NCBI GenBank assembly: GCA_963422375.2
Contig: OY729427.2
Location: 1,248,001 to 1,312,000 of the forward strand
From: Bryobacterales bacterium
GTDB taxonomy: Bacteria; Acidobacteriota; Terriglobia; Bryobacterales; UBA6623
Direction: 5' to 3'
Length of the DNA stretch: 64,000 bases
Every line of letters begins with the position of its first letter. Position 1 is the first letter of the stretch. A program made the position numbers and the translations under genes. Below are positions 1 through 64,000 of this stretch, piece after piece. Below the pieces are notes generated by a model. That model saw nothing but the letters and a program-made list of their open reading frames with translations. It did not search any database and was not told the origin of the DNA.

Positions 1-52
1 GAGCGACGCTGCCGAGAGACGCGCCGTCGGCTAGCATGCTGGCGGGAGGATT

Positions 53-1918
53 GTGATGAATGCCCGGACCTTCGCGGCGGCGCTGCTTGCCATGTCGGCG
101 CTCGCCTGCGCGCAACTGCCCTCGATAGAGATCGACACGCCGATGACGCCGCCCGGATGGGCGCTGCAGCAGCGTGCCCTGCTCGAGGAGAACTCCCGGG
201 CTGTCGAGGCCTTCGCCGCGAAGTACCTTGACGAGCGGGGCTATCTGCTACACACGCCTCGCTGGGGCACGCTCGACGGACCTGACGACGCCATCGAGAC
301 GTTTTACAACTGGACGCTTCTGCACGCCCTAGGCGGGTCGGACGAAGTCCTGGACCTCTACAAGAAGGGCCTCGAGGGCCACCTGCGGCAGTACGACGAA
401 CTGCGCACGGAGCTGACGACACTGGCCCGCAACGGAGCCTACCACCGCGAATTCATCACCCAGTCGGACTGGTTCCACACGGGCGAGGGCATGCGGGCGT
501 TCCTGCTAATGGGGCACTCGGAGCCCGACAACGCCCAGCTCGTAGAGCGCATGGAGCGGTTCGCGCAGATGTACACGGGCGAGGACGCGACGGCGCCGAA
601 CTACGACAAGGAGCACAAGATCATCCGCAGCATCTGGAACGGGAGCCTCGGGCCGATGCTGCGCAGGGCGACCGTGTACGACTGGGTCGGCGACCCGGTG
701 GCGGGCAAGTTCCACCTCCTGCACAATCCGGCGCGCGCGACGAAGCTGCTGGACCTCGAGGAGTGGTATCCGCGCATGCTGGCGCACTGCGACGAGTACC
801 TCGACTCGGTCGGCGACAACTTCCTAAACCTCGCCGCAACGCTGCTCGGCACGAACACCTACGCGCTTACGGGCAAGGAGAAGTACCGCGAATGGACGCT
901 CGAGTACTTGGACGCGTGGAAGGAACGCGCCGCGGCGACCGGAGGCATGATTCCGTCGAACATCGGCTTGGACGGCACGCTCGGCGGGGCGCACGGCGGG
1001 CAGTGGTGGAAGGGGACCTACGGCTGGAACTTCACGATCTTCGACGGGGAGCTCGAGCAGGTCGCCCACCGCAACTACTTCACTGCAGCGAGCTTCCAAG
1101 GCTTCGCGAACGGGCTCCTGCTGACAGGCGACCAGAGCTACATCGACGTGCTGCGGAAGCAGATGGACCTGATTCTCGACGCGGGGAGGACAGAGGGCGG
1201 CCGGAGGCTCCTGCCGACGATGTACGGCGATCCGCGCGGCTACGCGCATGATGGGGATCCGGAGTTTTACCGATTCGAGCCGGTCACCTACTCGGACCGA
1301 CTCGCCGAGATCTATCTCTGGTCTATGAAGCCTTCCGACTTGGAGCGGGTTCCCTTGCAGCAGGAGGCATGGCTGGCGTTCCTCCAAGGCGAGAGACCCC
1401 GCTACCCCGAGGAGGCCATGAGTGCCGACTCACTGCACATCCGCCAGAGGCTCGAGCTGATGCGGAACGACGAGACCACGCCGGACACGCGCCTAGCGGA
1501 CTACCTGCTGGGGATCATGCCTGCGACGACCGACACGCTGATGCAGCTGACCACAGGCGGGTATTTCGCGCGGGGGCGGATCTGGGTGCTCCACAGCCGG
1601 CTGCGCCACTTCGACTCGCAGCGCAAGCGCGCGGGCCTGCCGCAGGACGTAGCGGCACTCGTTCACGAACTGGCCGAAGATTCGGTCACGGTCACGCTGG
1701 TCAACGTGAACCAAGCGGAGCCGCGGGAGCTGATCGTGCAGGCCGGCGGGTACGGCGAGCACCAGTTCACGCGCTTGGAAGGCGTCGGCGCGCCGGTGGA
1801 CCTAGACGCCAAGGCAGTGGCAGTGCGGCTCGCTCCCGGAGCGGGGCAACGGCTGACGCTTCGGATGAAGCGCTACGCCAACCGGCCGGATCTCTCGTTC
1901 CCGTGGGCCGGCCGATAA
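53..1918 (+). CDS. Secreted hypothetical protein, possibly an (alpha/alpha)-barrel carbohydrate-active enzyme
   Basis: 621-aa ORF with GC-typical codon usage, GGAGGA SD just upstream, N-terminal signal peptide (MNARTFAAALLAMSALACA), Trp/Tyr/Asp-rich. The fold guess is inference. Confidence 0.8.
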   Translation: MMNARTFAAALLAMSALACAQLPSIEIDTPMTPPGWALQQRALLEENSRAVEAFAAKYLDERGYLLHTPRWGTLDGPDDAIETFYNWTLLHALGGSDEVLDLYKKGLEGHLRQYDELRTELTTLARNGAYHREFITQSDWFHTGEGMRAFLLMGHSEPDNAQLVERMERFAQMYTGEDATAPNYDKEHKIIRSIWNGSLGPMLRRATVYDWVGDPVAGKFHLLHNPARATKLLDLEEWYPRMLAHCDEYLDSVGDNFLNLAATLLGTNTYALTGKEKYREWTLEYLDAWKERAAATGGMIPSNIGLDGTLGGAHGGQWWKGTYGWNFTIFDGELEQVAHRNYFTAASFQGFANGLLLTGDQSYIDVLRKQMDLILDAGRTEGGRRLLPTMYGDPRGYAHDGDPEFYRFEPVTYSDRLAEIYLWSMKPSDLERVPLQQEAWLAFLQGERPRYPEEAMSADSLHIRQRLELMRNDETTPDTRLADYLLGIMPATTDTLMQLTTGGYFARGRIWVLHSRLRHFDSQRKRAGLPQDVAALVHELAEDSVTVTLVNVNQAEPRELIVQAGGYGEHQFTRLEGVGAPVDLDAKAVAVRLAPGAGQRLTLRMKRYANRPDLSFPWAGR

Positions 1919-2295
1919 AGCGGCAGCGCGAGCGCGGCGACGACCGAGTCGGGGTCCCTTCGTGTATCGAGCGAGGCTCTCGGACGCGAGAGTCGATCAG
2001 CGCGTCCTCGGAGCGCATCTGGTCGTCGTCGGTGACCTCGACGATTTCAAGGCCGCGCACAGGATCGACTTGGTCCAGCACGTCAGCGAGAGGCTGCAAG
2101 GTGACGCCGTGTGGCGGCGCGGGCAGGCGGTCTAGTCCAAGCCGCGACAGCCCCGCATGCAGTGGCCGCTTGCAGCTCGCCGCACGGGTTGCGGACACCG
2201 AACTCCGCACGGAACAGCATGCCCATGGCGGTGCAGGCGGCCCAGCAGTGTTCCTTAAGCAGCTTCTCGAGACGGGCCCGGGACTCGTCGGTGGC

Positions 2296-2375
2296 TAGCG
2301 ATTCTCAATTTGGGCATTTCGGGATTTCCAGAGTGTCTGAGAGGGGTCCGAAGGCAGTCTGGCGCAACCGGGCGC
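2296..2375 (+). mobile_element. Orphan left end of the ISNCY-like element
   Basis: TAGCGATTCTCAATTTGGGCATTTCGGGATTTCCAGAGTGTCTGAGA closely matches the left end of the element at 4210. Confidence 0.7.
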
Positions 2376-2526
2376 TCGAGGATCCGATCGCCATTGCGCG
2401 CGAGGCGCTAGCGACAGCGCGGTGCAGGTGCTCGGCGACGAGACGTTGCGCGACTTCGCCCGCGAGCTGGCCCAGACCGTAAGTAGCGCCGGTGACAATA
2501 CTCGTATCCGGTTGACAGTAAGGAAG

Positions 2527-3528
2527 GGGAATTATATATCTGAGTGCCGACAACGTCATGTCCGACTAGAACTGCTCTGAGCAGGGAGGTCGGCGTCTAG
2601 CTCGGGTCATTCGAGTGCGGCCGCGGTGGGCACGGAGGGGGTGGGATCGCATCTGAATCGAACCTGCCAGCGGATTTGACGAGGGACGGATTAGAGAGGC
2701 CCCCTCGCATGCCCCGGTGGAACCCGGCTTGCGGCGGAGGGGCACCCCTTGCAAGCCGATTTCGTGCCCTCCGAGGGCCGAAGATCTCGTGCTTGTTGCG
2801 CTCCTTGCCGCCGACATAGGTCTCGTCCACCTCCACCGGGCCGGCGAACAGGCCCTGATCCCGCTCCCAGCACGCGCGGATGCGGTGCGCCAGGTGCCAG
2901 GGCGACTTCCGGCTGATGCCCAGGTCGCGGTGAAGCTTCATGCTCGAGACACCCTTGATGCCGGTGGTCAGCCAGCGGTTCTAAATTTGGCCATCAAGGT
3001 GGTGGGCGAGCGTTGTTTCGGAGGATGAGGTGAACAAGTTGACCGATCTCAGACACTCTGGAAGTCCCAGAATGCCCAAATTTAGAATTGCTGGGTGGTC
3101 AGCAGGAACAGGGTGACGGCCCAGACGCGGTAGCCGAGCTTGGTGCCGGCCATCACGCTGCCGGTACACACGGAAAAGCGCTTGCCGCAGCCGCGGCAAC
3201 GGTACGGCATCGAAGGGTGGGCCGCGCCGGACTGCACGCTGGAGCCGAGGCAGTGGGGGCACGCGGGGCTGTCCGGCCAGCGCATGGCAGCGAACCATCT
3301 TTCCGCGGATTCGTCATCGGGGAACATGGCGATCACTTCGATCAATGTGATGCCTCTAAGAATCCACTTTCCGGGACCTTTATTCTTCACTAACGATATC
3401 CTATACTGGAAATATTCTGCCAAGAAACACCACTGAATGTCAACGGGACTCTGGAAGATATATAAAAATATCTTATGACTTGATAAGTTGCCGACTTGGT
3501 TCCCTCGGCACTCAGATATATAATTCCC
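2527..3528 (-). mobile_element. IS1595-family element, internally deleted, transposase interrupted
   Basis: TIRs GGGAATTATATATCTGAGTGCCGA at both ends; zinc ribbon CPHC..YRCRGCGKRFSV, KGVSSMKLHRDLGIS and VEVDETYVGGK; C-terminal half missing. Confidence 0.85.
2973..3093 (-). mobile_element. 121-bp MITE derived from the ISNCY-like element at 4210-5763
   Basis: Joins the left ~45 bp and right ~75 bp of that IS; 10-bp direct repeat GGTGGTCAGC at 2963-2972 and 3094-3103; removal restores LFLLTTGIKGVSS. Confidence 0.9.
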
Positions 3529-4209
3529 TATAGAAGCCAATTCTAGTCTCCCAAGACGAAGATTTCTCTGTAACGGAGTGACTCGTCCGAATCCCTGCGG
3601 ATTCCGGGCAAGGCGCGGTAGTCTTCGCGATCAGCGGCTGAGCACCCTCCGAGGTTGGATTCTCTATGCAGTGCTCGTATCGTCATACGACTCCAGGATG
3701 AAATATGCAAAGCTGATCAGGTCAGAATCCAGTCGTTTTGTCACAGGCACTAAGTAGCAGCGTCACCACCGACTGGACGCTCCGGGAGAACGTCCGCGCC
3801 AATCTGCGCCGGCTCGTCAAGCGCCTCCTGCGCAAGCACAGCTATCCGCCGGACAGGCAGGAGGCGTCGACACGGACTGTGCAGGATCAAGCAGGGGTGC
3901 TGTCGACTGGGTGGTCGCTGGAGGTTGGTCCACGGTGACTCAGGGAACACAGGGCGCACAGATGTGGCGCGGCTGGCGTCCGTCAACGAACGCTGGAGCC
4001 AGAGGGCGCCTAGGGTAGCCGGAATGCACAACTGCACACAGCCGACGCCAAGTCCGTACTGGATGAGTGCGGTGTCGTTCGCCGACCTTCACCGGTTGCT
4101 GAGGGCCGTCGGCGACGCGCCGGGTGGCCTTCGGCCCCGCGAGCTAGACGCCCTCGTGCTGGCACGTAGGGTGGCTCTCACGGCCCGCCGATCACTGCCG
4201 AAGCCGACC

Positions 4210-5763
4210 CAGCGATTCTAAATTTGGGCATTCTGGGACTTCCAGAGTGTCTGAGAAGGGTGTCGAAGGCTGGCTGGCACTTGACTTTTCCTAGCGGACT
4301 TTGTGAGCTAGGGGGTATGCCCCAGGTCTTGGACGCGTTGCTGAGCGCCTTCCGCGAGACGGCCGCCGACCTGCCCGACCGGCGCACCGGTCGCAACACG
4401 CGCTACGCGGTCAGCGACGCCGCCGGTTGCGCTCTGTCCTGCTTCTTCACCCGGTGCGAGTCGTTCCTCGCGTCCCAGCGCAGCATGGAGCGGGACGGCT
4501 CCCGCTCCAACTGCCGGACCCTGTTCGGCGTGGGCCGCATCCCCTGCGACAACCGGATCCGCAACTTGCTCGACGGCCTCGACCCGGCCGCGTTCGACCC
4601 GCTGTTCCGGCTGGGCTTGGAAACCGTGGCCGCGCGGGGCGCGCTCAAGCCCTTCCAGCGCCTCGGCGAGCGCCTGCTGGTGGCTCTGGACGGCATCCGG
4701 TTCCACTGCTCCGACACGGTGCGTTGCCAGCAGTGCTCGGTGCGGCACCTTGGCAGCGAACGCCGGCCGCAGTACTTCCACACCATGGTTGCGGCCACCG
4801 TGGTGGCCGACGGCCACGCCACCGTCCTGCCGCTGATGCCCGAGTTCGTGTGCCCGCAGCAGGACGCGGCCGCGACCCGCGCCGACATGAGCGAGGACGA
4901 GCGCAAGCGGGACTGCGAGCGCAACGCCGCCAAGCGCTGGCTCGCCGCTCACGGCGCCTGGCTGCAGGCCTGCCGCCCCGTCCTGCCGGGCGACGACCTG
5001 TACTGCTGCCAGCCGCTCTGCGAGGCCGCCGCGGCGGCCGGCATGGACTACATCCGGGTATGCAAGCCCGGATCCCGCAAGCACTTGTACGAGGTGCTGG
5101 AGAGCCGGCGGGCGAGCGGCACCGTTTCCGCCGGACGGACGCGGTGCCCCTGCGCCAGGGCCGCGACGCCCTGCAGGGCACTTGGATCGAGTACGCCGTG
5201 GAGTGCGACGGCAAGCGCACCTGCGCCAGCAGCTTCTTCACCAGTCTCGCGGTCACCGCGGACAATGCGGAGCGGATCGCGCGGGCCGGCCGGGCGCGCT
5301 GGAAGATCGAGAACGAGGGCTTCAACTGCCTGGCGCGGCACGGCTGCAACTTCAGGCACGGCAAGGCCGCGCTGGCCAACGTGCTGGCCGTGCTGAACCT
5401 GTTCGCCTTCGTGCTCCACGCCGTGGTGCAGTGCGTCTGCGCGCTGTGGCGGCAGTGCCGGCGCAAGGCTGGTCACGCGCCGCGACTTGTTCGAGGAGCT
5501 GAGGGTCGCGCTGCGCTGGTTCCGCTTCCCGGACTGGCCGACTCTGCTGGCGGCGGTGCGCGCCGGACGCGCGACGCCAGGCTGCCAGCCGGCCGCGGGC
5601 CCGGCACCAAGCGAACCCGTCGCGGGGTCGCGCCACAGCCCTGCCAGCCGTCCGACGCTCCCGCGGGGCGGCCTCAGTAGCGCGACCTCTCGGTCAACTT
5701 GTTCACCTCATCCTCCGAAACAACGCTTACCTACCACCTTGATGGCCAAATTGAGAACCGCTG
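4210..5763 (+). mobile_element. ISNCY-like DDE transposase element with frameshifted transposase (~4317-5680)
   Basis: TIRs CAGCGATTCTAAATTTGG / CCAAATTGAGAACCGCTG; motifs LVALDG, RDCERNAAKRWL and GRARWKIENEGFN lie in different frames; no TSD seen. Confidence 0.8.
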
Positions 5764-5941
5764 CCCGCCGCCGCAACCGCAGCGGTGGTCGAAGAACCTA
5801 GGCCCGCTGATGCTCAGCACCGAGCCCGGGCGCTTCTAGCGCGCCCGGTTGAGCGAGTCGCGGCGGTAGCCGAGCAGTTCGGCCAGCGGGTGATCGCGAA
5901 CTCTGTCGCACGCGCCGCGCCAAGCGGCCGACCCGGGATCC

Positions 5942-8835
5942 CAAGGCTGATTCCTTCTCGTTTGCGAGTCTACGTCAAGCGGGAACTGTGTTATGCTTAT
6001 TCTGATGACGGTAGATTGAATCTTGTCAGCAGGAGCAGCGGCGATAGCTGTCTTGGCAGCCGTTGTGGCCGTGCCATCGACCCTTTCTCGGCAGGGTGCG
6101 ACGGTGGAGTCTCTGGGCAAGACGGTCGAGTCGATCGCAGAGACCGTCAAAGGTCAGAGCGATGCGGTTGCCGACCAGAACCAAGTTGTCTCGCAGCTGG
6201 CGTCGTGCATTGTGGGGCTTATGCTAGAGAAGAATCAGAGATTGGAGAGACCACTGCGCTTACCGGAGAGCTGCCAAGCAATCGCAAATAGATGATCAGT
6301 GGCTGTCATTTTAATGAATTCATCATAGCGCGAGTTCACTAGTCATTTCTACAATAAACACTTGTTTTCGACGAATTTCTGCCAGTATGAAGTGGCGATC
6401 TGTCGGGTCTCAAGGGTTGGAGGTCGAGTAGGAACGTCAATCCCGAAGCCTAATTCCCAATAATCTAGACGGGCGGGCGGAGTTGAGGAGCGGACTTCGG
6501 GCACGTGAGGAGCCCATAGCAGTCCGTGATGCGAGAAGATTCTTGACGCCTTCTATGATTCCCTTTCGTTTCGTTACGACATCGCATTGCTTCGGCAGGT
6601 TGTCCGTCATCCATTCCAGTCTCATGGCCGCCTGCCGCGCCTGCACGGCTGATGCATGGAGATTCCTAGCGTCAATGTGTCAATGACCGACGTAGGGCGT
6701 GCTTCGTCCTAGCCTGAATGTCCGACATACGAGCGGTTAGGGAGTGGGCTGGCTTTCTTGGCGGGAATCGTGTATACCCGGAGCTATGGCAATCGTTGCT
6801 GCAGCCCAAGTGCTTCCCGCCCGGGAAAACCCGGAGTTCCGCTTGGAGGAGGTGGCGATGCGCTTGATTCAGCCCGACGAGCGGCTGGAGTGGGACCGGC
6901 GCATGGACGCAGGACACTACCTGGGCTTCCGGCAGTTCGCGGGCCGCGGGCTGCGCTACGTGGCCGAGTGGCGCGGGCAGTGGCTGGCAGACCGGCGTGT
7001 TCCAGTGCGCTCCGCACGACCGCTGGATCGGCTGGCACCGTGCGGTGCGGATGCGCCGTCTGCATCTGATCGCCAACAACACGCGCTTCCCGCGTGCTGC
7101 CCGCGGGCGAGGGCCTTAAGAACCTCGGCTCGTACGTGCTGGGGGACAACCTGCGGCACCTCGCCGCGGACTGGGAGCGGCGCTGGGGGCATCCGCTGCT
7201 GCTGGCCGAGACCTTCGTGCAGCCGAGCGCGTACCGCGGCACGGTGTACCTGGCGGCGCACTGGATCCCGCTGGGGCTGACCCGGGGCTACGCGCGCTCG
7301 AACGGCAAGTACACCGCCAAGCACGGGGAGCGCAAGCGCATGCTGGCGTACCCACTGCAGGACGACGCGCGGGAACTGCTGCAAGACCCGCTGGACCGCC
7401 CGGAATGGTCCTGCCGGGCGGTGCAGGTGCAGTACGAGCAGGCCGAGCTGCGCTCGCTGCAGGACATGCCGGACGAGCTGGAGGACCCGCGCAGCGTGCG
7501 CGGCCTGCGGCATCCGCCGGGCGCCGCGGTGGCGTTGCCAGCGCTGGCGAAGCTGGCCGGGCACAGCGGCGGCCGGGCCGCCGAGAGGTTCTCCAAGGCC
7601 TTGACGCAAAAGGAGTTACGGATCCTCGGCTACCGCTTCCGGCGCGACCCCGGGCGCTGCGAGGCGCCCTCGGACACGACCTTCCAGCGCATCATGGAGC
7701 GGCTCGAGCCGGGGGAGCTGGAGCGCGTCGTCCAGCGCTGGACGCAGCCGCGCTGCAAGCGTCCCGCGGCGGTGGCCGCGGACGGCAAGCGCATTCGCGG
7801 GGCCAACCGCCTCACGCCGGAAGGCACGCATTACGAGACGGTCACGCTGGTGGACCACGCGACGGGCATCCCGCTGGCGAGCCGGGGCTACTTCGAGGAG
7901 GGCGGCGAGCCGGCAGCGATGCGGGCGCTGCTGGAGGAGCTGGACGTGCGCGGGCTGGTGGTGACCTTGGACGCGGGACACGCCGGGTTCGCCACGGAGG
8001 CCGCGCTGGCGGACCGGCACGGCGCGGACTACCTGCAGATGATCAAGGGCAACTGCAAGGCCACGCTGGCACGGCTGGCGGCCCGGGACTGGTCGCGGGG
8101 GCGCCGCTACGCGCAGCGCTGGACGCGCTCGCACGGGCGCTGGGAGAAGCGCCTGATCGAGGTCGTGGACTTGGAGCCCGGGGAGCTGGCGTTCCGGCAC
8201 GTGCGCCAGGCGATCCGCGTGACGCGCCCCACGCGTAAGACCGAGGACGGCCGGTGACCGAGGGGGTGCTCCACGGCATCACGTCGCTGACGCGCGCGCA
8301 GGCCGGGGCGCGGCGCCTGCTGACGCTGCAGCGCGGCCGCCGGGCGGTGGAGAACGCGAACCACTACTCGCGCGACGTGGCGTTCCGCGAGGACGCCAGC
8401 CGCATCCGCACCGGCAACGGGCCCCTGGCGAACGTGGCGCTGAACAACCTCGTGCTGGCGATCGTGCGCCGCCGGGGCAAGGAATTCGACACGGTGCCGC
8501 AGGCGCGGATCCACTTCAGCGTGCGGCGCGAGGACGCCTTGGCGGCGATCCTGCAGCCGATCCGAACCGCCGACCTGACGCCGCTGCGCGCGGGGCGGTC
8601 GGCCGGAGCTTGGAACGCCGGCCCGGCGGGTCCCGCAGCAAGGGACCGGGCGGAGAAAGGGGCCGGTTTGCGCGTGCTGCCGGGCGGGCCTGCCCGCGGC
8701 CCGAAGGACGGGCCGCTTCAGAGGGCGGTGCGCATCCTCCCGCACCGAATCGGCCGCTGCGCAAGTCCTAGCACCCACTCATCCTACACACCACCCGCTT
8801 GGCCTAGACCCACACACGAGAAGGAATCAACCCTG
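5942..8835 (+). mobile_element. ISAs1-family element with a DUF4338-fused transposase pseudogene (~6786-8580) and a passenger segment
   Basis: Imperfect ~40-bp inverted ends CAAGGCTGATTCCTTCTCG / CGAGAAGGAATCAACCCTG; N-terminal HYLGF..GRGLRYVAE and HPLLLAETFV; ISAs1 motifs AADGKRIRG, VTLDAGH, IKGN, HGRWEKR, VENANHYSRDVAFREDASRIR; several frameshifts. Confidence 0.75.
6004..6295 (+). CDS. Small putative membrane/coiled-coil protein, possibly a pseudogene (early TGA)
   Basis: Hydrophobic N-terminus (AGAAAIAVLAAVVAVP) followed by a heptad-like segment; an in-frame TGA follows MTVD. Confidence 0.35.
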
Positions 8836-9114
8836 GCCGCGCCTGCCGCCGCGGGTCTAGCGGACCCTCCGCGCCCTTGCGAGGGCGGGGTGCAGCCTGA
8901 AATCGCGGTCGAGTCGCGGGACACGCACCCGGCCTGCGGCCGCTCGAGCAGCGCCAAATGGGCTGGTCGCTCAAGGCGAGGACGGTCTCAGCGGCACTGA
9001 ACGTGCCCACCTACGCGAGCGGCTCGCTGCAGCTCAGCACGACGGGCCATCTGGGACTCGAGCTCCCATCGTACGTCGGGGACAATGTGACGCCTGCTGG
9101 CCAACGAGCGCTGG

Positions 9115-9527
9115 TCACTCGTGGCGCGTTTTTCCGAGTCCAGATGAAGGAGAGCGGTGGTCCGCATGACCTCGCAGGAAAGCGGCGACGAGACCCAGTA
9201 CGGTCGCCCCGCCGACTGTCGCGGCGGCTAGGGCATGACCTGAGTGACCAAGGAACGCCGAAGTGGCAAATGCCGACAGGGTGACGATCAGAGCATATTG
9301 CTGCCCTCGCCGCTCACCGTCGGAGCTTCGCTCCGCCATTCGAAGGATTCGGTCGGACGACCCAGGTACCGCACTCTCGTACTCTCGCAGAACCCCGGGG
9401 GAGGGATGGGTCCGGAAAACGCCACCGCAACGGATCGGCCGACGGCCGCGCTATCACCGTCGCTCTCCAGTCGGGCAACGCCCTGCCGGCTCGCCTCCGC
9501 CTCAGCGCCGTGGTCCGGTGTCTCCAT
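9115..9527 (-). pseudogene. DUF2335-like membrane protein, frameshifted
   Basis: FSGPIPPP motif, then RRGQQYALIVTL plus two TM segments in another frame. Confidence 0.7.
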
Positions 9528-9744
9528 TGGTTTCAGCTTCCTCGACGGCGATCCCCATCGCAGACCGAAGGTGATCCCCCACCCGGGCCCAAGCCCGGCC
9601 GACGCGCTCTTCGGGAGTCGAGCCGTGGGCGGGCCATATATCGATCAGGCTCCCGATGGCTCTAAAATACGCGGTCCTTCGCATGGCCCGCGCGGTATGC
9701 TGATCCGGAATCTCGGCCCTTGGCACCATGAGGTACTCCTCCAT
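9502..9744 (-). CDS. Small protein overlapping and upstream of the DUF2335-like gene
   Basis: 80 aa with GSLIDIWP...AWARVGDHLRSAM, a pattern I associate with DUF2335 partner genes. Confidence 0.55.
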   Translation of the reverse strand: MEEYLMVPRAEIPDQHTARAMRRTAYFRAIGSLIDIWPAHGSTPEERVGRAWARVGDHLRSAMGIAVEEAETNGDTGPRR

Positions 9745-10189
9745 CGCTACGAGCAGTATAACCGGTCGTCAACGGATGTCCGCTCGCGGGTCGGTCGCGA
9801 CGAAATTGGCCTCTAGTCCCGAACTGCGGTTATTCTCGTTCTAAACATCCAAGCCGTTCGGCAGGGTGTTCACACGTCTGCAGAGCGGACGCTTGGAGCA
9901 GGTATGGGTCGGGGTCGGACTGAGAGCGAGCAGAGATCTGTCCCATAGCCGGAAGTGTTTCGCGTTCTTCTTGGCGACGGGCGGACCAATCCAGTCGGCC
10001 TGGCTCCAACCGGTCGCGTCCGGACTCGTATCCACGACTCCATCCGGCACGACACGATCTGCCTTTTCGCCGTCAGGTCCTACTGGGTGCCCATTCGACT
10101 CCGCAGTGCGACACCCCCCGAGCCACAGGATCGGAGGGAGGGGTGAGGGAAGGCAGCGACCGGTGGTGCCGGGAGGAGCGGAAAGTCCC

Positions 10190-10400
10190 ATGCCGAGGAG
10201 GTGCAAGCACGTGAGGAAGGAGGATCGCTGCCGGATCGAGACGCTGCGGGCCGCGTGCATGGGAGCGGCGGAGGCGGACGGCGTCGTGCCACCCGCACAA
10301 GGTGAACGGCCGCGCTGCGAGCGCGGATCGAGACCTGCCTGCGGCAGGCCCGGAGCCCGGAGCAAGTCGCGGCGTGGCTGAAGCTGGAGGAAATCTTCCT
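10190..10400 (+). pseudogene. IS30-family transposase remnant
   Basis: MPRRCKHVRKEDRCRIETL (N-terminal HTH) and RSPEQVAAWLK motifs, joined by a deletion. Confidence 0.55.
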
Positions 10401-10457
10401 AGCGGGTCAGGAACGGAGGGGAACTGCGCGCGGGCGGTGCGGTGCCGGTCCTCCGGG

Positions 10458-11252
10458 CAGGGTTGATTCCTTCTCGTTTGTGGGTCTAGGCCAAGCGTGT
10501 GGTGTGTAGGGTGAGTGGGCGCTAGGACCCGCGTAGCGGCCGATTCTGCGCGGGAGGATGTGCACCGGCCCCCGGAAGCGGCCCGTCATACGGGCCCGGG
10601 CAGGTCCTCCCGGCAGCACGCGCGAACCGGCCCCTTCCCCGCCCAGTCCCTTGCTGCGGGACCTGCCGGGCCGACGTTCCAAGCTCCGGCCGACCGCCCC
10701 GCGCGCTGCGGCGTCAGGCCGGCGGTTCAGATCGGCTGCAGGATCGCCGCCAAGGCGTCCTCGCGTCGCACGCTGAAGTGGATCCGCTCCTGCGGTACCG
10801 TGTCGAATTCCTTGCCCCGGCGGCGCACGATCGCCAGCACGAGGTTGTTCGGCGCCGCGTTCGCCAGGGCCCGTTGCCGGTGCGGATGCGGCCAGCGTCC
10901 TCGCGGAAGGCCGCGTCGCGCGAGTAGCGGTTCGCGTTCTCCACCGCCCGGCGGCCGCGCTGCAGCGTCAGCAGGCGCCGCGTCCAGCGCTGCGCGTAGC
11001 GGCGCCCCCGCAACCAATCCCGGGCCGCCAGCCGTGCCAGCACGGCCTTGCAGTTGCCCTTGATCATCTGCGGGTAGTCCGTGCCGTGCCGGTCCGCCAG
11101 CGCGGCCTCCGTGGCGACCCCGGCGTGCCCCGCGTCCAAGGTGACCACCAGCCCGCGCACGTCCACCTCCTCCAGCAGCCCCCGCATCACCGCCCTCTTC
11201 GCAGTAGCCCCGGCTCGCCAGCGGGATGCCCGCCAGCGTGACCGTCTCGTAA
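10458..11252 (-). mobile_element. Truncated second ISAs1-family copy (3' part plus right end)
   Basis: Highly similar, inverted, to ~7830-8835 with internal deletions; TIR CAGGGTTGATTCCTTCTCG at 10458. Confidence 0.85.
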
Positions 11253-11254
11253 TC

Positions 11255-11965
11255 GGAATTATATATCTGAGTGCCGACAACGCCATGTCCGACTAGAACT
11301 GCTCTGTGCAGGGAGGCCGACATCGAGCTCGGGTCATTCGAGTGCGGCCGCGGTGGGCACGGAAGGGTGGGCTCGCATCTGAATCGAACCTGCCAGCGGA
11401 TTTGACGAGGCACGGATTGGAGAGGCCCCCTCGCATGCCCCGGTGGAACCCGGCTTGCGGTGGGGGGCACCCCTTGCAAGCCGATTGCATGCCCTCCGAG
11501 GGCCGAAGACAGCGGATCCCCGGCGCTCGACGGCCTGCATCGACGGTCCGGGCCGGACACGGGTCGCGCCGGGGCATTCGGGACCCGGTGCGCCCCTCGC
11601 ACCGAGCGTGCAGCGCACCGAGCGTGAAGAGCGCGCCCGCAGCGGGCCGCCGCGCTCAGCTCGGCGGGCGTCGCTCAGGCCGCGACCGCGGCCTGGCCGG
11701 TCAGCTGCCGGTAGGTCAGCGTCTTGCCGACCAGGCCCCGCGCCATGCGCCGCATCTGTTCCGCCGTGTCGCAGTCGCGGTCGTTGCACCGTCCCGCGAA
11801 CTCCGCGAGGTAGCGGCCGAGATGACGGACGCTCATCCGGTGATAGGTGCCGTACAGGCCGCGCTTGAACAGGGACCAAAACGATTCGATGCCGTTCGCA
11901 TGCGCTGCCCCGCGCACGTACTCGCCGCCGGAGTGCCTGACGGCTTCGTGCAGGAACTCCTCCAT
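11255..11965 (-). mobile_element. IS1595-family remnant (C-terminal transposase plus right end)
   Basis: Same TIR and adjacent ~250 bp as 2528-2780; HANGIESFWSLFKRG..YHRMS..HLGRYLAEF motif. Confidence 0.85.
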
Positions 11966-12124
11966 GCCGGCGCAGGCCGCCGCCTCGTCGGGATTCTAGC
12001 CCCCCCGCCAAGAACTCGACAATCTCATCCTCCGCAGCGGGAGACCTTCACTCCCTGTCCATTCGCCAGTCAGCCCAACTGTTCGCCTCCATGCAGTCCA
12101 TGCGGCCTGTTTGAAGTCGGCAGA

Positions 12125-13033
12125 TCAGCTTCGCTTGAGCAACCGAGCCGCGTTTCCGAACAGAATCTTTTTCAGTGCGACGGTACCGGGAGCCAGCCGA
12201 CGCACTGCTGCCAAACCATTCGACCCGATACAGCCGCCACCTTCTCCGCTGCTGTCGTTGCAGTCGCTCGCCCAGAGAAGACGGTCCTGGTGCCGCTCAA
12301 GGAAACCGGCGGCGTGTTCTTCGTCGCGCAGCATCGAATTCAGACCGGAGCCGGCAGACAGATCCCCATACATGTTCGGGTAGTCGGACAGCAATCGGTC
12401 CGTGATGCCTCCGGCGGTCACAGGGGAGCGGGGATACATCACCTCCTGGACGTGGTTGGCATCGATGTTGCCCCACCACGTCTGCGCGTGCCCGATAAAG
12501 TTGACCTCCGGAAACTTCACAAGCATCGTGTGGAATCGGTCGATGCCCATGTTGTAGGCGTCGTGCTGAAAGTGAATGAGAACCGGCACGTCGAAATCCC
12601 GCGCTATGGAGTAGACCACCTGCATGGCCTCCGAATCGCAGTCGACAGGGAACTTCTGCTCACCTATGCCGAGCGCTCCGAGTTCCAGATACTTAGTCAG
12701 AACCCGACGGGTCCCGGGTATGTCCGGAAGTTCGTTCGCGAAGAAGACGTACTCGTCCGGGAAGCGGCGCGCCAGTTCGACGACCGAATCGTTGCCTAGC
12801 GCCTCGGCGGCCAGACCGTACCGCGAGCCGGCCGGGAGCAGAACGGTCAGATCAACTCCCATCGCTCGCTGGTGGGCAACCAGTTCGTCGTCCGAACGCC
12901 CTTTATAGTTGGTGTGCTGATGGAAGTCAATGACCCGGACTCGAGGGTCCCCAAATGCGGAGTCCGGCTCCAGATTCGTGCATGCAGTCGCGGCCGCGGA
13001 AACAGTCGCAAAGAAGTCCCGGCGACGGATCAT
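12125..13033 (-). CDS. Amidohydrolase-2 family protein with Tat signal
   Basis: RRRDFF twin-arginine signal; IDFHQH, VPVLIH, FIGH and RLLWASD metal-binding motifs. Confidence 0.9.
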   Translation of the reverse strand: MIRRRDFFATVSAAATACTNLEPDSAFGDPRVRVIDFHQHTNYKGRSDDELVAHQRAMGVDLTVLLPAGSRYGLAAEALGNDSVVELARRFPDEYVFFANELPDIPGTRRVLTKYLELGALGIGEQKFPVDCDSEAMQVVYSIARDFDVPVLIHFQHDAYNMGIDRFHTMLVKFPEVNFIGHAQTWWGNIDANHVQEVMYPRSPVTAGGITDRLLSDYPNMYGDLSAGSGLNSMLRDEEHAAGFLERHQDRLLWASDCNDSSGEGGGCIGSNGLAAVRRLAPGTVALKKILFGNAARLLKRS

Positions 13034-13239
13034 TCGTTAGGGGCCTAGCATCGCAGTGCTCATTCAAGCCGAGCAACGCTAGCGTATCAGAGCACCAGCA
13101 CGTGCGCAAGACGGATCCGGCGGGTCGGGCACGCACTCCGCCGCCCACCGCGTCCCCCAATCGAATGGGGATCATATGCGCAATTGCCCGAATCCGGCTT
13201 GGCAGCCGAGTGCCTAGCGCCTGCGGCTCGGGAACACCT

Positions 13240-14180
13240 TAGCAAGGGCTCGATCACTCGCCTTGCGCGCTCGTCTCGTAGCTTGTCGATCAGCTGGTCC
13301 AGCTGCACGACCGGCCAAGAGATGAGAGCTGTTCCGCTTTGATCAGATCTTCCGTGGGGACCGACCGCTTGCGGCCCTTGCCGACCGGTCTTCGGAAGCA
13401 CGACCGATGGCAAAGGGCATACACCAGCCATGGCTGGCCCTGCATCCGGACCCACAGGTGCTCCGTCGCCTCGGCCGAGAACGTCCTCCCCGTCTCTGCC
13501 GTGTACTGCCGCAGCAGGTCCGCCACTTCCATCCGGCTGCGGTCGCCGACCCGCAGCGACTTCGCGCTGATGTTGAAGGCGCTGCCGCTCAGGACGACGT
13601 CGCCCGTCGATCCCGAGCGGATGAGGCAGTAGCGCAGGTCGCGCACCCCTCTCAGGACGACGCTCTGCGGGAAGCTCCTCGGACGCAGGGGATAGCGTGA
13701 GTACAGCTGCCGCAGCACCGAGATCGGCGCGTCGCCCACGAAAGAGTCGATCTCGTCAGCCAGCAGCATTCAGGGGGAGCGGGTCGGCAGCCGCCCAGAG
13801 GGAGAGGATTTCTGCCAAGGCATCGCCGGGCCCGGAGCTCTCCGATGCCGCCCGCTGCTCGTGCTGCACGAAGGTGTCGCCCAGGGACAGCCGGGTGGAT
13901 CTGTGCACTGTGCCGAGCACTGATCGCATGGCGACCCGCGCGGCCTCGCGCATCGCCTGGCCGCCCTCCACATTGAGGTAGACGCAGCAGTTGTGGCCAC
14001 TCGACCCGCTGTTGAGCAGATCCTGCAGCACCAGCAGCGCCGCTTGCCTGACGGGCGCAGGGCGCGCAGGATGAAGCACTCCCGCTGGCAGATCATCCAG
14101 AAGACACCGTTGAGGTCGATCCGCCGGAGGGGGCGGGATGCAGAAGTAGCGCGCGGCAATGACGGGACCATCAGCGTTGG
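13240..14180 (-). pseudogene. Degenerate N-terminal copy of the AAA ATPase/PD-(D/E)XK gene
   Basis: Colinear with 15280-16215 (DEIDS, SAFNISAKSLRVGD, GQPWLV) but with frameshifts and a damaged Walker A. Confidence 0.85.
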
Positions 14181-14645
14181 AGATCCGCTTGCCAGCTAGC
14201 AGGGGTCGTCCCTTATCGAACGCGGCGATGCGGGCGCCCGGGCCATCCTGCGTTGGAGTCCGCGCTGCACGCGGTACCTGGCAGGCCGGTTACTGGCCGG
14301 CGATTCTGGCGGCAGTGACGTCAGCGCATTCGAATTGGACGCAGCAAGCTGCTTGGTGCTTGGTCTCGCGCCGGTAGCCGCATCGGCAAGGAGCCGTTGT
14401 CGTGCTGACAGGCTTGCATTCCGACAATCCCGCATGAGCCCGAACCTCAAGGCAGACCGGCCAAGAGGCACCCGTCCGCCGAGCCCGCAACCGGCGGAAG
14501 GCTCTACCGCTTCGTTCGCAACAAACCCGGGTGCCGCCCAAGATGCGGGCCGAGGGCGACGGGTCGCAGCTCCTGCCCGAGGAGGGCTCAAGACCAAGCA
14601 GTATCCGCAGTCGTCACGCCGTCGGGACGAACGGAGACGTGCTTC

Positions 14646-16223
14646 TCAAGCTCCCCAGACATGGATGGTCTTGCCGTCGCAGCTCTCGCTGCGACGGAAC
14701 AGCTTCTGGCTCCACGGCTTGTCGCTGCGGTCGAACACGACGAGATGGCCGGCCTCCGCGTCGCAACGGTCCATGTACCGCGCCGTCTGCTCCAGGCCCT
14801 CGCGCACCGTGGCCTCCAGGCCCCGATGCAGCAGCTTGCACTCCACGACGAACTTCCGCTCGCGCCCTCCTTGCGGCCACAGCACCAGCAGGTCCGTGCG
14901 CCCGCGGCCCAGGCCGTACTCCCGCTCGATGCGGCCCCCACCGTTCACCACGCGCTGCAGGTACGCCTGCAGCAGCAGTTGCGCGCCTGCCTCCTTGTAG
15001 TCGTAGCGCGCGATCCAGTGCTCGGCGTTCTGCCGGAAGAACTCCCGGAAGCCTGCCAGCAGCCCTTCCATGTCGAGGCCACCGCCTGCGGTGACGTACC
15101 AAGCGGCCTGCACGCCCAGGACTTGCTGCGTTACCGCCGTCAGCTCCCGCGGCACCACCTCGGCGTAGATCGGATTGGCGACGCGCACAGGCGGGTCCAG
15201 CGCGACCAGCCCCAGATCCCTCGCGTACTCCAAGTCTTCCTGGCCGAAGTCGCCCGCCGCCGATCCGCTGAGCACGGGTTCGATCACCCGCCGCACGCGC
15301 TCTTCCCGCAGCTTGTCGGCCAGCTGGTCCAGATGCACGACGCGCCGCAGGATCAGGGCCTCTTCCGCCTCGATCAGGTCTTCCGTCGCGACCGACCGAT
15401 TGCGGTCCCTGCCGGCCTCGCTTTCGAAGCATGCCTGGTGGCACAGGGCGTTCACCAGCCAAGGCTGGCCCTGGGAGCGGCTCCACAGGCGCTCCGTCGC
15501 CTCTGGCGAGAACGCCTGCCCCGTCTCGCCCGTGTACTGCCCCAGCAGGTCCGCGACATCCTCCCGGCTGAAGTCGCCGACCCGCAGCGACTTCGCGCTG
15601 ATGTTGAACGCGCTGCCACCCAGAACGAGATCGCCGGTCGATCCCGAGTGGATGCGGTAGTCGCGCAGGTCGCACACCCCGCACAGGACGATGCTCTGCG
15701 GAAAGCTCCCCGGACGCAGGTGGTAGCCCGAGCGCAGCTGCCGCAGCACCGAGATCAGCGTGTCGCCCACGAGGGAGTCGATCTCGTCAACCAGCAGCAC
15801 CAAGGCGCGGGGGTCAGACTCCGCCCAGAGGCTCAGCGTTTCCATGAGAGCTCCGTCAGGGCCGTAATCCTCAAGGGCCCGACGCCATGCCCCATCGACG
15901 AAAGCGTCCCCTATTCCTCGCCGAGCGCTACCGGCCAACGCGCCGAGAATGGCTCGCATCGCCCGCCGGGTGTCTTCCCTGCCCGCCTGGCCCGTTTCCA
16001 CATTGACGTACACGCAGCGGTAGTCGCCATGCGACCCGCTGTTGAGCAGATCCTGCAGCGCCAGCAGGGCCGATGTCTTGCCCGACTGCCGCGGTGCGTG
16101 CAGGATGAAGTACTTCCAATGACGGATCAGCCAGAGGACGTCGTCGAGGTCGATCCGCCCGAGCGGCGGGAGGCAGTAGTGACGCTCGGGCATTACAGGG
16201 CCCTCGGTGTTGAAGATCCGCAT
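14646..16223 (-). CDS. AAA ATPase fused to a C-terminal PD-(D/E)XK nuclease-like domain
   Basis: Walker A APRQSGKTS, Walker B LLVDEIDS, C-terminal REYGLGRGRTDLLV...VVECK. Confidence 0.88.
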   Translation of the reverse strand: MRIFNTEGPVMPERHYCLPPLGRIDLDDVLWLIRHWKYFILHAPRQSGKTSALLALQDLLNSGSHGDYRCVYVNVETGQAGREDTRRAMRAILGALAGSARRGIGDAFVDGAWRRALEDYGPDGALMETLSLWAESDPRALVLLVDEIDSLVGDTLISVLRQLRSGYHLRPGSFPQSIVLCGVCDLRDYRIHSGSTGDLVLGGSAFNISAKSLRVGDFSREDVADLLGQYTGETGQAFSPEATERLWSRSQGQPWLVNALCHQACFESEAGRDRNRSVATEDLIEAEEALILRRVVHLDQLADKLREERVRRVIEPVLSGSAAGDFGQEDLEYARDLGLVALDPPVRVANPIYAEVVPRELTAVTQQVLGVQAAWYVTAGGGLDMEGLLAGFREFFRQNAEHWIARYDYKEAGAQLLLQAYLQRVVNGGGRIEREYGLGRGRTDLLVLWPQGGRERKFVVECKLLHRGLEATVREGLEQTARYMDRCDAEAGHLVVFDRSDKPWSQKLFRRSESCDGKTIHVWGA

Positions 16224-16859
16224 GCCCCCGCCAATGTCCGTCCATCATGGTAGCGGGCGGCGCAGGCGCGAAAGGCAGCCCATATCGGCGTCGGAGCCGC
16301 CAGCCGACGCCGGCAGACCGGTGCCCGGGATGCGGCCATGGCGGCAGAGCCGCCGGCGCATTCGAACGGGAAGCGCGAAGAATTCCGGCGATCAGTCACG
16401 CTCCGCAGCAGGCAAGGGCCAAGAGCCGGTATCGCGCTGGGCAGCCTGGATTCCGGCGAACCGCTGGCACACGAGCCACATGCGCGACTGGGCCGGCGGC
16501 ACTCGGCTGCCTGCCAATGCAGGGTGGCCCCCAGCCGAGCGAGACGGTCACACGGAATGACAGCGAATCGGGCGCGGTGCTGTGGGGAGTTCGGAACGGC
16601 AACGCCGTGCCGCGGGCCGCTGCTCGGCCCTTGGCCACAACGCGCGGAATGCGGCGCCGCGCTTCTCGCGACGAACCTGAGTGCCGCCCGGGCTGCAGTC
16701 GGATGGTGCCGCGTCGCAGATCCTGCTCGTGAACCACGCAAGACCCAGGAGAGTCCGCCGCCTCCCCCGAGGCGGCGGACCGGACGGAGACGCGGGCCTC
16801 CAGGTCCTCGTACGTGGACCCGCTTCGGTCGCGGGTCGCGCTGCGGCGGGACAGGTGCC

Positions 16860-17160
16860 GGCCCCACTGCCCGCCGCTACAGCAGAGACCGACCAAGATG
16901 GCTACCGGCCACGCCGCGGCGTCCCCTGTACCGCGCCGTCTGCTCTGCGCCCGCGCACGCCATGCCCTCCGGCCTCCCGGAGCGGCAGCTTGCATCCCCC
17001 ACGAACTGACACTCGGGCCCTCCCTGCTGCCAGAACGACGGCAGGTCAGTGCGGCCGCCACCGAGGCCCTGCTTCGGCTCGATGCGGCCGCCGGACACCG
17101 CGCGCAGCAGGCGCGCCTCGTGCAGGGGTGCGCTCGTCTCCTTGGAGCCGTAGGGCGCGA
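16860..17160 (-). pseudogene. C-terminal fragment of a third AAA/PD-(D/E)XK copy
   Basis: GGRIEPKQGLGGGRTDL and EQTARY align with the C-terminus of 14646-16223. Confidence 0.7.
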
Positions 17161-17663
17161 TTCAGTTCTGTGACTGCTGCCGGATTGCGCGGCGGATAGG
17201 CGACTGGTTGTATTCCTCTGGCAGCGAGCGGGAGGGGCCGAACGACGCCCCTCGGGGCGGGCACAGACCTTGGCAGGCTCTGAGAGCTAGCCCGGCCGAG
17301 TGTCCGCAGGCGCGCCGAGGAGGAGCGAACGCCCGAGCCGCATGCGTTTCCGAGGGTGCCCTCCGCGAGCCAATCGGTCGCACGGCGGAATGCGCCGGGG
17401 ATGCCGGAATCGCGGCCTCGGACGGAGGCGCACGGCCCCTCCGCGCGGCCAGGCGCGGCCGGTCGCCTCGCCGCTAGGGGAATCCCGCGCCGAAGGCGGT
17501 GCCGACGGCTCAGACCGGGTGCAGGCGACAGAGCCGAGCGCACGCGGTCGCCGAGAATCCGCGGGCCTTGCCGCGCCATCGAGACCGCGCGCTCCGGGTG
17601 CTGGCGTCGAGCGCCCACCCGCCGCCCACCCTGAGCCAAACCACGCCATTATCCACCCCCACC

Positions 17664-19527
17664 CCCGACCGCAGAGAGAAGGAGAAGAGAACCACCCATG
17701 ACCCCCAGCAGCATCCCGCGCGCGCTAGCGACCGCCGGCCTGCTCGCCGCCCTGGCCCTCGGCCTCGCCGCCTGCGGCGGGGACGAGCCCGCCCCCGTGG
17801 TGCAGCCGCCCGCGCCCCAGCCCGCGCCCTTCCAGCCCCAGCCCGTCGAGGTCGCCCTCGGCCAGCACGGCGGCAAGCTCACCCTCATGACCAAGGAGGG
17901 CGGCGGCTTCACCCTCAACGGCGAGGACGTCGCCGACGGCGCCCCCGTCACCGGCGAGGAGAACGGCCTCGCCTACAAGCTCGCCCTGGCCGACGGCAAG
18001 TGGGCCGCCGAATACCAGGCCGCCTCCGCCTCCGTCATGCTCGGCCAGCTCGGCGGAACCCTCGCGCTCTCCCAGAACGAGGACAAGACCTGGTCCGCCG
18101 GCGGGGAGGCCCTGCCCGAGAACCTCACCGTCCCCGGCGACAACGGCCTCCACTACAAGCTCGCCCTGGGCGAGGACGGCGCATGGAGCGCCGAATACCA
18201 GGCCGCCTCCGCCTCCGTCATGCTCGGCCAGCTCGGCGGAACCCTCGCGCTCTCCCAGAACGAGGACAAGACCTGGTCCGCCGGCGGGGAGGCCCTGCCC
18301 GAGAACCTCACCGTCCCCGGCGACAACGGCCTCCACTACAAGCTCGCCCTGGGCGAGGACGGCGCATGGAGCGCCGAATACCAGGCCGCCTCCGCCTCCG
18401 TCATGCTCGGCCAGCTCGGCGGAACCCTCGCGCTCTCCCAGAACGAGGACAAGACCTGGTCCCTGCCCGGCGGGGAGGCCGCCGACGGCGCCCTCGTCGG
18501 CGACGCCGGCGGGCCCCAGTACCGCCTCGCCCAGAACGAGGACGGCGCCTGGGCCGGCGCCTACGTGCCCCGCAGCGCCTCCGCCGCCCTCGGCACGCTC
18601 GGCGGCACCCTCGCGCTCGACGTGGCCGAGGACGGCTCCGCCTGGCTCGGCGGCGAGCCCCTCGCCGCCGGCCGCGAGGTCGCCGGCCCCGCCAACGGCC
18701 TGCAGTACCGGCTCGCCCAGGGCGAGGACGGCTCCTGGGCCGGCCAGCACGTGCCCGCCACCCAGCCCGTAGCCCTCGGCGGCTCCGGCCGCAGCGTCGA
18801 GCTCGCGCAGGCCGAGGACGGAACCTGGTCCGCGGCCGGCTCCCCCGTCGCCGACGGCGCCGCCTACGCCGACAGCCTCGGCCTCAAGTGGACCCTGTCC
18901 CTGGCCGACGGCAAGTGGGCCGCCGCCCACCAGGCCGCCACCGCCTCCGTCATGCTCGGCCAGCACGGCGGAACCCTCGACCTCGCGCAGGCCGAGGACG
19001 GCTCCTGGACCCTCGCCTCCGGCGAGCCCGTCCCCGCCAAACTCACCGTCCCGGTCGCCGGCTACGACAACGCCTACGCCGTCACCCGCGACCCCGCCAC
19101 CGGCGAATACTCCGCCGCCTACGTCCGCGACGACTCCCAGAGCGGCTCCCAGGCCGTCGCCGTCGGCCTCGCCGGCAGCCTGCAGCTCTACCGCGCCGAG
19201 GACGGCTCCTGGTCCGCCTCGCCCGAGCCCGGCGGCGACCCCGTCGCCCACGGCCACGTCCACCCCGCCGCCTCCGGCGACGCCTACGCCCTCTCCCTCG
19301 ACGACGCCGGCAACTGGTCCGCCGCCTTCCAACCCGCCGACGTCGAGGTGCGCGGCGCCCCCCTCGCCGCCAGCACCCTCGAGGGCGGCGCCGGCTGGAC
19401 CCTCTCCGACCCCGCCTCCGGCGCCTCCGCCGAGCTCGCCGCCTCCGGCGACGCCGACATCCAGGGCAGCCTCTACCGCGTCCTCCAAACCGACGACGGC
19501 TCCCTCCTCGCCGATCGCTACGACCTC
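17664..19527. repeat. Left arm of a ~1.86-kb inverted repeat (partner 34913-36776)
   Basis: Translations identical from MTPSS to ADRYDL; nucleotide sequence identical wherever I compared it, except one mismatch just upstream of the SD. Confidence 0.93.
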
Positions 19528-22209
19528 CCGATCAAGGGCAGCCCGTTCACGGCCGACCTCAAGGGCGACGCCGCGCGGCCCGCCCTGAAGGCCGACGACC
19601 GCGACACCCCCGCCGACGAGGGGGGCACCGAGCTCATCCTGGCCGGCACCTCCTTCGACGTCGGCGCGCTGCTCGACTCCGGCGCGGCCGACATGCCGGG
19701 GCCCAACATGATCGCCGAGGCCCGGGACGAGATGGCCAAGCTGCGCGACCAGGTGAGCGCGCTGGTGGACCTGTTCAAGGACGACGGCCTGACCAGGGCA
19801 GGGCTGGGAACCGAGCTGGGCAGGAAATGGGAAGCCGCGCAAAAGGTGGTCGACGGCGTCCTGAACGGCTCCGAGCAGCTGGACAGGGTCGACACGCCCA
19901 CCCGCGTCGTGGGGGCCTTCGACGAGCTCGTCGACGCGCTCTCGACCGAAGACGCCTTCGTCGCGGCCACGGCCGAGGACGGCGGCGGCGTGTTCGAGGA
20001 CTACGCGGTCAAGGCCGCCGACGCCGTCAAGGCGTACGGCCGCTCCGCGTGGGAGGCCAAGGCCGCGCTGGGCACCCTCGGGGGCACGCGCTTCGGCGCC
20101 GTCCACCGCCGCGACCGCCAGCATGCCGAGCAGGGCACCCCCAACCAGAACGAGAGGGTCCAAGCCTTCGCCTTCGCCACGGTCGAGCCCACCCGCCGCG
20201 CCAGCGCCATGCAGGCCTCGGGCAACGCCTACTACGAGGGCCGGACGGTGGCGGTCGACACCGGCCGCAACTTCTACGAGGGCCGGATCGAGCTGCAGGT
20301 GCGCTTCGCCAGCGACAAGGTCAGCGGCATGGTGACCGACCTGCAGTCGGACGAGGGCGCCTGGGAGCACGGCGTCGGCGGCGCGGTGGAGCGCATCTTC
20401 CTCCCGGACGCCGCGCTGCGCCGGACGCTGACGTGGGACAAGAGGAACGGCCTAGCCCGCCTCTCCTACGGGGCGGCCGCGGGCTCCTTCCGCGACGTCG
20501 ACGTGAGCGGCAGCGCCTTCCAGGGCACCCTGCTGGGCCGCGGCGACGAGGCCGGCGAGCAGGCCGTAGGAACCTGGGATGTCGGCGGCAAGATCGCCGG
20601 CGGCTTCGGGGCCGAGCGCGGCGCGGACCGCATGGACCCGGGCTCGACCCTGATCGAGGACGTGACGACCACCGAGACGGAAGCCCTGCTCGGCACCGCG
20701 AAGACCGAGTTCACCGCGACGGAGCTCTTCCTAAACGATATCTCCGACGGGACCTCCGGCGTCACGCGGGACTACAAGCTGAAGCTCGACCAGCTGTTCG
20801 GGGACGGCTACGAACTCGTAGGCGAGGACGAGGACACGCTCTGGGCGCAGCAAGAGCTGCGCAAGGGCACGCATGTCGCCGAGGCCAAGAAGGAGATCAC
20901 CAAGCTGCGCAACAACTACCAGAAGTGGATCGACTTCATCGACCGCGATTCGAGCGACGCAGACGAGGCAACCGCGCAGGCGGAGAAGGGGAAGCTCCTC
21001 GACTCACTGGCCAACGAGATCGACGAGCACCTCTTCGGTGCCGGGGGCATTTCTTCGGGTTTGGATATCCTGAACGAAGGAAAAGCTTACGACTCCAAGA
21101 CCACCAACGACGCCGAGGTGCTCGCCCGAGTCGACTCGGCGCTCGAGGCCCTGGGGAGCAAGGATGCCCTCGCCGACGCCCTCGCCGACGGCGGCATCTT
21201 CTTCCGCGACTCCGACAACGACGACGACAACGATTTCAACGAAAAGAACGGCGGCCTGTCCCCCGACGCCATCTGGAACAAGCCCTTCTCCAAGGTGCTG
21301 CTGTGGACGGACCGCACGGACTACACCCGCTTCGGTGCCTGGAGGGTGCAGCGCAGCGAGTACGCGGCCGACAACAGCTGGGTAGACCAAGACAACCCCG
21401 ACTGGATGTCCGAGGGAACCTACAAGCAGGGTCGCAATCCGGAGCCGTTCGCCTACAGCCCGCTGCCGACGACAACGTACAGCGGCGTCGGCGAGGCCGG
21501 GTACCCAGGTGACGGGTCCGCCCGCTACGTCGGCACGACGGTGGCGGTCCAGGACACCATCTTCCTGCTGGGAGACGTCACCGCGCGGATGACGTGGGAT
21601 GCGGAGACGGTCGGGGGCGATCTCGTCGTGACCGTCAGCAACCTGCATTCCACCGATCCCGGCTTCGGCCCGCTGCGGCACGGCTACCCTGACTATCCCG
21701 CGAATGCAACCCTTACCAACGGCGATAATCCCGGCGGTCGGCATACGCAGGCTAGGTCCGGCACGTTCAGCATCCAGTCGTTCAGCATCAGAGCGACCGT
21801 CAGCACCAACGCAGACGACGAGGTGGTCTTCGAGGGAGAGCATACCGACGCGAGCTTCCTCAGCAGAATCGAATACGACACGCCCGACGGCAAGGTCCAA
21901 GCGCATGACGCAAGCGGCGCCCCGGGCCACGCACTGATTTGGAACTCCCGGACACAGGCCCATCGAGTGGCCAATGAGAACTACTACGGCCCGGGCAAGA
22001 CGGGGGAAGGCCAGCTGAACGTCGACTCCACGGTTGCCGCATCGGTCGACGGAAGTTTCGTCGGCCGGAACGCCGACGGGCCGATGGGGCTCATCGGAAC
22101 TTGGGTTATCAAATCCTCGTCGAGTAGCTATCCGAACCGCCACCAGATCGGCATCGGGAACACGAGAGCTCCGATCTACGGCGCGTTCGGCGCGGACGTC
22201 GCGCCCTAG
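17698..22209 (+). CDS. Giant surface lipoprotein, copy 1 (repeat stalk plus two TbpB-like beta-barrel lobes)
   Basis: Lipobox LALGLAA-C, Pro-rich linker, ~61-aa repeats; barrel-end motifs FQGTLLG..AVGTW..IAGGFGA and VDGSFVG..GLIGTW..IYGAFGA; SD GAAGGAG upstream. Confidence 0.85.
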   Translation: MTPSSIPRALATAGLLAALALGLAACGGDEPAPVVQPPAPQPAPFQPQPVEVALGQHGGKLTLMTKEGGGFTLNGEDVADGAPVTGEENGLAYKLALADGKWAAEYQAASASVMLGQLGGTLALSQNEDKTWSAGGEALPENLTVPGDNGLHYKLALGEDGAWSAEYQAASASVMLGQLGGTLALSQNEDKTWSAGGEALPENLTVPGDNGLHYKLALGEDGAWSAEYQAASASVMLGQLGGTLALSQNEDKTWSLPGGEAADGALVGDAGGPQYRLAQNEDGAWAGAYVPRSASAALGTLGGTLALDVAEDGSAWLGGEPLAAGREVAGPANGLQYRLAQGEDGSWAGQHVPATQPVALGGSGRSVELAQAEDGTWSAAGSPVADGAAYADSLGLKWTLSLADGKWAAAHQAATASVMLGQHGGTLDLAQAEDGSWTLASGEPVPAKLTVPVAGYDNAYAVTRDPATGEYSAAYVRDDSQSGSQAVAVGLAGSLQLYRAEDGSWSASPEPGGDPVAHGHVHPAASGDAYALSLDDAGNWSAAFQPADVEVRGAPLAASTLEGGAGWTLSDPASGASAELAASGDADIQGSLYRVLQTDDGSLLADRYDLPIKGSPFTADLKGDAARPALKADDRDTPADEGGTELILAGTSFDVGALLDSGAADMPGPNMIAEARDEMAKLRDQVSALVDLFKDDGLTRAGLGTELGRKWEAAQKVVDGVLNGSEQLDRVDTPTRVVGAFDELVDALSTEDAFVAATAEDGGGVFEDYAVKAADAVKAYGRSAWEAKAALGTLGGTRFGAVHRRDRQHAEQGTPNQNERVQAFAFATVEPTRRASAMQASGNAYYEGRTVAVDTGRNFYEGRIELQVRFASDKVSGMVTDLQSDEGAWEHGVGGAVERIFLPDAALRRTLTWDKRNGLARLSYGAAAGSFRDVDVSGSAFQGTLLGRGDEAGEQAVGTWDVGGKIAGGFGAERGADRMDPGSTLIEDVTTTETEALLGTAKTEFTATELFLNDISDGTSGVTRDYKLKLDQLFGDGYELVGEDEDTLWAQQELRKGTHVAEAKKEITKLRNNYQKWIDFIDRDSSDADEATAQAEKGKLLDSLANEIDEHLFGAGGISSGLDILNEGKAYDSKTTNDAEVLARVDSALEALGSKDALADALADGGIFFRDSDNDDDNDFNEKNGGLSPDAIWNKPFSKVLLWTDRTDYTRFGAWRVQRSEYAADNSWVDQDNPDWMSEGTYKQGRNPEPFAYSPLPTTTYSGVGEAGYPGDGSARYVGTTVAVQDTIFLLGDVTARMTWDAETVGGDLVVTVSNLHSTDPGFGPLRHGYPDYPANATLTNGDNPGGRHTQARSGTFSIQSFSIRATVSTNADDEVVFEGEHTDASFLSRIEYDTPDGKVQAHDASGAPGHALIWNSRTQAHRVANENYYGPGKTGEGQLNVDSTVAASVDGSFVGRNADGPMGLIGTWVIKSSSSSYPNRHQIGIGNTRAPIYGAFGADVAP
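18007..18462 (+). repeat. Exact 183-bp (61-aa) intragenic tandem repeat, ~2.5 units
   Basis: Units start at 18007, 18190 and 18373 (GCCGAATACCAGGCC...); more diverged units flank them. Confidence 0.95.
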
Positions 22210-22262
22210 AGTCAGTGTCCAGCCGGTCGGGAGCGCGTCCGTGCCCGGCCGCCAGAGTCCTC

Positions 22263-22292
22263 GGGGGAGCGGCTAGCCCGCTCCCCCTTTTT
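22263..22292 (+). terminator. Intrinsic terminator after lipoprotein copy 1
   Basis: GGGGGAGCGG-ctagc-CCGCTCCCCC hairpin followed by a T-run. Confidence 0.8.
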
Positions 22293-22544
22293 CCTTGCCT
22301 CCCCGGTGACGCCGCGTAGCAGCCGGTGTCGGTGACACAACCAGTCGGCCGGACCGATCCCGCTGTCCGCCCGTGATACCACCCGCAACCGGTAGGCACC
22401 AGCGAAGGCGGCGTCCGCAAGGCATGTCGCCGACTGCGTCCGAACGTCTCTCCCCGCGTGCCCGGAAAGGGAAAGGTGATTCCCCGGGGCTCCCCAGCGT
22501 GCGGCGTGCCCGTCCTAGGGAAGCGGCCTGGTGCGAGGGGACTT

Positions 22545-22995
22545 TCACGGATCCCGACGGACAACGGCTAGGGACGCGAGCAACGACTTCGGCCCACGGT
22601 TCTCCGCTTCCGTCTTCCGCCGGGCGTCGGCTTCCCGCCGGGCTCGCGCTTCCGCGCTCGCCCGCGCAGCCTCGGCCGCCTCCTTCGTCCCTACGGCTTC
22701 CGCGCGCGCCGCTTCAGACACATTGCGCTCCTGCATGAACCGCAAGTGGTTGCGTAACACTCGCCCCGACGCCGCGTCCCATAGACGCAGGTCCAGCCCG
22801 TCCACCCAGGCCTCCAGTTCCAGCACCTCGCTGCGCAGCACCGGACGGCCGTCCCAGCCCCGGCTCAGGAGTTGCGGCGGGTAGCTGCCCGCCGCCGAGC
22901 GCATGCCCTGCAGCCGCTCGGGCATCAGACCGCGTTCCGGGTCGAGCTGCTAGTACTCCCGCGCGCCTAGCCGCAGATACTCCCGCGCCTTGGCT
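22545..22995 (-). pseudogene. Uma2/DUF820-like endonuclease C-terminal fragment
   Basis: KAREYLRLGAREY*QLDP...RSEVLELE..LRLWDAASG followed by an E/A/R-rich coil; 5' part missing next to IS1380. Confidence 0.7.
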
Positions 22996-23010
22996 TGGCG
23001 GGAGTTCTAG

Positions 23011-24710
23011 CCCGCATTATTCACGAATGCGGCGCAGGCTCATGGGTCCAGTTTCCGGGCCCTCGATGGCCGCCAAATCTGCTTCCGAAACGCCTGCGGG
23101 CGGGGAATGCTGGGCTTGCGGGGCGTCTCGCGAGCGGCGTGCGGGCCGCGGACACCTCCTCGGCGGGACCCGCCCGGAGGGCAGGCACGGTTTCCCCCGG
23201 CGCCTGCCGACACTCTCCGGATGGACCCGGCCCGGCGTCATATCGGCACGGCCCCCAAGCCCCGCGCCACCACCACCCGGGCGTCCCGGAACGGTGCCAT
23301 CCGCGGCACTCGCAGCACGATCGGCTTCGGCAGGCCGAGGCGCAACCCGTCCACCCGGCGCTTCCGCAGCGGCGTGTCCCGTGCCTGCCAGCGCAGTTCC
23401 TGCATGATCACGCAGGCCGCCGCCGCGAGCGGCGCGCGGAACCGGTTCGCCGCGAAGCTCGAGCAGCTGGCGCGGTCCATCCGCATCCCGTGCTCGAGCT
23501 CCTTGACGCGGTTCTCCACGTCTCCCCGCAGGCAGTGGATCCGCTCGTAGAGGCGCTGCGGGCTGCCGCCCGCGTTGGTCACCACGTAGCGCGGGTGCCA
23601 CTGCGGGGCGCGCCCGGGAAACTCGCTCGCGTCCGCCTTGACGATCACCCGCCGCGCCCGCGACCGGCGGCCCGCCCGCTAGACGAACTGCCCGTGCAGC
23701 GGGCCCGGGTTCTTGCCCGCGGCCGCCGCTGCCCCGCCGGGGGCCGCGCGCCGCTCCGGCACCGCGTTCTTCTGCAGGCACGCCACGCACTCCAGGCCCT
23801 CGCGCTCGCCATAGGCCAGCAGCTCGTCCCCTTGGAAGCCCGCGTCCAGGCGCAGGCGCAGCGTCGCCCGCGGGAAGAATTCCCGCAGCAGCGGCAGCAA
23901 GCCCTGCGCCGCCGCGAGATGCCGCTCGCGCTCGTCGTCGAAGCGCACCGCGCCCACCAGCGGCAAGTAGCAATGCGTGTCGTGGAAGCGGTTGCACAGC
24001 GCCAGCTGCCGGCCCCCGTGCGGCGGCTCGCAGGTCGGGTCGAAGTCCAGCTCGACGATCCTCGTCTCAGGGCGCCGCTCGTGCCGGCGCCGCACGACGC
24101 AGCGGGCCGGCACCGCGGACAGCGCGCTCGGCGCGTCCGCGGTGCCGGCGTTCTCGAAGCGCGACAAGGTGGGCCGGGACGGCAGGTCGCGGCCCTGCCA
24201 GGGGTCGCGCCCGAGCGGCAGCTTGAACACGGGGCCGCCGCCGAGGCGCCCGGCGTCGTTGCAGTCCTCGCAGCCGCAGGCGAGGCCGTAGATGCGCTGG
24301 CGGAGCCTGTCGGCGAGGGGGTGCAGCGCCTCGGAGGGCTGGCGCCGGTCGCGCAGGCAGTCGGCGAACGCCGCGGTGAGTCCGGGAGCGCGGTCGGCGA
24401 TCACGACCGGGACAGCGCCGCCGTCGGAGCTGCTGCGCTCGTGATCGAAGCGGGCGGCGACGGGGCGACTTAGCGGATTGCGGAACGGAAGGCCTTGGGA
24501 GCCTGCGGCTGCGACCATGGATTCAATAGCACCTACCGGCTGAAAACAGTTGCAGTCAATTGACTTGGATCTCACCCGAACCGGGCCGGGGTTGCCGCCG
24601 GGGATCGCAGGGCACTCGTGGGAGCGAGAATCGCGCTGGACCGGAGGCCCTCACGGCCCGGGCGGAGGGACCGGACTATGGCCCTCCGGGCTACTCATGA
24701 ATTATCCGGG
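23011..24710 (-). mobile_element. IS1380-family element, degenerate transposase
   Basis: TIRs CCCGCATTATTCACGA / TCATGAATTATCCGGG flanked by CTAG on both sides; LRQRIYGLACGCEDCND, SRPTLSRFEN, RLDAGF and RGDVENRVKE motifs. Confidence 0.9.
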
Positions 24711-24714
24711 CTAG

Positions 24715-26497
24715 CAGCCTGTCGGACTTAGGGCCCCGGCTGGTCTTGAATCCGCCCTGCGTGTCTTCCCAATCATCTAGGAGCCCGTGTAATTGGCGGG
24801 AAGTACGAGCATCGACTTCACGATTCTCTGACAGCTATCAGATAGATTCATGACGAAGTTCGTGCCTTGCGACCGCGAGCAGCCCTTCCTGCTGCCCGTC
24901 GACATGAGCGACTGGGTCCCCTCCGACGACCTCGCCCATTTCGTCATCGAGGCGGTCGACCATGTCGACCATGTCGACTTCCAGCGCTTCCGCGTCAACG
25001 AGCGCGGCACCGGCTCGGCGCAGTACGAGCCGCGCATGATGCTGGCCCTGCTGATCCACTGCTACGCCAGCGGCATCTTCTCCTCGCGCCGCATCGAGCG
25101 CGCCACCTACCGCGACATCGGCGTGCGCTTGGTGGCCGCCAACCTGCACCCCGACCACGACACCATCGCCAAGTTCCGGCGCGAGAACTTCGACGCCGTG
25201 GGCGAGTGCTTCCTGCAGGTGCTGCTGCTGGCGCGCGAAGTGAACGTGCTCAGTGAACGTGCTCAGTGAACGTGCTCAGTGAACGTGCTCAGTGAACGTG
25301 CTCAGTGAACGTGCTCAGTGAACGTGCTCAAGGTCGGCGCCGTCAGCGTCGACGGCACCAAGATGGACGGGTCGGCCAGCAAGCACCGCTCGGCAACTTA
25401 CGCCCGCGCCGGCGAGCTGATCGAGCAATTGCAGGGCGAGATCCGGGAGCTGCTGGCCCAGGCGGAAGACGCCGACGCGCTGGCGCCGGAAGACGCCGGG
25501 CGGCTGCCGCGGGAGATCGCGCGGCGGGAGGACCTCAAGCGCAAGCTGGAAGAGGCGCGCGAGCGCCTGGAGCGCCTGGAGCGCGAGGCGCGGCAGCGGG
25601 CGGAGGCCGGGCGGGCCGAGTACGAGCGCAAGGTGCAGGCGCGAGGCGCGCAAGGGGGCCGGGCGGGCGCCGAAGCCGCCGAGCGAGGAGCCGGACCCCA
25701 AGCGGCAGTCGCACCTGACAGACCCCGAGAGCGCGCTGATGCGCAAGAACGCGCAGGCGGAATTCCGGCAGGGATACAACGCGCAGGCGAGGGTGGACGC
25801 GGACGGCTCGCAGCTGATTCTCGGGCAGGGCGTGACGAGCAGCGCGCACGACAAGGGCGAGCTGGCGAACGGGGCGGAGTCGATTCCGGCGGAACTGGGC
25901 CGGCCGGCGGCGGTGCTGGCGGACAACGGGTACGCGAGCGAGGCCGAGGCGGCGAAGGTCGAGGCGACGGGGGTGGAAGCCTGCGTGGCGACGGGGGCGG
26001 AGGGCCGCCGGCGGCAGCGCGATTTCCGGCCGGAGACGGGCAAGGAGCCGCAGCCGCCGAAGAAGGACTGGCTGCGAGACATGGCGGGGAAGCTGGCGAG
26101 CGACGAGGGCCGGGACCTGTACAAGCTGCGCAAGCAGACGGTGGAGCCGGTGTTCGGGATCATCAAGTCGGTACCGGGGTTCCGCAGCTTCTCCCTGCGG
26201 GGGATCGAGAAGGTGCGAGGCGAGTGGAGTCTCGTCGCCCTGGCGTACAACTGCAAGCGGCTGCACGTCTTGCAACTGGCGCAAGCGGCCTGATCGCGCG
26301 TCTTTCGTCCCGCAACCGGCCGGACGGCCCCGGAAACGGCCCCGGAAAGCCCCTTGAGGCCCCGTACGGGCCTTCCGGCCCCGAAAACCCGCCCGGGAGG
26401 GAAACGCCGTATCCGCCCGAAATCGCCGCTTGGAGCGGATCCGACCCCGCCAGCAGGTTTTCCGGCGTTGTCTCAGGCCCCTAAGCCCGACAGACTG
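24715..26497 (+). mobile_element. IS1182-family element, transposase (24850-26293) disrupted
   Basis: TIRs CAGCCTGTCGGACTTAGGG / CCCTAAGCCCGACAGACTG flanked by CTAG; FSSRRIE, PDHDTIAKFR, VDGTK, ADNGY and VEPVFGIIK motifs. Confidence 0.9.
25239..25329 (+). repeat. Seven perfect tandem copies of the 13-mer AGTGAACGTGCTC inside the IS1182 transposase
   Basis: Direct count; a single copy restores AREVNVLKVGAVSVDGTK. Confidence 0.95.
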
Positions 26498-26547
26498 CTA
26501 GGGCACCGGACGCCGCATGCAGTTTCGCGGCGAGCGGGACCGCCGTC

Positions 26548-26826
26548 TCAGGGGAAGAAGGCCAGCTTGACCAGCAGTGCGATGATCACTGGTCCGTAGG
26601 CGAACTTCACGAGCGCCATGTCACGGCCAAGGCGCGCCTCGAGATCCTTGAGGGCGAGTTCGAGCCGCTTGATCTCCGCCCCCAAGCGCACCTCGAGATC
26701 CGTCAGGTCAGCTTTCGTTGCTAGGTCTCCCGTGCCGGGGACGGCCAAGGCCGCCTCCCTGGCCAACTCCTCGTCCGCTCCCGCATTGACCAAGGCCCGG
26801 TAGACCTCCGCCACCATGACGCTCAT
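26548..26826 (-). CDS. DUF1640/CCDC90-like small coiled-coil protein with C-terminal TM
   Basis: YRALVNAGA...DLATKADL motif, heptads, hydrophobic C-terminus; AGGAGG upstream. Confidence 0.75.
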   Translation of the reverse strand: MSVMVAEVYRALVNAGADEELAREAALAVPGTGDLATKADLTDLEVRLGAEIKRLELALKDLEARLGRDMALVKFAYGPVIIALLVKLAFFP

Positions 26827-28040
26827 TGCTGGTTGCCTTCCTCCTGGAATCCGGTCGCTTCATTCACGCCCGGAACGCCGGATCCCGCTCCGATCAGTAT
26901 CGCAGGCGCTGGAAGTCGCTGATGCCCATGAATCCTAGCACACGCGACCGTCAGGCCCTAGTTCGTCTCCGCACTGCGCGCCCGACCCGCGACCTGTCCA
27001 AGGCGACCCGAATCCGCTGAGGGAGGGGATCCCAGCGCGATGTACGCTTGGCCGGGGCCTACGGGCGGGCAGGGGGACCTCGGGTCCGCCGCTGCGGCCG
27101 TGCAGGGACCACGGAGTCCCGGAGGCCGACGCCGCGACTCGGCGCGGCGCGGCGCGCGGCGCAAGGCCACGCCGGCAGATCTCGTGCTCGACCGCTCGCC
27201 GGGCTGCTGGACCCGGCTCCGTCGGGGTACCCACGCTGCAGGTGCAGGTCCTTCAACTGCTCCACCCGTCCGGTCGTGCGTTGCGCCGCCTCGCGGATGC
27301 CGAAGCGGATGGCCGTCGGCCGTCTCTGTACGCCCGAGCGGAAGAGCGCTTGGAGACGCCCCGAAGCGCGTGGAGGCTTCCGAGAAGCGTTGGTGCATGA
27401 AGGCCGCCAGCAATCTGACAGGGGCGACCTGAACCGTGGCGACATCGATCCGGTCCGCGAATTCCGCGGCCCTCCTCATTGCTCGCGCCGTCCCTGTCTG
27501 CCCGGGCTGGCCGTGCCTGAGGCAGGGGTTGACTCGTCCGCACCCGTTGCCGACTCTGCAGGGCCGGGGGCGGGGCGCCAAGGACGAGCCTCCGTTGTGC
27601 GCCCGCACTCGGCAAGCCTGCGGAAGAGGAGGGACTCGCCTTTGGGAGACCCCCTGCCGACCGCGAGGGCATCCCGGTCGCCGCGAAGCATGACCCAGGC
27701 AGCCGTCGGCCGGGAGGGCCGTATCCGAGCGATGCGCCTTCCCGCCCCGCCGCGAAAGCCATCTTCTGACGCACTTCGCCCGCCGCCCATCTCCACGGGA
27801 CCAAGCCTTGGCACCCCGAGGAGGGCTCTGACATCAGTCAGCCTCTTCGCGTGGCCGGGGGCCGGCTCGCAAGAAGCTGTCGGGCTTGGGCGCGGGCGCG
27901 GGCGAAGCCTGCGACCGTCCACTCGGATAGCGAACGCCCGTTGGCCAACGATCCGGCCCGCTCGGCGGTGCAACGCCCCACCGCGTCGACGCACGTCACA
28001 CCCCCCCCCTCCCCACCCAGACCCAATCAGCCTAAGCAAC

Positions 28041-31000
28041 CCCGCGCCCCAGCCCGCGCCCTTCCAGCCCCAGCCCGTCGAGGTCGCCCTCGGCCAGCAC
28101 GGCGGCAAGCTCACCCTCATGACCAAGGAGGGCGGCGGCTTCACCCTCAACGGCGAGGACGTCGCCGACGGCGCCCCCGTCACCGGCGAGGAGAACGGCC
28201 TCGCCTACAAGCTCGCCCTGGCCGACGGCAAGTGGGCCGCCGAATACCAGGCCGCCTCCGCCTCCGTCATGCTCGGCCAGCTCGGCGGAACCCTCGCGCT
28301 CTCCCAGAACGAGGACAAGACCTGGTCCGCCGGCGGGGAGGCCCTGCCCGAGAACCTCACCGTCCCCGGCGACAACGGCCTCCACTACAAGCTCGCCCTG
28401 GGCGAGGACGGCGCATGGAGCGCCGAATACCAGGCCGCCTCCGCCTCCGTCATGCTCGGCCAGCTCGGCGGAACCCTCGCGCTCTCCCAGAACGTCGCCG
28501 TCGGCCTCGCCGGCAGCCTGCCGCTCTACCGCGCCGAGGACGGCTCCTGGTCCGCCTCGCCCGAGCCCGGCGGCGACCCCGTCGCCTCCGGCGACGCCTA
28601 CACCGCCGCCTTCCGCCCCGACACCGTCACAGTGAGCGGCGCCCCCCTCGCCGCCAGCACCCTCGAGGGCGGCAAGGGCTGGACCCTCTCCGACCCCGCC
28701 TCCGGCGCCTCCGCCGAGCTCGCCGCCTCCGGCGACGCCGGCGACGCCGACCTCCAGGGCAGCCTCTACCGCGTCCTCGCAACCGACGACGGCCTCCGGG
28801 CCGATCGCTACGACCTCCCGATCAAGGGCAGCCCGTTCGTGAAGGCCCTAAAACCAGCTGAGGGCGCTGCCGCGAAGCCCTCGCTCAGCGCCGACAATGC
28901 CGACACCCCCGCCGACGAGGGGGGCACCGAGCTGCTCGTCGGCGGCACCTCCTTCGACATCGGCCGGATGCTCGACGACGGCTCCGACACGCGCCCGCGC
29001 GACTCCGACCCGACCTTCGTCGAGGACGCCGTCAAGGACCTCGTCGCCATCCGCGGGGTCATGGAGGCGCTCGTCGAGAATCTCACCGGGGCCGACGACC
29101 GGACGAACCTGACGAACGCCCTCACCACCCAGTGGAACAAGGCCGACGATGTCATCAAGAGCGTCTTCGGCAAGAAAGGGCTCGTCGAACAAGGCGTGGC
29201 GGACACCACTCCGCGGCGCGCCGTCGGGGCCCTGCAGGACGTCATCGACGCCCTCTCCAGCGCCGCGGACGCCTAGCCTGCCACGGGAACCTCGAGACGC
29301 GCGAGGCGGTCGGCGTGTGGTCCGTCGGGGAGGCTAGCACCGTGGCGGACGCCGACAGCAGCTACATCTCCGACGGCTTCGGCGCGGCCTACGACCGCGC
29401 CGAAACCGTGGAAGTCGGCGACGTCTCCGGGGCTCCGGGGGCTTCACAACAACCAAGACCTCGGGGCGGGCGGGCCGCCCGAATGAGAACAACGGCGGCC
29501 TCACGTCGTCAAGCCTCCTCTACCAGTTCCCCTGGAAGGGCGGGATCAAGTTCGGCCCGGCGCTGGGCAACAAGAAGCTGAGGCTGACCTACGCACGGCG
29601 AAAGCTCGATGTGAGCTACATAGTGCTTGTGACAAAACCCCTGAATTCTGGCCTGACCAGCATTTCATACTACATCCTGATGTCGGATGGATCTCCAAAC
29701 ACAACATATAGGGCCCAAGGTCGGAAGTTGCTCAGCCGCCAATCGCGAAGATTTCCGCGCTCTACCCAGAATTGGCAGGACTTCGGACTAGTCGTAGCAT
29801 TCCAGTGAAATCTTCGCCTTGAGAGATTGGACCTAACGCCTTTGTTGTCAAGGGGATACGAGTTTTGTCACAGGCACTACATACAGAGCGGCGGCAGAAC
29901 CGCTACGACGCACGCTTCCTCGGACTACAAAACCGACCGGGACAAGCCGGCCAAGGTGGCGCACCAGCTCGCCCTCGAGACGCTGTTTGGCGAGGGCTAT
30001 CCCGCGGACACGGCCACGTTCTGGCCGGACATTACCTTCGGGCAGTCCCACTGCCACCAGTTCCGCGGCCAACTCCAGCCGGGGCTGGCGCGCGACAAGA
30101 TCGAGGCCGCCTACCAGAAGCCAAAGAACGTCGCCGCACTGCCGTCCACGGACGCCTGCGCCAAGGTCAAGGGCGAAACGCGCAGAAACGTCTGGGAGAG
30201 CGTCGGCACGGCCTTCGGGGAGCGCATCATCCCCCATAAGCACTTCGACGTCACGGACGACGGCGACACTCTCGAGAACGCCGTCTTCGGCGCCTACCCG
30301 GGCGACGACGAGGAAGCTCTGAAAATGATCGAGGCGCTGCTCGGCACCCTGCAGGACCCCGAGGATCTCGCGACGGCTCTGGAGACCGGTGCCGACGGCG
30401 GGTTCATCAGCAAGCGGCTGAAGACTGCCGCCACCTCCCCCAAGGACGGTGACAAGCTAGTCAGGCTAGGGTACCTGAGCCTGGACGCGTAGGCCATCGC
30501 CAACCGCGCCGAGATGGAGACGCTCGTCGAGACGGCCTCTACGGAACACACCCGCTTCGGCGCATGGCAGGCGAGGATCAACCCGTACGCCAAGTACAGG
30601 GATGGCGAGAACGGCTCGGGCTACCGATTCGAATACGATAGCAAGAACCGCTAGGACGTCTTCGCCTACAGCCCGCTGCCCCAGGCCGTCTACCGCAACA
30701 CGAAAGATGCGCGCTACCCGGGTGACGCGACCCTGTACTACTCCGGCGAGCCCCGGGCCGTGCTTCAGGGACTGTTCTACGTCGGCCAGGTCGAGGCCAC
30801 GGTGCGCTGGAAGTCCTCGAGTATCGACGACAGCGAGATGGACCTCGTGATCCGCGACCTGTCCCACGAAGACATCGGCAGGCTGCGGTACTTCGACGAG
30901 CGGGATGACCTCAATGACCGGGGCATGCGCAAGAGCAACAAGTCTGCCATGGAAGAGTCCGAAAAAAGCGGAAAGGAGATCGAGGGGATTATCTTCAGCG

Positions 31001-31398
31001 GGATCAAGCTCAGTACCAATGACAACCACAAGCTCGGGGTCACCCATCAGCGCACCGGATACCACCGCGGGACCCGGGTACAGAACGAGAACGACGCCCC
31101 CCGTTGGTTTGCCCTTGCGGACTACACGGCGGAAGAAAACGGTGACGACATGAATGTCCGGCTGTAGCTGGCGGGTCTGCAGGACCTCGTGGAACCCACC
31201 AACCACTACACACCTGAGGAGAATGAACCTGCCGGATCCCGGGTCAACGCGAAATTCGCAGGCAAGACGGAGGCCGGCCCGGTCGGGATTGTCGGCCGCT
31301 ACCAACTGTGGACCCACGATGCGCTCGCGAACGGGAACCTGATGGGGGTCAAGAATGGACTGGTCGGCAGTTTCAGCGCGGAGGTGCGACGACCCTAG
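28041..31398 (+). pseudogene. Giant lipoprotein copy 2: signal-less, deleted, mosaic cassette
   Basis: Homology starts at the PAPQPAP linker with no ATG or lipobox; fewer repeats; stop and deletion at 29274; MITE at 29623; in-frame TAG at 30490, 30652 and 31165; ends with the barrel motif GIVGRY..LVGSFSAE. Confidence 0.88.
29623..29877. mobile_element. MITE family A, 255 bp
   Basis: TIRs GTGCTTGTGACAAAAC / GTTTTGTCACAGGCAC; 6-bp TSD TACATA; removal restores KLDVSYIQSGGR. Confidence 0.92.
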
Positions 31399-31425
31399 GG
31401 TGGATCATGATCCGCGAGCTTCTAG

Positions 31426-31778
31426 CCCGGATAATTCATGAGTAGCCCGGAGGGCCATAGTCCGGTCCCTCCGCCCGGGCCGTGAGGGCCCCCGGTCCAG
31501 CGCGATCCTCACTCCTAGGAGTGCCCTGCGCGACCGGCGGCAGCCCTCCGAGGCGCTCCACTCCCTCGCGGACATGCTCCGCCAGCGCGTCTACGGCCTC
31601 GCCTGCGGCTGCGAGGACTGCCACGACGCCGGGCGCCTCGGCGGCGACCCCGTGTTCAAGCTGCCGCTCGGGCGCGACCCCTGGCAGGGTCGCGACCTGC
31701 CGTCCCGGCCCGCCCTGTCGCGCTTCGAGAACGCCGTCACCGCGGACGCGCCGAGCGCGCTGTCCGCGGTACCGGCCC
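31426..31778 (+). mobile_element. IS1380 left-end remnant
   Basis: CTAG followed by CCCGGATAATTCATGA, inverted match to 24620-24710; LRQRVYGLACG fragment. Confidence 0.8.
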
Positions 31779-31940
31779 GACAAAACCCCTGAATTCCGGC
31801 CCGATCAGCATTTCATGCTACACTCTACCCGGAATTGACACGATTTCGCGCTAGCCGTAGCGTTCCAGCGAAATCTTCGCCTTGGGAGATTGGCCCTAAC
31901 GCCTTTGCTGTCAAGGGGATGCGAGTCCTGTCGCAGTCAC
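31779..31940. mobile_element. Degenerate, internally deleted MITE family A copy
   Basis: GACAAAACCCCTGAATTC...GAAATCTTCGCCTTG...TGTCAAGGGGAT matches 29630-29877 with a central deletion. Confidence 0.75.
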
Positions 31941-32046
31941 TATCCGGACAGTTCCCTGGGCTAGAGCCGCCAGTCGCGAGGACCCAGCGCGTTAGGGACG
32001 CCGCCTCGGCCGGGGAGTGCGAGCGTCGGCATGCATGGGACAAACG

Positions 32047-32082
32047 AAAAAGCGGGGGGGCGATTGAACTGCCCCCCCCGCT
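32047..32082 (-). terminator. Intrinsic terminator after lipoprotein copy 3
   Basis: On the minus strand, a GC-rich stem AGCG(G)n...(C)nGCT followed by TTTT, ~13 nt after the stop codon. Confidence 0.8.
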
Positions 32083-32095
32083 GCGCGGCGTGCGG

Positions 32096-35000
32096 CTACG
32101 GAAGCTCCAAACCGAACGCGCCCTTGATAGTGCCCTTGCTGTTGCCGTTGGAGACGGCGGTGTGCTCCACTTTCAGCTCGAACCGTCCGATCAGACCTTG
32201 CGGTCCTCGCCCGCCCGAGAGGTCCTGCCCGACGAACTGGCCCTTCACCGCGTAGCTGTGGGATCCGTCGGTCGTCGATGCGTCGGAGCCGGAGTAGATG
32301 GGAAGCACGACCTCTGTCGAGCCGTCCTCCTTCGCGATCAGCAGGTGGGCGTCTAGCTTCACGCTCGACTTTTTGTAATCGACTTCTTGTTTGAATCCAA
32401 CGAGGCCGTTCTTTTTGTCATGCGTAATGGGGATCTTCGTGAAGACGATCTTCTCCACCGGGTGGCCGATGTCCTTATCTACCTTGCCCGTCTTGGGGTC
32501 GTGGAGAGGTTGCTTGTAGCGATGGACTTCGTCCCAGGAGCCCGCTGACGTGGTTTTCAGCAGTTTTCCGCCGTCGTTCTTGGCGTAGTCCTTGTAACCG
32601 CCAACGCCCCAGCCGAACAGCTTGAGGGGGCCGAAGCCGTCGTTCTCGAGACCGCGCAGCTCTAGCCGCATTCTCGAGGAGTCGATCGCGTCGGCTTTCC
32701 ACTCCACCTGCGCCCAGGCCGTGCCCTTGAGGAAGTTCCCGGCGATCTGCGCCACGGTCTCTCCTTCGTACGAGAGCGTCGCCCCTAGCGGGTAGCGCGA
32801 GTCGTCGACGCCCTCGAACTCGGTCTGCGGCAGGGTGCTGTAGGCGAACACGTCATTCTTCCAAGACTGCTCGTAATAGGCTTCTGCTCTGGTGTCGATG
32901 CCCCCTTCGCTCTGGTACGTCGCGTGGGGGCTCCAGCGCCAGCGCCAAGAGCCTAGGTAGGTGTAGTCGGTGTGCGCGACGGACAGCAGGACGCTGGTGC
33001 GCGGGGCGTCCCAGACAGACGCCAAGGGCTTGCCCGCCTTGGGATCGTAGATCTGCGTGGGGATGTCGCTGAAGACGCCCTGCGCCTCGAAGGCCTCCTC
33101 GAAGGCCTCCTCGTTCGCGAGCGCCGCCTGAACTCGCGCGACCAGGTCGATACTGTCGGCGATCTCCCTGTTCGTTGCGCCGAGCGCGAGCAAGCGGTCA
33201 GCGTCGTCAGCGTCGTCAGCGCCGGCCGGCCAGACGCCACTGTCGCTGATCGCTAGGGAGTGGGCTTGGAGCTCCCAAGTAGTCTTGCCCTCGCTGACCG
33301 TCTTCTTCCACCAGCCGAAGACGTGGTCGGACAGGGCGGCGTTGACCTTGTTGAGCTCCTTCTGGCGGACCTGCACCAGATCGACCCCGGCGGTGGAGGC
33401 GGAGATCCCCTGAAGGACCCTCAGGGCGTCGCTCACCTCCTCGTGGGCCGCCGCGATCTGCCTCTTGCCGGCGAAATGAAGGTCGGGCAGCATCTCGGGA
33501 AAGACGGTCCGCTCCGCCTCCGCCGTCAGTTCGTATTTGTCGTCCCCGGCCCCGAACATCTCCTTCAGGCTGAGTTTCTCGAGCTGGCTCCCGCCTTCGT
33601 CGACCGGCGCCTTCAGCTCCAGGTTGCCGGCGTTGAGCTTCCATTCCATCCCGGAAGGCGCCTGCGGGGCGATGCTCGCCCTGAACTTGCTGACGTCGTC
33701 GGAGCCGGCGGGGGTGGCGCCGGAGACCGGCAGGTCGCCGGGCTGGCGGACGGCGCCGAAGCCGCCGGCGATGTAGTCGGCGCTGTCGGTCTTGCTTAGG
33801 TTGCCGGCGGACCAGGTGCCGACGGCCTCGCTGCCGGCGGCGTCGCCGGTGCCGACGAGCTGGCCGGCGAACGAGCCCAGCGCGGCTCTGGCCGGTTGCC
33901 CGCTGCGCAGCGGGTCGAAGCTGAGGGTGACGCCGCCGTCGCGCGGGTCGCCGCTCTTCTTGGCCCGGGACCAGCTGGCGCGGCGCTGCAGCGCCGCCTC
34001 GGGCAGGGCCACCGACTGGACGGGCAAGCCTCTGTGGGCCCAGCTGTCGCCGGCGCCGATGCTGGCCAGCCCGCTCACCAGGCCGCTGACCTTCTCGTTT
34101 CCGGGGGTCAGGGTGACGGCGATCTCGACGGCGCCTTCGTAGAGGACGCCCTCGCCGTCGACGGCGAGGGTGCCGCCGCGGTAATGGGCGGCGCCGCTGG
34201 CGCTGACGTCCGTCCTGTAGCGCGTGGGGGCGGCGGTGGCGTAGGCGAAGCCGCCCAGCTCGCCCCGGCCGTCGTGCTCGTAGGCGGCCCCTTCGTCGGC
34301 GTGCCCGCGCCGCTTGACGGCCGCGGCGCCGTAGCGCGTGCTGCCGAGAGTGCGCAGGGCGGCCTCGCCCTCGAACTCCCTGGCATCGAAGATCTTGCGG
34401 GCCTGGGCGGGGGTGCGGGGGTCGATTTCGGCGAAGACCCCCAGGCTGTTCTTGGCGGTGGCCTCGACGAGCGCGTCGGCGCTGGAGAGGGCGTCGATGA
34501 CGTCCTGCAGGGCCCCGACGGCGCGCCGCGGAGTGGTGTCCGCCACGCCTTGTTCGACGAGCCCTTTCTTGCCGAAGACGCTCTTGATGACATCGTCGGC
34601 CTTGTTCCACTGGGTGGTGAGGGCGTTCGTCAGGTTCGTCCGGTCGTCGGCCCCGGTGAGATTCTCGACGAGCGCCTCCATGACCCCGCGGATGGCGACG
34701 AGGTCCTTGACGGCGTCCTCGACGAAGGTCGGGTCGGAGTCGCGCGGGTGCGTGTCGCTGCCGGCGCCGAGCAGCGCGCCGACGTCGAAGGAGGCGCCGC
34801 CGACGAGCAGCTCGGTGTTTTCCTCGTCGGCGGGGGTGTCGCCGTCGTCGGCGGAGAGCTCGAGGTCGGATTCGAGGTGGTCGGTTTTGAAGGCCGTCCT
34901 GCCTTCGATATCGAGGTCGTAGCGATCGGCGAGGAGGGAGCCGTCGTCGGTTTGGAGGACGCGGTAGAGGCTGCCCTGGATGTCGGCGTCGCCGGAGGCG

Positions 35001-36742
35001 GCGAGCTCGGCGGAGGCGCCGGAGGCGGGGTCGGAGAGGGTCCAGCCGGCGCCGCCCTCGAGGGTGCTGGCGGCGAGGGGGGCGCCGCGCACCTCGACGT
35101 CGGCGGGTTGGAAGGCGGCGGACCAGTTGCCGGCGTCGTCGAGGGAGAGGGCGTAGGCGTCGCCGGAGGCGGCGGGGTGGACGTGGCCGTGGGCGACGGG
35201 GTCGCCGCCGGGCTCGGGCGAGGCGGACCAGGAGCCGTCCTCGGCGCGGTAGAGCTGCAGGCTGCCGGCGAGGCCGACGGCGACGGCCTGGGAGCCGCTC
35301 TGGGAGTCGTCGCGGACGTAGGCGGCGGAGTATTCGCCGGTGGCGGGGTCGCGGGTGACGGCGTAGGCGTTGTCGTAGCCGGCGACCGGGACGGTGAGTT
35401 TGGCGGGGACGGGCTCGCCGGAGGCGAGGGTCCAGGAGCCGTCCTCGGCCTGCGCGAGGTCGAGGGTTCCGCCGTGCTGGCCGAGCATGACGGAGGCGGT
35501 GGCGGCCTGGTGGGCGGCGGCCCACTTGCCGTCGGCCAGGGACAGGGTCCACTTGAGGCCGAGGCTGTCGGCGTAGGCGGCGCCGTCGGCGACGGGGGAG
35601 CCGGCCGCGGACCAGGTTCCGTCCTCGGCCTGCGCGAGCTCGACGCTGCGGCCGGAGCCGCCGAGGGCTACGGGCTGGGTGGCGGGCACGTGCTGGCCGG
35701 CCCAGGAGCCGTCCTCGCCCTGGGCGAGCCGGTACTGCAGGCCGTTGGCGGGGCCGGCGACCTCGCGGCCGGCGGCGAGGGGCTCGCCGCCGAGCCAGGC
35801 GGAGCCGTCCTCGGCCACGTCGAGCGCGAGGGTGCCGCCGAGCGTGCCGAGGGCGGCGGAGGCGCTGCGGGGCACGTAGGCGCCGGCCCAGGCGCCGTCC
35901 TCGTTCTGGGCGAGGCGGTACTGGGGCCCGCCGGCGTCGCCGACGAGGGCGCCGTCGGCGGCCTCCCCGCCGGGCAGGGACCAGGTCTTGTCCTCGTTCT
36001 GGGAGAGCGCGAGGGTTCCGCCGAGCTGGCCGAGCATGACGGAGGCGGAGGCGGCCTGGTATTCGGCGCTCCATGCGCCGTCCTCGCCCAGGGCGAGCTT
36101 GTAGTGGAGGCCGTTGTCGCCGGGGACGGTGAGGTTCTCGGGCAGGGCCTCCCCGCCGGCGGACCAGGTCTTGTCCTCGTTCTGGGAGAGCGCGAGGGTT
36201 CCGCCGAGCTGGCCGAGCATGACGGAGGCGGAGGCGGCCTGGTATTCGGCGCTCCATGCGCCGTCCTCGCCCAGGGCGAGCTTGTAGTGGAGGCCGTTGT
36301 CGCCGGGGACGGTGAGGTTCTCGGGCAGGGCCTCCCCGCCGGCGGACCAGGTCTTGTCCTCGTTCTGGGAGAGCGCGAGGGTTCCGCCGAGCTGGCCGAG
36401 CATGACGGAGGCGGAGGCGGCCTGGTATTCGGCGGCCCACTTGCCGTCGGCCAGGGCGAGCTTGTAGGCGAGGCCGTTCTCCTCGCCGGTGACGGGGGCG
36501 CCGTCGGCGACGTCCTCGCCGTTGAGGGTGAAGCCGCCGCCCTCCTTGGTCATGAGGGTGAGCTTGCCGCCGTGCTGGCCGAGGGCGACCTCGACGGGCT
36601 GGGGCTGGAAGGGCGCGGGCTGGGGCGCGGGCGGCTGCACCACGGGGGCGGGCTCGTCCCCGCCGCAGGCGGCGAGGCCGAGGGCCAGGGCGGCGAGCAG
36701 GCCGGCGGTCGCTAGCGCGCGCGGGATGCTGCTGGGGGTCAT
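32096..36742 (-). CDS. Giant surface lipoprotein, copy 3 (1548 aa)
   Basis: True start MTPSS at 36742 with SD; same lipobox and N-terminal half as copy 1; barrel motifs FAGQLVG..AVGTW..IAGGFGA and VKGQFVG..GLIGRF..IKGAFGL. Confidence 0.87.
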   Translation of the reverse strand: MTPSSIPRALATAGLLAALALGLAACGGDEPAPVVQPPAPQPAPFQPQPVEVALGQHGGKLTLMTKEGGGFTLNGEDVADGAPVTGEENGLAYKLALADGKWAAEYQAASASVMLGQLGGTLALSQNEDKTWSAGGEALPENLTVPGDNGLHYKLALGEDGAWSAEYQAASASVMLGQLGGTLALSQNEDKTWSAGGEALPENLTVPGDNGLHYKLALGEDGAWSAEYQAASASVMLGQLGGTLALSQNEDKTWSLPGGEAADGALVGDAGGPQYRLAQNEDGAWAGAYVPRSASAALGTLGGTLALDVAEDGSAWLGGEPLAAGREVAGPANGLQYRLAQGEDGSWAGQHVPATQPVALGGSGRSVELAQAEDGTWSAAGSPVADGAAYADSLGLKWTLSLADGKWAAAHQAATASVMLGQHGGTLDLAQAEDGSWTLASGEPVPAKLTVPVAGYDNAYAVTRDPATGEYSAAYVRDDSQSGSQAVAVGLAGSLQLYRAEDGSWSASPEPGGDPVAHGHVHPAASGDAYALSLDDAGNWSAAFQPADVEVRGAPLAASTLEGGAGWTLSDPASGASAELAASGDADIQGSLYRVLQTDDGSLLADRYDLDIEGRTAFKTDHLESDLELSADDGDTPADEENTELLVGGASFDVGALLGAGSDTHPRDSDPTFVEDAVKDLVAIRGVMEALVENLTGADDRTNLTNALTTQWNKADDVIKSVFGKKGLVEQGVADTTPRRAVGALQDVIDALSSADALVEATAKNSLGVFAEIDPRTPAQARKIFDAREFEGEAALRTLGSTRYGAAAVKRRGHADEGAAYEHDGRGELGGFAYATAAPTRYRTDVSASGAAHYRGGTLAVDGEGVLYEGAVEIAVTLTPGNEKVSGLVSGLASIGAGDSWAHRGLPVQSVALPEAALQRRASWSRAKKSGDPRDGGVTLSFDPLRSGQPARAALGSFAGQLVGTGDAAGSEAVGTWSAGNLSKTDSADYIAGGFGAVRQPGDLPVSGATPAGSDDVSKFRASIAPQAPSGMEWKLNAGNLELKAPVDEGGSQLEKLSLKEMFGAGDDKYELTAEAERTVFPEMLPDLHFAGKRQIAAAHEEVSDALRVLQGISASTAGVDLVQVRQKELNKVNAALSDHVFGWWKKTVSEGKTTWELQAHSLAISDSGVWPAGADDADDADRLLALGATNREIADSIDLVARVQAALANEEAFEEAFEAQGVFSDIPTQIYDPKAGKPLASVWDAPRTSVLLSVAHTDYTYLGSWRWRWSPHATYQSEGGIDTRAEAYYEQSWKNDVFAYSTLPQTEFEGVDDSRYPLGATLSYEGETVAQIAGNFLKGTAWAQVEWKADAIDSSRMRLELRGLENDGFGPLKLFGWGVGGYKDYAKNDGGKLLKTTSAGSWDEVHRYKQPLHDPKTGKVDKDIGHPVEKIVFTKIPITHDKKNGLVGFKQEVDYKKSSVKLDAHLLIAKEDGSTEVVLPIYSGSDASTTDGSHSYAVKGQFVGQDLSGGRGPQGLIGRFELKVEHTAVSNGNSKGTIKGAFGLELP

Positions 36743-36776
36743 GGGTGGTTCTCTTCTCCTTCTCTTTGCGGTCGGG
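34913..36776. repeat. Right arm of the ~1.86-kb inverted repeat
   Basis: Reverse complement of 17664-19527, including the 183-bp tandem units. Confidence 0.93.
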
Positions 36777-36841
36777 CCCCGCGACGGGCAGGGCCCGCCT
36801 GAGGCCAGCGCGTGCAGGACTCCCCGCAGGCGCTTACTGAC

Positions 36842-36871
36842 AGCATCCCACAGGGAATCCCCGCATGTCAA
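36842..36871 (-). promoter_or_regulatory. Candidate sigma70 promoter for lipoprotein copy 3
   Basis: Minus strand TTGACA-N18-GATGCT with an AT-richer tract upstream, ~100 nt before the ATG and outside the inverted repeat. Confidence 0.55.
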
Positions 36872-37402
36872 GGGGCGTTTGACTGAAATTGAAGATTTCT
36901 TGGGCGGGCCGGAGATCTCCCGAAAGTGCATTCGGTCGGGTGCGGGTTCCCCCGCTGGAAGTCTTGCTGCTCCGTGGTAGCCGGCCCGTGGCCCGTTCCC
37001 TCCCCGGGGATTGCCTCCGAAGCGGCGGCACCGCATAGGCGACTCCCGCATTGACCGCATCGATTGCAACGCCTCCTTCGTTTCGACTCCGTCCAGCCGA
37101 GCGGCAGACAGCGCCAATGTCCACCTGTTGCCCGTCCTTCTCCGCGAGGCTCCCTTGCAATGCGAGCGGGAGGTGGCGGGAGGTCTTGTCGTTGTCAGGC
37201 CTAGGCAGCCACGATGGCCGTCGACCGGTCGAAGGACACTCCGGCATGCATTGCCCCTAGAATTCCAGACAGTGATTCCGCTAGGCAGCCCCGGGGTTCC
37301 CTCGAGGCGTAAGTCTCGGCACCATGGCAGGATTCGGCTCACTTGATCGGATCCGATCAGAGTCTGCGCCGGAAGCGGCCTCGCGGCCGCCTCTTGTCGT
37401 AA

Positions 37403-38704
37403 GGACGTTGTCGGGAATTAGATTTCCATGTTCTGAGTTTTGTGTTCTCATCATCCGATGAGACGCAATCTTGAACTCGAAGCGACAATTGTTGAGCAGT
37501 ACGCGGCGGTGGAAGCGTTTCTCGACGAGCGCGGGCGTCGGCTATGGGCGGCGACGGAGTCGCGTGCCATCGGGTATGGGGGAGATGCGCTGGTATCGGA
37601 CGCGACTGGGTTGTCGCGCGCGACCATCCGCGCCATCCGCGCGGGGCGTCGAGAGCTGGCATCCGGCAGTGTTGAACGCGGTCGGATACGCCGCCCGGGC
37701 GCCGGGCGGCCCGGCATCGAGCAGTCGCAGCCGGGCATCAAGCAAGCACTGGAGAAGCTGGTTGACCCGTTGACTCGCGGTGACCCGGAGTCGCCGTTGC
37801 GCTGGACATGCAAGAGTCGGGCGAAGCTCACCGCGGCGTTGTCGCAGGCGGGTTGGAAGGTGAGTTCGACGACGGCGAGCCGTTTACTGCATGAGCTTGG
37901 CTACAGCCTGCAATCGGTGCGCAAGAGTCTCGAAGGGACAACCCGCCCCGACCGGGACGCGCAGTTCGAGCACGTCAATACGAAGGCGGATGATTTTCTG
38001 CAACGTTGTCAGCCAGTGGTCTCGGTCGACACCAAGAAGAAGGAACTGGTGGATGAATTCAAGAACGGTGGGGGGGAATGGCAACCGAAGGGGAGCCCCG
38101 AGAAATCACTGGCGCATGATTTTCCCAAGGACTCGTCGGGCAAAGCGATTCCGTATGGCATCTATGACATGGGGCGCAACGAAGCATGGGTGCATGTTGG
38201 ACGTGATCACGACACGCCCGCGTTTGCCGTGGCCTCGCTGCGACGGTGGTGGAACGAGACGGGGAAGCGCCGCTACCCCGAGACTGGCGAGCTGTTCATC
38301 ACTGCCGATGCGGGCGGCAGCAACGGGTATCGCTCTCGAGCCTGGAAGCATCGACTGCAGAAGTTCGCTGACGAGACATGTCTTCGCATCCACGTCAGCC
38401 ACTTGCCGCCGGGGACCAGTAAATGGAATAAGATTGAGCACCGCCTGTTCTGCCACATCACGCAGAATTGGCGAGGCAAACCACTGCGTACATTTGAGAC
38501 CATTGTCGACTTGATCGGCGGTACGCGAACAGCCGCTGGCCTTCGGGTCGAAGCCAAACTTGACAATAGAAAGTACCCGACCGGTGAGGCAGTAACGAAG
38601 GCGGAGATGGACGCCCTGTCGCTCCATCGGAACGAGTTCCACGGTGATTGGAACTACGAACTACATCCACGATGAAGTTGGAAACTTAATATCGATCAAA
38701 GTCC
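37403..38704 (+). mobile_element. ISAzo13-family IS, apparently intact
   Basis: Ends GGACGTTG...AAAGTCC with 3-bp TAA flanks; lower GC than surroundings. Confidence 0.85.
37458..38675 (+). CDS. ISAzo13-family transposase
   Basis: RGDPESPLRWTCKS, SVDTKKKE, ITADAGGSNG, PPGTSKWNKIEHRLF and HGDWNY motifs; uninterrupted ORF. Confidence 0.92.
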   Translation: MRRNLELEATIVEQYAAVEAFLDERGRRLWAATESRAIGYGGDALVSDATGLSRATIRAIRAGRRELASGSVERGRIRRPGAGRPGIEQSQPGIKQALEKLVDPLTRGDPESPLRWTCKSRAKLTAALSQAGWKVSSTTASRLLHELGYSLQSVRKSLEGTTRPDRDAQFEHVNTKADDFLQRCQPVVSVDTKKKELVDEFKNGGGEWQPKGSPEKSLAHDFPKDSSGKAIPYGIYDMGRNEAWVHVGRDHDTPAFAVASLRRWWNETGKRRYPETGELFITADAGGSNGYRSRAWKHRLQKFADETCLRIHVSHLPPGTSKWNKIEHRLFCHITQNWRGKPLRTFETIVDLIGGTRTAAGLRVEAKLDNRKYPTGEAVTKAEMDALSLHRNEFHGDWNYELHPR

Positions 38705-39091
38705 TAAGGTCACATCCCGGGCTTGGCCGGGACGAGCTCCTTCCGCGGCCGACCGGGCTTCAACGCCTCTGAGGGGCCTTCCTTCCGGCTCTCTTCAGGC
38801 ATGACCCAAATCCTCCACCGCCACGCGCGGCGGCCGCCTGCGTCACAAGGAGCTGGAACGTTGAAACCGCCGCCAATTTGGAGCGGCCACTGTTCCAGCC
38901 CTTCCAGCTAGCCGGCCGAGGCCACCGACGGCCCTCGAAGGCGCGCCCGCGGGCAGGTCAGTGCCCATGCGGTGGACTACGCCGTCGATCCGCCCGAACT
39001 AGGCACTGTTCCCCGGCGGGCATAGCCACGTCGAGGAGTGCAAGACTTTCCGGCCCTGAGGCTCTTACTGAAAGCATCAAAAGTAATCCTG

Positions 39092-39877
39092 GCATCCGCT
39101 CCCGCAAGCTCTGGCAGTGCCATGCCTGCCACCGCCAGAGCTCCCTCGTCGCCGGCACGATCTTGGCCGCCAGCAAGCTGCCGCTGACCGTCTGGTTGCT
39201 GGCGCTCCACCTGCTGACGCAGGGCCAGCACGGCGTTTCGTCGCTGGAACTGGCGCGGCAGCTGGGCGTGAGCCGGAACACGGCTTGGAAGGTGAAGCAC
39301 AAGCTCCTGCCAGTGCTGAAGGAGCGCGACGAGCGCGTGCCCCTGCGCGGCATCGTGCAGGTGGACGATGCCTGCTGGGGCGGGCAGCGGACCGGCGGCA
39401 AGCGCGGGCGCGGCGGGCAAGACGCCGTTCGTCGCCGCCGTGCAGGTCACCGCCGCCGGCCAGCCGGCAAAGATGCGCCTGAGCAGCGTGGCGGGCTTGC
39501 GCAAGAAGACGCTGGCAGCGTGGGCCGGGCGGCACTTGCAGCCCGGCACGGAGGTGCATTCCGACGGCCCGGCCTGCTTGCGGGGCGTGGCCGGCGCCGG
39601 CTGCGAGCACGTCCCGACCGTCACCGGAGGCGGGCAGCGGAGCTGCGGGCATTCCCGCTTCGTCCGGGTCAACACGATGCTGGCGAACGTCAAGCAGTCC
39701 CTGGCGGGAACCTGTCATGCGCTCGACGGCAAGCACCTGCCGCGGTACCTCGCCGAGTTCTGCTACCGCTACGACCTGGAGGCGCTGGTCCCCCGCCTGC
39801 TCCACGCCTCCGTGCGCACTCCGCCCATACCTTACCGCCTCTTAACCTTGGCAGAGTCTTGTGGGTAATCAGGAAAG
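39092..39877 (+). mobile_element. 5'-truncated IS1595-family copy (second subgroup)
   Basis: Near-identical inverted copy of ~41517-42313; right TIR GGTAATCAGGAAAG. Confidence 0.85.
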
Positions 39878-39904
39878 TAATTGTCACACCCTGCCCCCAT
39901 CTAG

Positions 39905-41370
39905 CCCGCATTATTCACGAATGCGGCGCAGGCTCATGGGTCCAGTTTTTGGGCCCCCGATGGCCGCCGAATCTGCTTCCGAAACGCCTGCGGGCGGGGC
40001 TTGCGGGGCGTCTCGCGAGCGGCCTGCGGGCCGCGGACACCTCCTCGGCGGCACCCGCCCGGGGGGCAGGCACGGTTTCCCCCGGCAGCGCCCGGCGCCT
40101 GCCGACACTCTCCGGATTGACCCGGCCCGGCGTCATATCGGCACGGCCCCCAAGCCCCGCGCCGCCACCGCCCAGGCGTCCCGGAACGGTGCCATCCGCG
40201 GCACTCGCAGCACGCTCCGCTGCGCCGTGGCCGCGACCCGCGCCCCCGGCTTCGGCAGGCCGAGGCGCAACCCGTCCACCCGGCGCTTCCGCAGCGGCGT
40301 GTCCCGTGCCTGCCAGCGCAGTTCCTGCATGATCACGCAGGCCGCCGCCGCGAGCGGCGCGCGGAACCGGTTCGCCGCGAAGCTCGAGCAGCTGGCGCGG
40401 TCCATCCGCATCCCGTGCTCGAGCTCCTTGACGCGGTTCTCCACGTCCCCCCGCAGGCAGTGGATCCGCTCGTAGAGGCGCTGCGGGCTGCCGCCCGCGT
40501 TGGTCACCACGTAGCGCGGGTTCCACTGCGGGGCGCGCCCGGGAAACTCGCTCACGTCCGCCTTGACGATCACCCGCCGCGCCCGCGCCCGGCGGCCCGC
40601 CCGGTAGACGAACTGCCCGTGCAGCGGGCCCGGGTTCTTGCCCGCGTCCTCCGCGCCCGGCCGGCCCCCCTGCGTGCCGGCTCCCAGCCGCGCGTACTTC
40701 GCCCGCAACTGCTCCGGCCGGGACGGCGGGTCCCCCGCGGCCGCCGCTGCCCCGCCGGGGTCCGTGCCCGGGGTGCCGCCGGGCGCACGCCGGGCCTCGA
40801 CGGCCGCCCGCAACGGGGCCGCGCGCCGCTCCGGCACCGCGTTCTTCTGCAGGCACGCCACGTACTCCAGGCCCTCGCGCTCGCCATAGGCCAGCAGCTC
40901 GTCCCCTTGGAAGCCCGCGTCCAAGCGCAGGCGCAGCGTCGCCCGCGGGAAGCATTCCCGCAGCAGCGGCAGCAAGCGCTCCAGCAGCGGCAGCAAGCCC
41001 TCCGCGGCCGCGGCCGTGCCCGAGCGCAGCAGCGCCGCCACGAGATGCCGCTCGCGCTCGTCGTCGAAGCGCACCACGCCCACCAGCGGCAAGTAGCAAT
41101 GCGTGTCGTAGAAGCCGTTGAACAGCGCCAGCTGCCGGCCCCCGTGCCGCGGCTCGCAGGCCGGGTCGAAGTCCAGCTCGACGATGCTCGTCTCGGGGCG
41201 CCGCTCGTGCCGGCGCCGCACGACGCAGCGGGCCGGCACCGCGGACGCGCGCTCGGCGCGTCCGCGGTGACGGCGTTCTCGAAGCGCGACAGGGTAGGCC
41301 GGGACGGCAGGTCGCGACCCTGCCAGGGGTCGCGCCCGAGCAGCAGCTTGAACACGGGGTCGCCGCCGAG
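39905..41370 (-). mobile_element. IS1380-family copy, 5'-truncated
   Basis: CTAG then CCCGCATTATTCACGA end; similar to 23011-24245 with fewer deletions. Confidence 0.87.
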
Positions 41371-41516
41371 CAAGAAAGAAGATTTGGAGATTGTTGCTTG
41401 AAACATGCAAAGATGAATTTGAAGATCAAGCGTTCTTGTTGCGGACTGCTGAGGCAGAACTACTCCGTTGCGACAGCAATTCACTCAATAAATTCTCTAC
41501 TGAGAGGCGCAAAAGT

Positions 41517-42551
41517 CTTCCTGATTACCCACAAGACTCAGCCAAGGTTAGGAGGCGGTAAGGCATGGGCGGGGTGCGCACGGAGGCGAGGAGCAGGCGG
41601 GGGACCAGCGCCTCCAGATCGTAGCGGTGGTTGAAGCGGTAGCGGAACTCGGCGAGGTACCGCGGCAGGTGCTTGCCGTCGAGCGCATGGCAGGTTCCCG
41701 CCAGGGACTGCTTGACGTTCGCCAGCATCGTGTTGACCCGGACGAAGCGGGAATGCCCGCAGCTCCGCTGCCCGCCTCCGGTGACGGTCGGGACGTGCTC
41801 GCAGCCGGCGCCGGCCACGCCCCGCAAGCAGGCCGGGCCGTCGGAATGCACCTCCGTGCCGGGCTGCAAGTGCCGCCCGGCCCACGCTGCCAGCGTCTTC
41901 TTGCGCAAGCCCGCCACGCTGCTCAGGCGCATCCTTGCCGGCTGGCCGGCGGCGGTGACCTGCACGGCGGCGACGAACGGCGTCTTGCCCGCCGCGCCCG
42001 CGCTTGCCGCCGGTCCGCTGCCCGCCCCAGCAGGCATCGTCCACCTGCACGATGCCGCGCAGGGGCACGCGCTCGTCGCGCTCCTTCAGCACTGGCAGGA
42101 GCTTGTGCTTCACCTTCCAAGCCGTGTTCCGGCTCACGCCCAGCTGCCGCGCCAGTTCCAGCGACGAAACGCCGTGCTGGCCCTGCGTCAGCAGGTGGAG
42201 CGCCAGCAACCAGACGGTCAGCGGCAGCTTGCTGGCGGCCAAGATCGTGCCGGCGACGAGGGAGCTCTGGCGGTGGCAGGCATGGCACTGCCAGAGCTTG
42301 CGGGAGCGGATGCGGCAGTGCCGTCGGGAGCCGCACTCCGGGCAGCGGAAGCCGTCCGGCCAGCGGGCCTTGAAGACGGCGTGCTCGCATGGCCCCTCGC
42401 TGCCGTAGCGCTGCAGGAACTTGCCCAGGCTGAGTCCCTTCTGGAATTGCACGCGATTGCCTTTCAGCTGTTATCCCCTTTCCTATCAGAGATTTCCAAC
42501 CTCCTGCAGTATAGCATATCCTCGGCTGACGTTCGTTGGTAATCAGGAAAG
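41517..42551 (-). mobile_element. IS1595-family element with frameshifted transposase (41525-42452)
   Basis: TIRs CTTCCTGATTACC / GGTAATCAGGAAAG; QFQKGLSL, RWPDGFRCPEC, VQVDDA, HSDG and KHLPRYLAEF motifs; frameshift at GKRGRG. Confidence 0.88.
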
Positions 42552-43014
42552 TCTTTTCCTAAGATACGGGCCATACTCAGTCGACTTCCGATTCAATCTG
42601 TCATCATAGCAGCCCAGATATTGAGTCTTGAATTCTCGAACTTAGGCCTGCATATTGTGATATACCGTAACTATCTACACAGTATATTTCGTACTCGAAT
42701 TTGGAGGGCCTCCTTCTTAGCAGACTGCTTGGGAACCCAGTTGCCAGTACATTCTGGCCTGGCCGATCCGAAAAGACTTTTATGCCCCTCAGTACTACTC
42801 GCCGTTCGTTTCTTGGAGAGATTGCCGAAGTAGTCTTGCGGAATAAACCTCCTCCAGTATGGATCTAAGTCTCCATTTGCGATAGTCAGTTCTGGACAAT
42901 TGCACCCGTAAAGCTCATCACAGAGTCGCCGAAATACAGGATTCTACTGCTCTGGCAACTTGCCGGATCCCGACGCCTAAGCGAATTGACATAGCGCTTT
43001 GAGATGCGTACGTA

Positions 43015-43269
43015 GTGCCTGTGACAAAACTCGTATTCCCTTGACAACAAGGACGTTAGGTCCAATCTCTCAAGGCGAAGATTTCACTGGAATGCTAGGA
43101 CTAGTCCGAAATCCTGCCAATTCTGGGTAGAGCGCGGAAATCTTCGCGATTGGCGGCCGAGCAACTTCCGACCTTGGGCCCTATATATTGTGTTTGAAGA
43201 TCCATCCGACCTCAGGATGTAGTATGAAATGCTGATCGGGCCAGAATTCAGGGGTTTTGTCACAAGCAC
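43015..43269. mobile_element. MITE family A, 255 bp, opposite orientation to the 29623 copy
   Basis: TIRs GTGCCTGTGACAAAAC / GTTTTGTCACAAGCAC; 6-bp TSD TACGTA. Confidence 0.92.
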
Positions 43270-44491
43270 TACGTACTTCGGTCAACCGGTTGCACGCTCG
43301 TACAGCCGCTTTCCGGTGCCAGATGTCTCTCTGACGCTTGGCGAGCCTAGCTTCCTCCTTGTAGGCAGCAAGTGCGTGATCAGGAATGCGCCCTCATCCC
43401 CACGGCTTCGTGAACGTCTCGCCGAGTCTTCCCTCGGGGAACTGATCCGAGAAATACTCGGCCGACAGAGAACGATGCTTTCGAGGGACGTTGTAGATTC
43501 TCATGTGCGATGAACCCGCAAGCTCGATTCCCCATGATGGTGCAGACCAAATCGCCAAGCTTCGAAGCAATTCATACTTGGTTAAATTTTCGCCGAAGTG
43601 TGTGTCTCAATCCAAGTGCAAATATGTCGTTATTATAGTGGACATTGCTGTACTTTTGCAATTATCCTAGACTTTATGCATTCGAAACGCGGACGAATCC
43701 AAGACATATGACGTATTTATTGTCTTTGAAGAGTTCTAGTCAATCCGCCTGTAAAAGCAAGATTCTACCTGTGGATGATCGCCGATGGAGAACCTCCAGT
43801 CGCTTCACATTTCCATCAGAGGAGCGGTCTTCGCAAAACAGAACTCGCACGTGACAACCTACTCTTGTGGAACAGACGGCAAGCTGATCTTCCCTGATCC
43901 TAGCTCCAAGGCAATCCGATACTGCGGCAATAATGAACCCAATAGATGGAACTCATATCAGAACATTGCGAATGCATAATCGAGAAATCCATGTCGAAAC
44001 AGGCTCAGTGGACAATCGCAATGACCCGCAGAGTGGCACCGCGTCAACGTGTATTACCAGCTTTGACTCGCCGTGCTCTGTCCATTCGTGAACGTGAATC
44101 CACTCAGGCCGAACTCCGGTGATTCGAGCGTTGGCGAGTCTCGAGTTCTGCACGCTGTGAGTGTACGCCCAGCCGCGGCGAAGCGATCCGCGCCCTTCCG
44201 TCTAGTACGCTGCGGGATCTGCCGGTAGCACCACATCGGCACCGCGTGCAGGAGCGCTTCCGGGATCGATCTCCCGCACCGGCAGGGCGCCCCCTCTGTC
44301 CCAGAACGATGTCCTGCTATCCGGCGTCCCCTGACCAGCGTATCGCCTGCTGGGAAGTGGCAGGAATCTAGCCCGGCGCATGGACTTCGATGAAGAAGGC
44401 AACGTCGCTCCCGACATGGCGCAGCAAGTCGTAGCTCGCAGTATGCCGAGCACCAGACCTGTCTTGCACGGAAGCACTCTTGCGATACGCA

Positions 44492-45514
44492 TCACGCTGC
44501 TTTGTCGGCGACAGAGTAGTCGTGGTCCAGCAAGACCTCCCTGTAGCGGCAGGCCTCCGCGAAGTCGCCGCCGTCCTGCCGGGGCGGGGCGCCCCGGTCC
44601 AGCCACTTCCGGTAACGCTTTTCCACGCCGGTCGAGACGCACTCGGACCGCAGTCTCGCATAGCGGTCGATGTCCTCTTTCGTCAGGCGGCTCCACTCGC
44701 GCCTCTCGACGACCAGGCGCAACCCGAAGAGATCGGTCTCCTCCCAGTCCCTCAGCACTCTCGCGCGCCACCGCCTCCAAGCGCCCCGCAGGCGCGGGAA
44801 CTGCCCCGGGCTGTCGGCCAGGACCGCCCAGCAACACGCGATCCCCCTGCAATGCAATGCCGCCGCCAGCGGCTCGTGCCGAGCCAAGTGCAAGTTCAGC
44901 CCGCGCTCGCTCTCCCCCGAGTGCGCGTAGCAGAACTCGGCCGCCGGATGGTCGCCGGACGCTGCCTTGATCGGTAGCAGATCCGGAAACCGCCTGGACT
45001 TGCCCGCCTTGGTCCGAGCCGAAGCCGGAAAGGCGTCGGAGGGAACGCCAAGAGATTCGAAGTGCGCCGCCTTGGTCGGCTGGTCCAGCAGCCACCGGCC
45101 GGCGCTCTCGGACTCGAGAACGTAGTCCAATGCGAGCAGCCGCCGCTTGATGCCGCGTCGCGCCGCCCCGCGGCGCGAGAGGGAGTCCTCGCATCCGACA
45201 GACCGGCACAGGTCGGCGCCGGTCACCCGGTAGAGAGACTTCCCCGCGACAGGGACTGCATGGCCGTGCGCCTCTGCACGCCGCAGCAGTCGAACCTCCG
45301 CGCCTCCGGGTGCGTACCCGGCGTAGGACCGGAACTGCCGCCGCACGAAATACCCGCCGAGCAGCGCGGCGGCGGCCAGGAATTCGGCTTCGGCCGACCG
45401 GTACCCGAAGTCCGCCAATCCGGCCGCGCGCTCGCGAAGTTCCCCGCGGATCCCGTCGGACGCGCACTCTGAATTCCCTGCCCTCGCGGCGGTGCCGCCC
45501 TCGTCGCTCGTCAT
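44492..45514 (-). CDS. T4SS-associated hypothetical protein (wHTH-like N-terminus, possibly Replic_Relax-related)
   Basis: ATG at 45514 overlaps the upstream TGA (ATGA); motifs FGY..EAEFL...GYFVRRQF, RLLALDYVL and RRFPDLLPI. Confidence 0.7.
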   Translation of the reverse strand: MTSDEGGTAARAGNSECASDGIRGELRERAAGLADFGYRSAEAEFLAAAALLGGYFVRRQFRSYAGYAPGGAEVRLLRRAEAHGHAVPVAGKSLYRVTGADLCRSVGCEDSLSRRGAARRGIKRRLLALDYVLESESAGRWLLDQPTKAAHFESLGVPSDAFPASARTKAGKSRRFPDLLPIKAASGDHPAAEFCYAHSGESERGLNLHLARHEPLAAALHCRGIACCWAVLADSPGQFPRLRGAWRRWRARVLRDWEETDLFGLRLVVERREWSRLTKEDIDRYARLRSECVSTGVEKRYRKWLDRGAPPRQDGGDFAEACRYREVLLDHDYSVADKAA

Positions 45515-46470
45515 CTGGCGGGCGCCGCCTCGAGCGAGGGTGTCTCCGGATGGACCTGCCCGTCGGCATCCATCGCATAGAGCTGGAAGCCCGCGTCCGA
45601 CTTGGCCCGCAGGGCGGAATCCCGATAGTGCGACGTGGTGACCTCCACGTCGATCGATCCGCGGCCGCCGGAACCGGCCGAGGGCGACGTCTCGTACTCG
45701 ATGCGTGCGTCGGGAAAGGCCAGCTTGCCGACGACGACGGCCAGATCCAGTTCGGCGGCCGCCTGCGCGCGCGCTTCCGCCGCGGGGGCTCCGTCGCGCT
45801 TGGCCCGGTCCGCGATCCGCTTCGCAATCCTCTGCAGTTCCTCGTCGGTGCGGACGCGCAAGACACGGCCGCCGCTCGCCCTGATGGCCCCGGCTTCCTT
45901 GCGCCCCGCCCGGTACACCGCGATGTCGTGCAGCACCTGCGCGCTCCGCGCCGGCCCGGCATGGTAGGCCTGCGCGTCCCCGTCGCCCGGCTCGCGCGGA
46001 TCCACCGAGCGCTCCATGAGCCGCTTGCCGCTCTGCGTGAGCGTCGCGACCTCCAAGGAGAGGCGGCCCCTCCGGAACCGTTCCGTGCGCAGCAGGCCGG
46101 CCCGCTCGAGCTCGGCCACGGCCCGGCGGGCGCGCCGGCCGGACTCGAACACCCCGTTCAGGTCGCCAGCCTCCACCGCGCCGTAGATTCCGACCGCGCG
46201 GAGCGCCTCGACGCTGTCGGCGGCGAGCCGGTGACGGCCCCACCGGGCAACTCCGCGACCGGCCCGCTCCACGCGGTCCGCCCGCGGCTCCCAGAGCGTC
46301 TCCAGCTCCGGGGAGCGCCCGGAGCGCGGGATTGGCGGAACAGCGCGAGGTCTCGTCGTCTCTGGGCGGCGGTCCCGCTCGGGGGACTTGCCCTGAGCGG
46401 GAGAGCGAGCGAGGCCGACGGTCGGGCCGCCCCCCTCCTCCTGCGTCCGCGGATCGAGCGCCCGCCTCAC
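45511..46470 (-). CDS. Putative Replic_Relax-like protein (wHTH plus PD-(D/E)XK-like core)
   Basis: GTGA overlap start; ARRAVAELERAGLL..LTQSG winged helix, LHD motif, FPDARIEYE..IDVEVTT..Y..RAK. Confidence 0.6.
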   Translation of the reverse strand: MRRALDPRTQEEGGGPTVGLARSPAQGKSPERDRRPETTRPRAVPPIPRSGRSPELETLWEPRADRVERAGRGVARWGRHRLAADSVEALRAVGIYGAVEAGDLNGVFESGRRARRAVAELERAGLLRTERFRRGRLSLEVATLTQSGKRLMERSVDPREPGDGDAQAYHAGPARSAQVLHDIAVYRAGRKEAGAIRASGGRVLRVRTDEELQRIAKRIADRAKRDGAPAAEARAQAAAELDLAVVVGKLAFPDARIEYETSPSAGSGGRGSIDVEVTTSHYRDSALRAKSDAGFQLYAMDADGQVHPETPSLEAAPAR

Positions 46471-46775
46471 GCCTGCCCCTCCTTTTGCTCGCGGAGCCGT
46501 CTGGCCAGCTCGCTGTCGAACGTGGACCCCTGGCGGATCTCGCCTTCCAGGCGCCGCAGCTTCCGGCCCGCGTCGCCGAGGCCAAGACGCCGCGCCAGCC
46601 AGTATAGGAACGCGAACAGGTCGAACGCCAGAGCGCAGGCGTAGGCCGCGACTACGGGCCCGTGCCGCACCGCCAGCTCGTCGCGATACGGTGCCAGGTA
46701 TTCGAACTCGTCCAGCGCCAGCCAGACGGCGACGCCGCCGATCGAGATCGTCAGCCCGAACGCGATGCGCGCCAT
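46467..46775 (-). CDS. Small two-TM membrane protein in the T4SS operon
   Basis: 102 aa, two hydrophobic segments, tightly coupled to both neighbours. Confidence 0.75.
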   Translation of the reverse strand: MARIAFGLTISIGGVAVWLALDEFEYLAPYRDELAVRHGPVVAAYACALAFDLFAFLYWLARRLGLGDAGRKLRRLEGEIRQGSTFDSELARRLREQKEGQA

Positions 46776-46778
46776 GGC

Positions 46779-47429
46779 TCAGTCCGCGATCCGGTCGCTG
46801 CGGAAGTAGGTGATCGCGAGCCCCAGCGGGTTGACCGCCAGCAGCTCGCGGGGCGGGTTCGGCAGGAAGCGAAACTCGAATTCCGACGTCCAGCGCCTGC
46901 GGCCGACCGTCCGGCCGGTCGGGTCGCGCAGCGTCTCGGTGAAGTCCACGCGCGCCCGGTAGGGCTCCTCGCGCGAGGGCTGGACCTGCACGGCGTTGAT
47001 CTCGAGCTCGGTCTCGGTGCCGTCGCCGCCCATGAACCCCACCAGTTCCCCGCTGGCCTCCTGCTCGTCCAGCAGGCGCCGCGCCAGCGGCCGGTCCAAG
47101 AACAGCAGGGAGTCCTTCCACGCGTCCAGGGCGAGACCGCGCCGCCGCTCCCGGTTCATCACCAAGAACCGCCGCAGGAAGTACTTCACTTCCGGCTTGG
47201 CCACGTCGGGCCGGTAGGCCGCCGCCTTGTAATCGACAGCCTCCGCCCGGCCGACCTCGTCGATGCGCACCACCAGCGGAGACAGGTGCTCGAAGCGGTC
47301 GAACGTGCGCCAGCAAAGCAGCAGCAGGCCCGCGCAGACCAGCGATAGAGCCCCGAGGGCGATCTTCAGGTAGCGGTTGGTGGACAGCACCTCCGCCCAG
47401 ATTTCGGCGTACGCCTCTTGCGCTTGCAT
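46779..47429 (-). CDS. virB8: VirB8/TrbF-family protein
   Basis: AAGGAGG SD, single TM, PLVVRIDEVG and C-terminal NPLGLAITYF motifs. Confidence 0.88.
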   Translation of the reverse strand: MQAQEAYAEIWAEVLSTNRYLKIALGALSLVCAGLLLLCWRTFDRFEHLSPLVVRIDEVGRAEAVDYKAAAYRPDVAKPEVKYFLRRFLVMNRERRRGLALDAWKDSLLFLDRPLARRLLDEQEASGELVGFMGGDGTETELEINAVQVQPSREEPYRARVDFTETLRDPTGRTVGRRRWTSEFEFRFLPNPPRELLAVNPLGLAITYFRSDRIAD

Positions 47430-47440
47430 GGATTGCCTCC

Positions 47441-48328
47441 TTACGTGACGGCCCGCCGGGCGATCGACGAGGCGAACGAGCCCGCCCCGGTGACGAAGCT
47501 GCCGCCTCCGTGGAAGATCGAGCTGGTCAGCGAATGCACCTTGAACATCGCCAGCAGCGCCACCAGCAGAACCACCGACGAGTAGAAGAACCAGGTGACC
47601 TGGCCGCTCAGGCCGGACGGCACGGAGGCCCACAGCCCGTCGAGCATGAACGTGCAGAGGGCCAGGAAGGTCCAGCCCACCGCCGTGTAGAAGGAGAACT
47701 GCAGGTAGGACCGCAGCCAGCCCCAGAAGAGGAAGTCCATCCGCGGCACGAACAGCCACGGAATGAACAGCGGCCCGAGGACGGCGCAGGCCCCGGCCGC
47801 GACGCGCCCCGCCGCGATGGATGCGATCAGCAGCGCCGCGCAGGCGGTGTTGAACAGCAGGATCACGAAGGTCCAGATCAGCGAGCCCGCTCCCATGAAG
47901 AAGTCGAAGAAGCTCCACGACGTCAGGTCCCGCCAGGCCTCGTGGAACGACACCGCGAAGTTCCACGTGATGAAGCCGTCGATCTGGCGCGAGTAGAAGT
48001 CCGCGGCGCGGATCGGCAGTGTCCCGAAGGGCAGGCCCAGCCCCGGCACGTCCTGGACGTAGAAGCGGATCATGGCGAGGCTGAACGACATCGAGAGCAC
48101 CATCGGCAGGAAGCGCGACCAGGGAATGCCCTGGCCGGCGAAGGCCGTTTGGATCCCGACCCACGCGATGGTCAGCGCGGCGAGCGCCCGGAAGAGCATC
48201 AGGCCCTCGGGGACGAAGAGCGGGGCGAGGTTCTGGATCGCCTGGTCGATCGACGCGAACGCCCACAGCAGCGGGAACTCGGTCGGATCGGTCGGCGGAA
48301 CCGGCGGGGGAGTCGGCAGGAGTTGCAC
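47441..48328 (-). CDS. virB6: VirB6/TrbL-family polytopic membrane protein
   Basis: Multiple TMs; LGPLFIPW...FLFWGWLR motif. Confidence 0.85.
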   Translation of the reverse strand: MQLLPTPPPVPPTDPTEFPLLWAFASIDQAIQNLAPLFVPEGLMLFRALAALTIAWVGIQTAFAGQGIPWSRFLPMVLSMSFSLAMIRFYVQDVPGLGLPFGTLPIRAADFYSRQIDGFITWNFAVSFHEAWRDLTSWSFFDFFMGAGSLIWTFVILLFNTACAALLIASIAAGRVAAGACAVLGPLFIPWLFVPRMDFLFWGWLRSYLQFSFYTAVGWTFLALCTFMLDGLWASVPSGLSGQVTWFFYSSVVLLVALLAMFKVHSLTSSIFHGGGSFVTGAGSFASSIARRAVT

Positions 48329-48352
48329 GGAAGGATCACCCCGGGTGGGTCG

Positions 48353-49207
48353 TCAGGGCATCCGCCAGCGCGGCCGCGGCTGGGACGCGGCCAGCGCGCT
48401 GTACTGGGCGGCCGTGTCCATCGCTCGCGCCAGGCGGTCCCGCTCGCGCTTGAGCCCGGCCAGCTCGGCTTCCAGCAGGGCGTCCAGCAGCTGGTTGGTC
48501 TGCTCCGTGCCGTGGATCTGGCGCACCTGCCCCACCGAGACCTTCCCGAGCAAGGCCGGCAGGGCCTGCGAGCCGTTGCTCGGATCGAGCGCCGCGCGCT
48601 CGAGGGCGCTGTGGGCGCGCCGACGCTCGGGGGCCAGCCTCCGGATCGATCCGAGCACCGCCATCGAGCGAACCGCGGCCGCGTCCGCCAGCTCGATGGT
48701 GGAGTGCTCGCGCCGGACCTTGGCCCGCACGTGCCCGGGCAGCGCGCGCAGCGCATCGCTCCAGTCCGGAACGGGCGCCGCCGCCCGGCCGTAGACGGAG
48801 ACGGCGCTCTGCGAGGCTCCGTTAATCACCCGCGTCCATCCGCCGCTCGTGCCGTAGCGGTTGGCCGAGGCGCTGCGCAGCCAGCGGGTGGCAGAGGCCT
48901 GGAAGCGCGAGAGCGAGCCGAGATCGCGCAGCGTGCCGGCCACGCCGGCGTAATGGTCCAAGGTGTTCGAGGCGACGGTGCCGAGGTTCTTGAGCTCGAC
49001 GAGTCGGTCCCGGGCTGCCTCGACCACGGGCCGGGCCTCCTTGATGGTCACCGGCATCAGGCCCGCGGCGCCGAGGCCGCCGCCGCCGAGGCCGAAGGCC
49101 TTGCCCACGGCCTTGCCGATGCCGCCGAAGAAGGCGCCCCAGAACGGCAGCGCGGGCGTCGCCAGCGCCAAGGCCAGCGCGGCGAGAAGGATGAGTCTCT
49201 TGGTCAT
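48353..49207 (-). CDS. VirB5/TrbJ-like secreted helical protein
   Basis: Signal peptide, AGGAG SD, helical with QTNQLL; position between virB10 and virB6. Confidence 0.6.
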   Translation of the reverse strand: MTKRLILLAALALALATPALPFWGAFFGGIGKAVGKAFGLGGGGLGAAGLMPVTIKEARPVVEAARDRLVELKNLGTVASNTLDHYAGVAGTLRDLGSLSRFQASATRWLRSASANRYGTSGGWTRVINGASQSAVSVYGRAAAPVPDWSDALRALPGHVRAKVRREHSTIELADAAAVRSMAVLGSIRRLAPERRRAHSALERAALDPSNGSQALPALLGKVSVGQVRQIHGTEQTNQLLDALLEAELAGLKRERDRLARAMDTAAQYSALAASQPRPRWRMP

Positions 49208-50424
49208 GATTTGTCTCCTTGGGTTCGGTCCCGCCCGTAGGCGGGGAGGGCCAGGTCCTCGGTCAGGTAGATGCGGATCCGGTGGCCTTCCCGGACCGTG
49301 ACCGTTGGCAGCCGGTTGAGGTACCGGTCGAGCACCCGCTCGGCCGAGCGGGCCATGCCGGCGCCCGTCGACAGGCGCGCGGCGCCGAGTCGCGTCGAGA
49401 AGGCCTCCTGCGGGCTGACGGCCTGCGTCAGACCCGCCAGGGCTCCCACCGCCCCCGCCGCGGCGAACGTGGACAGGTAGTGCCGGTCGACGCGGTCCCG
49501 CAGGCCCGTCTCGCCGATCTGGTTCAGGCCGGCGGCCTTGCCGAGGGAGACCGCGGCGCCGTCCGGCAGGATCAGGCGGTGGAAGACCACGGCCAGGCGG
49601 ATCTGGCCCCATTCCTCCACGCGGCTCGCCGCTCCGAGAGCGCGCGTGCCGCGCGGCACCAGCACGCGCTGCCGCGAGCGGTCGAAGACGTCGGCCGACA
49701 CGACGGCGTTCACCGGGCCGGCGAAGTCGCCGACAAGTCGGTTGGCCAGCACGGCCTCGAGAAACTCGCCCTCGCGCAGGACGTAGGCGCCGGTAGCCGG
49801 GACTCGGTAGGAGTCCCGGCCGGAGTCCTCCGGGACCATGCCGGCGGGAGGCGCGACCGCCGCGTCCCGCGGCGCTTCGGTCGGAATCGAGTCAGGCGGC
49901 TCGCGCGGGGGAGGATCCGCCCCGGGCGCGGCCGGGGACGAGCCCCGGGCCTGGTCCGACCGGTCGCTCTGCACCAGCGGCGGAGTGCGGAGCGAGCGGT
50001 AGCGCCGCAGGCGCTCCTCCCGCTCGATCTGCTCTTCCGGGGTCAGTTCTCGGGCGTACCCGGCTCCCGCCCCGTGGGCAGCCGCCTCGGGAGGAGCCAC
50101 GGGAGCCGGCGGGTGCGGCAGGCCGTCCGGACGCGGCGCGGGCAGGCCGAGATCCCTTTGCAGGCGCCGCTCGGCGTCGCGCTCGACTTCCTCGCGCATG
50201 CGGCGGGCGGCGCTCTCGACCGACGTCACTCCGACGCCGGACGAGGCGGAGGGTGCGGCCGCTCCGCCCTCCGGTGCCTCCGCCGCGCGCGGGTCGTCGG
50301 CCTGGCCGGGAAACGTAACCAAGGTGATCGCGATCGCGGCGGTCAGGCTCACGAGCAGCCAGGCCTGCGCGCGGGCCGGGATCGCGCCGGGCGGGCGCGG
50401 GACCTTGTCGAGAATCTTCTTCAC
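49204..50424 (-). CDS. virB10: VirB10/TrbI-family protein
   Basis: TM, Pro-rich linker, VLVPRGTRALG, GETGLRDRVDRHY and PTVTVREGHRIRIYLTEDL. Confidence 0.92.
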   Translation of the reverse strand: MKKILDKVPRPPGAIPARAQAWLLVSLTAAIAITLVTFPGQADDPRAAEAPEGGAAAPSASSGVGVTSVESAARRMREEVERDAERRLQRDLGLPAPRPDGLPHPPAPVAPPEAAAHGAGAGYARELTPEEQIEREERLRRYRSLRTPPLVQSDRSDQARGSSPAAPGADPPPREPPDSIPTEAPRDAAVAPPAGMVPEDSGRDSYRVPATGAYVLREGEFLEAVLANRLVGDFAGPVNAVVSADVFDRSRQRVLVPRGTRALGAASRVEEWGQIRLAVVFHRLILPDGAAVSLGKAAGLNQIGETGLRDRVDRHYLSTFAAAGAVGALAGLTQAVSPQEAFSTRLGAARLSTGAGMARSAERVLDRYLNRLPTVTVREGHRIRIYLTEDLALPAYGRDRTQGDKS

Positions 50425-51260
50425 GGCAGCGCCTCCTTCAGATCCCGTGCCGCCCAGATCCCGTGCCGCCGGAAGCGCAGCTTGCGCTTCCCGATCTGCA
50501 GCCAGCCGTCGGCCAGGATCCGCCGCGTCACGTACAGCCCGTCGGCGAAGTCGTACGGCACCAGCGACGGCTTGCCGTCGCGCTGCTCGTACAGCACCGG
50601 CACCTCCTCCGGGTCGGCCCGGATGTAGGTGAAGCGCTCGTCGCGCCACATCGCCCGTACCTTGAACGGAGCGGCGCGGGCCGTCCGCTCCAGCGAGTAG
50701 TCGAACCGCAGGGATCCCGGATATTCCGAGCGGAAGCGCTCGATCCCGCTCGCGATCTCGCGGTCGGCCCGCTCCTCGGCGGCCAGCGCCCTCTGCCGGG
50801 CCGCGTCGGCCTCCCGCTCGAGGCGGGCCGCCGCGTCGCGCGCCTCGAAGCGCACAGGCTCCAGCCCCCGCCGCTCCGGATCGTCCGACCCGCGCGGGCG
50901 CAGGAACAGCTTCAGGTCGGGCTCGCCCGGCTCGTCGCCGAGCTCGCGGAAGAGCAGGGTGTAGACGTTGCCCAGGTCGGTCACCAGGGTCACGTTCGTG
51001 CGGATCCCCTTCGCGGTGGGCTTGACGAAGGCGAGGTTGGCGGTGCCTTGCACGCTCCAGTAGTCGGCGTCCCCGCAGATCCAGTCGAGGATGCGCTCGT
51101 CGGGGGGCAGCACGACGGCGGTGGCGAATCTGAGCCGCGCCCGGACTTCGATCACGTCCTCGGGCCCTGCCTCGGCGTCGCGGGCCCCGGCCGGCGCCGT
51201 CCAGACCAAGGCGCAGGCCAGGGCCGGCGGGAGCAGGGATTGCAGCTTGCGGTAGTTCAT
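50421..51260 (-). CDS. virB9: VirB9/TrbG-family protein
   Basis: Signal peptide; AFVKP..TNVTLVTD and MWRDERFTYI..PVLY motifs. Confidence 0.88.
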   Translation of the reverse strand: MNYRKLQSLLPPALACALVWTAPAGARDAEAGPEDVIEVRARLRFATAVVLPPDERILDWICGDADYWSVQGTANLAFVKPTAKGIRTNVTLVTDLGNVYTLLFRELGDEPGEPDLKLFLRPRGSDDPERRGLEPVRFEARDAAARLEREADAARQRALAAEERADREIASGIERFRSEYPGSLRFDYSLERTARAAPFKVRAMWRDERFTYIRADPEEVPVLYEQRDGKPSLVPYDFADGLYVTRRILADGWLQIGKRKLRFRRHGIWAARDLKEALP

Positions 51261-51264
51261 CGGT

Positions 51265-53676
51265 TCACTCCTTGAGCAGGGAGTCGAGGCCGCGCTCGAA
51301 ACCGAGCTCGCGGATCGCGTCCCGGCGGCGGGCGGCCTCGACAGGGTTGGTGGTGTAGAGCCAGTAGCTGCGCTCGTCCACGCTGAGCTCCAGCACCTGG
51401 GCCGCGCCGGGCCGGTGCAGCAGCATCTGGCGCTTGGGCACGAGCGCCCGGACGGCCTCCGCCTCGGCGGGGCGGAGGCCGAAGGCCTCGACGTACTCCG
51501 AGGGATCGAGCTCGGGGTTGGCGAGGAAGATCTTGGTCAGGCAGCTCTCCGCCACGGTCCGGCAGAGGCTCCCGCTGCCTGCCGCGTCCCCGGGCGACTG
51601 CGTCGCCAGGACCACGCCGGCATTGCACTTGCGCCACGTCTTGAGGCCCTCGGCAAGATAGGCCCCGATCTGCGGGTCGGCCAGGAAGCGCCAGGCCTCG
51701 TCGACCACCAGCAGCTTCCAGCGCGTCAGCTCCTCGGGGTTCTCGATCGCCGCGGAGAGCCGGTGCAGGAGGTAGTACAGGAGCGCCCGAGCCAGCTCGG
51801 GCTTGCCGGCCGCGCTGGCCATGTCGAGCACCTGCCAGTCGGAAAGGGTGAGGGTGTCGTCGGGGTTGTCGAAGACCGCGCCCCACGCCCCGCCCTCGGT
51901 CCACGGGCCCAGGGCGGAGCGCAGCCCGCTAGGCAGCAGGCCGCGCAGGGAGGACAGCGTGCGCGAGTCGGGCTCGAGATCGCACACGGCACGGATCTGC
52001 GCCCGCAGCTCGGCACGCTCGCGGGCGTCGCAGGCCTTGCCCTCGATGTCCAGCAGCATCCGCACGAACGACTCCAGAAACAGGAGGTTGTCCGGCGTCG
52101 GCTCCAGGGCGCGGAACGGATTGAGGCGGCAGGGCAGGCCGTCGTCGGTCAGGCGCAGCTGCAGGTAGGCGCCGCCCACCAGCTCGGTCAAGTGGCGGTA
52201 GGAGCCCCCGAGGTCGAGGATGCAGACGCGCGGCGCGTACTTGCGCGCCTGAGCCAGCAGGAAGTTGAGCAGGAAGCTCTTGCCCGAGCCGGTCGCGCCG
52301 ATCACCAGCGCGTGCGAGATGTCGCCGGCGTGCGCGGAGAAGTAGTACGGCGTCCGCCTGGCCGTCTCGAAGACGGCCAGGTGCTCGTCGCCGAGGTGCC
52401 GGTCGCGCGGGCTGCCCTCCGAGACCGCCCACAGCGGCGCGAGATCGGCCGCCGCAGCCGCCGAGAGGTAGTTCCGGCGCAGCTGGCGCTCGTGGTTCCC
52501 GGGAGCCATCGCGAACCACGCGTTCAGGCCGTTGTAGGTCTCGCGATGGAAGCGGGCGTCCGCCGCCGCGGCGATGCGCAGCAGCTCCGGGCGGGCCGCC
52601 TCGACCCGCGCGTCGTCCGCTCCGCGCAGGACGACGCTCAGCGAGTGCTCCCCGAAGGGCAGCCCGTCGACCTCGAGCTCGCGCAAGGCCTCGCCCAGCT
52701 GGGCCGCCTCGGCCTCGGCCGCCTTGTCCTCGAGCGCCCCGCGGGCCTGCGGAGCCGTCTCGCCCCCCGAGGCGTGCGCCAGCATGCTGTAGCGCTTCTG
52801 GTGGTAGTGCCGTCGGGCGCCGCGAATCCGGCGGCTGGAGCGCGCCCCGTCGTCCCGCTGCCACTCGGCCGCGAGGTCGAGCTCGGCCGCGATGTCGAGG
52901 ATCCCTCCGAAGAGGTGCGCCCGGGTGACGGCCGGCGGGTCCAGCAGGGCGTAGGTCTCGACCCGCTCCGAGTCCAGGAGCAGGTGGTCGCGGTACGCTT
53001 CCACGTCGCTCAGGGCGAGCTGCCGGTCCAGCCCGTGCGGCGAAACGGCGCGGCCGGACAGGGCGGCCTGTCTCGAGTTGGCCGTGCAGGCTAGATCCCG
53101 GAACAGGTCCTCCCCGGACAGCGGCTCGAGCGGCGTGATGTCCGCCACCAGACCGCGGAAGGCCGCGACCGCTCCCTCGAAGCGCTCGCAGGCAGCGGCC
53201 AGCTGCGCGGCCAGGACGAACTTCGTCCCGTCCTGCGACAGCCAGCGCCGGAGGCGGCCCAGCAGGGCCCGGCCCCGCCCGGGCGCATCCGGGTCCGGCG
53301 CGGGCGACAGGCGGGGATCCCACAGCCAGTACACGCTCGCCTCGATCGAGTACAGGCCTCTGGCCAGCAGGTGGGCCTTGCGGGCGTCCCGGGCCCGCTC
53401 GGCGACCGCGTCGCCCGTGTCCCTCTGGGGCAGGTCCGCCAAGCGCCGCTTGCGGGCCTGCCAGCGGACGCGCCAGCCCGGATCGAGCGTCTTGAGAGCG
53501 CGGCTCCAGCGCAGGGCGGCCAGGGACAGGTCCGTCGCCGTGCGGCACTCCAGCGGCGCGCCGTGCAGACGCGCCCCGGCCAGCAGCTCGCCCCGCTTGG
53601 TGAGCACGACGCGCTCGCCGACGAAGCCGAGCCACGGAAGCTGGACGTGCAGCGAGGCGGCCTCGGAGCGCTTCAC
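51265..53676 (-). CDS. virB4: VirB4/TrbE ATPase
   Basis: Walker A GATGSGKS, Walker B LLVVDEAWRFL, RK.N..VVLATQS, KIFLANP. Confidence 0.93.
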   Translation of the reverse strand: MKRSEAASLHVQLPWLGFVGERVVLTKRGELLAGARLHGAPLECRTATDLSLAALRWSRALKTLDPGWRVRWQARKRRLADLPQRDTGDAVAERARDARKAHLLARGLYSIEASVYWLWDPRLSPAPDPDAPGRGRALLGRLRRWLSQDGTKFVLAAQLAAACERFEGAVAAFRGLVADITPLEPLSGEDLFRDLACTANSRQAALSGRAVSPHGLDRQLALSDVEAYRDHLLLDSERVETYALLDPPAVTRAHLFGGILDIAAELDLAAEWQRDDGARSSRRIRGARRHYHQKRYSMLAHASGGETAPQARGALEDKAAEAEAAQLGEALRELEVDGLPFGEHSLSVVLRGADDARVEAARPELLRIAAAADARFHRETYNGLNAWFAMAPGNHERQLRRNYLSAAAAADLAPLWAVSEGSPRDRHLGDEHLAVFETARRTPYYFSAHAGDISHALVIGATGSGKSFLLNFLLAQARKYAPRVCILDLGGSYRHLTELVGGAYLQLRLTDDGLPCRLNPFRALEPTPDNLLFLESFVRMLLDIEGKACDARERAELRAQIRAVCDLEPDSRTLSSLRGLLPSGLRSALGPWTEGGAWGAVFDNPDDTLTLSDWQVLDMASAAGKPELARALLYYLLHRLSAAIENPEELTRWKLLVVDEAWRFLADPQIGAYLAEGLKTWRKCNAGVVLATQSPGDAAGSGSLCRTVAESCLTKIFLANPELDPSEYVEAFGLRPAEAEAVRALVPKRQMLLHRPGAAQVLELSVDERSYWLYTTNPVEAARRRDAIRELGFERGLDSLLKE

Positions 53677-53993
53677 GGGGACACCTCCCGCGCGATCGCC
53701 AGGGGCGGCGGGCCGTCCGCTCGCAGCGCCGGGTCGTAGCGGCGGCTGCAAGCGGCCGACCGCAGCAGCACCGCCGGCAGGCAGGGGTCGTGCCGGGTCG
53801 CGAGCAGCCCGGCCCCGTATCCGCAGCCGAACAGCACGAGTCCCGCCAGCGGCGCGTTGAACGACGAGAAGGCCGCCGCGCCGACGCAGGCGGCGCCGAG
53901 GAACAGGCGCCGCTCGCAGCCCAGCAGCGTCAGCGGGCGGCTGAGCGCTGGGTAGGCCCGGTGCAGGGCCGGGCGGTCCGTCGCGTCGCTCAC
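53673..53993 (-). CDS. virB3: VirB3/TrbD-family protein
   Basis: ALSRPLTLLGCERRLF, two TMs, RHDP; GTGA overlaps at both ends. Confidence 0.88.
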   Translation of the reverse strand: MSDATDRPALHRAYPALSRPLTLLGCERRLFLGAACVGAAAFSSFNAPLAGLVLFGCGYGAGLLATRHDPCLPAVLLRSAACSRRYDPALRADGPPPLAIAREVSP

Positions 53994-54289
53994 GGGAACA
54001 GCCAGTTCATGAAGTTGACGGCGCCGATCGCCATGCCGACGCCGAAGATCAGGCCGGCCAGGGCCCGCTTGCTGCCGCCCTCGCCGAAGGCGAACATCAG
54101 CCCGCCGATGACGATGGCGACCAGGCTGAGGCCCCGCGCGATCGGGCCCGTGAACGCCGTCTGCAGCACCGTGACGGCCTGCAGCCACGGGCTGACGCTC
54201 TGGGCGAGGAGCGCCTGCGGCAGGGCCGCGGGCGCGAGCAGCAGCCAGGCGAGGCGCGGCGAGATGCGGAATCTGGGTCGCATGGGCAT
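53990..54289 (-). CDS. virB2: VirB2/TrbC pilin
   Basis: Leader then SPW...FTGPIARGLSLVAIVIGGLMFAFGEGG; two hydrophobic helices. Confidence 0.9.
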   Translation of the reverse strand: MPMRPRFRISPRLAWLLLAPAALPQALLAQSVSPWLQAVTVLQTAFTGPIARGLSLVAIVIGGLMFAFGEGGSKRALAGLIFGVGMAIGAVNFMNWLFP

Positions 54290-54412
54290 GGGGTTGCATC
54301 CTTTGTGCGGAATCTGGGAGAGGAGTCCCGCGGGGCCGGCCTCGGAGCCGATCGGAGCCGATTCGTCGATGGTTGGAGCTTCGCGCCCGTCTAGCCGAGC
54401 CACCGGGGAACT

Positions 54413-54492
54413 CATCTATTGATAGCTTACTGTATCTATCGATACATTGTCAAGGGAATGGCTATAAATATTCGTTTTTTATTCCATTTTCT
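54413..54492 (-). promoter_or_regulatory. AT-rich virD4-virB2 intergenic region with inverted repeats (candidate promoter/operator)
   Basis: Minus-strand TTGACA (54448-54453); inverted repeats TGTATC-tatc-GATACA and CTAT-tg-ATAG. Confidence 0.5.
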
Positions 54493-54541
54493 TCGCGGCG
54501 AGGCGAGATCGCCGCTTGCGCCTCCGGCCGGCGGGCCGGTC

Positions 54542-56485
54542 TCAGAGCTTGCTCGCGGCCACGGCCTCGAAGTAGCCCGTCTCGACCGGCAGGTACCACG
54601 GCTTCAGGTAGCAGTACGTCGGCGGCAGGGGATTGCGGCCGTCGTAGGCGGCCACGATCGCCTGCGCGTTGCGCAGTTCCGCGAAAGCCGCCGGCGGGAA
54701 GACCGGCTCCCGGCGGGGCGCGTACGACTTGGTCACGCCGAAGGTGCCCTTGCCGCCTCCGGCGCGCCCGCTCAGAAGGCCCACCCCGGCACGGGAGGAC
54801 TCGGAGATCGAGTACTGCTCCTTCAGCCGCTCGGCCTGGCCGCACGCCTCCGAGGCCTGCTTGCAGGACGCCTCGTCCGCCAGCGTCAGGAAGATGCGCG
54901 TGCGGAACGTCTGCAGCAGCGTCCGCCACGACTCCCCGGGCAGCGCCGACCGCAGCGAGCTGATTGACTGGGTCGCCACCAAGGCGACCAGCTGGGCCTG
55001 CCGCGACAGGCTGAAGAACTTCTCGTCCCCGCCCGGGTCGCTCTCCCCGACGGTCGCGAAGTTCTGGTACTCGTCGCAGACGAACGCCACGTCCCGCCAG
55101 GCCCGGCCCGGCTCGGCCGCCATGCGCGGGATGCGGGCCAGCACGGCCCGCTGAAAGTCTTGCTTGAGCATTACGCCGATCGCGCGCCCCAGGGCCGGGT
55201 TCGCCCCGATCGGCATGTTCAGCGCCAGAACCTTGCCCTCCTCCAGCGCCTCCGCGACCGGGGGCAGCGCCCAGCGCCCGCGGTACGGGCGGCCGTCGCG
55301 GTAGGCCTCCCGCGGCGGGCAGAACACGTCGGCCACGTCCGGCTGGTCGAACAGCGACAGGAAGACGCTGACGCCCTCCGCGATCGAGCTGCGCAGGCGG
55401 CTGTCGAGCTTGCTCCAGTCGTGGGCGTGCCACCGGATCACCGTCTGCAGCTCCCGCTGCTCCGGGCTGGCCGCATCGGGCTCGGCGAGCCTGTAAGTCG
55501 CGCCCTGTTCGTCGAGCGCCGCGATCAGCTCCGGGTCCGCGGTGACGAACATCTCCCCGGCGCCCTCGTCGTAGTCCCAGTCGCGCCGCGGCAGGGTCGC
55601 GGCGACCCGGCCGTACTCCTGAACAGCCGCACGCGCCTCGGACCGGAATCCCAGCGCCTCGCGCGCCCCGCCGATCCTAGCCTCGAGCCGGCTTTCGTCC
55701 AAGACCGTGAGGTACACGTCCCGCAGGGTGACGTAGCCGTCCGCGACGCGGTGCAGCAGGATCACGAATTTCACGAGGTTGGTGTAGGCCTGCTGCCAGA
55801 ACGGCTCCTTGCCCTTGCCGAAGAGCTGGTTGAGCAGCGACGCGATCTGGTAGGCCAGCGAGTACGGATCGAGGTCGGACTCGAGCGGGTTGTAGCACCA
55901 GTCCCCTTCGAGGCCCAGCTCGACGTAGTCGCTCGCGCGGCCGCAGTCGGCCAGCATCCGCCGCACCTGATGGCAGAAGTCGCCCTTGACTTCCAGCACC
56001 AGGCCGCCCGCGCGCAGGTCGGACCGCCCGGCGTGCCAGCCCAGCACCTGCCTGGCGAACGGGTACATGCAGCACGAGGTCTTGCCCGAGCCGACCGCTC
56101 CGAACACCGCCGTGCCCGCGTAGAGGCCCCGTCGCGGCACGGCCAGCCAGCCGGGCCGCGCGCTGGGTCCCGGCTGCGTGCGCCGGTGCGTCTCGCCGAT
56201 CACGAGCAGGGGCTGGTCGGAACGCGGCCAAGGGGGCAGACCGCAGGGCGAGGCCTCGCGCTCGCGGCGCTCGACGATGAGGCCCGCGACCGTAGCGGCC
56301 ATCAGAACCAGACAGGCGGGCGTCGCCGTCCAGCAGATCGCGTAGCCTAGCCGGAGCAGGTCGTGCGCGAAAGGCGAGCGTAGCGCGATCAAGACAAGGA
56401 CCGGATCCTCGCCGCTCCACGGCGCGAGCCAGCGCCACGCGGCAGTGCCGGCGAGCGCGGCGGCCAGCGCGAGCGCCCGCGTCAC
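54542..56485 (-). CDS. VirD4/TraD-like type IV coupling protein
   Basis: N-terminal TMs, Walker A GAVGSGKT, LVLEVKGD, YNPL, FW motif, Walker B FVCDEYQ, SLSRQ..ATQS. Confidence 0.88.
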   Translation of the reverse strand: MTRALALAAALAGTAAWRWLAPWSGEDPVLVLIALRSPFAHDLLRLGYAICWTATPACLVLMAATVAGLIVERREREASPCGLPPWPRSDQPLLVIGETHRRTQPGPSARPGWLAVPRRGLYAGTAVFGAVGSGKTSCCMYPFARQVLGWHAGRSDLRAGGLVLEVKGDFCHQVRRMLADCGRASDYVELGLEGDWCYNPLESDLDPYSLAYQIASLLNQLFGKGKEPFWQQAYTNLVKFVILLHRVADGYVTLRDVYLTVLDESRLEARIGGAREALGFRSEARAAVQEYGRVAATLPRRDWDYDEGAGEMFVTADPELIAALDEQGATYRLAEPDAASPEQRELQTVIRWHAHDWSKLDSRLRSSIAEGVSVFLSLFDQPDVADVFCPPREAYRDGRPYRGRWALPPVAEALEEGKVLALNMPIGANPALGRAIGVMLKQDFQRAVLARIPRMAAEPGRAWRDVAFVCDEYQNFATVGESDPGGDEKFFSLSRQAQLVALVATQSISSLRSALPGESWRTLLQTFRTRIFLTLADEASCKQASEACGQAERLKEQYSISESSRAGVGLLSGRAGGGKGTFGVTKSYAPRREPVFPPAAFAELRNAQAIVAAYDGRNPLPPTYCYLKPWYLPVETGYFEAVAASKL

Positions 56486-56650
56486 GCGGCCGGCTCCACG
56501 GTTGCTGCGGCGGGAGGCGTTACCGGCCCGGCCGACCGGCACCAAGGACGGGATGAACGAAACATATAGACATTATTATCTATCTATAGACCTGTCGCGG
56601 CGGCGGACCGGGCTGCGGTCACCTCCGCCGGGCGGCGGACGGCGCGGGAT

Positions 56651-58117
56651 TCAGCGCGACTCGATCCGCCCGTAGGGCTCCTCGAAATACTTCTCGAAGA
56701 TCCAGTCGGGCTGCCAGCGGTCGCGGGTCCGCTTCCGCCCGGTCAGGTCGATTTCCCCGGACGCAGGGCTGTCGACCTCCAGCGGATGGTCGTCGCCGAC
56801 CCTCGCCTGCCACTCCCGCATGAGGGCCGTCAGCCGCTCGATGCGAGCGGCCTGGGCGGGGTCGCCAGCAAGGTCCCGCGTCTCGTGCGGATCCGTCTCC
56901 AGATCGAACAGCTGCTCGCGGCCGATCTCGGGATAGCGGATGAGCTTCCAGCGCTCGTCCCGCACCGCCTTCATCAGGTCGCGGAACGAGGTGAAGACGG
57001 AGTCGCGCACCGATGCCGCCTCGCCGCGCCAGACTGGGGAGAGGTCGCGCCCGTCGAGGCCTGCGGGCGGGGCTACCCCGAGCATCGCGCACAGCGTCGG
57101 GAAAACGTCCAGCAGGTAGGAGAAGGCGCCAGACTCCCGGCCCCGCGGGACCCCCGGACCCGCGAAGACCAGCGGCGCGCCCATCGAGTGCTCGTACAGG
57201 TTCTGCTTGCCGAGCAGGCCGTGGCTGCCCACCGCGAGGCCGTGGTCGGCCGTGTAGACGACGATAGTGTTTCCCGCATGCGGCCCGGACTCGAGCTCCC
57301 GCAGGATGCGCCCGACCTGGCGGTCCAAGTGGGTGATCAGCCCGTAGTATTCGGATAGCTGGTCCTGCACCACGGCCTCGGTGCGCGGCCAAGGGCCCAG
57401 GCTCTCGTCCCGGCCTGTCATGTGACCGTTGTCGAAGGGATGCCGCGGCGCGAAGTTCGGCGGTAGCGGCGGCGGGTCGCGGTAGTACATGCGCCGGTAC
57501 TTCGGCGGCGGGTTGCGCGGGTCGTGGGGCGCGGTGAAGGCCACGTAGGCGAAGAAGGGCCGCTCGTCCCTGTAGTTGCGCAGGAACTCGATTGCGGCGT
57601 CCGCGAAGAGCGTGCTCGAGAACCGCGTGCCCTCGCGCTCGCGGAAGAGGCTCCCGTCAGGCCCGAGATCCTCCAGCGGCACCTTGACGTGATTCGACAT
57701 GCCGCCGAACATGATGCTGCGACCCTCTTTGAAGCTCTTCAGCCAAGACGGCCTGCGGTTGTGCCACTTGCCGGTCGCGAAGGTCGCGTAGCCGTTTCGC
57801 CCGAGCAGCTGCCCCAACGTGGTCTCCCCATCCATGTCCATCGGGATTCGGAAGTAGCTCCTGCCCGTGTTGAGCATCGCCCTGCTCGGCACGCAGACCG
57901 CGCCGCCTTGGGACCCGAGGCAGTAGGCCCGCCGAAAGCTGAAGCCCCGCGCCACGAGCCGGTCGAGGCTCGGCGTGCGGATGTAGGGATTGCCGTGCGC
58001 CCCGATGGTGTCCGGGCGCTGGTCGTCGGCGAGCAGCAGGAGCACGTTGGGCTGCGCCGCCTGCAGCGCGCAGGCGAGCAGCAGGAGAGGGACGAGTTTC
58101 GCGATTCGCGGGAACAA
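56651..58117 (-). CDS. Secreted formylglycine-dependent sulfatase
   Basis: Signal peptide, PNVLLLLADD, CVPSRA, TGKWH, TADHG. Confidence 0.93.
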   Translation of the reverse strand: MFPRIAKLVPLLLLACALQAAQPNVLLLLADDQRPDTIGAHGNPYIRTPSLDRLVARGFSFRRAYCLGSQGGAVCVPSRAMLNTGRSYFRIPMDMDGETTLGQLLGRNGYATFATGKWHNRRPSWLKSFKEGRSIMFGGMSNHVKVPLEDLGPDGSLFREREGTRFSSTLFADAAIEFLRNYRDERPFFAYVAFTAPHDPRNPPPKYRRMYYRDPPPLPPNFAPRHPFDNGHMTGRDESLGPWPRTEAVVQDQLSEYYGLITHLDRQVGRILRELESGPHAGNTIVVYTADHGLAVGSHGLLGKQNLYEHSMGAPLVFAGPGVPRGRESGAFSYLLDVFPTLCAMLGVAPPAGLDGRDLSPVWRGEAASVRDSVFTSFRDLMKAVRDERWKLIRYPEIGREQLFDLETDPHETRDLAGDPAQAARIERLTALMREWQARVGDDHPLEVDSPASGEIDLTGRKRTRDRWQPDWIFEKYFEEPYGRIESR

Positions 58118-58126
58118 GGCGCGAAC

Positions 58127-58134
58127 AGTATACT
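58127..58134. promoter_or_regulatory. Palindromic AGTATACT giving a -10 element on both strands
   Basis: Centre of the 27-bp gap between divergent start codons; TATACT lies 9-10 nt from each start. Confidence 0.65.
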
Positions 58135-58144
58135 CGTATCCCTC

Positions 58145-59659
58145 ATGCGACCAGCGACCGCGGTTCTGACTCTATGCGCGGCAGCGGCGGCCTGCCTCGG
58201 CGCGGACCGCCCCAACGTTCTCTTCCTGATGTCGGACGACCACGCGGCGCACGCCTTGGGCGCCTACGGCGGGCGGCTCGCCTCGCTCGACCCGACCCCG
58301 TTCCTCGACGAGCTCGCCTCCGAGGGGATGCTCTTCGAGAACGCGTTCTGCACCAACTCGATATGCACTCCCAGCCGCGCCACGCTCCTCACGGGCCAGT
58401 ACAGCCATGCCAATCGCGTGACCACGCTGAGCGGCCATCTCGAGAGGGACCGCCAGCACGTGCCCAACCTCGTCCGAGCCGCCGGCTACCAGACGGCGAT
58501 GGTCGGCAAGTGGCACCTCAAGCGGGAGCCGGCCTTCGACTACTACTGCGTCCTGCCCGGCCAGGGGTCGTACTTCAACCCCGTCATGCGCGAGTCCGGC
58601 GGCCCGTGGCCGTTCAACGTGCGGCGCTTCGCGGGGTACGACTCGACGCACTCGACCGACGCCATCGTGAACGCTTCCGTCGAGTGGCTGAAGCGGCGCG
58701 ACAGGGAGAGCCCCTTCTTCCTGATGACCCACTTCAAGGCGCCGCACGACAACTTCGAGAACGCCGAGCGGTACGACTTCCTGTACGAGGAAACGGCGAT
58801 CCCCGAGCCCGAGAGCCTGTGGAAGACTCCGAACCACGGCTCCGAGTCCACGCGCGGGGCGGGCACCTCGATCGGCAAGCGCAACGCGCGCCGCAACATG
58901 GGGCACCATATGTTCGTGGACCCGTCGCTCGCCGCGGAGGCCTACAAGCGGACCGCCTACCAGCGCTACCTGAAGAAGTACCTTCGCACGGTGCGGGGAG
59001 TCGACGACGGCGTGCAGCGGCTGCTGGCGCACCTCGAGCAGGAGGGGGAGCTGGACAGGACAATCATCGTCTACACGTCCGACCAAGGCTTCATGCTCGG
59101 CGAGCACGACTACATCGACAAGCGCTGGATGTACGAGGAGTCCATGCGGATTCCCCTGATCGTGCGCTATCCGGGCACGGTCGCAGCCGGCTCCCGCAGC
59201 GACGCCATCGTGAACAACACGGATCTGGCACCGACGCTGCTGGCTCTGGCCGGTGCCGAGGCGCCGGATTTCATGCAGGGTCGCAGCCTGCTCCCGCTGC
59301 TAACGGGAGCGACACCGCCGGACTGGCGCGCAGCGACCTACTACCGGTACTGGATGAACTACGCCCATCACGACGTGCCGGCGCATTACGGCATCCGGAC
59401 GAAGGATTTCAAGCTGATCTTCTTCTACGGGCTCCCGCTGGACGCCCCGGGGGCGAGACAAGCCGAGACGAGACCAGGCTGGGAGCTGTACGACCTGCGG
59501 AACGATCCCGCCGAGGCGCGGAACGTGTACGGCGAGGCCGCCTACGCAGGCATCGCGGAGGAGTTGAAGGCGGAGCTGCTGCGCATCAAGACAGAAGTCG
59601 GCGACACCGACGACAAGTATCCCGAGCTGTTGGAGATACGCGAGCGACATTGGCGCTGA
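58145..59659 (+). CDS. Secreted sulfatase
   Basis: Start MRPATAVL at 58145; PNVLFLMSDDH, CTPSRA, VGKWH, TSDQG, DKRWMYEES. Confidence 0.93.
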   Translation: MRPATAVLTLCAAAAACLGADRPNVLFLMSDDHAAHALGAYGGRLASLDPTPFLDELASEGMLFENAFCTNSICTPSRATLLTGQYSHANRVTTLSGHLERDRQHVPNLVRAAGYQTAMVGKWHLKREPAFDYYCVLPGQGSYFNPVMRESGGPWPFNVRRFAGYDSTHSTDAIVNASVEWLKRRDRESPFFLMTHFKAPHDNFENAERYDFLYEETAIPEPESLWKTPNHGSESTRGAGTSIGKRNARRNMGHHMFVDPSLAAEAYKRTAYQRYLKKYLRTVRGVDDGVQRLLAHLEQEGELDRTIIVYTSDQGFMLGEHDYIDKRWMYEESMRIPLIVRYPGTVAAGSRSDAIVNNTDLAPTLLALAGAEAPDFMQGRSLLPLLTGATPPDWRAATYYRYWMNYAHHDVPAHYGIRTKDFKLIFFYGLPLDAPGARQAETRPGWELYDLRNDPAEARNVYGEAAYAGIAEELKAELLRIKTEVGDTDDKYPELLEIRERHWR

Positions 59660-59739
59660 ACGCGTCCCCGGCTCGGCGAGGGGCGTGAGCCGGCCCGGCC
59701 CCCGGTTCGAGTCAGGGCCGACTGCCCCTGATCGGCACC

Positions 59740-60041
59740 GACGAGCGCCCCGTGTTCGACGCGCTGCCCGAGGTCGGGGCGAGGCCCGGGGCGGCGCACG
59801 CTGCGCCACGGAGGATTCGCGGGTGGCATCCAACAACGTCGCGGGAGGGCTGCGCGGCAACGCCGAGTCGACCCGGGCCCACCTCGAGGCGCTACGGCGG
59901 GAAATCTCGACGCTGCGGTGGATGATGGGTCTCGGCTTCACGGCCCTCGGCATCGAGATGACGCTGCAGGCCATGCTGCTGAAGCAGACCGGGGCGGTCC
60001 CGAAGGGGCATTGCCGTCGCGAGTCCCGTCTCCCGCTCTAG
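59740..60041 (+). pseudogene. Possible degenerate DUF1640-like small membrane protein
   Basis: LRREISTLRWMMGLGF..L resembles the C-terminus of such proteins; no clean start. Confidence 0.35.
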
Positions 60042-60875
60042 ATCGGGTCGGCGTGCCCGATACCGGGTCCGGCGGGAGAGTGGCCCGACCCCCAGCGGTA
60101 GTGCCCGATTCGAGGCCGCTCCCGCAACGGGAGCGGTGCGTCCGGCCGCCGGTCATCAGCGACCGGATTGATTCTGCCCATCCCGCCCCAGTGGCGCGGG
60201 CCCGGGAAGGTATCTCCCCGAGGTTCAGCTCCCACCGCGCCACCCAATTCGTGTCGCTATGGCCACGAGTGTCGACCGGGGCGCAGAGTCGTCGGCGAGA
60301 CCTTGCCGCCATGAGCGGCACACCGGGCCGGGCCCGGCTGCGGGGCAATGCCTATCGGCGACTCCGAATTGAACGAGCTGCTGGCGTCAACGCCTGCGCT
60401 GATCGATTCGAGGGCCGACATGTCGCCGGTGCGCCTGATGGTGATCACGCGTCGCGCCTAGCCAAACAGCGCCGCGCTTCGGATCGAGCGGAGGCGGTTG
60501 GTCACCTTGCGTAGGACCGCGGTCGGGCGCGGAGTCCGGTCCGTCACGAACAGCAGCACCTGATCACTGGTATTGCAGAAACGCTTGCGCAAGTGGACCC
60601 CGTCCGCTTGCACCGGCTCCAGCTGCAGCAGGGTCTCCGGTTGCCGCTTCAGGGCCGTCGGTAGCGCTGCGACGTGCTGTCCTGGAGCCGCTCGTGTCGC
60701 CCGACGATGGCGATGGCCTCAGGAGCCTCCCTTGTTCATGTGACTCGTAACGCGCACAGCCTCGAGACGCGACCGCCCCATTTATCACCGGCGATTTATC
60801 CCCGCTCTCTTGATGCGCGTCACTGAGATTGGTCGTAGACTAGATCGGATCAAGCGTCGACACGAGGGGAGCCGC

Positions 60876-61229
60876 ATGAGAAATCCGCGGATGAGACCGG
60901 GTGGGAAGTACTACCCGGAGTGCGTCGCCGCGATCATCGTTGCTACGGCCCTGCCAATGGTCGCGGGATGGGTGCCGCCGAACCCCTACTACGGATTCCG
61001 CATCCCGAGAACGCTGGCGTCTACCGCCGAATGGTATTGCGCCAACAGTCTCATGGGATGGCACATGATCGCCTCGCAAGCGATGGCAGTCATGTCGATG
61101 GACGCCCTGTGCCGAGCGATGGAGGGGGGCTTCGGCAAGGACCGGGTGACATGGGGGGTGCTGTGGTCATGCGCGACTGCGCTGGTCGGCATCGGAACCG
61201 GCTTGCTTCACTATGCCCTGAGAGTTTGA
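60876..61229 (+). CDS. SdpI-family membrane protein
   Basis: VPPNPYYGFRIPRTL...WYCAN motif, three TMs, GAGGGGAG SD. Confidence 0.8.
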   Translation: MRNPRMRPGGKYYPECVAAIIVATALPMVAGWVPPNPYYGFRIPRTLASTAEWYCANSLMGWHMIASQAMAVMSMDALCRAMEGGFGKDRVTWGVLWSCATALVGIGTGLLHYALRV

Positions 61230-61971
61230 GGCGCCTGATTCCATCCAACGGTCGTCGAACTCCGTGCTGCAGTGACCGCCCCTCCCCGGCGCGGGATCCT
61301 ATCCGGCCGCCGTTCCCGGTGAGTCCCTCTCGAACCGGCGCAGCCTTGGATCGAGCGTGTGCCGTGCCCCCGTGATGTGGACGCCCGCGAGGACTGAGAG
61401 CTGCGCCCGTCCGACCAGCGAGGGATGCTGGCCGGGCCGGAGATTGCCGCAGGCTTAGTAGGAATTAGGATTCTTCTCGATCAAGGCTTCCGCCACCGTC
61501 AGCCGTCGGAGTAACGCCTCCCGCATCGGCTTCTCTGCCACTCGTGCCAAGTGACAGCCGGTCCGCAGCTCTGCGAGCCGACGCTTCCTTGCGACCGAAT
61601 CTCGGACCCACTGCATCGCCCGGGATGCGAGGACGATTCAGTCTCGCCAGTGCGCAGGTGCAGATTGCGCGCCCAGCTAGTGACGCTGCTCTCGACGGGG
61701 ACCGGCGTTCCGACGACGAAGGCAATGAGGTTGGGATGCTCGACCAGCGAATTGGACGCTAGAGCCTCGATCTGCTCTTCTCGAAAGGCGACCTGCATGC
61801 TTGGCTCTTCACCGGCATACGGTTCCGATGTCAGCCCGTGCAGCGACCTCATGGCGCTCTCCGAGGCAGCTGTCGAGCCGGCAATCTCGTTCTGGAGCCA
61901 TGAGAGATCTGCAAGCGGGTGGATGTCCGAGCTGTGGCGATGCCGCCGCCGAGCAGTAAAGAAGGCTCGCC

Positions 61972-63192
61972 TCAGTCCCTGCGAAGGGCCTCCGCCGGGG
62001 CCAGGCTCGCGGCACGCTCCGCCGGCACGAGGCCGGACGCCACGCCAGTGCCGACAGCCGCCACGGTCGCGAGAACGACCCATTCGCCTGGAATGGTCAC
62101 AGGTAGATCCGGCACGGCCCATGCCGTCAGCCAAGGCAGCGCCGTGCCGAGCGCCAGGCCGCAGGCCCCGCCGAGCGCCGCGAGCGCGGTCGATTCCGCC
62201 AGGAATTGCAGGCGGATGTCGCGCCGCGTCGCTCCGACCGCCTTCCTCGTGCCGATTTCGGCGGTCCGCTCCGATACCGCGACCAGCATGATGTTGGCTA
62301 TGAAAACGCCGCTGGCCGCGAGCGTGGTGGAGGCGACAAGGACCATTGCCAGGCTGAGAGCGCCGAGAACCCGCCGGGCGGTAGCGAGCACGCCGGCCAG
62401 CGTGTCCACCCTGTACGAGGATCCGGGGCGATGGCGCGATTCCAGGGTAGCCCTCACAAGGCGCGCGGTCTCCTCGACAAGTGCCTGCGACCGCACGGAA
62501 ACGTACAGCGGATCCACTCGCTCGAAGGGCTGGAAGTAGCGCGAGACCGTATACGGCACCAGCACCGAGTTGTCAGACACCTCCGACTGGCCGAACGTCT
62601 CCACCCGCTCGGAGAACACACCGACCACCAGAAACTCCAAGCCGTGCGCCTTGAGGCTGCGGCCGACAGCCCTGGCGGCCGAGCCGAACAGCTTCGCCGC
62701 CAGCTGCGGCGTGACCAAGCAGACCTTCGCCCGCGACGCGACGTCGCTGCGCTCGAGGAACCGCCCGGCGTGGATTCGCAGCTTGCGCGCGCCGCGGTAC
62801 TCCTCCGTCGATCCGAGGATGCGGATCTGCAAGGGCGCTCCGTCGACCGTGATCGAGTCCCACGACGACGTCACTCCGGCCACCGCGCTGGCGAGCGGAC
62901 CGAGGCGCTCGCGAACCGCATCGACGTCAGCCAAGTCGATGAAATCGGACTCGCCGGGCGAGACGTTGCCCCCCGCCTCGTAGTAGGCGTAGACAAGATT
63001 GGACCCGATCCCCTCGATCTGGGCGAGGACGTAGCCGCTGCCGGTAGCGGCTACGCTCGACACCAGAACGACCGCGGCGACCGCGGCGGCCATGCTCGCT
63101 GCGGTCAGCGCCGACCGCAGCCGACGTGCCCGGAGCGCCTCGAGCGCGACGCCGACTGCGTCGGCAACCGTCGCTCCGTGCCGACTCCTCAC
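61972..63192 (-). CDS. MacB/FtsX-type ABC transporter permease
   Basis: RRLRSALT, GRFL, NIMLVAVSERTAEIGTRKAVGA, QFLAES, PAEALR; GTGA overlap with the TPR gene. Confidence 0.92.
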   Translation of the reverse strand: MRSRHGATVADAVGVALEALRARRLRSALTAASMAAAVAAVVLVSSVAATGSGYVLAQIEGIGSNLVYAYYEAGGNVSPGESDFIDLADVDAVRERLGPLASAVAGVTSSWDSITVDGAPLQIRILGSTEEYRGARKLRIHAGRFLERSDVASRAKVCLVTPQLAAKLFGSAARAVGRSLKAHGLEFLVVGVFSERVETFGQSEVSDNSVLVPYTVSRYFQPFERVDPLYVSVRSQALVEETARLVRATLESRHRPGSSYRVDTLAGVLATARRVLGALSLAMVLVASTTLAASGVFIANIMLVAVSERTAEIGTRKAVGATRRDIRLQFLAESTALAALGGACGLALGTALPWLTAWAVPDLPVTIPGEWVVLATVAAVGTGVASGLVPAERAASLAPAEALRRD

Positions 63193-63974
63193 AGCCGGTC
63201 GAGCAGCTTGCGGACCGCTGACGGCGGATCCGAATTCGGCTTGCGGTCCGGACTGGCCAAATAGCGCTCGAGGAGTTCCCTCGCCTGCGCGTACCTCGAC
63301 CGGCGCTTCTCTCCGGCCCACGCCCTGCCCGCCGCCAGCCACGCGTCCGGATTGCCGGGATCCCGCTCGAGGGCGCCGTCGAACAGCTTGTCGCTTTCGG
63401 CATGCCGCCCGCGTCGCGCCAGGAAGCCCGCATGGCCGAGCAGGTAGCCGATGTCTTCGGGGGCGAGCTCTCGCGCCCGCGCGAACCTCTCCCCCGCTAG
63501 GGCCAAGTCCCCTTCGGCCTCGAAGTACAGCGCCCACGCCGCCGCGCCGCGCGCCGGGTCGATCGCCTCGATGCGGCCCGCGATCACCGCAGCCTCGTCC
63601 CGGTCACCGCCGACCACGCCGGGCGCCTCCAAGTGGAATCCCTGCAGCGCCTCCAGCGCGTCAAGGTTGGATCCGTCCAAGTCGACCGCCCGCTCGAAGT
63701 GCCGTCGAACTCTCCTCGCCAGCGGCAGCGCCGCCAAGCGACGCAGGCCGCTCATGCGCTCGGCACGCCGCCCGATCGCCAGGCCCAGCCAGAATTCGTA
63801 GGTCGAGCGGTCGGAGTCGCGGACCAAGGCCTGCTCGAACGCCTCCTGCGCCGCGCGGTATTCCTCGGCCTCGTACAGCCGCACGCCCCGCTCCCAGTCC
63901 GCGGCTCCGGGCCGGTCGGCGGCCGCCGCCGGCGCGCACGCCAGCGCGAGCACCGCGACGATCCTAACCCCCAT
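63189..63974 (-). CDS. Secreted tetratricopeptide-repeat protein
   Basis: Signal peptide; repeated A..FE.A..LDP helical pairs; APGVVGGD motif. Confidence 0.85.
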   Translation of the reverse strand: MGVRIVAVLALACAPAAAADRPGAADWERGVRLYEAEEYRAAQEAFEQALVRDSDRSTYEFWLGLAIGRRAERMSGLRRLAALPLARRVRRHFERAVDLDGSNLDALEALQGFHLEAPGVVGGDRDEAAVIAGRIEAIDPARGAAAWALYFEAEGDLALAGERFARARELAPEDIGYLLGHAGFLARRGRHAESDKLFDGALERDPGNPDAWLAAGRAWAGEKRRSRYAQARELLERYLASPDRKPNSDPPSAVRKLLDRL

Positions 63975-64000
63975 GCCCGGCTCCCGGCAGCATGGCTCTG

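Follow-up and report, generated by a model that had tools for sequence, protein, structure and literature searches.

Can a bacterium exchange the distal half of a giant surface lipoprotein by inverting the DNA between two copies of its gene? To address this question, we analyzed a 64,000-nucleotide stretch (here, the window) of the genome of a Bryobacterales bacterium (GenBank assembly GCA_963422375.2, contig OY729427.2, positions 1,248,001 to 1,312,000 of the forward strand), in which two such genes, A and B, face each other. Positions are those of the window, and the features are listed in Table 1.

Table 1. Coordinates of the features at the locus and of the candidate invertase of a relative
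Feature	Coordinates	Strand	Basis or remark
Left arm: 5′ UTR/SD, signal peptide, lipobox, Pro linker, repeat stalk	17664..19527	+	Matches the right arm exactly from 17675
Right arm, left-arm sequence in inverted orientation	34913..36776	-	Identical stretch 34913-36765
Gene A, 1503-aa lipoprotein, intact, without conserved promoter, putatively silent	17698..22209	+	
A-specific head, lobe 1 and lobe 2	19528..22209	+	Lobe 1, structure model; lobe 2, similarity and closing GAFGA motif
Gene B, 1548-aa lipoprotein at the putative expression site	32096..36742	-	ORF, alignment, promoter matrix
Intrinsic-terminator-like hairpin 3′ of A	22263..22293	+	Hairpin 22263-22287, z -2.65, U-run after
Intrinsic-terminator-like hairpin 3′ of B	32045..32082	-	32082-32051, z -1.5, U-run after
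TTGACA-N18-GATGCT promoter motif, outside the right arm	36842..36871	-	Equally spaced in leader-bearing homologues of relatives
Copy C, third member of the family, decayed and without leader	28041..31398	+	Own distal head with in-frame stops, internal deletions
Broken multicopy IS relic, DDE_Tnp_1_4	23007..24714	-	
Short multicopy MITE-like element, inserted in copy C	29615..29883	.	
ISAzo13-type transposase gene just past the promoter	37440..38675	+	
Candidate invertase	L031:8201-9364 (G029)	-	Orthologues L091-L096, L066

A preliminary description had reported two intact, convergent lipoprotein genes of ~1500 aa that share an identical inverted repeat of ~1.86 kb, from the Shine-Dalgarno sequence to the residues ADRYDL, enclose an interior of ~15.4 kb, diverge sharply beyond the shared half, and end in a terminator each. 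All of these points were reproduced. Neither gene contains internal stops, and both encode a signal peptide and a lipobox (LAAC, residues 23 to 26, located by eye). The inverted repeat aligns 17664-19541 with 34899-36776. Base by base, the arms show a single mismatch at 17674 and are then identical over 1853 bp (17675-19527 and 36765-34913), with 15,385 bp between the exact arms. The identity begins 23 to 34 nt 5′ of the ATG, leaving the promoter region out. The first difference between the two proteins is at residue 611, directly after ADRYDL, and beyond the arms their identity falls to 39% in lobe 1 and ~25% in lobe 2.

No Pfam family matched the whole of A or B, none meaningful was found for their parts, and a PDB sequence search returned only weak coiled-coil matches. 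The arm encodes all-beta repeats of ~61 residues, and a model of this stalk reached a pLDDT of 94.7; against solved structures it gave no clear match (best Z, 5.2), which is no proof of a new fold. The model of A residues 607-985 (lobe 1; pLDDT, 92) consists of an 8-stranded barrel and a beta handle into which a helical bundle is inserted. Foldseek matched it to TbpB (E, 3.5e-8), in line with the TbpB-like head proposed before, and comparison with HpuA and hemophilins gave a Z of 14.4 (rmsd, 3.4; 203 aligned). Lobe 1 is predicted to be a TbpB/HpuA-type handle-plus-barrel with a helical insert, and lobe 2 probably resembles it, judging from similarity and the closing GAFGA motif. According to PMC8406197, 8-stranded barrels of this type mark Slam cargo. 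Slam (PF04575) was matched above the cut-off in four of the five genomes tested, this genome included (E, 6e-7; one match, unlinked to the locus). A and B are thus modeled as lipid-anchored repeat stalks bearing TbpB-like lobes, which a Slam-family protein is predicted to export to the surface. They share the lipobox, the handle with a C-terminal 8-stranded barrel, and a Slam-family gene in the genome with the Slam-dependent surface lipoproteins (TbpB, HpuA, fHbp, and hemophilin; T11SS cargo) as covered in PMC8406197, but differ in being ~1500 aa long, in having a long stalk of repeats and a helical bundle within the lobe, in lacking a Pfam match, and in their Acidobacteriota host and proposed cassette switching.

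The interior is more than IS debris, since it contains a third family copy, C, which the earlier reading had overlooked; the rest is IS debris. Copy C is a mosaic, with 454 bp identical to the arms, two tracts identical to A only (28800-28838, 39 bp, which passes the arm end by 21 bp, and 28901-28933, 33 bp), and one identical to B only (28994-29265, 272 bp). The sequences that precede A and C are unrelated to each other. A is intact though set among IS debris, whereas C has decayed. Elsewhere in the genome, the family is represented by four weaker paralogue regions. A scan of genome contigs with A lobe 1 found nothing. A broken paralogue (G000:C2:3573721-3576186, minus strand; G000 is this genome) has an A-like leader and head and lacks the conserved promoter.

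Other repeats and genes were noted in the window. Direct IS copies at 23007-24714 and ~40091-41410, 95 to 99% alike and separated by 17 kb, flank a segment with C, B, and the promoter, and recombination between these copies would delete all three. Inverted IS copies form small invertible-looking units at 39092-39776/41629-42313 (99%) and 7912-8839/10454-11194 (84 to 94%). A 13-bp tandem repeat of ~7 copies lies within a broken IS gene (25227-25330). Type IV secretion/conjugation genes (VirB8, TrbI, CagX, and TraG-type ATPases) occupy 44200-56550 on the minus strand, 8 kb from the locus.

Comparison with related genomes had been suggested as a check on the locus, and it strongly supports a variable surface-protein system; the same comparison revealed larger cassette arrays, a recombinase, and poly-G switches that the earlier reading had overlooked. 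Matches to the family were present in all 30 same-genus genomes searched and in none of 30 others, and the titled loci are labeled Bryobacterales/Terriglobia. The clusters and copies examined were those among the matches listed. Six genomes (G016, G017, G019, G024, G025, and G029) contain one cassette-subfamily member with leader and promoter, the others being leaderless and in both orientations. The leaderless cassettes mostly start at one common intragenic point per lineage; G029 has two further cassettes that start elsewhere, and G024 and G029 carry separate full-length subfamilies nearby. Of the 24 leaderless sites scored, 4 are broken, 2 are cut by contig ends, and the other 18 are intact, among them one exact duplicate. 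Six leaderless pairs gave dN/dS values of 0.30 to 0.55 by a simple counting method and under strong codon bias. The best matches of 5′ parts come from the same genome, and those of 3′ parts often come from other genomes. Which cassette type occupies the expression site, or lies next to the fixed recombinase, varies between genomes. The expression-site gene of G016 and its convergent neighbor are 99 to 100% identical for 700 bp and then 55 to 62%, in the same geometry as in the window. The reverse pattern, with shared 3′ parts, was seen in G015, where a convergent family pair 24 kb apart (L038-L039) is 99.7% identical over 3355 bp of the 3′ part; the leaders differ, and one lacks a lipobox.

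A single-copy P4-type tyrosine recombinase with an arm-binding domain is present in 7 of the 30 relatives, always at the edge of the array and in divergent orientation to a leaderless cassette. The copies are 76 to 96% identical to that of G029, with intact catalytic motifs; only the first 16 codons of the G026 gene are on the contig, and G019 retains a remnant. An island integrase was considered and disfavored, as no tRNA adjoins the gene in 6 loci, the downstream flank is syntenic in four genomes, and no direct repeat was found at the far end of four arrays. The start of homology between cassettes is abrupt and coincides with the left edge of an imperfect dyad, RTTMCCG-N7-CGGMAAY. The dyad, at a match of at least 5/7, occurs at 15 of 27 cassette edges versus 4 of 31 controls (two being boundary duplicates), is partly imposed by coding, and has a polymorphic spacer; its likeness to the sfx sites, as described in 10.1101/2024.10.25.620183, is suggestive only. 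Separately, a triplet of tyrosine recombinase genes, presumably RIT-like, lies directly upstream of the expression-site promoter of G025 (L024; G025:C1:1139442-1141664).

Two relatives contain G9-G14 tracts in the code for the signal peptide of dispersed copies, namely, all nine copies fetched from G007 (L102-L110) and seven of eight from G027 (L011, L111-L117). The tracts are in frame in 2/9 and 2/7 copies, respectively, by run lengths that are error-prone in long reads. These copies are candidates for slipped-strand phase variation.

No recombinase was found within the window, and no orthologue of the relatives' tyrosine recombinase was found in the genome (completeness, 96%). Near the locus, searches for serine recombinases and IS110-type enzymes likewise returned nothing. 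The earlier remark that no dedicated local invertase is visible holds. The nearest tyrosine recombinase matches in this genome lie ~23 kb (broken) and 36 kb before A. The window contains no short crossover site with a 7-bp core. The genome has an intact recA.

The locus is probably a working two-state inversion switch of the RecA type, in reduced form. The single predicted promoter would read whichever gene sits at the right arm. RecA-type recombination between the 1853-bp arms would invert the 15.4-kb interior and place the A head instead of the B head in frame behind the promoter, with both heads kept. Any crossover inside the arms would be in frame by construction, and a B × C crossover would give a truncated, OFF-like product. 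Since no dedicated recombinase is present here, the rate of switching may be low. The purpose may be escape from phage or host recognition, or a change of ligand. Seen from the relatives, the locus looks like a reduced, recombinase-less form of a genus-wide cassette system. The silence of A, the inversion, its dependence on RecA, and its purpose are what we infer.

The recombination history of the two genes would fit such exchange. Lobe 1 of A is 55% identical to foreign homologues versus 39% to B, which ranks 46th of 136 matches, and the shared arm is only ~40% identical to any foreign protein. Because the arms are 100% identical while lobe 1 is nearer to foreign homologues than to B, old heads appear to stand on a freshly homogenized stalk; the arms were probably homogenized by recombination within the genome. 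Against inversion, A keeps its full leader, unlike the cassettes of the relatives. The alternative isomer was not seen in contigs, which cannot phase a 1.85-kb repeat, and one orientation was assembled. The single joint found in contigs, C to B, occurs in run X1 at a depth of 2.5 and is lacking in runs X2 and X5; it is ambiguous, as missing branches at low depth give the same picture. The depth of C and B, which lie between the direct IS copies, is 2 to 3 in X1 versus 7 for A; this may be noise.

In vls, vmp, and pilS systems, silent sequences are copied into an expression site. Switching here could likewise be nonreciprocal, with silent heads copied into the expression site by gene conversion or block duplication and the arms serving as landing homology. 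Four relatives hold a duplicate of the expression-site cassette elsewhere (94 to 100%), often together with its neighbor (G016, 9417 bp at 100%; G017, 98%; G019, 95 to 98%; G025, 94 to 98%). Both G016 contig ends duplicate inner parts of the array. The duplicates in the four arrays point to copying or mixed assemblies rather than clean inversion, and the patchy tracts in C and the 5′ SNPs shuffled among the G016 cassettes also favor copying. However, the duplicates may come from the assembly of mixed isomers, a known shufflon problem according to PMC5430464. In the window, moreover, the B head has no spare copy beyond the 272 bp in C, so copying would be a one-way loss. Inversion would be the route that keeps both heads, since the single B head would be lost if A were copied over B. 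We therefore regard switching by copying as unlikely at this locus.

The inversion switch must also be weighed against decay. The array may have degenerated after loss of its recombinase, the arms having been homogenized by recent conversion and A newly silenced and still without stops; C is defunct, broken IS elements abound in the region, the recombinase orthologue was not found in this genome, and one orientation was assembled. Set against such a frozen relic, which seems improbable, 1853 bp of perfect inverted identity and an intact recA provide a substrate for recombination, whether selected or not, and no variants in A or B are among those listed for three other runs.

The proposed switch further depends on A being silent where it now stands. 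A promoter just outside the right arm, with none comparable before the left copy, had been noted earlier, and a family-specific matrix agrees. The motif TTGAC(A/G)-N18-nAnnnT is present 129 to 146 nt before the start of 8 of 18 leader-bearing homologues of relatives and of B, and not of A. A generic scan found no promoter before A, but it also overlooked the promoter and the terminator hairpin of B and was therefore replaced by a matrix of 16 sites from 15 relatives, picked for having TTGAC and hence biased. With this matrix, B scores 25.5 bits (training sites, 19 to 31), C scores 8.4, and A scores -1.1 within 600 nt and 1.5 within 3 kb; of 400 random windows, 1 reaches the score of B and 333 reach that of A. 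From these scores, we infer that A is silent in the present orientation. The TTGACA motif is missing from the remaining 10 of the 18 leader-bearing homologues, so its absence by itself is no proof of silence. A could then be expressed independently of B from an unrecognized promoter, with the identity of the arms explained by the usual concerted evolution of repetitive stalk sequence. In favor of this reading, A comes with an SD, a leader, and a terminator of its own, the motif is also missing from several full-length paralogues of relatives, and the generic scan was blind to the promoter of B as well. The reading is quite unlikely given that nothing promoter-like lies within 3 kb before A, that the identity starts 23 to 34 nt before the ATG and exactly excludes the promoter, and that the leaderless cassettes of relatives cannot be exported alone.

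The identity of the arms is not due to chance, as near-perfect repeats of at least 1 kb are rare in the genome. Apart from the arms, 11 pairs reach this length with an identity of ≥99.5%, 6 of them at contig ends; the arm pair is absent from this count because its alignment runs into diverged sequence and fails the identity filter. Logan contigs of the left flank from runs X1, X2, and X5, which belong to a set of four runs from at most three samples of two studies and one of which may be the source of the assembly itself, all end at 17704, 30 bases inside the identical stretch, where two upstream paths meet. Contigs of X1 also break at 19527/19498, the inner arm end. The depth of arm contigs exceeds that of unique ones (517 versus ~350 in X2 and 32 versus ~22 in X5). 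The repeat is thus real, since contigs of other runs break at the arm ends. An assembly or polishing artifact, named earlier as a refuting case and suggested by the metagenome-type assembly with duplicated contig ends, is largely refuted by these exact breaks and the raised arm depth in independent contigs, even if one run may be the assembly source, and is extremely improbable.

In the sap locus of Campylobacter fetus, homologues with conserved 5′ regions are served by one promoter, and inversion takes place within the common 5′ homology. The genes there are divergent, the segment between them is invertible and carries the promoter, and an S-layer protein is made. S-layer variation by inversion is named in reference titles in PMC1950947 and PMC5634654. 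The comparison with sap drawn in the preliminary description stands in its logic, with complete homologues that share a conserved 5′ region (1853 bp, identical from 23 nt before the ATG). The conserved promoter motif, found at B only, may point to one promoter for the pair. The comparison does not stand in its geometry, for here the genes converge and the promoter is outside the right arm. The locus also differs in having 1.85 kb of homology and in encoding a TbpB-like lipoprotein.

The vpma genes of Mycoplasma agalactiae and vsp genes of M. bovis, switched by inversion, likewise encode repeat-bearing lipoproteins with a conserved 5′ UTR and signal peptide, and recombinase-independent chimeras, duplications, and deletions also arise there (PMC5634654). 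Those systems are driven by a linked Xer1 at short sites; the present locus, in contrast, has no recombinase, a diderm host, and a Slam-type fold. The R64/IncI shufflon (pilV, rci, sfx) combines a constant 5′ part with 3′ ORFs that are partial and lie in both orientations; its tyrosine recombinase is at the far edge, and its sfx sites have a conserved 7-bp core and right arm and a variable left arm (10.1101/2024.10.25.620183 and PMC5430464). Seven relatives resemble this layout, but their cassettes are 3.5 kb long with hundreds of bases of common homology, chromosomal, and accompanied by an integrase-type enzyme with an arm-binding domain. The window, unlike a shufflon, has neither a recombinase nor a short site; A is full length, and only the broken C is leaderless. 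By analogy, the locus would work like sap, vpma/vsp, and, in the relatives, the R64 shufflon, yet it lacks a defining feature of each. No report of such a switch on TbpB-like lipoproteins was found in open-licence papers and preprints.

The genus is likely animal-associated, with sponges as a probable habitat. Tentatively, it is possible that this whole genus of uncultured Bryobacterales-type Acidobacteriota achieves antigenic variation of a giant TbpB-like surface lipoprotein by three switches, namely, a chromosomal mega-shufflon of 3.5-kb cassettes with a domesticated P4-type integrase and a 7-bp-core site, the recombinase-free RecA inversion of the window, and, for dispersed copies, slippage of poly-G tracts in the signal peptide. 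One family would then have moved between three switching mechanisms, and the recombinase of the relatives would be a candidate new invertase for multikilobase cassettes. Most known cases of surface variation by cassettes come from pathogens and gut bacteria; here it would concern Slam-type lipoproteins in an uncultured Acidobacteriota genus and may give a concrete way to test by sequence what these bacteria vary for evasion or binding.
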